From Macrostomum lignano (lineage: Eukaryota), in NCBI GenBank assembly GCA_002269645.1, contig NIVC01003922.1:1-64000 (forward strand): a DNA stretch of 64,000 nt. The letters run 5' to 3'. The position numbers and the translations under genes are program-made. Within the stretch, counting starts at the first letter, position 1. Every line of letters starts with the position of its first letter. This document shows positions 1 through 64,000 of the stretch, one piece after another. The notes beneath the pieces were generated by a model. That model was not told where the DNA came from and made no database searches. It worked only from the letters and a program-made list of their open reading frames with translations.

Positions 1-1351
1 CAGCTCTCTAATCAGACAATGGAAAATAGGCAAACCCCGGATAAGCAGATAAGCAGCAATTAGAGCACAAATTAGTAACAGGAACTTACCGGCAGCTGCA
101 CAGAGAGAGAGAGAGGGCGAGTGACGAGGCGGCTGTAGGCTGCAGTCAGGCAGACAGTGAAGCGGCGATGCGCTGGAGGCGACGAGGCGCTGATGTAGAT
201 CAGGCGATGCTGATGATGCTGGGGCGGTATCAGACCGCTGGCGATAGGCGAGCTCACTTGGGGAGCTAAGGATAACTTGGCGGTAACAGACGCGGACCGG
301 CAGGGATTTCGTCTTATAGACGAATGGCAGAACTCAATCTGACTGCAAGTCCAAAGAAGGACGAGGAGAGAAAAAAGGTTGAAGCGTAGAACGCCGAAAG
401 CACTGACGATTCTCATGCCGAAATCGCTTCCTTTTATAGACCTCACAGCCGCCTCCCAAGGTCGTTACCATGGCTCCCTCTCTCTGATTGGCTGCCGGCA
501 GAATGACGTCAGAATGAGTCATGATGAGAAGCATGAGACCGGCATAGCAATGAGAAATAGGGAAATTGCGCAATCCGGAGGTGGGGTGGGGGATAATTGG
601 CGCAGCGGGTGGTTGCGAAGTGTTGCGCAAGCAAACATTGAGAACAATAGGGCTGGGGTCGAGAACAAAGGAATTGGAAATCGGGATAATTGGGGAAACT
701 GAGAACAATGGAAAAGTAAACATTGGAGAAAAGGTGATAATTAGGTGCGAAAACGAGAACAAAAGAAAGAGAAAATCGAGAAAATGTGATAATTGGTGGG
801 GTCGAGAGACAAAAGAAGCAAAAACGAGAACAATAGAAGCGGAGGTGGGGTGGGTGTCGCATGAGAAATTTGGGGAGGAGAACAATGGCGTGAGAAAAGG
901 TTGCGCAAGAGAGGGGGATGAGTCATCGATGAATCACCGAGGGGGAGAGGGGGTCACACGACTTGCGTCACCGTTCGGGAGTTTGAGAGGGGATGGGGGA
1001 CGGTGAGCACACAAAATACTGTAAGTAGACACAGGGAAAGAGGGGACAGCGCAGGAAAAGAGTGCAGAGGCGAAAAAAAAGAGGAGATAGAGAAAGTACA
1101 GGAAGAATAGGGGGAAACAGAAAGATAGGTAGAGGGGGAGGTACAGAAAGGGTAGGGCTCCGGAAAGGCAGGTGTGGCGGCAGGAGAGACGGGACCAAGG
1201 CAGCAGGAGGGGTGCAGCAGAGCGAGAGTCTCCAGGCCCGGTCGGAGACCTGGCCGAGTCTCGACAGCTCTGTGCAGAGGGTGCACGGGATAGGAGGCAC
1301 TTTCGAAAAAGTTCCGCATGCCCTATCCGCGACCAGAGCGTGGTTACATCA
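1..1351 (-). repeat. 3' LTR (partial)
   Basis: Aligns by eye to 13038-14222 with substitutions and indels. Ends at GGTTACATCA (1342-1351). Carries the same TATA (430-439), CCAAT and TGACGTCA motifs. Confidence 0.88.
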
Positions 1352-1367
1352 CACCCCACTGCCTTTT
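1352..1367 (-). other. Polypurine tract
   Basis: Minus strand AAAAGGCAGTGGGGTG directly abuts the TGATGT start of the 3' LTR. Confidence 0.7.
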
Positions 1368-1949
1368 GTGACGGAACTGGTTCCGTCATCATCACTGCCC
1401 AACATGGAACCACACAGACGGGAGCGGGATCTCAACCGAACGTGAAATCACAGAATTAACAAACGCGAGCGGAATGGGAAAAGGCGATAAAATAGAGGGG
1501 ATAGCAATAAATTCACAAAACGAGATACATAGGTTGAAGTGCAATACAGAATTTCAAAAACTTCAACTGTTGCCGTGGCTAAAGTGGGAGGGGGGGAACC
1601 AGGCAGCGCAATAGTAGGGAGAAAAATAGCGAATTGTCAACAATAAATTATCATAATTGGATAGAAGCGCAGCTGGGGAGAGAGGAAACGGGGAAGGGTG
1701 AGGGAAGTGGGGAAAAAGAAGGGGGGAAGGGTTGCTAGCACACAGCCAAGGCAGAGCCTCGGGAGAACGACAATTACACAGTGGGAAAATACTAATGCAG
1801 CGCAGTAAATTAATAAGCTAATTTCGCCGGGAGTTCAACCGCACGGAGGCCTAGCGTCCTTGAAGGCTCGGACCCCGCTTCAGCCAGTCAGAGGGCTTCG
1901 GGGCGATCGGTTGTAGGCTGGGAGGCGCCGCGCCGGGCGCTGGCCACTG

Positions 1950-2062
1950 TATAAAAGGCGCCACTGATGACGGGAGCCGGCTGCCTGCAACCTACACGGA
2001 GTCGCAGTTTCCAACCAAGGCACTCAGCGCGATTTTCCAAACTATACAACTACTCGGTAAGT
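1950..2062 (+). promoter_or_regulatory. Internal antisense TATA box, short exon and splice donor
   Basis: TATAAAA at 1950-1956 after a GC-rich stretch. TCG|GTAAGT consensus donor at 2057. Confidence 0.4.
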
Positions 2063-2403
2063 CCCATCACCAACCTGATTTCCTTTCGCCTGTACGTTAA
2101 ACGAAATCCACCCACTTGCCATGCCTTTCATATTAAACTGAGCCAATTGCAGTAATAATATATGGCCTTTCTTACGGTAAAAGTAGTGAGCAGCCAACAC
2201 AGAGCCATTTTTAGGAACTTTTAGGATAATGACACAACAATGACTCGTATATTGGTTATTAAAGTTTAAAAATGAATATTAGGGAAGAACCGAATATTAA
2301 TAGGATAATTTCACCACACACACACGACAAACACACAACGCAAGGGGGCGGAAAGGCGGGTCGGACCGGCCGGCGGACGTCGCTCAGCAGGCAGTCGGCA
2401 TCC

Positions 2404-3749
2404 TTACTCGAAATGGGCCTCTTGATTTAGCTGGTACGGGCCATATGCCGCCACCTGAGCCATGGCACTGGCCCATGCTTCCACATAACGTTGGGCTGCC
2501 GCGGCCGTGAGCACCACTCGGTGCCATCGGCTAGGCAAGATGTCGTTGCGCAGCACGCCCCTCAACTGCGGCAGAGTCGGGATGCCCAGGGCCCGGCATT
2601 GGACGACAAAGGCCGCATTCCGTACTTGTTGCAGCCGTGTCAGAGTTGGTGCAGACAGGGCGGCTGCACGATTGCAAATGCTGCAAAGTGCCACGGGGCA
2701 CCTCGGCCAGGCCCGCGTAGCCGGGCTCAACGTCGCCCAGGGCCGCCAACACCCACCCACAGCGGCGATTGAACCGTTGCGAGAGAGTGGCGGCCCAGGC
2801 CACTGTGGCAAACGGCGCATAGAGGAGGGGCGCAGAGGCCGGCGCGGAGGCCGCAAGAATGCCGTCGTGGATGACGAGAGCCTCTTCCCATTCGGCGCCC
2901 TCGCTCAGGAAGCCCCAGAGCAGCCCTGGCAGGTCCGCAGGAAGCATGCCCCAGCGGCTGGCCAAGCTGGCCAGGCCAATCAATAGCCGGGCTCTCTGGT
3001 TGGTGTCAGTTGTCTAGTCATCTGAGAGGAGGCTGCGCAGCTGATGATCACCTTCTTGTAGACCGGCCGATCGCAGGTGCTGAAGATTGCTGTGATGGGG
3101 GCACAGGACGGCGGCCGGGCTGTCAGGTGTGATGGTTCCTCCTCCACAACCTTGCGGAGGAACTTGGCGGCCTGCCGGACTAGGTCGCCGAGGGCGTATT
3201 TGTAGGCGCTCTGGGCCGCTGCCTCGATGTACATTAACAGCGTATTGTCAACCAATCCCAGCAGGGCCGCTTTTGACAGGATGAGCAGACAGGGCCGGTC
3301 CAGGTTGTCGCGAAGTTGGCGCTCTAGAGTCGCGTGCCTGTCCTCGGCCTGGAGTGGGCCATGATAGGACTCGGGCCCGACCCAGTGCACCAGATCCATT
3401 GCTGTCGCCGAAGGTTCGCCAGCCACCTGACCCCAATCGACTTCTTCTCTTTGCAGGGCGATGTCCACACTTCGGCGGCTGTTGGCAGAACATCACGCAG
3501 GCGGCGGGCCGCCTCGCCGAATTCGGCCGCCATGTCCGAAATGTCCGCGGTGTCGCCCCCAGCATTGGCCGGGTCGATTGTCTCGTCACCTTCTTCGACC
3601 CTGGCGGAGGCCGCCGCTGGCGGCTCGGGGCCGTCCTCCGCCTCTTGGATGGCGTCACGGGGCCGCTTTCGGCTAACCGGGCTGGCAGGACGCTCAGACG
3701 GTAAGCTGGAGCATAGCTGAATTCGATTGATGGTAGGCTTCGTGTCCAT
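2404..3749 (-). pseudogene. Unknown ~450-aa protein, broken into four overlapping ORFs by frameshifts
   Basis: ORFs 3749-3324, 3468-2980, 2983-2531 and 2856-2404 tile one GC-rich coding-like stretch. ATG at 3749, TATAAG ~95 nt upstream (3843-3849). No family recognised. Confidence 0.55.
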
Positions 3750-3877
3750 GTCAAGCTGGATAGTTCATAGAATGCTTCAGCGATTGAATGACAGAATGAT
3801 TTCTCTGATTGATGATTTCCAGCTCTGGCAGGCGTGGGTCTTCTTATAGTGCCGGTATTATGCTTTCAACACTCCCC

Positions 3878-3939
3878 TACTTCCACTCTCCCCCGGAGAA
3901 CTCAAGTATGTTTGAGTTCTCCGGGGGAGAGTGGAAGTA
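3878..3939. repeat. Perfect 28-bp inverted repeat with 6-nt loop
   Basis: TACTTCCACTCTCCCCCGGAGAACTCAA (3878-3905), GTATGT, exact reverse complement (3912-3939). Confidence 0.95.
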
Positions 3940-3942
3940 AAT

Positions 3943-5964
3943 TGTAGTCTCCGTGGGAGAGACTTTGTGGCGATCATGTAGTCTCCCCTGGTCGTGTGGT
4001 CTCCCCTAGTGTTTTTTTATCTTTTGCGTTGCAATCTCCCGCATGAACTCTCCCCCACGAAGAGCCGTATTTAAAATATGTATCGGCACAAAAAAGTTCA
4101 AACATTTCTGTAATTTTCTAAACCAAAGTCAAAAAAAGATATATTTTCAGAGATTAGTAAATCCTAGTTAATTGTAAGTGATTAAATGAGCAGCATAAAT
4201 TTGACAGCACTTGCGGTTTAAGTGGCCAATTTTAGATGAACACCATTGATGCAACGGGAAATGTCCTCCAACTTGTACACGTTTCGGCCAAGCGCTGCAG
4301 TGATGGTGAAGATTTTACGGCTCCAGAGAGGCGACATTTTTCCACCTTTACGATCATCACGGCGCTTGTTGCGAAGCCGTACCTTGTCACCAACTTTGAA
4401 GTCGCTGAACTTGGCCGCTCCCAGTCGCTGCTGGTGTGTGCGTACCATGATGTGCTGAGCTCGGCGAATTCGGCGATAGAGTCGAAGCTTAGTTCGCGCG
4501 CGCTCTTCGTCCTTGATGCGCAGCCAGTCACGATCCAGCGTTGGCTCTAGGTAGCGCCTGTCTGCCTCTCCATCAGCGAAGTCGGAAGGAAGAACAGCGG
4601 TGTGTCCAAAAGCGGCCTTGAATGGAGAGACACCTGTGACCGAATGTTTTCTAGCATTGTATGACAGCTGAATCTGTCCCAGATGCGAGTCCCAGTCAGT
4701 TGCAGTTTCGTCACAGGATTTGCGGAGCATGAGGAGGCATGTCTGGTTGAGCCTCTCCGTTTGACCATTGCTTTGAGGGTGGTAGGAGCTGGTGACTCGA
4801 CGCTCCGATGCACCAGATTGCAAAAGTTGGTCGATGACATGGTTGCAAAATTCTCGACCTTGATCCGATAGAAGAACTCGTGGCCAACCAAAAATATTAA
4901 ACACCTCGCGCAAGACAGGCGATCGTCACTGCTTGGATGTTTGGTAGAGCTCGAAAAATGGCAAACTTGGTGAATTTGCATGTGATTGTCAGGATGTACT
5001 TGTTTCCCGCGGAAGACACGTTCGGCATAGTAATGCAGTCGATGCAGGTAAATCCGAAGAGATGCTCAGCCGAAGATGGGATGCTAATTGGGTGCAATTC
5101 ACGCGAGGCAGAGCGGAACTTCTTGTTATTTAGTTGACATGGCTCACAATGTTTTATGATATCCTCGCAGATGGCCGTGACATTAGATTCTGTGAAAAAT
5201 CGCTCGTTGAACTTGGTGATAGTAGTCCGAATGCCGCAATGTTTTCCTTCTAGGTGTAGTGCCAGCACCCTTTCCCGAGTCTCAGGCTCTGAAAAAATGA
5301 CGGGTCGCTCATTCTCGCTGCGTTGCTTCTGTGAGTTTTCCTTGTTCATGACTTTTTTCTGCAGTCTGCCGTCTCGAAGGGTAAAGGTCTTTGATTTTTC
5401 CCGTATTCTCCGCTTTAGATTCTTTGCTGCTGCACCATTCAGCTGCTCGGGAATGTCGACGTAAGAATTGGACAGCAAATAATGAAAAACCTGATTTAGC
5501 GAGGCAGTTGCCATTATTGCGGTCAGCAATGAATTAATTTTTATTGAGACTTGGGACTAATTGGTGCACGTGAATTAAATAAAGCTCAATTCTATTGATC
5601 GACCAGGTTTCAGCTCTACAACCCACCCTCCCTCCGAACCCACCAATTCTAAACTAAATCAGTGAGTTGGAATTCAGATTCATAAAATTGCGTCACCAGA
5701 ATATGTCACAGCTACTCATAGTGCTGCAAGACCTGGGGCTTAAAGCTTAAATGATTTGCCTGCGCTAATGTGCAAGGTGCGTGTAGGGGTGCGAAAGTGT
5801 GCTCACCGAACGTTTATGGATAAGTGGGGGAGGGTGCAAGTAAGGGAGAGACTAGAAAGTCCGACTAATGTCGTGACTTGCCGTCTCCCCTAGGGAGCGA
5901 ATTCAAGTCACTCGACGATCGTTTTGTACTCTCCGGGGGAGAGCGCATGAGGTGGGAGAGTACA
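3943..5964 (-). mobile_element. Candidate Ginger-like DNA transposon around the integrase
   Basis: TGTAGTCTCC at 3943 versus reverse complement TGTACTCTCC ending at 5964. CTCTCC/GGAGAG motifs cluster at both ends. Flanks AAAT/AAGT give only a 3/4 TSD match. Confidence 0.4.
4218..5514 (-). pseudogene. Free-standing Gypsy/Ginger-type DDE integrase with one frameshift near 4913
   Basis: H2C2 zinc motif (LHLEGKHCG...CEPCQ), core IDCI...SDQGREF...YHPQSNGQTER, C-terminal FKVGDKVRL...GKMSPLW. Own ATG at 5514 and no RT/RH upstream. Confidence 0.88.
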
Positions 5965-6419
5965 AAGTCTGACACCGGGGCTGGCTTCTCATTGGTTGAG
6001 CACACTGGGAGGCACACCTGCTGCGGCCGGGGTCGCCGTTGGCTTGGGACCGCTCGCTTTAGTCTCCGTGCGCTCTGATTGGCTGGTTCCGCCACTTCCT
6101 GTTTCCTCACCTGTGAGCAGGGGCAGGCACCCGAGACCACCTCCGTTCGCGCCCGCGGCAGATCCGTACTCCAGCCGACAGAGATCGCACTCCCACCTCA
6201 CATGCACACATTCAGATCAGGCACACAAATTAATTTGGTTAATATGAATAGAAGAGGGATTTGGGAGATTAGACTCCGGAGGATTAATGATGAAGCGGCC
6301 CAACTCCCTTCGATTTCTTCCTTCAACGCCACGCACACGCAGTTCTCATCCATGCCTCCGAGACCCTCATAAACTTAACAGCCGAAAGAATTTGAAAGAG
6401 GAATTAATCATTAATTTGA

Positions 6420-6715
6420 CTGCCACCAGTTTGATGTACTATTATAAAAGAGAAAGGGGAACCTACCACCATCTTGGCGCATTACTAAAGAAAAGAAAAG
6501 GAGGATCAGCCACCATTTTGAGAGAGGTTGCTAGGGAAAACTGCCACCAATTGTACATTAACAGGGAAGAGAAAGAGGGAACTCGTCACCAATTAGAGTG
6601 GATTGCACGGGGAAACTGCCACCATTTGCCCTTCTACCAGAGGAGAGGAAGACGAAAAACTGCCATCACTTAGAGGTGTATTATTAAAAGAAGGCGGGGA
6701 ATAAGGCTACCACTA
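6420..6715 (-). repeat. Array of ~8 degenerate U5/PBS-like motifs (CTGCCACCA on +) spaced 33-47 bp
   Basis: Motifs at 6420, 6463, 6507, 6541, 6583, 6616, 6660, 6707. 6420-6438 is 18/19 identical to the true LTR-PBS junction at 12172-12190. Confidence 0.8.
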
Positions 6716-6879
6716 CTTGATCACCTAGAGCTCAAGAGAAGGAAAGGGAATGAAGAAATGAAGAAACCCCCAAGAAGGCCACTATCACACGCCATAAAGT
6801 TAAGATCCCCATCTATCTACATCCTAATAATTTGCTAGTTTCCTAACTCCTATCTTATCCTTTAAATTCTTGCGTCCAG

Positions 6880-7286
6880 GGCTCCGACAGGTCACCGCCG
6901 AGCCCATTGTTGAAGAGGAGTCCGACTACGAAGCGCCCGAGGGCAGCCTTTCCGGGCCGGACACCCACTCCGATTCTGGGTCGGCCGCACCACCAGGCGG
7001 AGTCGGCGCCGAGGCGCCCGAGCCGCGCGGTAATCGGGCCGCCAGCGCGCCAGCGCCCGGGGCCAGTTGGTCGCCGGCGCCGCCACCGCTGTCAGGACGA
7101 GCCCGACCTCAGCCGCCGGTGGCGACCGTGGCACCGGTAGCCGCTGCCCCACAGTTCTCGCCAGCCTCTATGGTGGAGACCGATGGCTCCTGGCACTTGG
7201 TCGTGCTGGCGACGGCCCTGGTAGCCGGTCTCACCATGCATTGGCTGCTGCTCTTGGAGCTGTTTCTGCGGCTTCCCAACTGCTGA
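6880..7286 (+). CDS. Antisense exon encoding Pro/Ala-rich stalk and C-terminal hydrophobic anchor
   Basis: Pyrimidine tract plus CAG acceptors at 6879 and 6890. Open frame ends WHLVVLATALVAGLTMHWLLLLELFLRLPNC*. No ATG of its own upstream of the stalk. Confidence 0.45.
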
Positions 7287-7876
7287 TACTAATCCTTCTC
7301 ACGCTGACTTAATCTACCTACTCGAAACTTAATTGCCCCACTAACTGACTTTAATTACTTACCTGACCTACAGTGAGTCTATACCTAGCCTACTCTAAAA
7401 TAAACATTGCTCCCCATCTGTCTACTAAACTTAATTACAATACACACCCCACTATTGCATCATCGAAACCAATTAAAATTTTCCCCAAATCTGACTTTCA
7501 CAAAGTGTGAACAAACACACGAAATCAGACCTAAAGGTGCTAATTTCCTACGGTCCCAGACTTCCATTGTTCCCAGAAAATCTTAAACAGCGGGACAGGA
7601 CCTCCTGTGGAGCAGACCCATAGAAATTTTACTAGTTTCCAAGTTAATATTTACTGTTAGGGAATTAACGCATACCGTACGGGCCTAATTTTCGAGCTAA
7701 AATCTTAGATATTTAAACAACACCAACGAGCACGAGGTCACAACATAAATTCGAGTAATAGAGGGCATACGTAAATACGCGAAAAGCGGTCTCCAACGGG
7801 GCAACACGAGCAAAATTTCGACACGCGAATCGGGGGGGGGAATTAAGCAATCACTGGCTAGCTACCGATCTGTTAC

Positions 7877-8400
7877 TCAGCGGGGGTCGAATGGGAGACT
7901 CACACCTAGCAAGTAAACATTTTCTGTTCGATAGTCTATGATAGCATGCGCACTGGCTAGAAAAGCACTACCCAGGAGGGAAACTGCTGCTGAATTGCCA
8001 ACGACCAGAAAGAGGATTCTCACCTCTTCTAGCCCAATAACTGCTGTGAGGGTGGCCTGGCCTAGCATCTCTAATTCATTGCCCGTGTAGGACACGGCCT
8101 TCACACATGGGGGCTCCAGGGCCTCCACACTCTGTCCGGTAATTTTAGTAAAGTCTTTGACTGTTAGCAAAGACAGCGCACTGCCCCATCTACCAGGAGG
8201 CGGGTGGGAACATTCTCAATTGGCAACTCTACAACAATATCTCTCCCGCGTTGTCCTCTAGCTGGTCTTGGCTGATAGAAATCGGGTACCTTCTCAAATC
8301 TAAACTTCTTGCTGGGCGGGCGTGGCAGGTTAATCTGGGCCCTAGAGAGGGAACGGGGCTGAGTTCGGGCCGGGCCATTCAGCCCTCCCACGGGTTTCCC
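7877..8400 (-). pseudogene. Retropepsin-like aspartic protease (pol frame), frameshift at the catalytic motif, stop right after the domain
   Basis: VVELPIENVPTRLLVD[x]GSALSLL...SYTGNELEMLG...SLLGSAFLASAHAIIDY. Frame break near 8185. No RT motifs downstream. Confidence 0.8.
8338..8400 (-). promoter_or_regulatory. -1 ribosomal frameshift signal: G GGA AAC plus putative pseudoknot
   Basis: Slippery heptamer at 8400-8394, 8-nt spacer, stem GGGCUGA/UCAGCCC, loop GGCCC complementary to downstream GGGCC (8342-8338). The -1 frame is the protease frame. Confidence 0.75.
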
Positions 8401-9827
8401 GAACCCGGGGGCTCTTCAGGCGTGGGAGGAGGAGGCATCAGAGCTTGCGCGCGCAGCTAGCTGGGCGAGCCTCTCCTGCCTCTCCCTGGTAGCCTCGTCT
8501 AACATATCTCTGCCCCAATCCGCTAAATCTTGCCTATGGCGATCGGGTGGCGCACGAAGCTGCAATTGTTGCTGCTGCACACCCGGCGCCGGCGGCGTGG
8601 GCGCCTCCTGAATTGCAAGCGGCGGGGGCTGGGATTGGCGCCAGTTCCTACTGCTATTAGAGCCGCCCTGCCCCTGCCTCCAGTTCCTGTTGGGAGTGGC
8701 GGGGCGAGGGGGTCTCATCTGCTGGGGCAGCTGGGCAACAGACTCTGCTGTCGCCTTCATAGTTTCATTGAGCTGCACCAGCTGGTTGCGCAGATCCTTT
8801 TGCGTTTGCTCTAGCGCGCCCAGCCTCTCTTGCATCTCTGATAGGCCGTCACCGTCCTCCTCCGTCTCGTCAGCTTCCTGGTTCACCATCCTGACCCACT
8901 TGCGAGGGGGCCTGGGTGGCTGCTGAGGTTGCAGACGGACTTCGGTGCGGGACTCAGACTTGGGCGGGCCACTACTGTCCCATTTCCCGGCTAAGTCTGC
9001 GGCTTCTAACAGGGCTTGCTGCTGTTCTAACACCTGCTCAATTGTCTGCCAGCGACGGCTCAACAGATCTTGTCTGACCTGGCGGGGGAGCTTAGCGTGT
9101 TCCAAGTAGGTGTACACGATTTCTTGTTCTCTCTGCTCACCCTGAATCTGAGGAAACATGGCCGTTATCTGAGATCTTATCATAGCAGCAAAAGCACTAT
9201 GTGATTGGCCGGGTTTCTGGCTCAGATTCTTCAGCTTATTTCTCTTAGCCAGATCAGTGTTGGCCTCGCCCAACTGCTCGCCTAATCTAGATACGAACTG
9301 CTCAAATGGCAATTGCCCGTCCAATCCTAAGGCTAAGTTCTGAAATTCGCCTGGGAGGTGCGAGATGAGCACCTGTTTCCTAGCCTGATCTCCTACAGTT
9401 CTCTCCGCGTCCAGCTTGTAGATCATTCTCTCTACCCATTGCACAAAACAGTGTTCGCCGGGAGAGAACTTCTCTACGTAGATTTTCGGCCTCTGGGCGT
9501 CTTGGCCCATGTTTAGCTGGTTTAACGCATTGGCTATAGCAGCAACTAAGTCTCCTAGCTGCGGGACTGCCTGAGGAGGATTCTGGGCTGCGTCCGGGGA
9601 GCAGCGGCGGCTGCTGCGTCACCCTGATTGGGAGCGGGAGCTGCTACTCCTTCATCTGGTTCCTCAACTACTACTGCTTCTGGAGGCTGAGGGACCTGGT
9701 TACCAGCGGCTGCGGCCATTGCGGCTGCGGGGGCGGCAACTGCTGGGGTGTCAGCGGCCGAGGGTGGTTGACCAGGGGCGTCTGCGCACACAGCTTCTAC
9801 GACCCTATCTCCACGCGCCCGTGACAT
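8379..9827 (-). pseudogene. Gag-like protein, with frameshifts near 9580 and 8450
   Basis: ATG at 9827, Ala/Pro-rich N-terminus, capsid-like core (EKFSPGEHCFVQWVERM...LKNLSQKPGQSHSAFAAMIR), coiled coil. Corrected C-terminus ...PPGSGNPWEG*. Confidence 0.8.
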
Positions 9828-12161
9828 GTGAATGCCGGATAGCTGGGGGAGTACCCACTACCGGGAAGGAAAAGAAAAGAAAGCCGGGGCAACTACAGGT
9901 AAAGACCGAAAAGTTGACCCGAAACACACAAACACAGACAAAACTCACACACTTGCGGCGTCGAAGAAAACAAATTGAAAAACGGGTGGCTCCACATAAT
10001 TCCAGTTAGGCAGTCCTAACGGCTTCACTCGGCAAAGCACACAAACTCAACTGCGGCTACCACTACCAGTTGTCTATGGCACATCCTGACAGGGAAAAAT
10101 TGGCTATTCAGAGAGACTTGACCTTCATTTTGCGGCCATGCTAGGGAACCCAAATGCCGACCGTAAACGGACTTACGGCACCTGTACAAATTCTCCCCTA
10201 GGGTTGCGCGCCGGACCCCATTTCCTTAAGAAAGCTACTACGAAGAAGCGTTGGCGCCTGGACCCAAAAACCCAAGTGGCGGGAGCAATCGCCATGGAGG
10301 TCCTCCCACTTTACTGCCCTTGCACAGCCGGAAAACCGTCGGAGTCCAGTGGGGCTTCCACCTCAGGACTACCAATCTTGTACACGCAGCTTCACAAAAG
10401 GCGGGAATCCAGCTCCCCTACGTCTAGCAGAATCCACAAAAACCAAGACCTCCCCTTTCTGTTCAGAGCGAAGGCGCGCAGCGGGAGTCCAGACTAAACT
10501 GTCCCCGAAGTTTTCAGGTTAGGCGGATTACAAGCCTGAAACTCTCGCCCGCTTTCCTAGGATAAACAGACCTAAGTGAGTATCTTCCTGAAATGCTTGC
10601 CCCTCCGATACTCCACCTTTGCTGCAGCTCGAAATAGCATACTTGGGACCTTTATCTGATGGCGGAGAAAGTCCTACAGTTGTCAGCCTCTCCACTTTAC
10701 TGTACTTGAACGCCCGGTTCTACCAGGAGACAGCGGTACCTCCATCTAGGTTATTCCAAGTTGCCAGAGACGTCAACCCGTCTTATTGACCTTGCGGGGC
10801 ACTGGGGTGGCACTCTATGTACCGGGGCTTTTACATTAGGGGACTGCATGCAACCCTGCGTCTAAGCGCTTAGTGGGCTGCAGTGGCCAGAGGGGAAAAG
10901 AGTTGCACAATAGCGCCTTCCTGGGCCAGGCTGACAAGTCGGGCAGGAGCGCCGTTCTACCGGGTCGGGCTGATTGGCACACCCACCTCCCCTATCAGAC
11001 TGACAGCAGGGGGGGGGAGGAATTACTAAAGGAGGAGAATGCAGCAGGAAAAATTACGAGATCACTGGGGGCCACCAGACTTCCAGTACACCATTCCAAT
11101 ACTCACTGAACTCCACTATCAATAGGATACTATGGGATCTACTATTTCCAGCCACTGCACCAGCCCAAATGCAACCAAAGCAGTTACTACCGGGTCTGCA
11201 ATGCAGTGGGGAGAGTCAGCAGACACGTTGGGATCGAATCCCAGCCATGAAGGCACCAGGGGTTGCCGCCGAATTCAGGTCCGGGCTGATCGCAGGTATT
11301 CCATAGGAGGTGACACTTTTTTTAGCCCGAGATTTTTGAGTCACACTGATACCCTACAGAGATACAATCACACCGCTATTCCCATTCCTGCGAGACTTTG
11401 GTATCCCCCAATGTTTCCAAGGCCATGACTACTGCTTCCCTTACTATGCATATATAGCGAGTTCCCCCTAGCCCTTGATAGCTGTTCATTCTAATGGACA
11501 AACAAAACACGCTCCGGTCTCTACGCATTTCTAGGATTAACTGAGCGATCAGGGAGAGCGACTGTTACACTCCCCCGAGTAAAAGAAAGAGGTAGGACAA
11601 AGGAAAGAAATGCTTCGCTTCTAGCTTCCCTGTGCTTGCGTGATGAGGCTTCCGTACCTGGCTGGCTGTCCACCTCAACACTCACACAGTTCTGCTGTAG
11701 GCTAGGCGAGAGAAAGAAAGGGAGGGGAAATAAAGCATATTGCCATGAAATAGAAAGTGAGTCCGGAAAATTCACTTTCGCAGTTCTTCACACACTCCGT
11801 TACCAGGTAGCTATTCTGATTGTAATCAAATCCGCTCGTCTACCACTTCACACTTTCTAGCGCTGAAGCTGATCGGCTAAATTAATTTTAAGTTGAATCA
11901 GGGGCTTTCGGCGAATGAATGAATTTGGAAATTTCGAATGAATTGAACGAATTCGCAGCCCGAAAAATTTGAAAAATTACATTAATATTTTTGGATTTTG
12001 TTGCCTCACGCCATGGGAGAAGAGAATGACGATTGGCGATTTTTACGATTGATAGATTTAGACATGGCACTCTTTGCGCTTCGGCCACCATTCTGAGGGA
12101 TGCCACAGGTGCACTTGTCACATCTAAACCACCAGTCCGAAACTCAGCACTGTTTGCACCA

Positions 12162-12180
12162 AATCCCACCGCTGCCACCA
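12162..12180 (-). other. Primer binding site, tRNA-Leu type
   Basis: Minus strand TGGTGGCAGCGGTGGGATT, 3 nt after the LTR end. Complementary to the 3' end (AATCCCACCGCTGCCA+CCA) of the canonical animal tRNA-Leu(AAG). Confidence 0.88.
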
Positions 12181-12183
12181 TTT

Positions 12184-14222
12184 TGATGTAACCGCCCTTG
12201 TCGCCTGCCCGCTCCGTAGAGAGACGAACGCATGACTAGAGGGGGCAATGACCGTAGGCTGCCTATGACCGGGCAATGACCTGACGGACCTCCAGCACCA
12301 GACTGTCCCGCCCACATGATTAGTAGCTTTGGTAGCGCTTCGTGACCAGAGGGCCAAGGACCCACATGGACCCCACCTGTAGCCAAGGTGCAATAGTTGG
12401 TCACTCGGTCATGGTATGACCGAGTGGCTGCCACCACTCTATGTGACCTGGCGCACCTGGATCTTTCTACCAGACCTCTAGAGGCTAGAGCCCCGCCTGG
12501 GATGGTTACCAGGAGATTTAGGCTAACAGGGGAGACACATGCAGCCGAGTACAGGGACTCTGCTTGGGGCATGATCGGGAACTCTGGGCTCAATCTGGAG
12601 GATTTCTCAGCAGGGGATCCTTTGTGACTGTGAGCGAGGCTGACTTACGACCTTGATTACTAAGAGTAGTATGAGGCGAACATGTACTGTCTACAGTTTA
12701 GATTGCTCAGGGCGAAGGGACGCGTCAGTATGGGGTTGCAACCTTCCTACTGCCATTCTGTGCCAAGTGTGCCAACTGCACGCACACGCGGCCCCGCAGC
12801 ACGCACTCACAGGCGGGCTTTGCACGGGGAGAGGCCATTAGCTTACCCAAACTTTCCTATGCTTTGCCACCCCGGGAGAAAGGCTTAGCAAGCCATGAGT
12901 GAAATGATGGTGGAAGAGTGAATAATGATGAAGTTATTTAATAGTTAATAATTCGGCCCTTAGGCAAATAATCAGGCAATTAGGCGGCTTCACTATTAAG
13001 TAAAAATATAGCAAAAGATACGGTATTACAACTGGCTCAGCTCTCTAATCAGACAATGGAGAAAATAGGCAAACTCCGGATAAGCAAAGGCAATTGGAGC
13101 ACAAATCAGTAATAGGAACTTACCGGCAGCTGCACAGAGAGAGAGAGAGAGAGAGAGAGGCGGAGTGACCGAGGGCGGCTGTAGGCTGCAGTCAGGCAGA
13201 TGGTGAAGCGGCGATGCGCTGAGGCGACGAGGCGCTGGTGTAGGAGCCCGAAGGTGGGCAAAAGTTGAGTCTTCTCATGCCGAAAACCGCCTCCTTTTAT
13301 AGCCTTCCCAGCCGCCGCTCCAAGGTCGTTCCCATGGCTCCCTCTCTCTGATTGGCTGCCGGCCGAATGACGTCAGAATGAGTCATGATGAGAAACATGA
13401 GACCGGCATAGCAACATGAGAAATAGGGAAATTGTGCAATCCGGAGGTGGGGTGGGGGATAATTGGCGCAGCGGGTGGTCGCGAAAGTGTTGCGCAAGCA
13501 AACATTGAGAACAATGGGGCCGGGGTCGAGAACAAAGGAATTGGAAATCGGGGATAATTGAGGAGAATCAAGAACAATGGAAAAGTAAACATTGGAGAAA
13601 AGGTGATAATTAGGTGCGAAAACGAGAACAAAAGAAAGAGAAAATCGGAGAAAATGCGATAATTGGTGGGGGTAGAGAGAACAAAAGAATCAAAAACGAG
13701 AACAATAGAAGCGGAGGTGGGGTGGGTGTCGCATGAGAAATTTGGGGAGGAGAACAATGGCGTGAGAAAAGGTTGCGCAAGAGAGGGGGATGAGTCATCG
13801 ATGAGTCATCCGGGGGAAGAAGGGGTCACACGACTTGCGTCACCGTTTGGGAGTTTGGGAAAGGATGGGAGGACGGTGAGCACACAACATACTGTAAGTA
13901 GACGTAGAGAAAGAGGGGACAGCGCAAGAATAGAGTGCAGAGAGAGACAAAAAAGAGGGGGGATAGGGAAAGTACAAGAAGAATAGGGTGGAGTGCAGGG
14001 GAGATAAGGTAGAGGGGAGGGTACAGAGAGGGACAGGGAGCTCCGGAAAGGCAGGTGTGGCGGCAGGGGAGACGGAACCAAGGCAGCAGGGGGGTGCAGC
14101 AGAGCGGGAGTCTCCAGGCCTGGTCGGAAACCTGGCCGAGTCTCGACGGCTCTGTGCAGGGGGTACACGGGATAGGAGGCACTTTCGAAAAAGTTCCTAT
14201 GCCCTATCCCATGGTTACATCA
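12184..14222 (-). repeat. 5' LTR, 2039 bp
   Basis: 10-bp terminal inverted repeat TGATGTAACC/GGTTACATCA, adjacent PBS, homology to 1-1351. Confidence 0.88.
13293..13375 (-). promoter_or_regulatory. LTR promoter: TATA, CCAAT, CRE
   Basis: Minus strand CTATAAAAGG (13293-13302), CAGCCAATCA (~13350), TGACGTCA (13368-13375). All are conserved in the other LTR. A donor CCG|GTAAGT lies downstream at ~13124. Confidence 0.65.
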
Positions 14223-14709
14223 AATGATTAAAATGTAGATCCAATAGAAGTTTAAGCAGAAAAAAGTTTACTGTATATTTATTGTCAGCCATTCTGGTAT
14301 TTTGGTTAGTTAAATTACTTTAAATGTACAGGTTTGTGTGCGTCATCAATATGGCAGTTCCAGGTTGCAGTGTTTTACTGTAAGTACATGTAGTAAAATT
14401 AAATTTGTTCTATATTAGTTTCCGCCAATGACTGCGCCTCTACACTAATTCAAAAGAGAAAGTTCAGAAAGCACACTGTTTAGCAAATTTTAAAAAAGGC
14501 AGCAATTTAAGCTATTTTGAAATGCTTATTTGAGGATTGACAAAAAATCAGATCAAACCCCAATGTTATTAGAGCAAGACAATATTAAATCACAAACAAA
14601 CAGTTATTTAGAATATTAAAAGATAATTTTCCACTGAAAGCTCAGCACTTGCTCTTTGGATTTTATAACTTGACTCGCAGATTGCAACTGTGGTGGGTGC
14701 TATTCAGTA

Positions 14710-15243
14710 CTATTGCTTGTGCTGCTGCTGTCGCTGCTGCTGCTGTTGCTGCTTCTCCTGCTGCTGCTGTGCCTGCTGCTCCTGCCGCTGTTGGGCGTAG
14801 TATTGCTTCACTGCCTCGCAGCGAGACACTCAGTGATTTTCCCCGCAGAAGTAGCATTCTATTTCTGTGAAAGAAGACAGGCATGGTGAAATAGTCAGTT
14901 TTTTAATTTAACACAATCGTGTTTGATTTATACTTAAGCCCAGAATTAAATTCAATAATTTGACTAAGACTGATTCGTACGATTGGTTCGTTTGCTTCAA
15001 AGAGTGAAGAAAGAGAGAAAGCAAATGTGTGTACGCGATCTGTATTTAGAACTCTACGGGTTGTTTGCTTCTAAGAGTTAACAAGAAAGAAGAAAGTTTT
15101 TGTAAGTGTTAAGTATTTATAAAACTCTACACTTCTAAGAGAGGTGAAATGAAAAAGCAGTAACAATACGTACGATACTTACTTCGGCAAGGTTGGTTCT
15201 GGCGGCGTCGAGGCCGGCCGCCTTCGATGATGGTAATTTTCAT
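14710..15243 (-). pseudogene. Two-exon mini-gene: CCHC zinc knuckle plus polyQ, with in-frame TGA
   Basis: Exon 15243-15183 (GTAAGT donor) joins 14864-14710 (TTTCACAG acceptor) to give MKITIIEGGRPRRRQNQPCRKIECYFCGENH*VSRCEAVKQYYAQQRQEQQ.... TATAAATA at ~15352-15360. Confidence 0.55.
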
Positions 15244-16319
15244 AAGATTGAGTTTAGTAGCAAGTAGCAAGTAGATTCAGTAGCAAGAAGAATAGTAGTA
15301 GTAATAGTAAGAAATTCAGTAGCGAACAGAAAATGGGCAAAAAGTGAGAATATATTTATAGCAAAACGTTTTGGGGGTGGTTGGTGGGTTGGCCACGCAG
15401 GGCTGGGGCAGTCAAATGGAGCTAAGCTCAAGAGAGTGACAGCAGTGGCTGGATTGGTTGGGCTAAGCCATGCGGGGGATTGCGGGTTGAGGGGTAAAGC
15501 TCACGCTGGCAGAGAGAAGGAGCGAGAGCACTATGTTGGGTGGGTGGATTAAGCCAAGCTGGGCCAGGGGAGGTTGAGTTAAAACCAGTTTAAGCTAGTA
15601 AGTAGCAATACTCGGCAGTTTTTAATTGTCGCGACTTTCTTAGTCATGTCAAAGACTTAGTTGTAAAATCCGGGTTGGGGTTGATTGCAAGTAAGAATTA
15701 GGAGGGGTGGTAGAGTGTAGAGTGTGCGACTGAGAAGATAGGCGAGATTATAGAGCCAATCAGAAGGCGGGTACAGAGAGAGAAAAGAATAACAAGACTG
15801 AACTGGATAGAGAGGGACGGAAAATAAAGTAAACCCAAACAAGTCCTCATGAACTGGATAAATCTATCTAAATATACGAAATCCATTTACCAAATGACTG
15901 ACTAATAATTCTGACTAAATTGACTAACTAAATGACTCATTGTTTAAGTGTGAAAAACGATAATCGCAGATAACCTTGAGAGGGGTTGGCCCTGGCAGTT
16001 CAATTAGCCTCGCGAGATCACGCTATTGTAAGGTCTAGACCCCACCCACCCCAGCGGATTTAGTCTGGAAACAAAGAAATCGCAGACAGGGGAGGGGTAT
16101 CTGCATTCTGATTGGCTGTTTAGTGGTGTGGGTTAACTGGTGGTGATTGGGGTGTGGGCTTGACTATTGCAACTTAAAATGTAAAATGTAAATGTAAATG
16201 TAAAAGTCAAAATGTATTGCAAATTGTGTTTTTTAATCTGCTATTTCTACTGAAGTATTTTGCACTGCAACATTTCTAGAAACTCTTTCTATTTTCTATG
16301 TTTTGTTTCGACTTTGTTA

Positions 16320-17620
16320 AAACTGAACAACTTAGCAACAACGGCGTCTACAATCAGCAAGAAGATAAGGGCTAAAATCTCCGGCCTGAAACTGGGCTAC
16401 ATGAATGCAGCGGTTACTGACCTCGTGACTGAGTTGAAGGAGATCAAGTCGTACACGAAAAACGAAGTTCGAAACGAAGTTATTTCATTCGTCTTGATAG
16501 ACGACTCGGCTGAGATGAGAGTCAGCGTTTTCGGCAAGGACCTGCGGTCTATTTGGGAAGTTTGCAATACTTTCGATGCTATTCGCATAGCCGGCGGAAT
16601 GGTAAAGACTTCGGATCCGAGATACAACAGCACGAATAATCCTATGGAGGTGTCTCTTTCAGTTGACTCCAAGGGATCAATATATCGAAGCAATGAAGTT
16701 CCGACTGTTAGTGAACGGGCGTGTAACTATACGCGAATAAGCGACCTTCAAAACGTACGCCTGCAAGGTTGAGTTGCATTGGATCTATCTACTTGTTTGT
16801 ATTGTATAGACAGACAGTATAATACAATATATATGTACAATAGACATAATAGTATAGAAAATATGAATTGTATCGGCAACTGTGTAGCACTGTAGTTGTT
16901 CGGCTTTTATAAATTATTTTGACTAGATTAGCAATCCATTCTATGCCTTCATCCTTTGATGTTGGCTAGACTAGCAGTCCATTATATTCATTCGTCCATT
17001 GATGTAGGTAGGATTAAATTAACTTCAAAAAGCGTTTTGAGGTTTTAAAAGACCTCAAAAAACCCTTTTGTCCCCTCTTTATTTGCCTTTTATTGGAAAT
17101 GTCGATGTCCTTGGAGCAATCGACACACTGCAGCAGCCCGAGGAAGTTGTGACGAAGGCTGGGAAGCGGATAAACGTAGCCAGTGACTCTTGTTGACCAG
17201 TCCTGTCGTTCTGTCTCCTGCACGTTTTGGGGGTCGTCCTCCGATCAAACTGTCAATTGGAGTGTCGGCGACATTTTGTCGATAAGACGAGCAAAAGTAC
17301 AGGAGTACGCCGGTGCTGTTGTACTTGGATGTACTTGCTCTGAAGTTCGGCTCAACTTGGACGACACCGAGGTTACGACTTTGACTGACTGGTACACGAA
17401 TACCAGTACATGATACCAGTACTGGTACATGAAACTCAGTTTCAATCTCTGGGTGCTCCGTGTCCATCAGGCGCGGTTGGTGGCTCTTCTGACCAAAGGG
17501 AAAACAACAGGCGAGTTGTTATGCAACTACCGGTTTCGCACGAATCTTTCCGGGATGTAGACGAAATTGCCTTGAACTTTGGAGAAGAAATAAAATTGCG
17601 CGTGTTCATTGTACATGTAA
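16320..17620 (+). pseudogene. RPA70-like tandem OB-fold ssDNA-binding protein, degraded
   Basis: First OB fold (SFVLIDDSAEMRVSVFG...) ends at a donor at 16768. Second has VDVLGAID...VTKAGK and TLVDQSCRSVSCTFWG...SIRRAKVQEY...LTDWY. There is a frameshift near 17180 and the expected acceptor reads TG. Confidence 0.7.
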
Positions 17621-17970
17621 TTTAGGTAATTTTTACATTTTTTATTTTACATTATTTTAAATTTACATAATTTTATTTTACATAATTTTACATTATTTAA
17701 TTTGTTTCTACACACTAACGTACTACAACATTGTATATTACAATACAGATTGACACCAATGAAAAATTCGTAACAGAATTAGTGCAATGGTACTATCTTG
17801 TTGGCAAAGCCTTCTGTAAAAAAATTCTAATTATTGTCCATTTAAGACTTTTTTGCAATTGTAAATATACAGAGTATATAAAAAAGCTCTGTCTTAAGTA
17901 TAACTTCAATCTTTCAGGTTTGACAGTGGTGAGTTAGCCTCACCAGCTGTGGTTTTATTTAATACGCTAG

Positions 17971-18270
17971 GTGTTGTTCGGATCCCGGGTGATGGGAATT
18001 GCTTTTTTCATGCAGTATGTGATCAGTTGCAGGGCACTACGCTTGAGACCAATGCAGCGTTTTAAGGCATGAACTGACATGCCGTGTAGTGCAGGTAATG
18101 CCAGTATTTACGTTAAAATGATACGTCCTGGAGACTAGCGTATTGCGTAAAAATGCTGCTCGGGCAATATATGACTGCATATCATGCAATGCTTGCTATA
18201 GATGCAAGACCCGAAAATGGGTAATTTTTAATGAGCTCTCATTGCAGCAAAAGAATTAATACTAAAATTC
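17971..18270 (+). pseudogene. OTU-like cysteine protease remnant
   Basis: VVRIPGDGNCFFHAVCDQL catalytic Cys motif after an AG acceptor, then frameshifts and stops. Confidence 0.65.
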
Positions 18271-20309
18271 GATCGCTTGTAAGACATGGTCGCTTGCATC
18301 AATAGAGTTAATTTTGCGCTCCGAGGCAAATCCGATTTATTAAATTGGAGAACAGTCTACATCCACAGCCAGTTCGTCCTGCCAGTTTCAGTCTATTGCG
18401 TGGAAGGCCTTGATCAAGAGTAAAAAATGGTATCCAATAATTCTCCAATCCTATGGAGCTTTTTCGCGGAATCGCAGAAAGGCCGGAATTCGACAACTCG
18501 CCTTTTAAGCACGACTCTCGCGACTGGCGATTAATTTGAGGGACTATAAATAATAATTAATGTAATGTTTTGCAGCCGGTCGAAAACAGTTAAGTTGAAC
18601 GAGATCCAAGATGTCGAACGTTGGCACGAATAACAAAAGCACATCATCAGCATGCTAACGACGTCCTCGAGTTCTCGAGCCTCAACAATGGCCTACCCTT
18701 ATGCCACAATCAGGATCGACAATGAACATTTACATGGAAAAGAGGTGCTCATTTCTGATTTTCTGAGTCAGCGGTACCTACCAAATGACAGTGCAAGCAA
18801 CGAGCTTGTATTGTCCGAAAATGAGCCTCGTCTGGCGTATTACATTCACTGTGCGCTCTCTAACGCTTATCGAATCTTCTGACATGTTGCAGCACCTTGA
18901 CCAAGGACCACTAAATTAACGTATAGTAGTCCTTGAACTTGACGTGTGCCAGTTAGGAGTCCGTCCCCGTCTACCTGCCAGCAAAAGCAGAGAAACAAAG
19001 CCTGCAGACTTCAAGCGAGGTGACGCCTACCAAGTCAGCTACAATTAAGCACCAGCGTCTGACTGCTGAATCAAATAAACCTCCATCGAATGCGATGTCT
19101 ACTGAACCGTTAAAAAACAAGTGCGAAAACGCAGTGCTCAGCACAGCAAAGCAATTCTGGTGGAGCCGATGGTACAGACTGGGTGGAGGCTCCACCAGCA
19201 AAGATCTTGGTGAGTACACCAGCCAGACAGCATTTTTAAAGCATGCTGCTGCTGCCGCCGCGGTGCTGCGGACGCTACTACAGCTAGCTTGTCTTCATCG
19301 GACGATTCGTACAGCTCTGATGATGATGAGTAAAAATTTTGACAAAGTTTTTACCTATAAAGTTTTAACTAAAATTTGTTAAATTTGGCTAGGGAAACAT
19401 TATTTAGGAAAAAAAGCTTAAAACATTTTTGCTGCCGTTAACTCCTTGTATGCCTACCAGGTTTTGTAATTTATCCGAATTTACGATAGTATAGTCATGT
19501 TTAACTTGTATTATTATTTTTCCGTTTTAGCCACTTGTCCTATTAATACTTACTGCAAGTCTGAATCTGCGTCTGCTTAAAAAGATCAAACAGATCAAAC
19601 AGAAGCTACAGGCCAGAAACCGGTTTTGCAAACTATTCTTAAGCCGATCAACAATGCTTAAGCTGTAGTTTAATTTATTAAAACGCTAAAATCCAACTTT
19701 GTCCGGCAGGAAACCTAACTGTATATAATTGTAAATTAAGTTTTCAGGTAGTTTTAGCTTTACGATTTATCAACGATACTATTAATTGTGTACATTACGA
19801 TTCAGTAAAAATTCAGAGCAGTCCCTGTTGGCTTTATTGGTCATGTTTGGCCAAAATTCGGGTTCTATAGTCTAAAAAGATATGCAGGGTACTATTCGGA
19901 TTATCTAGTTGGGTACGACGCAGAAACTTTTCCACAAGCAGTTTTTTTTTAATCAACATCAAAACCAAGGCTTTTTGTAACATTTTTTCGAAAAAGTTTG
20001 TTCTTATGGGTGTTCAAAACAGTCATGAATTGAATATCTTAACCATGTCAATGATTTTTTAATCTCAAATGTTAACTAAACTAAACTAAACAAGTAAACA
20101 ACTAATCAAATCGCAGTTGCGATGCAATTTTTCACAAACATTTTGCCTTGTTTTCATTTATTTGCCTTGTTTCCTCATGTCTAGTAAACGTGTCAGCTAT
20201 ACCCAACCAAACCAAATCATCATTTTTTTCTTACAGCCGCAAATGACATACCGTAGTTAACTCTGAACCTAATAATATTGTGCTCGATACGGCCGAGTGC
20301 ACTAGCTAG

Positions 20310-20990
20310 GTGCACACAATGCCGCGTGCACAATGCCGAAAAAAGTTCAGCAATCAAGCTGAGCTGCATCCCCCCTCGCATTGTGATTGTTTTTCGCCGG
20401 AACGATTACTGACCGGATCGCTGCAAAACCTGCTCGAAAACCCACTATATGGGTGGTCCATTGCTTTGCGCGAGTCAGCTTATCGTGGTTGGGTAAATTT
20501 TATTGAATTTACTCCAACTTTTGAACAGAGTGAACAAGAGAGCTCGGGTTTTACTTCCTGCCGAGTTGATTGCACCTTTAAGAGGACCAATATTTAAAAT
20601 ATTGGAAAAATTAATTCGCCTAGTTTATTAATGAGTCTGCTTTCACTTAAAAGTGAAACTATCTCGACCGAAACAGACAACAGCAGACGACGGCGACGGC
20701 AATGAATCAAGCAAGGAGATAATCTCGGCCTATTTCAATAACAACAATGCGACAATATCATTCGATGAGACTATTGCAAATAGTGACATGCTGTTATCTC
20801 CCGAGGCCTACAATGACTGGTTCGCACGTGTTATTAATCAGCTATTGACAAAAATTGATGATTTTCCATCTCGAGGTAGTAATTGGCAATATGGAGCAAT
20901 CGAACAGCTAGACTTGATGCTTGAGTTAATCGCAAAAGCCATGCAAGCACACTATTAAATACGTCCCACGAAGGTGTGGATCGGACTGCA
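20310..20990 (+). pseudogene. Polinton PolB N-terminal region with C2H2-like finger
   Basis: CRKKFSNQAELH finger remnant. AYFNNNN...LLTKIDDFPSRGSNWQYGAIEQLDL resembles the Polinton PolB N-terminal GSGW motif. Confidence 0.5.
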
Positions 20991-21118
20991 CCAGTACGGT
21001 CCGAACCGATCCGTAAGAAAAGAGTTGCACTCAAAGTTTCGATATCCATCGGTCGCAAGCAAGATACAGTCTTGTATCTGAAACCGCATCGAGCTAATTA
21101 ACTTGATTGTTTTCAATT

Positions 21119-21753
21119 TTTGTCATCGCCAGCAAGTTTGATCTCTTGACAACAGATCAGTAGTATACGCTTTTCCTCAGTCAGTAGGAAAGCCGATTTC
21201 CTTTTGGCGAAATATTTAGTCAGTAAAGGCTCAAAAAGTGACAGTCCAAAATTTTATGTGCACGCAGTTTGAAATTCCATGTACAAACAGTCTAAAATTT
21301 CAAGTGCACGTTGAATAACATTTACGCAACGAATAATTGCTTATCCAGACGAATGACATGTGCATAGACACCTGTCCAAAATACAATGTTAACGAATCTA
21401 GGAATGGTGACACAAACACACTATTCATAAGATTCTATTCAAGTTAAATTTACTTTAAAGCTATTCACACATTTTAAGTGTTATCGAAATGTGGAATTGA
21501 AAACTTGCGATTATTATCACCCTTTTGAAGAAAGATAAAAAATTCTCTATTATTAAGTACCCATAGTTTTTCCCACCAACTTTTACAAGTTTGTAAAAGT
21601 TTGTAAAAAACAAGGTTTACAGATACTATACCAACCACGTCAGCATGCTTTTGTGTGTATATATATGTATAATATAATTAATATATAATATTAATATTAA
21701 TATATAATATTATATTAATATATAATATTATATTATAATTTGTCATCGCCAGC
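21119..21753 (+). mobile_element. Probable retroposed insert with AT-rich tail and 15-bp direct repeat
   Basis: TTTGTCATCGCCAGC at 21119-21133 and 21739-21753. An ~80-bp AT-only tract lies immediately before the second copy. Confidence 0.45.
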
Positions 21754-22529
21754 GTGTCTATATATACAGCACACACGGAAAATATTCAATAAAACTCAAA
21801 CTAAATTTACATTACACCAGTTGTTCGACTATACTTGCATCGTTAGTCAAATGATCACGTCAGGAGGAATTGGCCGAGCGCTGTGTTAAAGAAGGTAAGA
21901 TAATTACCTACTTTAGTTCAGTTTCTAGATTGATTGTCTGCTAGTTCGGTTTCTGTTTAGATTAATCGTCTGCTAGTTCAGATTCTGTATACATATTGCA
22001 TATACGCTTACCAAATTTACCCTCATCTAATTATTTCTACAGCAATCGAGAATGGTGCCTTTACGCGATGAGCAGACAACCGCATTTATTCTGCAACGTC
22101 ATCTTCTAAAACTCTTGCAAGAGTGACTTCGATTCTATTAGTCAATCCTAAGATCTATTAGTCAATCAATTAGTCCACAAACGAACCCACGACCACCAGT
22201 AACAGCTGTCCTAGACCAACTGCGTACACCATCACCACTAGTCGGCTACAACGACCTAACAAACCAAGCTCGCAATAGGCCTACAAATACCGAGTCAAGA
22301 ACGGAAACCATGTCATCAATTGCTATTTCTAGCCAAATTCAACACCTATATATCAACTCGCCAATTCTTACACAGAAGGACGTGAAGTGTGTAAAAGTGT
22401 CTCAAACGAGCACAGAATTCTACCAAGTGGAATTAACAAAAACTAGCAATGCAACTTAAGCATTTGAATATTGGGACCTATCTCAGACATTTTTTAACTC
22501 TTCATCAAATTTTGCTAGTAATCTGTTCA

Positions 22530-23844
22530 TGTGATTGCTCTATTTCAGTATTTACCAAGCATACTATGTCTAATCAATAATATTATAATCTCTATAAATT
22601 CTTTATTTTAGAATGTACATGTATGGTAGGACTCCTGGGATTACTCGGTAATCACGCAATTAATTATTATATTATTTATGAATAATGACGTAATACTAAC
22701 ATGCAAATTTAATTCACTGAAGCTCGTGCACAAGCGCCAACGAATAGCATACTGTATCTGCGCGACAAAGTGACTGTTAGTTGTTTTAATGCACTAGCTT
22801 TGCGGGTATATAAATACCGCGTGCACCAGCACCACTCTTGCCTTGGCTCTCGTTTTTCTAGCCCGGACTGTGTGCTCCCAGTCTAGTACTGTCTTGTCTT
22901 GTATTGTATTGTCTTGTGTAGGCCCGGCCTGTAGTGCCTGATAATTGACTTAGTTAATGACTAGTGATTAGAACTCGTTATGAGTCTTAGTGTGAGTGAA
23001 GCTCGTAACTACTGAGCTTAGTCAGGTAGACTAAAATCTTAGCTCTAACAGACTATGTTTAGTAAGGACCCAGGAGAGGCCGAGCTTATCTTAGCTAATT
23101 AATTATTGTTAAGTCGTTATTATTTTACTGCTGGTGCGCTACTTTATTTATTTATTAAGTTATCGTTCAATAACTACGTCAATTTATTATTATTTCGAAA
23201 CTCAATTTAAGCTATTAAGTTCAATTTAATCAAAATCTTCTTTGATAGCGATTTGTCTCAGTCATTTAATCATAGCTTCGATATGCGGCAGCGAACTACC
23301 TTTCGTGACTATCTAGCTTTGGGATTGACTTATCGGGGAACGTAATATATCAGGAAACCATTGGCATTACTCTATCAGACCATCTCACGATAACGCTCTT
23401 CGGCTGGTGCAATATAAGCAGTAAAGCCTTAGGCCATATTCTCGTAGCTACCGAAATTCTAAGTTTTTTGGAACCTTTGTTGTTACCGGAAATAGAGGAC
23501 CAAGTCACTCCGCTCATTAAGAGTTCGCGGACAAAGGGCCTGTCTGAGTTGTGCCAGACGCTGAGTCACCGCCGTGCTAAAGTACAAGTGATTCATAGTT
23601 TGCAACTAGACAAAGAGCCTAGGAGACAAGGAGCCCAGCGGAAATCTAGAGTCCCGCGAGACATAGGGCCCATAGGAAACTATAGGTCACTCGAGACAAG
23701 GGGCCTGTCTCTTTTCGGTGCTATATATAATATCCGCGACAGACTACTTGTCGTTGGTAGCCAAATTAGCATTAGTTCAATATTTCATTCCGGCAAGTCG
23801 CATTAATTTTAAACCTATCACATTTGGTGGCATCGTATAGGATT
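22530..23844 (+). mobile_element. Second-family LTR (TGTGAT...ATCACA) followed by a PBS, truncated
   Basis: 6-bp terminal inverted repeat (22530, 23822), TATATAAATA at ~22808, and TGGTGGCATCGTATAGGATT at 23825. Confidence 0.55.
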
Positions 23845-24221
23845 CAAGCCGTTAAGGTTACGCATTCTTTTCACCCCATTGCAAATGGAGATTAGTCTTT
23901 TGCATTTTCTTTAACCAAAACTACAACCTTTATTGGTTTGGCCGTGCATTTTTCTTCTAAAACTAAATTACGCTCATATTAATATTCAAAACTTAAACTA
24001 CACGAAAGAAATTCTTGAAATAATAAAAGTCACGTCTTAATAGGTATAATAATCCAAATCTATTAAATTCAACGTAAAGAAAATCTTGGGTGTCCATAAA
24101 AGCCGGCACTGGACACATTGGACACTTTTTTATAACAAAATCAGGAAATGTCGCAAAATAATTTAGCGCAGTTCGTTTTAATTCGTTGTTGTAAAGAATT
24201 AAGTGATTAAAATAACAACTT

Positions 24222-24650
24222 TTTGCACAGATTTGGCAGAAGGTTTGCTAGACACGAATAACTATTCTCCAATGCATGCTCTGTACTCGACAAAGCACAA
24301 GGGTCGACTTTTGGCGTGGAAAGACGAGTTTAAAGGTTTTGTACCACTGCAACTGGTATAGCTCGTATTTGCCACCAAAAAATACTCCTTCGTGTATGCC
24401 AATGGAACTATAGATCAAGTCTCACGCTGCAAAGGTGTCTGTAGGTCCGTGGCACAAAGTTTAAAGCATAAATACTATTTTAGAGTTTTTCGCCTATGAT
24501 GCCTACGCCTTTTTTAGGCTTATGAGTTTTTCGCGCATGCAGTCCATTCGCTGTCGAAAACAAAAAGTGTTTTTGGTGCAACAAAGAAAGCTTTTAATGA
24601 GCTTTTTCGATACGAAACGATCCTGGACAAGTTAATTTTTATAGTTTAAT
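24222..24650 (+). pseudogene. Protein-primed DNA polymerase B, C-terminal remnant
   Basis: LDTNNYSPMHALYSTKHKGRLLAWKDEF...KKYSF...RCKGVCRSVAQSLKH...QSIRC...DTKR, with stops and frameshifts. Confidence 0.75.
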
Positions 24651-24789
24651 ATATTTTTATAGTTAGATTCGTATTACTGAACAACTTGTTTAAGCTTGTG
24701 TTTTTCGACGTAAATGTAGTTTCTAGCGTTCATATTCCAAGAAAAACTTTTGGTCGAACGTTTGTATGAGTCAACCACGATTCCAACCC

Positions 24790-25180
24790 GAAAAACTGTC
24801 AGTTCATTTGGATATGATTATACCCAGGCGTAGATGACTTCATTCCGGCCTACGAATCCTGAAGTGTCCGGACAGGAATCAAAGTTCGGCTACCGCCAGG
24901 CACCTATGGGAGAATAGAAGGACGGTCTAGCATGGCGCTACGCAGTATATTTGTCGGCGGGGGCGTCAACGATCCTGACTATACGGGCGAAATCATCATT
25001 GTTTTGTTTAACTTCAGCATAGAAGATTTTAACTATTATGCTGGCCTTACCATCGCACAGCTGATTCTGGAGCAAGCCGTGCTTGCTTTAGTCTATGTGA
25101 CGGAGGCAGACAATTTAATTGGAATGATTGAACCGCCGACCAAGCAAAAGACGCGGCTTTGGCGGCTTTGGCAGCACTGA
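24790..25180 (+). pseudogene. dUTPase remnant
   Basis: RTGIKVRLPPGTYGRIEGRSSMA...GGVNDPDYTGEIIIVLFN...IAQLILE. Confidence 0.85.
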
Positions 25181-25371
25181 TCAATAACTATATAATAAAC
25201 TGATTTTTTGGTGATTGGTGCACTATGCGGGTGCTTTGTAACACTAAGCAATTTAAAAAAATTATGTTTAAATATACGTAAAAATAGCTTTAAAGATTGC
25301 AACAATTGAAATTAGAAAGGTTAAGAAGCAACAAGCTTTTGGTGTCGTAAATTAGTCAATTAACAATTTAC

Positions 25372-25640
25372 CACTTGAAGCACATTTGCCCGGCGGATAT
25401 CAGTTTTGTGGTCCAGGTACTCAACTACAAGCTAGGCTTGCAAAGGGACAACGAGGAATTAATCGGCTTGACATTTTGCATGCTTCACGACGTGGCCTAT
25501 GATAAAAATTCTGACGTGCAAGAGAGGTTTAAAGCGGATAAGCTGTTAGTATCTGGTGCACGAGAGATTGCCCACAATCCATCTACTTGTTGGAGAGAAA
25601 AGCTGCTGCGAAGTTATAGGTTATGCATGCAAGTTAAGCA
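25372..25640 (+). pseudogene. Parvovirus/adintovirus-type phospholipase A2 remnant
   Basis: After frame correction: HLPGGYQFCGPGTQLQARLAKGQRGINRLD...CMLHDVAY...RFKAD. Confidence 0.75.
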
Positions 25641-25689
25641 ACGCTTTGGTGCTTGAAAATGCACTCATACAATACGAGTATGCAGCTAG

Positions 25690-26290
25690 CTCATGATTCT
25701 ACATTTACGAGCTATTATTGCTGGACCTTAAAACTCTGGTAAAACTGAACGGACTTTGCGTTTGCTGACTCAACAAAAAAGAATTATTTGATAAAAACAC
25801 GCCTTGTTTGGTGCAATGGATCAAGTTTGAAATCAGACGAGCAACAACAAATTAGAACATGCTGGGAAAAGACTGGCCTTGGCCCTATCGTTTTTGTGCC
25901 CGAATTTACGCCGCAGATGATTAATTGTTTTTTACCACACGATTTGGTTGTTGTTGATGACTTGCGAAGTGAGATTGCTAAGTTGCCAGAATTTACGAGC
26001 GTACTATTATGTTTACAAAGCATGCGCATTATATCCCTTTGACTGGTCTGTATCTTTGACAAGGTCTTTTTAACCCATCTGATCCAGAAGCGCGCATGCG
26101 AAGTTTATCAGCTAGTTATATTTGTCTAACTCGTAGTGTGCACGATCGAACCACAGTTAAAAATCTCGGTCGACAAATAATACTCAATAATACGATCAAA
26201 GAAAAACTATTGGGGTCGTGTTTGGGCAGAGGCAGACTTGGATGCTTACGTTTCCTGGCAACCGTACGCGTCTGGTACAGATGAAAAATT
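25690..26290 (+). pseudogene. A32/FtsK-like packaging ATPase remnant
   Basis: IIAGP*NSGKTE Walker A, VVVDDL Walker B, ...DRTTVKNLGRQ motif. Confidence 0.75.
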
Positions 26291-26399
26291 TGCCTAAAAA
26301 CTATTGGGTTAGAACTACCAGTTACATTTATGGAAGCTTTCAAATTTGACTCTTAGAAGAAAATTTCTGGATTAGTCTCGGAAAAAAATTATCAAAGCC

Positions 26400-26830
26400 T
26401 ACCGCTGGCAGTGTACTATTGTGTTCTATCGCCTGGTGATTCTACAAGACTTGTTTCGCTATCTATATATTTATCTATTTTTGGAGACTATCTTCAAAAA
26501 ACGGAAGGAGAGATTGTACATCAAACTACACCAATATTGGTTGAGAAATGGTATTTGGCGCAATAACAAAATTTACTTGGATGATGTGTAATCGAGTATT
26601 AAGCAGTGGGAAGTACATCAGTACCGTTGCTTCGAGTTGTGGAACTCCGACAAAAGAAAAACGGAGAACTTGTACGCAATAGCAGTGCATTGCAAATGCC
26701 CTGCTACTTGAAAACAAATCGGAAACAAATTTAAGAGATTTCTATTCGACTGTCGGACCAGCGCGGAAAGCCGTTTAATTTTCGTCCTAAAGCACGTTTT
26801 TTTCGTACTGCATTTTAGACGTAGGTCGGA
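26400..26830 (+). pseudogene. Minor capsid (penton) remnant
   Basis: VGSTSVPLLRVV...EISIRLSDQRGKPFNF...VLHFR C-terminal signature. Confidence 0.6.
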
Positions 26831-26849
26831 CTAACTTATAAGCAAAGAT

Positions 26850-27302
26850 TAATTGTTTTAAAGAAAATTTAGTGAATTTCTTTTGTAAGAATAAGCAAAC
26901 TAACAGAAAAAGGAAAACGAAATGCTTGCTTGTTGTGTCAATGTGCTTTTTTACTTCAAATTGTGTGTTGGCTAAAGCATCTAAAGCAGAGAAAAAGTTT
27001 TTTTAAATACTTTCAGAGTCTGAGATACGGTGTCTAGTAGACTTTCTGTTTAATATTATTAGTTCTAACAGTAACAAAAGACGACTTGAGAAGCATCGCA
27101 GATATATACGTTAGCTTTTGGAACAGAAGACTCCAATTACTGCAAAAAAGAAAATTCTTGTCCAGCACGGAGGATTTTTACTTTTTTGGCTCCAATAATT
27201 GCTGCTCTACCTGTTATAAGCACTGCGCTTAGGATAACGTCTGGAGTAGTTGGTACCGCCGCGGGAGGAGCAAATGTAATACGATCAATTAAACGAAAGT
27301 AG
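26850..27302 (+). pseudogene. Small basic Polinton protein (KKKILVQHGGFL motif)
   Basis: KRRLEKHRRYIR*LLEQKTPITAKKKILVQHGGFLLFLAPIIAAL.... Confidence 0.55.
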
Positions 27303-28073
27303 GAATGCGAGCTAAGGAGAATAGTAGTTTTCAACGAATGTACCTAGTACCTGAATCTGTATCAATCTACATGTCAGGGTGTAGAGCAAGGACAACCAGC
27401 TGAGGTACCTCGAAAAACTGAGACATGCCTTAAGATGCTCTTTCAAAAAATATGATGGAAATGAGAGATCAAATGGATAACTTGGACAAGGAAATCGACA
27501 AGGAGCGGATTGGAAGACAAAATTTTAAAATTGCGCAGAGTCTATCGTGCAACAACGAGGACAAGGACAGCGAACCGCTTGTTCGCAAAGGAACTAATGT
27601 AAGAAGTAATACAAGTGGCAAATTCCTAAAGTTTTTTTACCATGCTTCGAAGCTCTCACGCAAAGTCTATTTTCGGACACGAATGCAGAACCAATGCCGG
27701 CTAATCTGACTGATGTCGAGATACAAGATCTCATGGAATGTGTTGTTCAAGACAGACCGCTTAAGTGACACAACCGACTAAAACAATTTTTATGATTTTA
27801 ATGATTTTAAAATGCATTTAAAATGCACAGGACTTTCATAGCTATTTGTAATGTAAATCAAGATAGAAAATCATAAACAGCGCGACACGAAGACGCAGCT
27901 CTAATCCAAATCCTCTATACTAAAAATATAAAGCTATTTAGCTTATATAGTAGCTGTTACTATTACTGAAAAGTACATATCAATGTGTATAAATTTTCTA
28001 AATACTAAGAATAGTAATGCTAAGAATATGCTATATCCCGTAAACCAGACATGCTCATTTAAAGACAACACTA

Positions 28074-28215
28074 CTTTTAGTAATCCGAAGGCTCCTCTCA
28101 GATACACAGCGAATGATCATCCTATGACCCATTGTCCTATTGTTGCAAAAAAACGGTTCTCAGTACTTATTTTTCAGTTCTAAAATATGGTGTTAACCAA
28201 AAATTGTCAACCTTG
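28074..28215 (+). repeat. ~142-bp segment duplicated at 29491-29633
   Basis: Near-identical direct copies on either side of the satellite block. Confidence 0.9.
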
Positions 28216-28225
28216 CCCCTGCAAT

Positions 28226-28560
28226 TGCAATTGCCGCATTTGCAGTTGAAAACGTGAAGGCCAGACGGAGTTTACAATGAGAAGAGAGGGTGTGGAGAAC
28301 AATGGAGCGCTGCATGGCATTGACAGTGCAAGTGTTGACTTCATCTGACAATGCGCTTGCCAACTTGGTGAACAGCGGCGGACAAGCAGAGACCCTGAGG
28401 AGTAAACAGTTTTGTAATTCATAGATGATTGCGATCTGGGGGATGCTTGCTATCTTGGGGATGCTTTTTTAGGGGGAATGCCTGCTATCTTTGCAAAGGC
28501 TTTATTTGTATAATTGCCACATCGCTGCTCACGGATGATGGAAAATGCCCCACCACTGCC
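28226..28560 (+). repeat. ~335-bp segment duplicated at ~31612-31945
   Basis: Near-identical, and each copy runs into the same ~30-bp satellite. Confidence 0.9.
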
Positions 28561-29490
28561 TACGGATGCTGGAGAATACCATCACTGCCTACGGATGCTG
28601 GAGAATGACCATCACTCCCTACAGGTGCTGGAGAATGCTCCACCACTGACTACGGATGCTGGAGAGTGCCCATCACAGCCCACGGATGCTGGAGAATACC
28701 ATCACTGCCTACGGGTGCTGGAGAATGTCGATTACTGCCTACGGATGATGGAGAGTGCCCATCACTGCCTATGGATGATGGAGAATGATCCATCACTGCC
28801 TACGGATGCTGGAGAATGTCGATCACTGCCTACGGATGATGGAGAATGATCCATCACTGCCTACGGATGCTGGAGAATGTCGATCACTGCCTAGGGATGC
28901 TGAAGAATGACCATCACTCCCTACAGGTGCTGGAGAATGCTCCACCACTGACTACGGATGCTGGAGAGTGCCCATCACAGCCTACGGATGCTGGAGAATA
29001 CCATCACTGCCTACGGATGCTGGAGAATGACCATCACTCCCTACAGGTGCTGGAGAATGCTCCACCACTGACTACGGATGCTGGAGAGTGCCCATCACAG
29101 CCTACGGATGCTGGAGAATACCATCACTGCCTACGGATGCTGGAGAATGACCATCACTCCCTACAGGTGCTGGAGAATGCTCCACCACTGACTACGGATG
29201 CTGGAGAGTGCCCATCACAGCCTACGGATGCTGGAGAATACCATCACTGCCTACGGATGCTGGAGAATGACCATCACTCCCTACAGGTGCTGGAGAATGC
29301 TCCACCACTGCCTACGGATGCTGGAGAGTGCCCATCACAGCCTACGGATGCTGGAGAATACCATCACTGCCTACGGATGCTGGAGAGTGCCCATCACTGC
29401 CTACGGATGCTGGAGAATGTCGATCACTGCCTACAGATGCTGGAGAATACTCCATCACTGCCTACGGATGCTGGAGAATGTCGATCACTG
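28540..29490. repeat. ~30-bp minisatellite (CTGGAGAAT..CATCACTGCCTACGGATG) with 120-bp higher-order repeat
   Basis: 29+30+31+30 bp monomers recur as a 120-bp unit, seen as a 40-aa repeat in the ORF track. Confidence 0.95.
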
Positions 29491-30659
29491 CTTTTAGTAA
29501 TCCGAAGGCTTGTCTCAGATACACAGCGAATGATCATCCTATGACCCATTGTCCTATTGTTGCAAAAAAACGGTTTTCAGTAACTTATTTTTCAGTTCTA
29601 AAATATGGTGTTAACCCAAATTTGTCAACCTTGTCCCGAGACTCATTGTATGGAAGAGGGAGTTCGTGAGTTTAGGCACCGACTTATTTTCCTCTGCTCC
29701 TTTCATTCCCTAGCTAGTCACTAGAGTGCCAAAGGCGAACTATTCAGATGCATTAGATGGTCAAGAGACGATCTTGTACAACAGACGTAGATATAAACAT
29801 AATTCCTGCTTGAAAGCATATAATGGCAGTGTATAATTAGAGTTGGTAATTAATAAACTCACCAAATTGAGCTGCTTGCCAAGACACTGATGAATTCAAA
29901 CAAAGTAGCCTACGAACGTAGCAAGTGGTTCAGGCTGCAGTTCTAAACACATCTTTATAAGGGCTAGCAGGCACCCCAACCCCACCCTTCGATCGATCGA
30001 TAAAATTTAGAATAGACACTGCGCGCGGGTTTGGCCAGGGTAAGGAAATTGCCATGTCAGTCACCCCCGACCTCCCCCAGGTGTGGTGGGCGCACGATCT
30101 CGCACGATATATTGTGCGAGATGAAATGTAGATCTTAGCCTAATTAGCGCAGAAACGAACCCCACCCTGTCTAATGTGTTAATTAACCGTGCACACAATG
30201 AGCTGGCTCTTTGAATTTCATGATTTTCAGTGAGATCTAGTTTACTTCGCTTTGGTTGCTTTTGATTTGCATTTTGCACGTCAATTTTCATTTCATGTTG
30301 CATGAGTCGGTGACTCATTTGAGTTGATTGTACCCTGTGGGCCTGAACGAGAGTTTGAAAAACCTGCGTCATTTGCCTTTCCATTTGCGATTGATTAAGC
30401 GTGCACAGAAATGACAAACTTGGTTAATTATGATAACTTATTTCGAGAATTAGTCTGTGTAAGTGAGCTCATTTCAGTAGCTCTGTCAATGCTCTAGGGT
30501 GGCTGTTTTCAATTTTGCTGAGTAATTGTGTGCAAAAAAAACAATATATTATACTCGAATGTCGAGAACACACCTAGGTCGTATTGCACATCTTCACCAG
30601 AGTTCCCCTTCAAATTCGGCTTGTGCACCAAAAACGTATGCATCTCCCTCTGTCCTATA

Positions 30660-31025
30660 TCTCCGCCCTCACCCGCCCTCTTCTTCCGCCTCTGCCCACC
30701 GCTCTCACCTACCCTCTCTTTTCCCTAGCCTGCCCTTTTCCTCCGCCCTCTACCGCCGTCTTCCTCCGCCCTCTTCTTCCGCCTTCGCCCACCGCCCTCT
30801 CCCTCCCCCCTAGCCTGCCATCTTCCTCCACCCTCTCTCGCCCTCTTCTTCCGCCCTCTACCGCCGTCTTCCTCCGCCCTCTTCTTCCGCCTTCGCCCAC
30901 CGCCCTCTCCCTCCCCCCTAGCCTGCCATCTTCCTCCACCCTCTCTCGCCCTCTTCTCCCGACCTCTCACGCCGTCTTCCTCCGCCGTCTTCCTCCGCCC
31001 TCTTCCTCTGCCCTCTCCCTCCGCC
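30660..31025. repeat. CT-rich low-complexity tandem repeat
   Basis: Recurrent CCGCCCTCTTCTTCCGCC units. Confidence 0.9.
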
Positions 31026-31919
31026 ATCTGTTCTTGTTTTCTAAATTTTATTTTTAGTTTTGCAGCATTGTAAAATAATTTTCAGAAAGTTAAGTTTAAA
31101 TTTTACAGCGGAAATTAGTTGTGATTTCTGATTGAACAGTGCAAGTCTCATAAAAATCGGTTAAGCCCTTTTTTATCTAATCGATTACATAGAGCCAAAC
31201 AAAAAATTTTCACCTGGGAACCAATGACTGCCGTAAGTACATGTATTTGATTTTTTAAAGACGATGCACTGGAAGGCGAATTTGACAGGGCAAACTCTCA
31301 GTTGATACGAGTATGTTTGCTGATGCGGTCGGAAAAGTAAAACAAAAATATTATTATTATATAAATGAATGTCTTTCATAATATGCTGTGGAAGAAGACT
31401 GTTAAATAAAATGATTTTTTTGAGTAAAAAAAATTTTAAACAGATTTTGTTATAGTTTGAGCTGAACTTCAACTATAAATGGACAGTTGGTTAATGTATC
31501 TGTACAATGTAGCAATGTCCTGCCACCCCTCTGTCATGCAATAGGCTTGCACATAGAGGTCAGTGGGAACTACAAGTTCAGCGGGAAACACGCGAGCTCA
31601 GTCCGAACGACTGCAATTGCCGCATTTGCAGTTGAAAACGTGAAGGCCCGACGGAGTTTACAATGAGAAGAGAGGGTGTGGAGAACAATGGGGCGCTGCA
31701 TGGCATTGACAGTACAAGTGTTGACTTCATCTGACAATGCGCTTGCCAACTTGGTGAACAGCGGCGGACAAGCAGAGACCCTGAGGAGTAAACAGTTTTG
31801 TAATTCATAGATGATTGCGATCTGGGGATTGCTTGCTATCTTGGGGATGCTTTTTTAGGGGGAATGCCTGCTATCTTTGCAAAGGCTTTATTTGTATAAT
31901 TGCCACATCGCTGCTCACG

Positions 31920-32362
31920 GATGATGGAGAATGCCCCACCACTGCCTACGGATGCTGGAGAATACCATCACTGCCTACGGATGCTGGATAATGCTCCATC
32001 ACTGCCTAGGGATGCTGAAGAATGATCCATCACTGCCTACGGATGCTGGAGAATGCTCCATCACTGCCTACGGATGCTGGAGAATGACCATCACTCCCTA
32101 CAGGTGCTGGAAAATCCTTCATCATTGCCTACGGATGCTGGAGAGTGCCCATCACTGCCTACGGATGCTGGAGAGTGCCCATCACTGCCTACGGATGCTG
32201 GAGAATGACCATCACTCCCTACAGGTGCTGGAGAATGACCATCACTCCCTACAGGTGCTGGAGAATGACCATCACTCCCTACAGGAGCTGGAGAATGCTG
32301 CAGCACTGGCACAGGATGATGGAGAATGCTCCATCACTGCCTACGGATGCTGGAGAATGTCT
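31920..32362. repeat. Second array of the ~30-bp minisatellite
   Basis: Same monomer as 28540-29490 without the 120-bp order. Confidence 0.95.
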
Positions 32363-33169
32363 GAGTGCTGCTCATGAATTGTGTTTTATCCTTGCTCATT
32401 GCCATTAGGGCCAAGTACATATGTTTATGCGAGTAAATAATTCTTCCAACAAGCAATGCATCAAAATGTTTTTGACATTATCAACTAAGAAAATTATTCT
32501 AAATATATTTTTGAAATCTTGGAATTCTTTTAAATTCGTTTTTGAGTCAACAGTTCCCTAAACTTGTCCTAAATTGACTGGAAGAACAAAATGACAAAAT
32601 AGTACAAAATGCCTTTAGAAAAAAGCAAAACAACAAGCATCAAGTAAAACGCGGATGTCAAAAACTATTATTGGAGAGCGCTTTCGCCGGTGGATGTTTC
32701 TTGGAAAATATAAAGGAGCTGAGGAAGAACCGGCACCGAACAGCGAGCTTTGAAATAAACAGTTTTAATTGGGAAGACAGCAAGAAAATACCCAACCTAG
32801 AAGCAACGAAAAAGTAAATTAAAGCATTCGAAGGCACAAAACTGACATTTACAACAAACAAACAAAGCGATCTGGCTGTAGCAAGCATTTTACAGGAGTA
32901 ATTATTGGCAGTGACAAATGTAAACTAGCATAATAAAAGTGCATTGCACCTCATCTGCTTTGGAAGATTAAATAAATTATTAACAACTTCATAACAGGCA
33001 CTTAATCTGCCACCATTTTCAAGAGACTATGAATATTTATTAGAACAGATATCCAATTCAGGTAACAACATGAAAATTATGGTTGGTAGGTTGACGAATA
33101 TTCATAGCTGATATGCCTCGGAGGTTAACAAAGCTACCATAAGCATTGAGTCTTAGGATCAAAAGGGAA

Positions 33170-33409
33170 GAGAGTCAGGGGGACACAGCAGGATGAGGGG
33201 GGCACAGCAGGGTCAGGGGGACACAGCAGGGTCAGGGGGACACAGCAGGGTCAGGGGGATCGACACAGCAGGGTCAGGGGGACACAGCAGGGTCAGGGGG
33301 ACACAGCAGGATCAGGGGGACACAGCAGGGTCAGGGGGACACAGCAGGGTCAGGGGGACACAGCAGGGTCAGGGGGACACAGCAGGGTCAGGGGACACAG
33401 CAGGGTCAG
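33170..33409. repeat. 19-bp minisatellite (ACACAGCAGGGTCAGGGGG) in the PICK1 3' UTR region
   Basis: About 12 copies between the stop codon (33461) and a minus-strand AATAAA near 33040. Confidence 0.92.
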
Positions 33410-33460
33410 ATCCGACACAAGCCGATCGCAGAAGCGGCACTGAGAGTCAGGATACGCAGC

Positions 33461-36400
33461 TCAGTCCAGCTGCAGCAGCGGCTCATCAAAGGTCGCCCCG
33501 CTGGCAGGCCGGTGCAGCCCCGTTCGACTCTGTGAGCGACCTCCGTCGACTTCTTCCCCGGCGCCGCCGCCGTCGGTGCAGTCCAGCATTTCGTCGTCGC
33601 GCTGAGAGGCGCCGAACTCGTCCCCGTCATCATCATCGCCGAACTCCTCGTGTAGCGGCGTGGTGCTCTGGTACTGGAACGTGTTCTTAGTCAGGTCCAT
33701 CTCGATTGGGAAAATTCTGCACGCCTTCATCATCTCATGACAGTCGGTGTGGTACGTGCTCATGGCCTGCACGAGGCGCTGCAGCTGCGAGACCGTGTCC
33801 TGAACTGCGGGGGCGAGTGGGATCACGGAGACTCGTGCTCAAACTGAGGATCTGGGAGATGCTCTGCTCAAACTGAGGATCTGGGAGATGCTTTGCTCAA
33901 ACTGAGGATCTGGGAGATGCTCTGCTCAAACTGAGGATCTGGGAGATGCTTTGCTCAAACTGAGGATCTGGGAGATGCTTTGCTCAAACTGAGGATCCGG
34001 GAGATGCTCTGCTCAAACTGAGGATCTGGGAGATGCTTTGCTCAAACTGAGGATCTGGGAGATGCTCTGCTCAAACTGAGGATCTGGGAGATGCTTTGCT
34101 CAAACTGAGGATCCGGGAGATGCTCTGCTCAAACTGAGGATCTGGGAGATGCTTTGCTCAAACTGAGGATCTGGGAGATGCTCTGCTCAAACTGAGGATC
34201 TGGGAGATGCTTTGCTCAAACTGAGGATCTGGGAGATGCTTTGCTCAAACTGAGGATCCGGGAGATGCTCTGCTCAAACTGAGGATCTGGGAGATGCTTT
34301 GCTCAAACTGAGGATCTGGGAGATGCTCTGCTCAAACTGAGGATCTGGGAGATGCTTTGCTCAAACTGAGGATCCGGGAGATGCTCTGCTCAAACTGAGG
34401 ATCTGGGAGATGCTTTGCTCAAACTGAGGATCTGGGAGATGCTCTGCTCAAACTGAGGATCTGGGAGATGCTTTGCTCAAACTGAGGATCTGGGAGATGC
34501 TCTGCTCAAACTGAGGATCTGGGAGATGCTTTGCTCAAACTGAGGATCTGGGAAATGCTTTGCTCAAACTGAGGATCTGGGAGATGCTTTGCTCAAACTG
34601 AGGATCTGGGAGATGCTTTGAACTCAAACTGAGGATCTAGGAGATGCTTTGCTCAAACTGAGGATCTGGGAGATGCTTTGCTCAAACTGAGGATCTGGGA
34701 GATGCTTTGCTCAAAATGAGGATCTGGGAGATGCTTTGCTCAAACTGAGGATCTGGGAGATGCTTTGCTCAAACTGAGGATCTGGGAGATGCTCTGCTCA
34801 AACTGAGGATCTGGGAGATGCTTTGCTCAAACTGAGGATCTGGGAGATGCTTTGCTCAAACTGAGGATCGGGAGATGCTTTGCTCAAACTGAGGATCTGG
34901 GAGATGCTCTGCTCAAACTGAGGATCTGGGAGATGCTTTGCTCAAACTGAGGATCGGGAGATGCTTTGCTCAAACTGAGGATCTGGGAGATGCTCTGCTC
35001 AAACTGAGGATCTGGGAGATGCTTTGCTCAAACTGAGGATCTGGGAGATGCTTTGCTCAAACTGAGGATCTGGGAGATGCTTTGCTCAAACTGAGGATCT
35101 GGGAGATGCTCTGCTCAAACTGAGGATCTGGGAGATGCTCTGCTCAAACTGAGGATCTGGGAGATGCTTTGCTCAAACTGAGGATCTGGGAGATGCTCTG
35201 CTCAAACTGAGGATCTGGGAGATGCTTTGCTCAAACTGAGGATCTGGGAGATGCTTTGCTCAAACTGAGGATCCGGGAGATGCTCTGCTCAAACTGAGGA
35301 TCTGGGAGATGCTTTGCTCAAACTGAGGATCTGGGAGATGCTCTGCTCAAACTGAGGATCTGGGAGATGCTTTGCTCAAACTGAGGATCCGGGAGATGCT
35401 CTGCTCAAACTGAGGATCTGGGAGATGCTTTGCTCAAACTGAGGATCTGGGAGATGCTCTGCTCAAACTGAGGATCTGGGAGATGCTTTGCTCAAACTGA
35501 GGATCTGGGAGATGCTCTGCTCAAACTGAGGATCTGGGAGATGCTTTGCTCAAACTGAGGATCTGGGAAATGCTTTGCTCAAACTGAGGATCTGGGAGAT
35601 GCTTTGCTCAAACTGAGGATCTGGGAGATGCTTTGCTCAAACTGAGGATCTGGGAGATGCTTTGCTCAAACTGAGGATCTGGGAGATGCTTTGCTCAAAC
35701 TGAGGATCTGGGAGATGCTTTGCTCAAACTGAGGATCTGGGAGATGCTTTGCTCAAACTGAGGATCTGGGAGATGCTTTGCTCAAAATGAGGATCTGGGA
35801 GATGCTTTGCTCAAACTGAGGATCTGGGAGATGCTTTGCTCAAACTGAGGATCTGGGAGATGCTCTGCTCAAACTGAGGATCTGGGAGATGCTTTGCTCA
35901 AACTGAGGATCTGGGAGATGCTTTGCTCAAACTGAGCATCTGGGAGATGCTTTGCTCAAACTGAGGATCTGGGAGATGCTTTGCTCAAACTGAGGATCTG
36001 GGAGATGCTTTGCTCAAACTGAGGATCTGGGAGATGCTTTGCTCAAACTGAGGATTTGGGAGATGCTTTGCTCAAACTGAGGATCTGGGAGATGCTTTGC
36101 TCAAACTGAGGATCTGGGAGATGCTTTGCTCAAACTGAGGATTTGGGAGATGCTTTGCTCAAACTGAGGATCTAGGAGATGCTTTGCTCAAACTGAGGAT
36201 CTGGGAGATGCTTTGCTCAAACTGAGGATCTGGGAGATGCTTTGCTCAAACTGAGGATCTGGGAGATGCTGTGCTCAAACTGAGGATTTGGGAGATGCTT
36301 TGCTCAAACTGAGCATCTGGGAGATGCTTTACTCTCAAACTGAGGATCTGGGAGATGCTTTACTCTCAAACTGAGGATCTGGGAGATGCTTTGCTCAAAC

Positions 36401-39400
36401 TGAGGATCTGGGAGATGCTTTGCTCAAACTGAGGATCTGGGAGATGCTTTGCTCAAACTGAGGATCTGGGAGATGCTTTGCTCAAACTGAGGATCTGGGA
36501 GATGCTTTGCTCAAACTGAGGATCTGGGAGATGCTTTGCTCAAACTGAGGATCTGGGAGATGCTCTGCTCAAACTGAGGATCTGGGAGATGCTTTGCTCA
36601 AACTGAGGATCCGGGAGATGCTCTGCTCAAACTGAGGATCTGGGAGATGCTTTGCTCAAACTGAGGATCTGGGAGATGCTCTGCTCAAACTGAGGATCTA
36701 AGACAGCGGCTCACCATGCTTATTATCCAGCAGCTCGATCTTCACCAGCACATCGTTCCGCATTTTGGCGAACCGGGCTCGGGCCTCTTGGCGGCAGCGC
36801 AGAATCAGCCTGTGGTTTGAGGGGCGGATAAAAAGTAGTTATTGGGGGCGGATAATGAATGATTCTCGGGGGGCGGATAATGGGTGATTCTGGGGGGCAG
36901 ATAATGGGTGATTTTAGGGCGGATAATGGGTGATTCTGGGCGGATAATGGGTGATTCTGGGGCGGATAATGGGTGATTCTGGGGCGGATAATGGGTGATT
37001 CTGGGGCGGATAATGGGCGATTCTGGGGCGGATAATGGGTGATTCTGGGGCGGATAATGGGTGATTCTGGGGCGGATAATGGGCGATTCTGGGGCGGATA
37101 ATGGGCGATTCTGGGGCGGATAATGGGTGATTCTAGGGCGGATAATGGGTGATTCTGGGGCGGATAATGGGTGATTCTGGGGCGGATAATGGGTGATTCT
37201 GGGGCGGATAATGGGTGATTCTGGGGCGGATAATGGGCGATTCTGGGGCGGATAATGGGCGATTCTGGGGCGGATAATGGGCGATTAGGCGGAAACAGGG
37301 AAAAGGACATAAATTTAGTGATTACTGTAACCTCACCTGTACTCATAGTTCCCCGTCTCCACTCTGTACAGAGGCTCCTGCAGTGCAATGTAGCTGTACT
37401 CTTCATCGTCCATCTCCTTCACCTTGAGGCAGTAGGACTGAAACATCAAATTATTTGATGTAATTACGATCTGTCATAACAAAAACAAGATTAACAATAA
37501 CTATAAATAACAGTGAGTGTAAGCTTACCAAGTATTCAAACTTGCTATCCAGGTACTTCTTAATTGTCAGTTTGGTATCTGGCACAGCCTTAGTAACAAA
37601 GGTGTTCATATCGCTGATCATCTGAAAAATTTATATTAAATAAAAGTATTAAAATCCCGATATGTACCGCATACGACGTAACTATGCAGGAAACGCATAG
37701 CAACAAAAGATGACCAAAGTCAAGTCAGCTGACCCCCATGACGTGCCTTGACCCCATGACAGGGCTTGACCCCCTGACAGGGCTTGACCTCCATGACAGG
37801 GCTTGACCCTATGACAGACATTGACCCTATGACAAACCTTGACCCTCAGGACAGGGCTTGACCTCCCTTGACAGGGCTTGACCCCCCCTTGACAGGGCTT
37901 GACCCCCCCCCTGACAGGGCTTGACCTCCATGACAGGGCTTGACCCCCATGACAGAGCTTGACCCCCATGACAGGGTTTGACCCCCCATGACAGGGCTTG
38001 ACCGACCCCCATTACAGAGCTTGACCGACCCCCATGACAGAGCTTGACCCCCATGACAGAGCTTGACCTCCATGACAGAGGTGGTCCGCACCGGCTTAAT
38101 AGTTCTCAAGCAGTCGATGGCCGCCTGCTCCATCCGCCTGTGGATGCTGCCAAAGTGCGAGAAGGCCTCTGAGGCTCGCGGCTGCGGCTCCTTCACCCCG
38201 ATCTCGGAGAACACCTCGCCGAAGGCCCGCTGCACCTGGCTGAGCCGGTAGAAGGACTTGATGAGCGCCTTGGCATGGTTCATCAGGCCGAAGAACATCC
38301 CGGCTGTGCTGTTCATCTCCTCCAGCTTCTTGATGAGGCCGTCTACGGAGGATTGAGGATGCTTGCTGCGTATTCATGTTCATAACTAAAGCTGTTATTT
38401 GGATGGGTTTCCTACATACATGTAAAGGATCTGAACTCCCAGATTCAGGAGGTGGACTCTCAGTTTTGGATGTGGACTCTCAGATTCGGAATGTGGACTC
38501 CCAGATTCAGGAGTTGGACTCTCAGATTCGGAATGTGGACTCTCAGATTCGGAATGTGGACTCTCAGATTCAGGAGGTGGACTCTCAGATTCGGAATGTG
38601 GACTCTCAGATTCAGGAGGTGGACTCTCAGATTCGGAATGTGGACTCTCAGATTCAGGAGGTGGACTCTCAGTTTTGGATGTGGACTCTCAGATTCAGGA
38701 GGTGGACTCTCAGATTCAGGAGGTGGACTCTCAGTTTTGAATGTGGACTCTCAGATTCAGGAGGTGGACTCTCAGTTTTGGATGTGGACTCTCAGATTCG
38801 AAATGTGGACTCCCAGATTCAGGAGGTGGACTCTCAGATTCGAAATGTGGACTCCCAGATTCGGAATGTGGACTCCCAGATTCAGGAGGTGGACTCTCAG
38901 ATTCGGAATGTGGACTCCCAGATTCAGGAGGTGGACTCTCAGATTCGGAATGTGGACTCTCAGATTCGGAATGTGGACTCTCAGATTCGGAATGTGGACT
39001 CCCAGTTTCAGGAGGTGGACTCTCAGATTCAGGAGGTGGATTCTCAGATTCAGAATGCGGACTCAGAATTTGAGGCAGAACAGCCAGCACACCCACCGTT
39101 GACCAGGATAGCGCGGGACAGCCCCAGTGCATCAGCCGTAGTGCTGGACATGGACTCAACCACTCGGTGCTTTGCCTTCTTCAGCACTGAAAAAATAAGT
39201 AAATAAATAGCACTGAAATAATTTTAATAAAAGTAAATTGTTTTTTATTAAAAAATCGTTTCATACTACTTACCTATATCCAAAGACTTGCCCTGCTTAG
39301 GGTCGGCGTGAAGACAGTTGTACCCAATGGTTACTTGGCTCTGCAAGTGTTGGCAATATTATAGGTGTTTAGTAGGGGGCTAAAAAGCACTCTGGCTCTG

Positions 39401-42235
39401 GAAAAGCACTCTGGAACTAAATCTCTCTGGCTCTGGGAATGCACTCTGGAACTAAATCTCTGGCTCTGGGAAAGCACTCTGGAACTAAATCTCTCTGGCT
39501 CTGGGAATGCACTCTGGAACTAAATCTCTCTGGCTCTGGGAAAGCACTCTGGAACTAAATCTCTCTGGCTCTGGGAATGCACTCTGGAACTAAATCTCTC
39601 TGGCTCTGGGAAAGCACTCTGGAACTAAATCTCTCTGGCTCTGGGAATGCACTCTGGAACTAAATCTCTCTGGCTCTGGGAAAGCACTCTGGAACTAAAT
39701 CTCTCTGGCTCTGGGAAGGCACTCTGGAACTAAATCTCTCTGGCTCTGGAAAGCACTCTGGAACTAAATCTCTCTGGCTCTGGGAAGGCACTCTGGAACT
39801 AAATCTCTCTGGCTCTGGGAAAGCACTCTGGAACTAAATCTCTCTGGCTCTGGGAAGGCACTCTGGAACTAAATCTCTCTGGCTCTGGGAAAGCACTCTG
39901 GAACTAAATCTCTCTGGCTCTGGGAAAGCACTCTGGAACTAAATCTCTCTGGCTCTGGGAAGGCACACTGGAAATAAATCTCTCTGGCTCTGGGAAAGCA
40001 CTCTGGAACTAAATCTCTCTGGCTCTGGGAAGGCACACTGGAAATAAATCTCTCTGGCTCTGGCCTCTGGGAAAGCACTCTGGAACTAAATTTCTCTGGC
40101 TCTGGGAAGGCACACTGGAACTAAATCTCTCTGGCTCTGGGAAGGCACTCTGGAACTAAATCTCTCTGGCTCTGGGAAGGCACTCTGGAACTAAATCTCT
40201 CTGGCTCTGGGAAGGCACACTGGAAATAAATCTCTCTGGCTCTGGGAAAGCACTCTGGAACTAAATCTCTCTGGCTCTGGGAAAGCACTCTGGAACTAAA
40301 TCTCTCTGGCTCTGGGAAGGCACTCTGGAACTAAATCTCTCTGGCTCTGGGAAAGCACTCTGGAACTAAATCTCTCTGGCTCTGGAAGGCACACTGGAAC
40401 TAAATCTCTCTGGCTCTGGGAAAGCACTCTGGAACTAAATCTCTCTGGCTCTGGGAAGGCACTCTGGAACTAAATCTCTCTGGCTCTGGGAAAGCACTCT
40501 GGAACTAAATCTCTCTGGCTCTGGGAAGGCACTCTGGAACTAAATCTCTCTGGCTCTGGGAAAGCACTCTGGAACTAAATCTCTCTGGCTCTGAGAAGGC
40601 ACACTGGAACTAAATCCCTCTGGCTCTGGGAAGGCACACTGGAACTAAATCTCTCTGGCTCTGGGCACTCTGGTACTAAACAGTTGCACAATTCTCAGCA
40701 TTTTAGAAAGCTTTGATATTACTCCAAAAGCTTAAAGTCAATCGTTACTCAGCTCACCTTGAAGCTCTGAATGAACCTGGCCACCTCCACTTTACTTTTG
40801 GACTTGACGCTCTGCCCGTTGACGCTGACGATTTCGTCGCCACTTTTCAGCGTGCCATCCCTAGCGGCGGGGGTGTTGTCAAAGATCTGCACAACGTACA
40901 GGCAGGGACAGTAGGGCGCCCCGCCACCGATGCTGATCCCGATCAGATTCTGCCCGTCCTTTTCCAGGGTCACCACGCCGGAGGTGACCCGCATGCCCCT
41001 TGAGCGCGAGTGTGAAAAGTTTCAATCAGTTGGATCGCTAGCAAATTTACACTTTTAAAGCTGTTATTAAAAGTACTTGCACCGCTTAAGTGCATGCAGG
41101 AGATAGTTTATTTAAATAATGAAACTTCACGATTTTGGATATCTCAGTTTTGTATTCCGGATGTGAACTCCGGGAATCAGAATATGAGCTTAGATTATTA
41201 GATTATTAGATGAGCTTAGATCTTAGATTCAGAATGTGGGTTCGGGTTCTTAGATTCAAGGTGTGGGTTCTTAGATTCAGGGTGTGGGTTCTTAGATTCA
41301 AGGTGTGGGTTCTTAGATTCAGAATGTGGGTTCTTAGATTCAGGTTTGGGTTCTTAGATTCAAGGTGTGGGTTCTTATATTCAGGGTGTGGATTCTTAGA
41401 TTCAGAATGTGGGTTCTTAGATTCAAGGTTTGGGTTCTTAGACTCAGGATGTGGATTCTTAGATTCAAGGTGTGGGTTCTTAGATTCAGGGTGTGGGTTC
41501 TTAGATTCAGGGTGTGGATTCTTAGATTCAGAATGTGGGTTTTTTAGATTCAAGGTGTGGGTTCTTAGATTCAGGGTGTGGATTCTTAGATTCAGGATGT
41601 GGATTCTTAAGTTCAGGCTGTGGATTCTTAGATTCAGGGTGTGGGCTCCTAAATTCAGGGTGTGGGCTCCTAAATTCAGGGTGTGGGTTCCTAAATTCAG
41701 GGTGTGGTTTCTTAGATTCAGGGTGTGGGTTCCTCAATTCAGGGTGTGGGTTCTTAGATTCAGAATGCGGGTTCTTAGATTTAAAGTGTGGGTTCTTGAA
41801 TCTAGGGTGTGGGTTTTTAGATTTAAGACATGGTTTTAATGGGCTCAGAGTTCTATGTTCTAGATAGCTTTCATAAAACTACATTTTTACATTAAAAAGA
41901 CTGATTTTACAACCACATGATGAAAGCATTTTAATGAAAAAAACGATGGCACAAAATATCAAATAAGGACAAACCAAAATTGAACTAGACATAACTGGCC
42001 AATGGTTTGGTAAAAGCAGAGACCCTAGCTAATTCAAAAGAAAAATAGAGTTTCTCTATTCAGAAGCACACTACAAAGTAAAAGAAGTAATCAAGGATTA
42101 AAAAGTTTTAGCTAAAAAGTCAAAGTTTAATTGTTACCTGCGATCTTGAGCAACTTTGCTAAGATCATCCCTATCAGTGGGATCATCACAGTAAGTGCTC
42201 AAGGGCAGATAGCCAGGTGGTATGTCAGGCTCCAT
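33461..42235 (-). CDS. PICK1: PICK1 (PDZ + BAR domain), 9 coding exons, 459 aa
   Basis: Exons 42235-42138, 40998-40758, 39340-39274, 39186-39097, 38342-38092, 37621-37529, 37437-37337, 36809-36715, 33804-33461. All introns are GT-AG with compatible phases, 1380 nt, no internal stop. Matches PICK1 motifs NLIGISIGGGAPYCPCLYVVQIFDNTPA and SYCLKVKEMDDEEYS...NYEYRLILRCRQEAR. The first exon is the least certain. Confidence 0.96.
33837..36699. repeat. 29-bp minisatellite (GCTCAAACTGAGGATCTGGGAGATGCTYT), ~99 copies, PICK1 intron 8
   Basis: Fills almost all of the 2910-nt intron. Confidence 0.98.
36845..37290. repeat. 22-bp minisatellite (GATAATGGGTGATTCTGGGGCG), PICK1 intron 7
   Basis: About 20 copies. 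Confidence 0.95.
37730..38078. repeat. ~19-21-bp minisatellite (CATGACAGGGCTTGACCCC), PICK1 intron 5
   Basis: Tandem copies varying in C-run length. Confidence 0.93.
38428..39070. repeat. 21-bp minisatellite (GTGGACTCTCAGATTCAGGAG), PICK1 intron 4
   Basis: About 30 copies. Confidence 0.95.
39388..40675. repeat. 35-bp minisatellite (GCACTCTGGAACTAAATCTCTCTGGCTCTGGGAAD), PICK1 intron 2
   Basis: About 37 copies. Confidence 0.96.
41205..41830. repeat. 21-bp minisatellite (GTGGGTTCTTAGATTCAGGGT), PICK1 intron 1
   Basis: About 29 copies. Confidence 0.95.
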
Positions 42236-43859
42236 TATTTATTCTGCTTGTAGCTAACTAAAATCTGGTAGGTGGAATTGGTGAAGTGCATATCATATTA
42301 GAAAATGTGAAAATGAAATGCATTAGTTTTGTAACATAAGCTCTGCATATCTCTTCTTGATGGTAAAATTATTTTAATAAATGTTTAATACAAGGACAAA
42401 GTAGACTATATTTTTTAAAGAGACTAATAGTGCAACTTAATAAAGCATTTGTTTTTATTAATAGATATCACTATATTATATTATATCAAATGTGTGATTA
42501 GTTATCAAGCCTATGGGCTAGTGTTAGCTAGTTTTAGCTTAAGTATAATTATTTAGGCCTAATCCATTGGAATATTTGACTAGTTAACTATAGGATAGTA
42601 TGGCATACTAGTATGATATGATATATAAAATTAGAGTATGTTAATATAGATATAAAATAATATTTGCAAGCCAAGATGATGACTCTAACCAAGTTAAAAA
42701 GGAAAATTCTAGGCTAAAAGACTGATCTAGCCTATATGCACCTTTATAATATACAGCCTAATATAGTTTTAATATACTTCTTAATGATGAAACTAATAAT
42801 ATTGCTTAAATTCTTACCACTATATACCAAAACCTATATTATAAAAAATTTCAGATTGTGTATTTAGTATACATTGGGTTTAATGCCAGAAAAAAATTAT
42901 GAGACCTCATTTGTATGCCAGGTTTGTATGCTGATACAAAAAAATTTCTTTTTTGTTCAAATTTGTCAAAAATATTGCTAAGATATACTTTGATTCATGC
43001 TAAAAATTGTTAAGTACCTTTTTATTTTTATATGCTAGGAAATCCTGGCATACATGTTGCCTTCCAAACTATAGTAGACATATAGTTTTCATTTTTAGTA
43101 TATCTAAATAATAAGCATTAAATAGTTCCCTTGATTCAGATATACTAGTTTAATTTATTTCTTATACTAATACCCTATATAGTTTAGAAGGAAACCTATA
43201 TGCTAGGATTTCCTAGTATACAACAAGGGTCTTAACATTTTTTAGAGTTTATTAAGATATATCCTAGCATACATGACAAAGTAGATACATTGAGTCAAAT
43301 GACAAATTTTTTATATTGGCATACAAACAAGGTCTCATTATTTTTTTCTAGCATTAAACCTGGCATACACTAATACATAATCTGAACTATGGCTAGTACC
43401 TTTTATCCCCGCTACAAAATGTGGCTGTTTCTTTGGCTGATTCCAAGCGGAAACACCTATGTTTTCATACAAGGATCCCACTCACACACAAAATCATCCC
43501 AATTAGACAGTTCTGGGCGCAAGAAACTGCCAAAAAAACCCACCCAGTAAGAAATCACCCAAAAAAACAACAAGAGAAGAGTTTCCAACTGAAAAAAACC
43601 ACTGAACACTTGGCGGTTTCTTTCAAAGATTCCAGCCATGTTGAAAATTGGAATCATACATGCCCAACACCTGTCTGACCTGTCCGAACCAGATAGGTAA
43701 AATGGTCACCCGCCAAGGTAAGTCACAAAATCAAAAATGGGAAAATGAAAAAAAATTAAGGGAAGAAAAAAAGTAAAGGAAGAGAAAAGGAAAAGAAAGG
43801 AAGAAGAAGAGAGAGGAGAAAGAGGAGAGAAAAAGAGAAAGAGAAGAAAAGAGAACAGA

Positions 43860-44108
43860 GGAACTAAGTCACAATTAGGAGGAACTAAGTCACAATTGGG
43901 AAGAAGTAAGTCGCAATCAGGAGGAACTAAGTTGCAATCCGGAAGAAGTAAGTTGCAATCAGGAGGAACTAAGTCGCAATCAGGAGGAACTAAGTTGCAA
44001 TCAGGAGGAACTAAGTTGCAATTGGGAGGAAATAAGTCACAATTGGGAAGAAGTTAGTCACAATCAGGAGGAACTAAGTTGCAATCAAGAGGAACTAAGT
44101 CGCAATCA
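43860..44108. repeat. 21-bp minisatellite (AGGAGGAACTAAGTTGCAATC)
   Basis: About 12 copies, preceded by an AG-rich tract at 43740-43860. Confidence 0.92.
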
Positions 44109-45547
44109 GGATCCGCGCTTCAGTATTAGCATCAGTTGATAGGCAAGATTCTATAGCAATAGATTCAGCATGAGCAGTGCGCCGTTGTACAAATTCTGTC
44201 TCAAGACATCTAGTTTCTTCATTCATTTCAAAAACAGCTTCTCTTTCAGCTAACATTATTTGAGAAGAGCAATATGCGTGGGCTATTGCATCTGCACCAT
44301 GAATCTCAATTTCTGCATTTTGCATAGCTAGATCTCTATTAGAATCAACAACCTCTGGATTTTGCATTGCCATTAATAGTCCCTCTCTGTGTGAGCTTGC
44401 TGAACATTGGGATGGTGGTGCTTCTAGTTCCCTTGAATGTGCTGTAGCTGCACCATCACCTGATCCTTGGGCTGCACTTAAGATTGCTGTTAATTTTCTT
44501 CTAATATCCAATGTGCACAAGAACAATCATTCACTTCTCTAGGAGTTACATGACCAAGTTTCCATTGTGTAAAGAGCAATGGCTTTTGCTCTTCAGTTGC
44601 AAAAACGGGGCACCAGTTGATGGAATAGTCTTCATGGCCTTTTTCATCCCATTCACGTGCAGGACTCAGTATATAGTCAGGTGCTGGTCTATCTTTAAGT
44701 GAAATATATAATGACTCAAAGAATGTACACCAGTTGTTCTGTGTACCTCTTGCATAAATGATCATGTCGTGAATTCTATGTTGAATTATAGCAGTCAAAT
44801 CCTCATTGATTGGAATTCTATCGACAAACGTAGGTCGCCTGTTAGATAGGTGCATCTTTGCTAGACGTAACTTTGCAATGCTATTTAGGTAGTCTGCGGC
44901 ATCTTCATTTCTTGAATAGTCTTTCTGATACAGAAGCATAAGGGCCATAGGACTTTTGCCATTACCATTCTTCAGTACATTTGGGTCACTTGGAAGTTGT
45001 TTACTTGCTGATTTGAAAAATTCGAAAATTGAAGATTGCGATGCCCTAGCTGGTGCTTCCTTAGACAGTAGTCCTTGACCAGTTTTACCTGTATACCCAA
45101 TTGCAGAGTCAGTGAAGTACATGTCTGCTGTACTTATTCTATCCTTTGATGCAATTACAAAAAAATCAGTTTTTTCCTTCATTGCAGTGCAATAGAAGTC
45201 TGCAGAAAAAGTAATGACTAGTTTTCTGAACTGGCCATGATATTCCTGGACACCAATCAGCAAGTAGTCACGTAGCCTTTGTCATAGTCAGGCTTTGTCA
45301 TAATGCAGAAGTTGAACGCTTCCACTACATTATCTGGATCTGTTGCTGTTGATGTAGATTTTCTCAAACATACAAGCTTTAATTCAACAAATTCCGAAAA
45401 CTCTTGAGAGCCAAGATAGGGTCCATCAGTATTCAGCTCATTTATAACAAAAGTACACAATCTGTCTGGATCAGTCTGACAGTTTATTGAAGCACAGCAG
45501 AAACATAGGGCAAGTAGTGCAATTTTGCAAGAAAAGCTGTACCTTAT
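44095..45547 (-). pseudogene. Intronless secreted protein with lamin-tail-like domain, two frameshifts, start codon reads ATA
   Basis: Signal-like (I)RYSFSCKIALLALCFCCASINC, then FVINELNTDGP...EFVELK, NGNGKSPMALMLLY and KLGHVTPREVNDC. Three tiled ORFs joined by 1-nt losses near 45265 and 44495. Confidence 0.6.
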
Positions 45548-46699
45548 TCTTACTTAGCTGGACCTAAAATGCAAGTGACAAGTCTTTCTTTAGCTACAAA
45601 GGTTTACCAACTTGATTGTTGAAATGCTTTATCCAATGAAATGAATAAAGGTTACAATTTGCAAGTAGCTTAGCAAAAGCAACACTTACCACTTCCACAA
45701 GTCAGAGTTACCAGTGCCTATACTTTTTACTGAAGATAGTTTTGTTGCAGTTTGCCTTCAGCCTTATCTGGTTGCCTTAAACTGAAGCTTTCTGTTTGTT
45801 AACAAAAAATCTAGCCCACACAAGGCCTATATATACACAAGTTAGTTTGCCAAACATAGAGTACAATATGTAAAGTGTAGCCAATAGGGTACATTGGTAC
45901 AAGCTATAGTGCAATTTACTGCAGTCTGAAATGCTGCATAAGTGAATGATAAATCAATCAGGAAAGATAGTCAGGGCAGGAGAAAGGAAAGAGAAATGAG
46001 GTACTTTTATTTTTCAATAAGCATAGCCATAAGCAAGGCGTGCCACCCCCCCCCCTCGGTCTTTCAGCGTGGTGGCGAATAGGTAAGTTGCAAATCTGGA
46101 CAAAACTAAGTTGCACCAGACAGGTGAAATTTTGAGGTTGGTCATATATGATCAGAATTAATGAAGGAACCCATCAAAAACTTTGGCAGGTTCTCACAAA
46201 GCTTTGGATGATTCCTGCAGAATCCACCATTTACTATATTTCAGGAAACTGCTAAGAGAATCAAATTGAATTTCATTTTTAGAGGCCATTCATTTGCTTG
46301 AAATGTTCTTAATGTTTTAAAAATTTAACAAGTATATAAATATAAAGCAACTATGATTATATACTGTTCATATTATACAGTAATTTTATCCTGCATTTGT
46401 ATGGTGACATTGTTTGTAACATGTAAATATCACTTTCAAAAAGTAGGAATTTAACAAAATATATATCTGCTACGATTTAACAGTTGACTTCATTTTTCAG
46501 CTACTGTTCTGGTCAGTTCTTTGCTTTCTTATACTTAGCCCTTACCCTAGTCAGGCCCATCATAGCAATATCTCGCCTTTTAAAATATGAGACAATGCGA
46601 GTGCATGATGCACCTTAACCATAATGCTTCATAGTGTAAACCCTATGACTGAGCTGCTAGTATAGTATGTTGTAATTGGACAGTATGATCAGATACCTT

Positions 46700-48323
46700 G
46701 ATTGTTGATGCAAATATTATTTTGGATGGCACCAAAATCAGGCTCCAAATCACAAGTGAAAACGCAGGAAAAGTGCGAGAAAAAATGCACAGTCAAAAGA
46801 GTCAGTACTAAAGAGAAGGAAAGAAGTACAAAAAAGGTAAGAAGTTGAAGGACCAACAGCAGTCTGCTAAAGATTATAATAATAATAGTAATTCTTCCAA
46901 TGACAATGAAATCTTGCCGCTTGCACTCTGTTGTACATCTAATGCGGCAGCTATAATGCAGGAAATTGCTTCCACTACTGCCAACTGTGCCATTAGCACT
47001 GCTGCTACTGCAGTGACATCTAAACGATTGGCTGCTTCCACTACTGCCGACTGCGCCATGAGCGGTTTGAACGTGGGCACTTCCAACATGGTTTTGGTTG
47101 AAGATCCTGTAGGTGAAACGCAAAGGGCCTTTAGGGTCATTGAAAATGTGTAAACCTCGTTGGTGGGGTCTGCAATTTAAGACCTCACAGACTGGCATGA
47201 TATCTGAGGTGGATATCCGGTTCGTCTATGGTGGTGAATGGCTATTAAAAGGAAGAATAGTCAAAGTTGTGACCTCTAAAAGTTCTCATGCTGCTTTGCA
47301 TATCAGAGTACTGTTAAAGGTCCCATTCAATTCAACGCTCGGCATGCGAATCTGTGCGGCTCTGGGTAGCCATCCGTTACAATGAACATGAAGTAACTTC
47401 ATGTAACTCTTGGTGAGACCTACGAAAGAGTCTTCACAAAACACAAGCAGTGATGCGCAGGTTTTGTAAGTAGCAACAAGTTTCTTATTACAATTTGTGC
47501 CTTTACTGCAGTACTACTGAAATATTACTAAAAATGATTTTTCACTTCTTTATCTAGGAAGCGAGCTGCTAACAGACTCCAAACAAAACTGAAGCTCTGC
47601 AGTCAGCCAATCTTGCACTCAAAAACTGGCTTGTTGCAACCAACAAGCAAATTAAAGATCTTGAGAAAGAGCGTGAGCAGCTTCTTCTCCAAATTGTCCA
47701 AGCTGAAGGAGCAGCTAAAGTTCTTGCTGATGTCTCAGCAATGATCAGCACTGCAGTGGATGGCTCTGCGGCTGTTGATTCTAATGCAATTGCCAATGTT
47801 GGCAACCAAGGTGGCAATGCAAATTCTGAAGACAATACTGAGAGTGATCAGCAAAAGCAGCTTGTGTGCCTTTCAGACAAAAATCAGGCTTTACGATTGC
47901 AAAAAATAACAAAAATGGATTCCAAGCAAATCTGAAAGTTGCTAACAGCTTTTAAATCTGTAAAAGCTCTTGTAGTCTCCAACATCGACATCAATGGCAA
48001 AAAGGACAAAGACAAGCTCGTACAAAAAGTGGAATCTCGTCTTATCCACTGCCTTCTGCGGTCTCTTTATGGAGGCCGACTTTCTAGCAACAAATTTTTC
48101 AGGCCAAAAAGTTGGGCAACAAGTTCTGGACGCACCCTGCCCAATTAAAATCGAGGCTGTAAAGGAATTTTTGCCTCATTCTAACATTGCTGTAGAGCAT
48201 CAGACTCTGTGTCTAGCATTTAAGCAGTGCCGTGCCACAGCCAGAGAGCAAATGCAGCCGCAAAAACAGGCAATTCAACAGGTCAAAACATCTGAATGGA
48301 AGGACAAACAACGCACTGTTTAG
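46700..48323 (+). pseudogene. Two-exon coiled-coil plus BEN-domain-like gene, degraded
   Basis: Intron ~47466-47557, coiled coil (TNKQIKDLEKEREQLLLQ), then LIHCLLRSLY / ATNFSGQKVGQQVLDAPCPIKIEAVKEF...AFKQCR. Contains a stop and frameshifts. Confidence 0.5.
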
Positions 48324-48744
48324 AAGTCTGCGCTGAGTTACGCATCACAGGCATCACAATTTGTACCTAGTTGGGCTGCCTGCAGTCATAGCAATAGTAA
48401 TGGTGATGTCAGTCATGTTGGTGTCATGCTGGCTTCTGACAGCAATGCCATACTGCATTTGGAGGGTGACGATGTGCAACTGCTGCTAGTTTGTAGTCTA
48501 TGACTTGTGAACTCAGGGTCTCCCTAAAACAAGTACCGCACCACCCTATTATTACTACATGTATTATCATTATTATTCTTAGAATTTTACATTTTGAAGT
48601 AATAGAAAACTATAAATTTATGAAACACTTTAAGCTCAACAGAAAACTTTTTTGCAATGTCTTAAGTTATAAACCAAATTGTGTTAATGTGCAGCACTGC
48701 TGGGTGGTGTGGTATGTGTTTTAGGGAGACCCGTGAACCCATTA

Positions 48745-49229
48745 CGAGAGCCATCCCAAAAGTTTGTGCAATCATGCCACAGTTTAGACTGACATCACAA
48801 CAAACAGTTGATTTTTTTCAGGATGTCAAAATAAAATCCAATGAATGCAATGGCTCATTCTAAGCGCCCAGGAAACTTGTGAACACTGTTTACAAATACC
48901 CAAATCACCCGGGTTTTCTAGAAGTCAGATGATCTCATTGAAGAGCTTATTCAGGCATTGCTACTGGCGCCCCTAGGTCCTCTGTGAGAATTTGGTGGAT
49001 GCTGGATACAAAGAATTTCACTAAGTTCTGCCATTTTTTTAGACATCTATTGTGGATTGATTTCTAGTAGACCACAGATGAGCTGCATGTTGCTCTCTTA
49101 GTCTGCACATCTCGGGGTCTCCCAGATTTTGGCTCGTCCAAGGTTGAAGTGCAGCTGCTTTTAAACTAGTCCTACCACTTGTACACTACTTGAAATGAAT
49201 CAATTGCACAAACTTTTGGGACCCAGTCG
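48745..49229 (-). mobile_element. Internally deleted mariner element
   Basis: TA|CGAGAGCCATCCCAAAAGTTTGTGCAAT left TIR and its inverted counterpart at 49204-49229. Minus-strand remnants VYKW..FKSSCTSTLDEPKSGRP and IHQILTEDLG. Confidence 0.72.
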
Positions 49230-49539
49230 AACAAGCTGCTTTTTGTTGTCCATAACAGTTTGAACCCTTTATTGACTATCAGGGGTACGTCCAAGGGTTT
49301 CAGGATGGGGAGGCCCAGTTGGGGCCTAGTAAAAACTGAAGGGACAAAATCTCAAATTTTTACTCTTTGTTGATTTTTGTTTTGTAATTGAAAGGTTTTT
49401 GAATAAAAAGCATACAAAGTAAACTTTAAACACAAATTCTAAACACAAACTACATATTGACTTTTCCTGGCAGACCCTTGTCAAAAAACTCCATTGGTTA
49501 TTCTATCAGAAGATTTTATACATAAATCACTATGAGAGG

Positions 49540-49945
49540 AAAGAAGTGAGAGGAGAGGGAAGAGAGGAAAGAGAGAATAAATAAGGGTGAGAGAAGCGGA
49601 AGGAGAGAGTAGAGATGAGAGGAGGATGAGATGAAATAAGAGGAAAGAGTAGATAGGAGAAAGTAGAGAAGTGATAGAGGAGAGTAGAAGTGGAAGAGTA
49701 GAGAGATGAGACAGGAGAGATTAGGCCCCCTATAGAGTGGAGATAAGCGAGCAGAAAGAAGAGATAAAAGAGAAATAAAGATAGAGCTGTTAGAGAGGAA
49801 AAAGGAAAGAAAAGAGAGCAGAGACAAGATATATGAGAGTAGACAAAACAGAGATAGAAAAGAATATGTGAGAGCAGAGAGGAGAGGTAATGGGAGAAAG
49901 AAGTGGAGTGAGGAGAGAGGATACAAGAAGAAGTAGAATAGAATC
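49540..49945. repeat. AG-rich low-complexity tract
   Basis: Almost purine-only on +. Confidence 0.9.
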
Positions 49946-50037
49946 GAGAGGATGTATTGCATTATGGATGTAGTGTTGACTATATAGTGCATTTACGCAC
50001 GAGTTTTTTATACCATCTGCTACGAGCTATAATCACA

Positions 50038-51075
50038 TGTTACGTTCCATTTTTTACAACTTTGGTTTGGTCCACTAAAAATATAATATACTATTTTAAT
50101 AATACAAAGTGCACTATATTTTTGGCTTTAGCCTTGGAAAAGGTAAACTCATGTTTTTTACTGTTTGCACTTATTTGGATCATATTAAAATGCTTCAGGC
50201 TATCATTGAATGTTGTACTCTTTGTAGTCAATGATTATTGAATGTAATAGGCCTTCTTCTTTTAGTAGTTTACATTTCTTAGAAAAGGGGTATAAATTCA
50301 AAAAAAGCTATTATTTTGTTTTACTACACGAATATCTTGTATACTTTGTATATTTTTCATATTCTTTATATTACTTTTTGTTTGAAATGACAGGAAAAAT
50401 TATACTATAAATAGAGGCCATTTGAGAGCCTAGCAAACCAACTGGCTAACTTCCTGTTCCTCGTTGAACAACTTTAATACTCTCATTTGAGAAGAAATCA
50501 GCCTTGGGCTCGTATTTGCTCGTGTTACTTATTTCAAGTAGTGGATAGTAGTTTAGGAGTTGCCCCAAGATTGGGAGTTCAGTCCGTTCTCAGAGAACGA
50601 GAAATCCTAGACTTAGGAGTTTAGTAACCCGCCTTTAGGAGGCAGAGATCCTACCATAGGGTAGAGAAATCCAGGCTTAGAGTCTGAGAAACCCGCCTCA
50701 GGGCAGAATACCCAGCGAAGTGCGCTGTGACCCTCTGATCCTGGGAACGCCCAGGACTGAGAATAATACCTTTAGAGGAGTATAGGAATAGGATAGACAG
50801 TGCCTAGAAGACCGCTCAGGCCAGAAAGTACAATAAAAGTACAGACACTAACAGTAAAAGTACATACACTACCAATAGAAGTACATATGCTACTAGTAAA
50901 AGGCAAGTAATAACCAGCAATATTAACAAGAAGGAACAGCCCCTGTAACAACTTTAGTGGCAGCTTTAGAACAGTCAATAATAGGAATTATAAAAGTAGC
51001 CCTACAATAGCTGGTGGCATAATGGTAGGATTTACATAGAGAGCCAAAAGCCCTATAACAGCTTGGTGGCAGCAA
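50038..51075 (+). mobile_element. Candidate third LTR with tRNA-Leu-type PBS
   Basis: TGTTAC (50038)...ATAACA (51060) followed by TGGTGGCAGC at 51064, TATAAATA at ~50406. No partner LTR in the window. Confidence 0.35.
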
Positions 51076-52087
51076 GTAAGGCTAAACAAAAGAATAAATA
51101 AGAGCCCTGGGACATGAAGTAGTCAGTGTTTATTACAGATATAGTACACTTCTATGTTACTCGTATTTGAACAATAAATTTCAACATTAACATGCATATT
51201 AAAATAGTGGTAATGCAATAATTGTGCTCTACATAGGATCAGCAGAATAATTCGATTTCAATCAGTAGCTTCTTTTGCAGTTTCTGAAACGAATTCCACC
51301 CAGGAAACAGCCTGGTTTTTAAGTACACTGTGTCTTAGTCACTGTCTTTAAGTATGGCCATAACATATATATAAAATATTATAAATAGGAACAATATAAT
51401 GGCAACAAATAGAGGTCCCTATTTGTGTATACATAATCTGTAGCCAGATATTATATGTAGCCGGATAATCTACTGTTTCTAGTATTTTATAGTATTTTGA
51501 ATGAAAATTATAGCAATAATAAAAAACCATCATTAGGATTAAATTGATTTGCTTACATTTTGTCCTCTTCTACTGGGCAACCATATTCATCATACATTTT
51601 AAAGAGCGACAATTGTTGCTATTAGCTGTTAACTTATAAGTAAATTTAAAAGCAAACAATAAACTAATGACTTTGGGAAAGATATTTATAAGCAGGTAAC
51701 AGGCTACTTATCTTAGACACGTTCATAAAACTCCACCGAAAAGTAGTCAGACGCCGCTCCTGTGGTTCGTGGAAAGCTGGATTTCTGCGGTGGTACAAAT
51801 AAATTGTAACCTTAAATGTAATTTATTAGCAAAGAAGTTTTTATAGCGTTTTTTAATTTTTGCTATTTTATTTTTATTTTTCTAATACTTTAGGTTTTTT
51901 ATTTTGTTAACTTTTATAAATTTTTAAAGTTTCAAGCAACAAGTTTAAACGTTTATTTCGATCGATCCGTTCGATCGATTTCTTATACTGTAAAGGTTAA
52001 GTTGCAATTTGCTGTTTTATACCTGTATACTTTATATTATAAATATAGTACACATATTTTTACTTTGCTTTCTGGTTAATATTATTG

Positions 52088-55000
52088 ATGAATCTTAGTC
52101 TTGAAGACATTATAGGATCAAAGCAACGTGATATGTAAGTTTCCTTGGTTACGCATAGGCCTGCCTTTGCTTTGCTATGTTGTTATGTATGAGCTCAGGC
52201 CTAGCGTGCATTCTAAGTTGTATTTTAGATGATTTTTTCAGTGGCGCAACAAGAAAGTTAAAGACCCAACTAAAGGAACTAACTAAAGGCAGCTAAAGAC
52301 CCAAACAAAAATGGAGGTGCTAGTTCTGTTTTTAGTTAAAATATCAGAGAGAGAGAGTAGGCCCAGTCCTAAAAACATTCTAAAATTTGTGTTAGGATTC
52401 TTATGGATATTATGCATATGAGACATGCCTTTATAGATCTTGTTGAATATAATATATTCCGAATAGGCAAAAATTCCATAATCTTTTCACACCCAGGAAG
52501 GTATACATTGTGGCAAAAAATTCTAGTGCACTTCAACAAAAAATCTGTGCAAAGTTGAAAAAAGCTTACAAAAGGTATGAAAATTCATTAGTTTTTTACT
52601 TTTGTTTCAATTGGACTTTTATCAATTTTTTTAATAGTACATATATTACTTATATGGTAAAATCCAAAAACGTGGGATAAAATAGTAAAACAAATCTGCG
52701 GACATTGATGGAAAGTAATGTATCTAAAAAAGGTTTTTGAAAGATGGTAGGTCTTTAAAAAATAGTTCTGGATAAAAACTATTGTTTTCATGCTTTATAT
52801 CGTTGAATAAATAAGAAAAAAACACAAAAAAGCATTTTAAAAGTCCAAGTTGACCAATTCACAATTTTTTGTTTCACTTTTTTTCATTATTGAACAATTA
52901 ATTTTAAGACTTGTAGGCCTTAGAGAAGGCTAATTTTTTTACTACTTATAAAACAGAAAATAATCTGTGTTTTACTTTTTATTCTATTCAAAAAGATGGG
53001 GTATTTCTAAAGATTTCAAAGTTTTTCTAAAACCACATGAACTCGCGAAAATTCATACTCATTTAAAGTGCAAAATTTGCCAGCAAACATCTTTTTCTAA
53101 AAGTAAATATATCGCTAATTCCTTATTTCAAAATAATCTAAGTCGTTTTCTTTCATTTAAATATCAACTTGCATAGTATTAGTGTTTGTAATATGCCTAT
53201 ATTTAGACTTAAAAATTTTGAGTAAAAAATGGTACCATAAAATGTGACCCTGGCATCCAAATCAAATGCTTCCTATATGCTTATTAAGCAACAAAGAACA
53301 ATGAAATTACACTAAAACCTGTATCACCGCGGCGTGTATGCAAGAAAAAAAAGAATTTTCCAAATCGCTTTAGTAGAAGCTGCGTAAAATGCAATTTTCC
53401 AATCCTTATAAGAATTCCAATGTGTTACCTGGCTTCCAAATTAGATGCTTACTGTATGCTTATTAAGCAACGAAGAAAAAAGAAATTACACTAAAACATG
53501 TACCATTGCGGCGTGTATGCAAGAAAAAAAGAATTTTCCAAATAGCTTTGGTAAAAGCTGAGTAAAATGCAATTTTCCGATCCTTATGGGAATTTGTATT
53601 TTTACTTAATAAACTTATGTTGAATACAATTTATTGCAAACAAACTCTACAAAATACATATTGTCAAGAGTACAGAAAGTGATAAGCAAATAAACCCTTT
53701 AAAAAATGTTAAATATGTTATAGAATTATAGAGTGCAATATTATAAAATAGTTAAAGTTAATAAAATACATTATAGCTTTTCTATCATTTTCATTAGAGT
53801 CATTTTAGGTCATAATTAAACTTACAATTTTAACAAATCATTTTATTAAAAATAAAGCTATACATAGATAATTTGTGCTTTTATATACTTTTTTACCTTT
53901 TTAAAACTTAAATAAATTTATTTTATAGCTTTATTGCTTTCAAATTGCCAAAAAACAAATTTTCATAAAACTTGCCCCCAATTTTTGGATTTCGCCATAT
54001 GGTATTACCCCTATGAATTTATTTATTTGGTTGATAGAGTGATCAAGGCTGCATTTATTGGCCGAGGCATGCTAAAGCCCCTGATTTGGTGGCCAGCCAA
54101 GGAAGTTGCAAAAATGCCCACCCGAAAAAAACACAGGAAATACAAAAAGGTAGCGTGGCACGATATTTCTATACTAACCCCCTCCTCCTAGCTTAGCAAG
54201 CTGGCAAAAGGCTCAGTGGTCCCAGTAAGGCGCAAATTTGCACTTGGTGCAAATGAGGTACAAATGCACAAATTTTACAAAAATGGCACAATTTTTTTGC
54301 CATTGTATGGTGCAAATTTTTCACAACTGATTGGTGCAAAATTGGAGCTAAGCGGCTCCGAATTGGGCAAAAAGTGTCTTTAATCCATTTTTCTTAAATA
54401 TTCAAAAAAGTTAGTATATTATTAGAGACCATGGAGCCAATAAGTACCATAGGAAAAATGCAAGAAAAAATTGTTCAAAATAGGAGGTAAAATAGTGTAC
54501 TCGTTGCTAATGCTAAGTAGCCTCTGCCAAGGAATTCTATAATTAGCAATCTGGAGTGGAAGCAAGTTTTACCTCATGAGGCCACGCCAATTGTAAAGAT
54601 AAAGAGCCAGCACTGAATGTCTATGGCTCTGTCTGACTGTCTATGCTAGTCTGGCCTCAAGAGGTAAAACAGAAAAACTCATTTCCACTCCAGGTTGCTA
54701 ATTATAGAACTCCTTGCCTCTGCCCTATGGTTTAAATTACAAAATTTTATTTAGCACTCACTTAACTTGGAAAGGAATTAATGTATTAATGTACTTAACG
54801 CTTGTCAATCTTCAAATTTTAAATTATTTAGTCTTGTGCTGTGTAGGCTGTTAAAATCAAATTTCATTATTAAAATAGATTAATTATGTTTTATTGTTAA
54901 GTTAGCAGTAGGTCTTGTCTGACTTCTTGCTATTTTTTGCAGTTCCTTACATTTTGTTCTAATTTTTAAACTTTAATCAAATAATTCAACCTAAAATGCT

Positions 55001-58000
55001 ACTAATATTTTATTTGTAATCCTTGGTTGCTAGAATCATTAATTTCTGAAAACAGTGTAGGAGGTACATGTATGCTAAATTTTGCTGTCAGGTAGTTATA
55101 GTTGCATCAAACATCAATGCAGTTTGCATTTTTGCTGACATTTTCGTCACAGCATATTTCATACCTAAAAATTACAGTACACCCTTTTCAAGGTTGTGCG
55201 CGCCACATGACTTTAAGCTAGGCGCAAAAAAAAGTGTATGCCAAGTATTTTAAGAGATTAAAAATTTTATATTGCAACAATCAAGGACCTTGTCACCTTT
55301 TAACCACTAGCTTATTCTTCAAAATGTTAGACCTTTCATTATAAACTGGAAGACACTAGTACCTATTTTCAAATTTGTGCCTTCTACAAAATTCAAACCT
55401 TTGTATACCAGTTTTTGTGTTATAGATCATGGAACTTGGAGAATTTTGTATTCCACTTATAACACAAAACAAGTCAAAGTTTTTGCATGCAGAAGGCATC
55501 CTAAAAAGTTGCAAAGTTGTCAAAATTGCTAAAAAGGTTCTTTATTGTCATTACATGGAAAAAACTTTTGTATTTCAGAGTAAGCAACTTACCTGAAAAA
55601 AATTCTATTCCAAAATTGCCATGCAAGGATTCCATCTTGGCCTATCTATAGATTATAGTTATCTTAGTACCAATATATTTTGATAACAGTATAACACAAA
55701 GTAGCACAACCAGAAATTTTTCATCCTTGATCTAAAGTATTTATTGCTGAACTTGGCCAAATCTTCTAATTCTTAATCGCCTATAGGCTCACATAGTTAA
55801 AACTTTTGGTGGTCAGCACCGTTGGCTTCAGGTAGACAAGTGCAAGCTGCAATTTTTATTCTATGAAATAAACAGACAAGTAATTAAATGTGCAGCTTCA
55901 ATTTCCCACACTCAGGTCTCGATTCGGGCATCAAAACTCCAACCAGCCCAGGCAGTCGCAGCTCCGGGCCAAAATTCAGCAGGATGCCAGGCAGTTCATT
56001 GCTAATCGAAAACGTCAAGGAATCAGCGATGCCAGACAGTTGCTGCTTCAACGGAAGCCTGACCCTGGTGAGCTCAGCTGTTTGCTGCCTTGCTCAGTTG
56101 CTTACTGCTCTCAACTTCAGCTGTCCCAGTCCCTTCCTCTGGTCCATCTCAAAACCCATCCTCCATCCCATCTCAAACCCCATCCTCCATCCCATCTCAA
56201 ACCCCATCCTCCATCCCATCTCAAAACCCATCCTCCATCCCATCTCAAAACCCATCCTCCATCCCATCTCAAACCCCATCTCAAACCCCATCCTTCATCC
56301 CATCTCAAACCCCATCCTTCATCCCATCTCAAACCCCATCCTCCATCCCATCTCAAAACCCATCCTCCATCCGATCTCAAAACCCATCCTCCATCCTATC
56401 TTAAACCCCATCTCAAACCCCATCCTCCATCCCATCTCAAACCCCATTCTCCATCCCATCTCAAACCCCATCCTCCATCCCATCTCAAACCCCATCCTCC
56501 ATCCCATCTCAAGCCCCATTCTCCATCCCATCTCAAACCCCATTCTCCATCCCATCTCAAACCCCATCTCAAACCCCATCCTCCATCCCATCTCAAACCC
56601 CATTCTCCATCCCATCTCAAGCCCCATCCTCCATCCCATCTCAAACCCCATCCTCCATCCCATCTCAAGCCCCATTCTCCATCCCATCTCAAACCCCATC
56701 CTCCATCCCATCTCAAGCCCCATTCTCCATCCCATCTCAAACCCCATCTCCATACCATCTCAAACCCCATCTCCATCCCATCTCAAGCCCCATCCTCCAT
56801 CCCATCTCAAACCCCATCTCAAACCCCATCCTCCATCCATCTCAAGCCCCATCCTCCATCCCATCTCAAACCCCATCTCAAACCCCATCCTCCATCCCAT
56901 CTCAAGCCCCATCCTCCATCCCATCTCAAACCCCATCCTCCATCCCATCTCAAGCCCCATCCTCCATCCCATCTCAAACCCCATTCTCCATCCCATCTCA
57001 AACCCCATCCTTCATCCCATCTCAAACCCCATCCTCCATCCCATTTCAAACCCCATTCTCCATCCCATCTCAAACCCCATTCTCCATCCCATCTCAAACC
57101 CCATCCTTCATCCCATCTCAAACCCCATTCTCCATCCCATCTCAAACCCCATTCTCCATCCCATCTCAAGCCCCATCCTCCATCCCATCTCAAACCCCAT
57201 CCTTCATCCCATCTCAAACCCCATCCTCCATCCCATCTCAAACCCCATTCTCCATCCCATCTCAAACCCCATTCTCCATCCCATCTCAAACCCCATCCTT
57301 CATCCCATCTCAAACCCCATCCTCCATCCCATCTCAAACCCCATTCTCCATCCCATCTCAAGCCCCATCCTCCATCCCATCTCAAACCCCATCCTCCATC
57401 CCATCTCAAACCCCATCCTCCATCCCATCTCAAACCCCATTCTCCATCCCATCTCAAAACCCATCCTCCATCCCATCTCAAGCCCCATCCTCCATCCCAT
57501 CTCAAACCCTATCTTAAACCCCATCCTCCATCCCATTTCAAACCCCATTCTCTATCCCATTTTAAACCCATCCCGAAACCTCAAGCCCACAAAAACCCAA
57601 AACGCTGATCACCCAGCCTGCCCCGCATTCCCCAGTGCCCAACGAGGTCCCGGAGGCCTTGCCAGTCGCCGAGCCGCTGGTGCCGCTGCTGCTGCCGCAG
57701 AAGGTGATCGCTAACGACCGGTACCAGCCGCCGCCTCCGCCGCGCATTGACTTGGAATACGACCTGCCCCCGGCCCCGCGCTTTGTCGGCTCGCGCGCCG
57801 CCGCTCCCCCTGGCCAGCCTGGGAGATTTTTATCCCAGCACCAGCCGCCGCTGCCACGTCGTCGGCTGGCGACAGCCGCTCCCGTCGCTCAGCCGGCGCC
57901 TCGGCAGAATCTGCGCCCTGCGCCCCAGCTGCCGCCGCAGCCTCATCGCTACGACCAGCCTCCTGGTCGTTACTATCCGGATGAAGATTATTCAGTGGAG

Positions 58001-59595
58001 CCCGAGGACTTTGCCGAAGAGTATTATTACGAAAGTCCGGCTGGGCATGAATACACCGAAATCATTGACGATCTGGACGAGTATCAGCATCAGCCGCCTG
58101 TTGAAGATGAAATCTATGACGATTATGAGCCGTCCGAGTATGACTATGCTCATGCTGCTGAGATGGAGCCGCGCTATGTTCAGCGCCAGTCGGTTCGCTA
58201 TGAGCAGCGGCGGCCTCAGCTTGAGCCTGGCTACCAGTACACCGAGCCGGAGCCAAGCGTTCGCAACGGCGCGTCGACAATGCGGCTGCACCTTCAGGAG
58301 CGGCGCCCTGTAGTTGCCGCTACTGCCACCGCCGCTGTGCCGCGGGCTCCTCGACCGTCTCGCCCCAGGGCCGCGGCCTCAGCGGCTCTCTACGGTGGCG
58401 GCAGCAGCGGCGGTGGTGGCGGGGAGTTCTTCGACCGCCGCCAGCCCCAGCTGCGTCAAATTGATGCCGACGGCGATGTCGAAATGGTCGCCGCCATGTC
58501 GGAGCGTCGGCGACATCGGAGCCGATCGCCACAGCTGGCGAGGCCGTCGACGGCTTTTTCCGCCGCTGCTGCTGCTGCCGGTGCCCCGTCGCGGTCCAGC
58601 GCCGCTCATCGACAGTCGCACCAGGGTTTGTCGGGGCGCGCCGTCGCTGCTCAGCCTGCCGCTGCTGCTGCCGGTACTTCGTCGGGGCGTTCGACCGAGG
58701 ACGTCGTCAAGGTTTGCGATTGTGTTTTATATTTTGGCGTAACAAGTCTCCTGCTGGTAAGCCACTGTATAGAATGATTTAGAGTAGGATAATTTCGAAT
58801 TTTAGTAAGTTTTTTTAATTCATAAGCTTCATCGAAATTTCCCTTCCCAAACCCTTTGTTTTAAATACCTTACCCAGATCACAGATCTCAAATCCCAAAC
58901 TGCAGATCTCAAATCCCAAACTGCAGATCTCAAATCCCAAACTGCAGATCTCAAATCCCAAACTGCAGATCTCAAATCCCAAACTGCAGATCTCAAATCT
59001 CAAACTGCAGATCTCAAATCCCAAACTGCAGATCTCAAATCCCAAACTGCAGATCTCAAATCCCAAACTGCAGATCTCAAATCCCAAACTGTAGATCTCA
59101 AATCTCAAACTGCAGATCTCAAATCCCAAACTGCAGATCTCAAATCCCAAACTGCAGATCTCAAATCCCAAACTGCAGATCTCAAATCCCAAACTGCAGA
59201 TCTCAAATCCCAAACCTAAGATTAACCAATCTGTCTTCCCTTGCCACTGGCACATCAGAGCGCCGCGCCAGACCACTGGGCTACGGCCTTCCATCTGGCT
59301 TACCCACCTTACCTGCTGTTTGATATTCCCACCTTCACAGGCCTATAAGGTGTCAATCAGCGGTCTGCACCACAGCGTCACCCGCGACGACATCTACGAG
59401 CTGTTCTCGTCCGTTGGCTCGGTGCGCAAGTGCTCGATGCTGGGCAGCGGCAAGGCGGAGGTCGTGTTCCCCGACAGGGCTGAGGCCGAGACGGCAGTGA
59501 AGCGGTACAACAACCGCGAGCTGGACGGGGTGCCGATGCGGCTGCAGATTTCTATGGTTGGCATCCGACTGCAGTCGGGCAAGAGTTCCAGGTGA
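52088..59595 (+). CDS. POLDIP3: POLDIP3/SKAR-like RRM protein (ALYREF family), at least 4 exons
   Basis: Exons 52088-52134 (MNLSLEDII), 55916-56067 (two DARQ motifs), 57636-58711, 59341 to 59556 or 59595, with consistent phases. RRM VSISGLHHSVTRDDIYELF...GKAEVVF...YNNRELDGVPM has the short loop of POLDIP3. The 3' end is uncertain. Confidence 0.8.
53243..53598. repeat. Two diverged tandem copies of a ~180-bp unit
   Basis: 53243-53421 aligns with 53422-53598. Confidence 0.85.
54528..54716. mobile_element. ~189-bp foldback/MITE with ~57-bp imperfect TIRs and 7-9-bp flanking direct repeat
   Basis: CAAGGAATTCTATAATTAGCAATCTGGAGTGGAA...GAGGCCA is mirrored at 54652-54716. CCTCTGC lies on both sides (54521, 54717). 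Confidence 0.75.
56143..57565. repeat. 24-bp minisatellite (AACCCCATCCTCCATCCCATCTCA), POLDIP3-like intron 2
   Basis: About 59 copies with occasional 12-bp half units. Confidence 0.97.
58882..59215. repeat. 21-bp minisatellite (CAGATCTCAAATCCCAAACTG), POLDIP3-like intron 3
   Basis: 16 nearly identical copies. Confidence 0.97.

Positions 59596-64000: not shown

Follow-up and report, generated by a model that had tools for sequence, protein, structure and literature searches.

The analysed window is a stretch of 64,000 nucleotides of the Macrostomum lignano contig NIVC01003922.1. Positions 1-14222 are best read as one damaged copy, in minus-strand orientation, of S1, the Gag-protease half of a Gypsy-type LTR retrotransposon. 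H1 in the following list denotes its partner element, described below.

1..1351, minus strand: 3' LTR, truncated by the contig start (the full family LTR is about 2.2 kb)
1352..1367, minus strand: polypurine tract, identical in S1 and H1 copies
1352..2179, minus strand: 3' untranslated region, common to H1 by sequence comparison
1950, plus strand: TATA-like box in the 3' untranslated region, a putative promoter
2057, plus strand: splice-donor-like site in the 3' untranslated region, from the sequence
2404..3749, minus strand: ORF449, accessory gene of 449 aa, open in sister copies
3701..3706, plus strand: antisense splice donor; one contig of run X9 has a GT..AG joint at the corresponding position of copy C4075
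3843..3848, minus strand: putative ORF449 TATA box, retained in the 75%-diverged C100 copy
3852-3855 and 5975-5978: CCGG target duplication of the Ginger insert
3856..5974, minus strand: nested Ginger1-like DNA transposon of 2119 bp, not part of the S1 family
5514-4218, minus strand: Ginger1-like transposase, frameshift near 4900-4925
5975..6330, minus strand: ORF449 upstream promoter region, which goes with ORF449 as a module (both are missing from a short variant)
6420..6715, minus strand: array of primer-site-like 9-mers, in S1 only
6880..7286, plus strand: antisense coding exon of 134 codons, frame open in four variants
8400-7877, minus strand: aspartic protease, read in the -1 frame and with a stop behind it; this copy is frameshifted near 8180
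8394-8400, minus strand: slippery-type site ahead of the protease, from the sequence
9827-8379, minus strand: gag with capsid domain, without zinc knuckle; this copy is frameshifted near 8460 and 9600
9828..12162, minus strand: 5' leader of 2.3 kb, 98% identical to that of H1 by sequence comparison
12163..12180, minus strand: primer binding site, from the sequence and LTR-primer junctions
12184..14222, minus strand: 5' LTR, 92-94% identical to the family and with about 190 bp missing, hence an older or recombined variant

The S1 family

The two LTRs, polypurine tract, primer site, gag and protease named in a preliminary description of the locus were all borne out by the sequence and by sister copies. 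The primer site is presumably the complement of a tRNA-Leu; no tRNA genes were found in the window. The window copy carries frameshifts in gag, protease, ORF449 (near 2660-2680, 3000 and 3480) and the Ginger transposase. Its two LTRs are 87-91% alike, compared to 99.0-99.9% in other copies, and no matching target duplication was found around it. Divergence of the LTRs was rejected as a measure of the age of this copy, because they derive from different variants. Its 3' LTR aligned with that of H1 at 94% identity and with numerous gaps. TG...CA LTRs, primer site, polypurine tract and target duplication, as expected of Ty3/Gypsy elements, are all present in the S1 and H1 pair; 4-bp target duplications were observed in six of seven S1 and four of four H1 copies with both flanks available (10/11). 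S1 is no isolated case: it is a young, RT-less Gypsy-type family with multiple copies.

Profiles for protease, spacer, RT, RNase H and integrase were built from 13 complete relatives, which served as controls. No RT or RNase H was detected in 1-14222 in six frames, in agreement with the preliminary description. The protease profile matched copies of S1 and of a second such family, S2, at E values of 7e-14 to 8e-4, and the spacer, RT, RNase H and integrase profiles matched no S locus except at the Ginger insert. Among the matches listed, those covering the full S1 protease with at least 39% identity lay in frames no longer than 229 aa and never in a pol. dN/dS values of 0.10-0.16 for gag, protease and cargo support the retention of Gag and protease under purifying selection; for the S protease, kept in both families, the value was 0.12. 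The family is multi-copy, keeps gag and protease intact and has neither RT nor RNase H nor integrase, which is the makeup of a Gag-Pro semi-autonomous element.

The integrase-like gene, previously taken as part of the element, belongs to the Ginger1-like insert. The three contigs with this insert (the window, C616 and C3989) represent one locus; C616 and C3989 have a common left flank, and C616 and the window a common downstream flank, at 99.7-100% identity. A clean empty CCGG site was present in 7/7 same-subfamily long S1 copies examined, and an eighth, the divergent C100, was also without the insert. The insert is bounded by ends of its own, and free copies occur elsewhere in the genome; the CCGG duplication was found both in the window and at the free copy C89/C2463. 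Its 5' end reads TGTNR, and the H2C2 zinc finger and DDE core were recognized as Integrase_H2C2 in the insert (9e-7) and rve in the free copy (7e-9). According to the available part of its description (PMC2836005), Ginger1 has a 4-bp CCGG or CCGT duplication, a TGTNR 5' end and an integrase-like transposase with H2C2 and DDE, as well as terminal inverted repeats of 40-270 bp, YPYY and GPY/F motifs and an OTU or Ulp1 tail. The insert fits the duplication, the 5' end and the H2C2 and DDE domains. It differs from the available description (PMC2836005) in its size (2.1 kb versus 2.6-7 kb), in its loosely and imperfectly inverted ends, the second being non-TGT, in the lack of an OTU/Ulp1 tail and in its GPY/F motif, which, like YPYY, looks degenerate by eye. 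The insertion splits the ORF449 TATA box from upstream CCAAT-like elements and probably disables the ORF449 promoter in the window copy.

The integrase is not a component of the family. The remaining modules, namely the open reading frame of about 450 aa with its own TATA box, the antisense membrane-anchor exon and the array resembling the primer site, are supported as family components. ORF449 had a dN/dS of 0.11 against the C100 subfamily, and S2 carries a homologue. No Pfam family and no word-search homologue were found for ORF449, nor any match of note among sequences of solved structures. A single-sequence model was unusable (pLDDT 37). A seven-sequence model (pLDDT 60) was confident for a helical core spanning roughly residues 51-190; Foldseek searches of it against PDB and viral libraries gave nothing at E<=0.001, and its best Z in VIA, 7.7, was to generic helical bundles, with no sign of a new fold. 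At the loci examined, the ORFs that follow pol in complete relatives gave no match to an ORF449 profile (best E 1.3). The C201 match was rejected as an autonomous ORF449 carrier, having no LTR, gag or Gypsy pol alongside. The antisense exon encodes a hydrophobic C-terminal segment (Kyte-Doolittle 19-mer maximum 2.1), had a dN/dS of 0.22-0.33 and has an acceptor that agrees with the joint in run X9, taken as RNA by guess. The array holds six matches with at most one mismatch, whereas shuffled sequences averaged 0.02 and 0/300 of them were as high. Contigs from runs guessed to be RNA cover S1; H1 is covered in places in X1 and X9, but X14 and X21 lack it. None of the matching runs is recorded as RNA, and co-expression cannot be claimed, because read depth cannot rank genes.

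The partner H1 and a second pair

The preliminary description had RT borrowed from a helper and suggested looking for an autonomous family with the LTR termini and primer site of this element. A helper with these sequences, H1, was found; it is itself incomplete, being without protease, and S1 must borrow RNase H and integrase in addition to RT. H1 encodes capsid, RT, RNase H and integrase in a single frame, with the Pfam order RVT_1, RT_RNaseH, Integrase_H2C2 and rve typical of Gypsy elements. The LTRs of H1 and S1 are 96.4-99.7% alike, and primer site, leader (98%) and 3' end are also common to both, about 97-99.6% overall; LTR and 3' untranslated region together are 99.1% identical between the H1 copy C1115 and the S1 copy C4075. 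The first 45 Gag residues are identical. H1 has primer site, LTR ends, promoter and activity period in common with S1. There is some redundancy among the H1 copies of the assembly, where two pairs have a common flank, leaving five distinct sites.

The Gag-protease half is of a known kind; the surprise is a partner without protease. No aspartic protease was found between Gag and RT of H1 or of H2, the partner of S2, by motif, by Pfam match or with the protease profile, which in a six-frame search gave no match with E<1 at any H locus. The spacer, RT, RNase H and integrase profiles all matched the H loci. The capsid-RT junction was spanned in 9/10 H1 and 2/2 H2 copies, with the protease motif in none, and only about 25-40 residues separate the H capsid from the spacer. 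All 13 complete control relatives carry the protease, with the catalytic Asp 427-447 aa ahead of the RT YxDD. The H capsid is a full-length capsid homologue (hhalign probability 96.4 over 159 columns). In H, Gag-Pol occupies one frame, with neither free Gag nor zinc knuckle nor protease, unlike all 13 controls.

S2 and H2 are divided in the same way as S1 and H1. Both H2 copies have a frameshift in the capsid-coding part. The 3' end of H2 is 97.8% identical to one S2 variant and 80% to another and takes in the final 27 codons of the cargo gene of S2; judged from this comparison, it is a recombination footprint. The S/H survey covered one genome. A capsid profile run against longer database proteins, in a weak search, returned nothing, and no protease-less partner was found outside this genome.

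The genome contains 58 exact LTR-primer junctions, of which 45 lead into S1 and 9 into H1. Four were unassigned, two lying at contig ends and two having short LTR pieces only. No complete element lay behind any of the 58, and none with S1/H1 LTRs was found in this genome among the matches listed. Next to H1 and H2, the nearest RTs among the matches listed were 38-47% identical. The family-1 LTR or leader was present in 0/22 relative loci, one of which had an adjacent family-2 LTR piece. C85 was rejected as a close complete relative, its RT score being far lower and its layout different.

LTR pairs in S1, H1, S2 and H2 differ by 0.04-0.6% substitutions and, on this measure, show that both halves were inserted recently. 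In trees sampling relatives from the same genome and three database proteins, H1 joined H2 by RT (99/100) and S1 joined S2 by protease (98/99), which places the split before the two pairs; the H1 and H2 RTs are 71% identical. The capsids of S and H, 22-27% identical, formed one clade (100/100) against 12 relatives, and this clade survived dropping any of the four. S1+H1 or S2+H2 as clades were rejected (p-AU 0.012). As the H branches are long, long-branch attraction may lie behind both the capsid clade and the AU test.

A proposed two-component retrotransposon

What was observed is that the two halves have complementary genes and common cis sequences, that both were inserted recently, and that S2 and H2 are split in the same way. 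The pattern of genes makes a two-component LTR retrotransposon probable, in which each half likely provides what the other lacks, with cleavage in trans and co-packaging as presumed steps. Both RNAs would be transcribed from the same LTR promoter. S1 would yield abundant Gag and a little Gag-protease by -1 frameshifting, and H1 one polyprotein, entering the S1 shell by its retained, diverged capsid domain. The S1 protease would release RT and integrase from this polyprotein in trans, and the freed enzymes would copy and integrate either RNA, usable because primer site, polypurine tract and LTR ends match. Template switching in mixed particles may keep the common ends uniform while the coding cores remain separate; conversion at the DNA level could also homogenise these ends. 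ORF449 and the antisense membrane protein would be dispensable or accessory, most likely host-directed (expression, silencing or trafficking). With a capsid identity of just 22-27%, co-assembly is not self-evident; a complex prediction of the S1 and H1 capsid domains, run without alignments, scored 0.00 and speaks neither for nor against it. The need of H for a protease is carried over from Ty3 and retroviruses; for Ty3 it was reportedly described by Kirchner and Sandmeyer in 1993. Alternatively, a host enzyme or the protease of some other co-expressed Gypsy family might cleave H, or H might function uncut.

An H that is self-sufficient in one of these ways would reduce S to a semi-autonomous passenger of the usual sort, comparable to Sabrina_SA and gag-protease-only ATHILA. 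The full-length capsid homologue in H, the plentiful protease-bearing Gypsy families of this genome and the frequency of S-type architecture next to complete partners in plants agree with such one-way parasitism. It is nevertheless considered unlikely: the S protease is conserved in both pairs although S has only its own Gag, and no pol, to cut, H is missing precisely what S retained, and its single-frame Gag-Pol sets it apart from the controls. Still less probable, at perhaps an outside chance, are S and H as deletion derivatives of a complete master element missed by the assembly or the searches. Many copies lie at contig ends, four junctions are unassigned, and a rare complete element could fall outside the matches listed. 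However, capsids 27% identical are not two cuts of one gene, the unassigned junctions are contig ends and short LTR pieces, and neither the next RTs nor the 22 relative loci point to such a master. The model of the preliminary description, a satellite with its own particle and integrase that borrows RT alone, is hardly credible. It drew on an integrase-like gene with its own ATG between the LTRs of the window and two sister contigs, but these carriers are a single locus, other copies have the empty site, and the insert has its own ends, free copies and a fit to Ginger1.

For the two-component reading, a further step is given a little better than an even chance. It holds that S and H form a natural segmented LTR retrotransposon, whose ancestral genome was divided into Gag-protease and capsid-RT-RNase H-integrase segments, neither mobile alone, lasting long enough for two LTR-matched pairs, with the duplicated capsid domain of the enzyme segment as a loading tag.

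Incomplete enzyme-bearing elements that borrow in trans include barley BARE-2 and rice Tos17. In the available part of its description, Tos17 resembles H in being enzyme-bearing, incomplete and clean-cut, with a function borrowed in trans; it differs in belonging to the Copia superfamily, lacking gag and being thought reliant on the complete Lullaby, whereas H retains a capsid domain, lacks protease and has a partner that is incomplete too (PMC3977881). The S1 architecture itself is not undescribed, as had been supposed, since Gag, protease and an extra, ATHILA-specific ORF without pol are known from ATHILA, and gag-protease also from Sabrina_SA. Gag-protease-only ATHILA of Brassicaceae arose by recurrent 3-kb deletion from five-gene elements that are still extant; as far as that account is available, they share with S1 the absence of RT, RNase H and integrase, often an extra ORF, and a higher number than the partner, and differ in that S1's partner has no protease and the S/H capsids are 27% identical (bioRxiv 10.64898/2026.03.20.713144). 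Semi-autonomous elements with partners are also described in wheat RLG_Sabrina_SA (GAG-Pro) / RLG_Wilma (PMC9744471) and in RLG_Quinta / RLG_Cereba (PMC11302176). The available parts of these reports agree with S/H in GAG-Pro or GAG+DUF content, long co-evolution, common primer site and LTR ends, divergent gag within conserved flanks and a proposed mutualism via Gag supply. Wilma and Cereba, in contrast, have a complete protein set and the dependence is one-way; from an H without protease, mutual dependence would follow (PMC9744471, PMC11302176). Split lentiviral packaging, as partly described in PMC12390563, likewise places gag-pro and pol on separate constructs, which shows that Gag-protease and the enzymes RT and integrase can come from different sources. 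It is man-made and uses Vpr loading, whereas in S/H a diverged capsid domain would load and both halves would be packaged genomes (PMC12390563). No mutually dependent or protease-less retrotransposon pair was found in the literature searched, which included few subscription papers.

An RT-first pipeline, in the available part of its description, counts an element as complete if it has LTR, RT, RNase H and integrase (PMC12801592). Such pipelines would class H as autonomous and miss S, and similar pairs may therefore be overlooked elsewhere. Autonomous/non-autonomous pairs are usually seen as host and parasite, with help from the parasite optional at most. If two halves each miss an essential gene, this would be obligate cooperation between selfish elements, parallel to segmented viruses. 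The Gag-to-enzyme ratio would then be set by the copy number and expression of two genomes and not by frameshifting alone, and with the S/H pair the origin and stability of multipartite genomes would become testable.

The Gag-protease element of the window and its family

The Gypsy-type LTR element S1 was found on the minus strand of the window, which is the beginning of contig NIVC01003922.1. Its parts, as read from the sequence, are listed below.

Features of the S1 element in the window
12184-14222, minus strand: 5' LTR, from sequence
3' of the primer site and before gag, minus strand: leader, 2.3 kb
9827-8379, minus strand: gag, from sequence
after gag, minus strand: protease in the -1 frame, stop at 7877
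between protease and PPT, minus strand: interior, about 6.5 kb
beyond the PPT, minus strand: 3' LTR, cut off by the start of the contig

From 13 complete Gypsy relatives of the same genome, profiles were made of five domains: protease, spacer, RT, RNase H and integrase. Run over all six frames of positions 1-14222, they matched nothing but the protease and a single integrase. The lack of any RT or RNase H match is therefore taken as real, and the preliminary description of an RT-less element was confirmed.

S1 was also found to be a family rather than a one-off deletion: the extracted copies run colinear with the window, with no space for pol. The protease region gave 143 candidate matches in assembly GCA_002269645.1, the best 40 of which were scored, and ORF449, the 449-aa accessory ("cargo") gene, gave 37 candidates. 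Copies come in two forms: the long form includes ORF449, and window positions 2263-6331 are missing from the short form. The LTRs of a copy differ by 0.04-0.6% substitutions, and a 4-bp target duplication was present in 6 of the 7 copies with both flanks in hand. Between subfamilies, dN/dS was 0.10 for gag, 0.12 for protease (few changes) and 0.11 for ORF449; all three evolve under purifying selection. Short copies were also seen in head-to-tail arrays with common LTRs and a unit of about 9 kb (L018-L019 on contig C4958, L028-L029 on C546); the two contigs have one flank in common. An older, internally deleted 700-bp piece of the gag end and protease (about 80% identity) is found at dozens of sites as part of a different dispersed repeat (L119 and L121-L125, on C1651, C93, C1113, C2295, C1237 and C566).

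The window copy itself is damaged: gag, protease and ORF449 carry frameshifts from which sister copies are free. Relative to the same locus in contig C616, the first 3.9 kb contain 51 gap positions, likely errors at the contig end. The 5' LTR is only 92-94% identical to the family LTRs and no matching target duplication was found at this copy, suggesting that it recombined with an older LTR. At this locus C616 lacks positions 11217-17419, 5' LTR included. Within the leader, ARAGORN called no tRNA at a short tRNA-arm-like sequence (11225-11255). Dense minisatellite blocks occupy 28500-41850 and 56100-63100, with units of 13-61 bp, one 29-bp unit being present in 99 copies.

Cargo gene, antisense exon and nested transposon

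ORF449 is old, because it is present in both S1 and the second Gag-protease family, S2, and dispensable, because the short form of S1 lacks it. It is conserved, and database searches gave three unnamed relatives, which fall into two clusters. A broken module of ORF449 and its promoter region, 72% identical and without LTR or gag (L011:4093-5907, contig C201), may be mobile by itself or a remnant after deletion.

Further features of the S1 interior
6880-7286: antisense exon, frame kept in four variants, dN/dS 0.22-0.33
3856-5974: Ginger1-like insert, 2119 bp, CCGG on both flanks, starts TGTCA

The acceptor of the antisense exon and a donor at 3701 fit a GT..AG joint in one contig of one presumed-RNA run, and the joint was not seen in three other runs; the exon may be spliced to this donor. 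In S2, an open antisense stretch on the strand opposite to gag, between protease and cargo gene (L115:5850-6400), corresponds in position to the S1 exon. An array of primer-like 9-mers, far above chance and confined to S1, could, as a guess, be a decoy against tRNA-fragment silencing or a set of spare priming sites.

The integrase had been described as possibly the element's own. It was found inside the element in only three contigs, all of the same locus; the site is insert-free in seven long S1 copies of the same subfamily, and the insert is also free elsewhere in the genome, one free copy having its own CCGG duplication. It is a nested DNA transposon, foreign to S1, placed between the TATA box of ORF449 and upstream CCAAT-like elements. 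The defining features of Ginger1 are duplication of CCGG, ends of the form TGTNR and a transposase of H2C2-DDE type (PMC2836005); the second end and the motifs of the insert are imperfect.

Post-pol genes were seen in complete Gypsy families of the assembly. In several, the ORF opens with a DnaJ domain (best E 5e-18); in one a chromodomain (1e-12) is added and in one a TatD-like domain (5e-5). Another clade has an ORF of 260-435 aa with a common C-terminal motif; a Pfam scan of six of these gave no significant match.

Post-pol ORFs of complete relatives
DnaJ type: L079:7350-8198, L088:7480-8358, L090:1502-2485, L092:1399-2343, L058:2257-3930
260-435 aa type: L080-L082, L084-L087, L089, L091, L093, L094

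Enzyme-bearing partners and a second pair

Contigs returned by the gag search combined an S1-type LTR with a distantly related gag, the frames reaching 1553 codons. This partner, H1, was present in 10 near-identical copies, two pairs of which have a common flank, with 5 distinct sites seen. H1 matches S1 in LTR (96.4-99.7% identity) and leader (98%), and the primer site, the first 45 Gag residues and the 3' region are common to both. Of 58 exact LTR-primer junctions, 45 led into S1, 9 into H1 and 4 were unassigned. RT, RNase H and integrase of H1 are joined in a single protein of 1543 aa. H1 lacks a protease.

The protease catalytic motif is absent throughout the H1 protein. A Pfam search that recognised the protease in S1, in S2 and in two controls gave no match in H1, and none of the H loci, searched in six frames together with leader and LTR, matched the protease profile at E<1. 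Among the 13 controls, 427-447 residues separate the protease Asp from the RT YxDD that follows it (of 20 relative loci extracted, 18 had the motif and 2 were broken copies; the profiles were built on one intact locus per family). The H1 capsid leads through a short proline-rich linker directly to the spacer domain; nine of the 10 copies span the capsid-RT junction and the tenth stops at a contig end. Over its full length the H capsid is homologous to the capsids of S and the relatives, with only 27% identity to S1. A zinc knuckle is absent from the coding strand of both halves.

S2 has its own 2-kb LTR, unlike that of S1, a Gag 42-45% like S1, a protease (14 matches at 39-41%) and no pol. Its gene of 388-391 aa is homologous to ORF449 (23% identity, pairwise E 2e-4, colinear). 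Two copies of H2, both frameshifted in the capsid part, have the LTR and leader of S2 and a pol with 67% DNA identity to H1, again without protease; RT-RNase H and integrase are 71% and 73% identical between H1 and H2. The 3' end of H2 derives from one S2 variant, including the tail of the S2 cargo gene. In trees H1 groups with H2 and the S1 protease with that of S2, and all four capsids form a single clade against 12 relatives. Separate origins within each pair were rejected (p-AU 0.012), with long branches weakening both trees and test.

A two-component reading of the S and H elements

Gypsy and retroviral polyproteins require their own protease to free RT and integrase, within the particle, and particles require much more Gag than Pol. 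The main rival reading is that H works without S. Judged from sequence, it is rather probable that S and H together make up a two-component retrotransposon, with predicted co-expression, co-assembly and cleavage in trans. In such a two-component system S would provide Gag and, via frameshift, Gag-protease. H would provide an enzyme polyprotein with the capsid as a tag, which would enter the S shell and be cleaved there in trans. The H enzymes would act on both S and H RNAs, and mixed particles could lead to recombination of the common ends.

Soybean SNARE/SARE, peanut Feral/FIDEL and BARE-2 are parallels. Engineered lentiviral systems separate gag-pro from pol likewise (PMC12390563), and such a division is therefore workable. 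The combination of Gag, protease and an extra ORF without pol had been taken as undescribed; it is of a known kind, represented by Gag-protease-only ATHILA elements with an extra ORF beside complete partners (10.64898/2026.03.20.713144), and by wheat Sabrina_SA (PMC9744471) and Quinta (PMC11302176), also with complete partners. Tos17 is enzyme-bearing, lacks gag and probably depends on a complete element (PMC3977881). In the ATHILA, wheat and Tos17 systems one partner is complete, whereas here both members are incomplete and complementary, and searches of open-access literature gave no such pair. Unlike the element alone, the S/H system appears to be new, and it is possibly a segmented retrotransposon.
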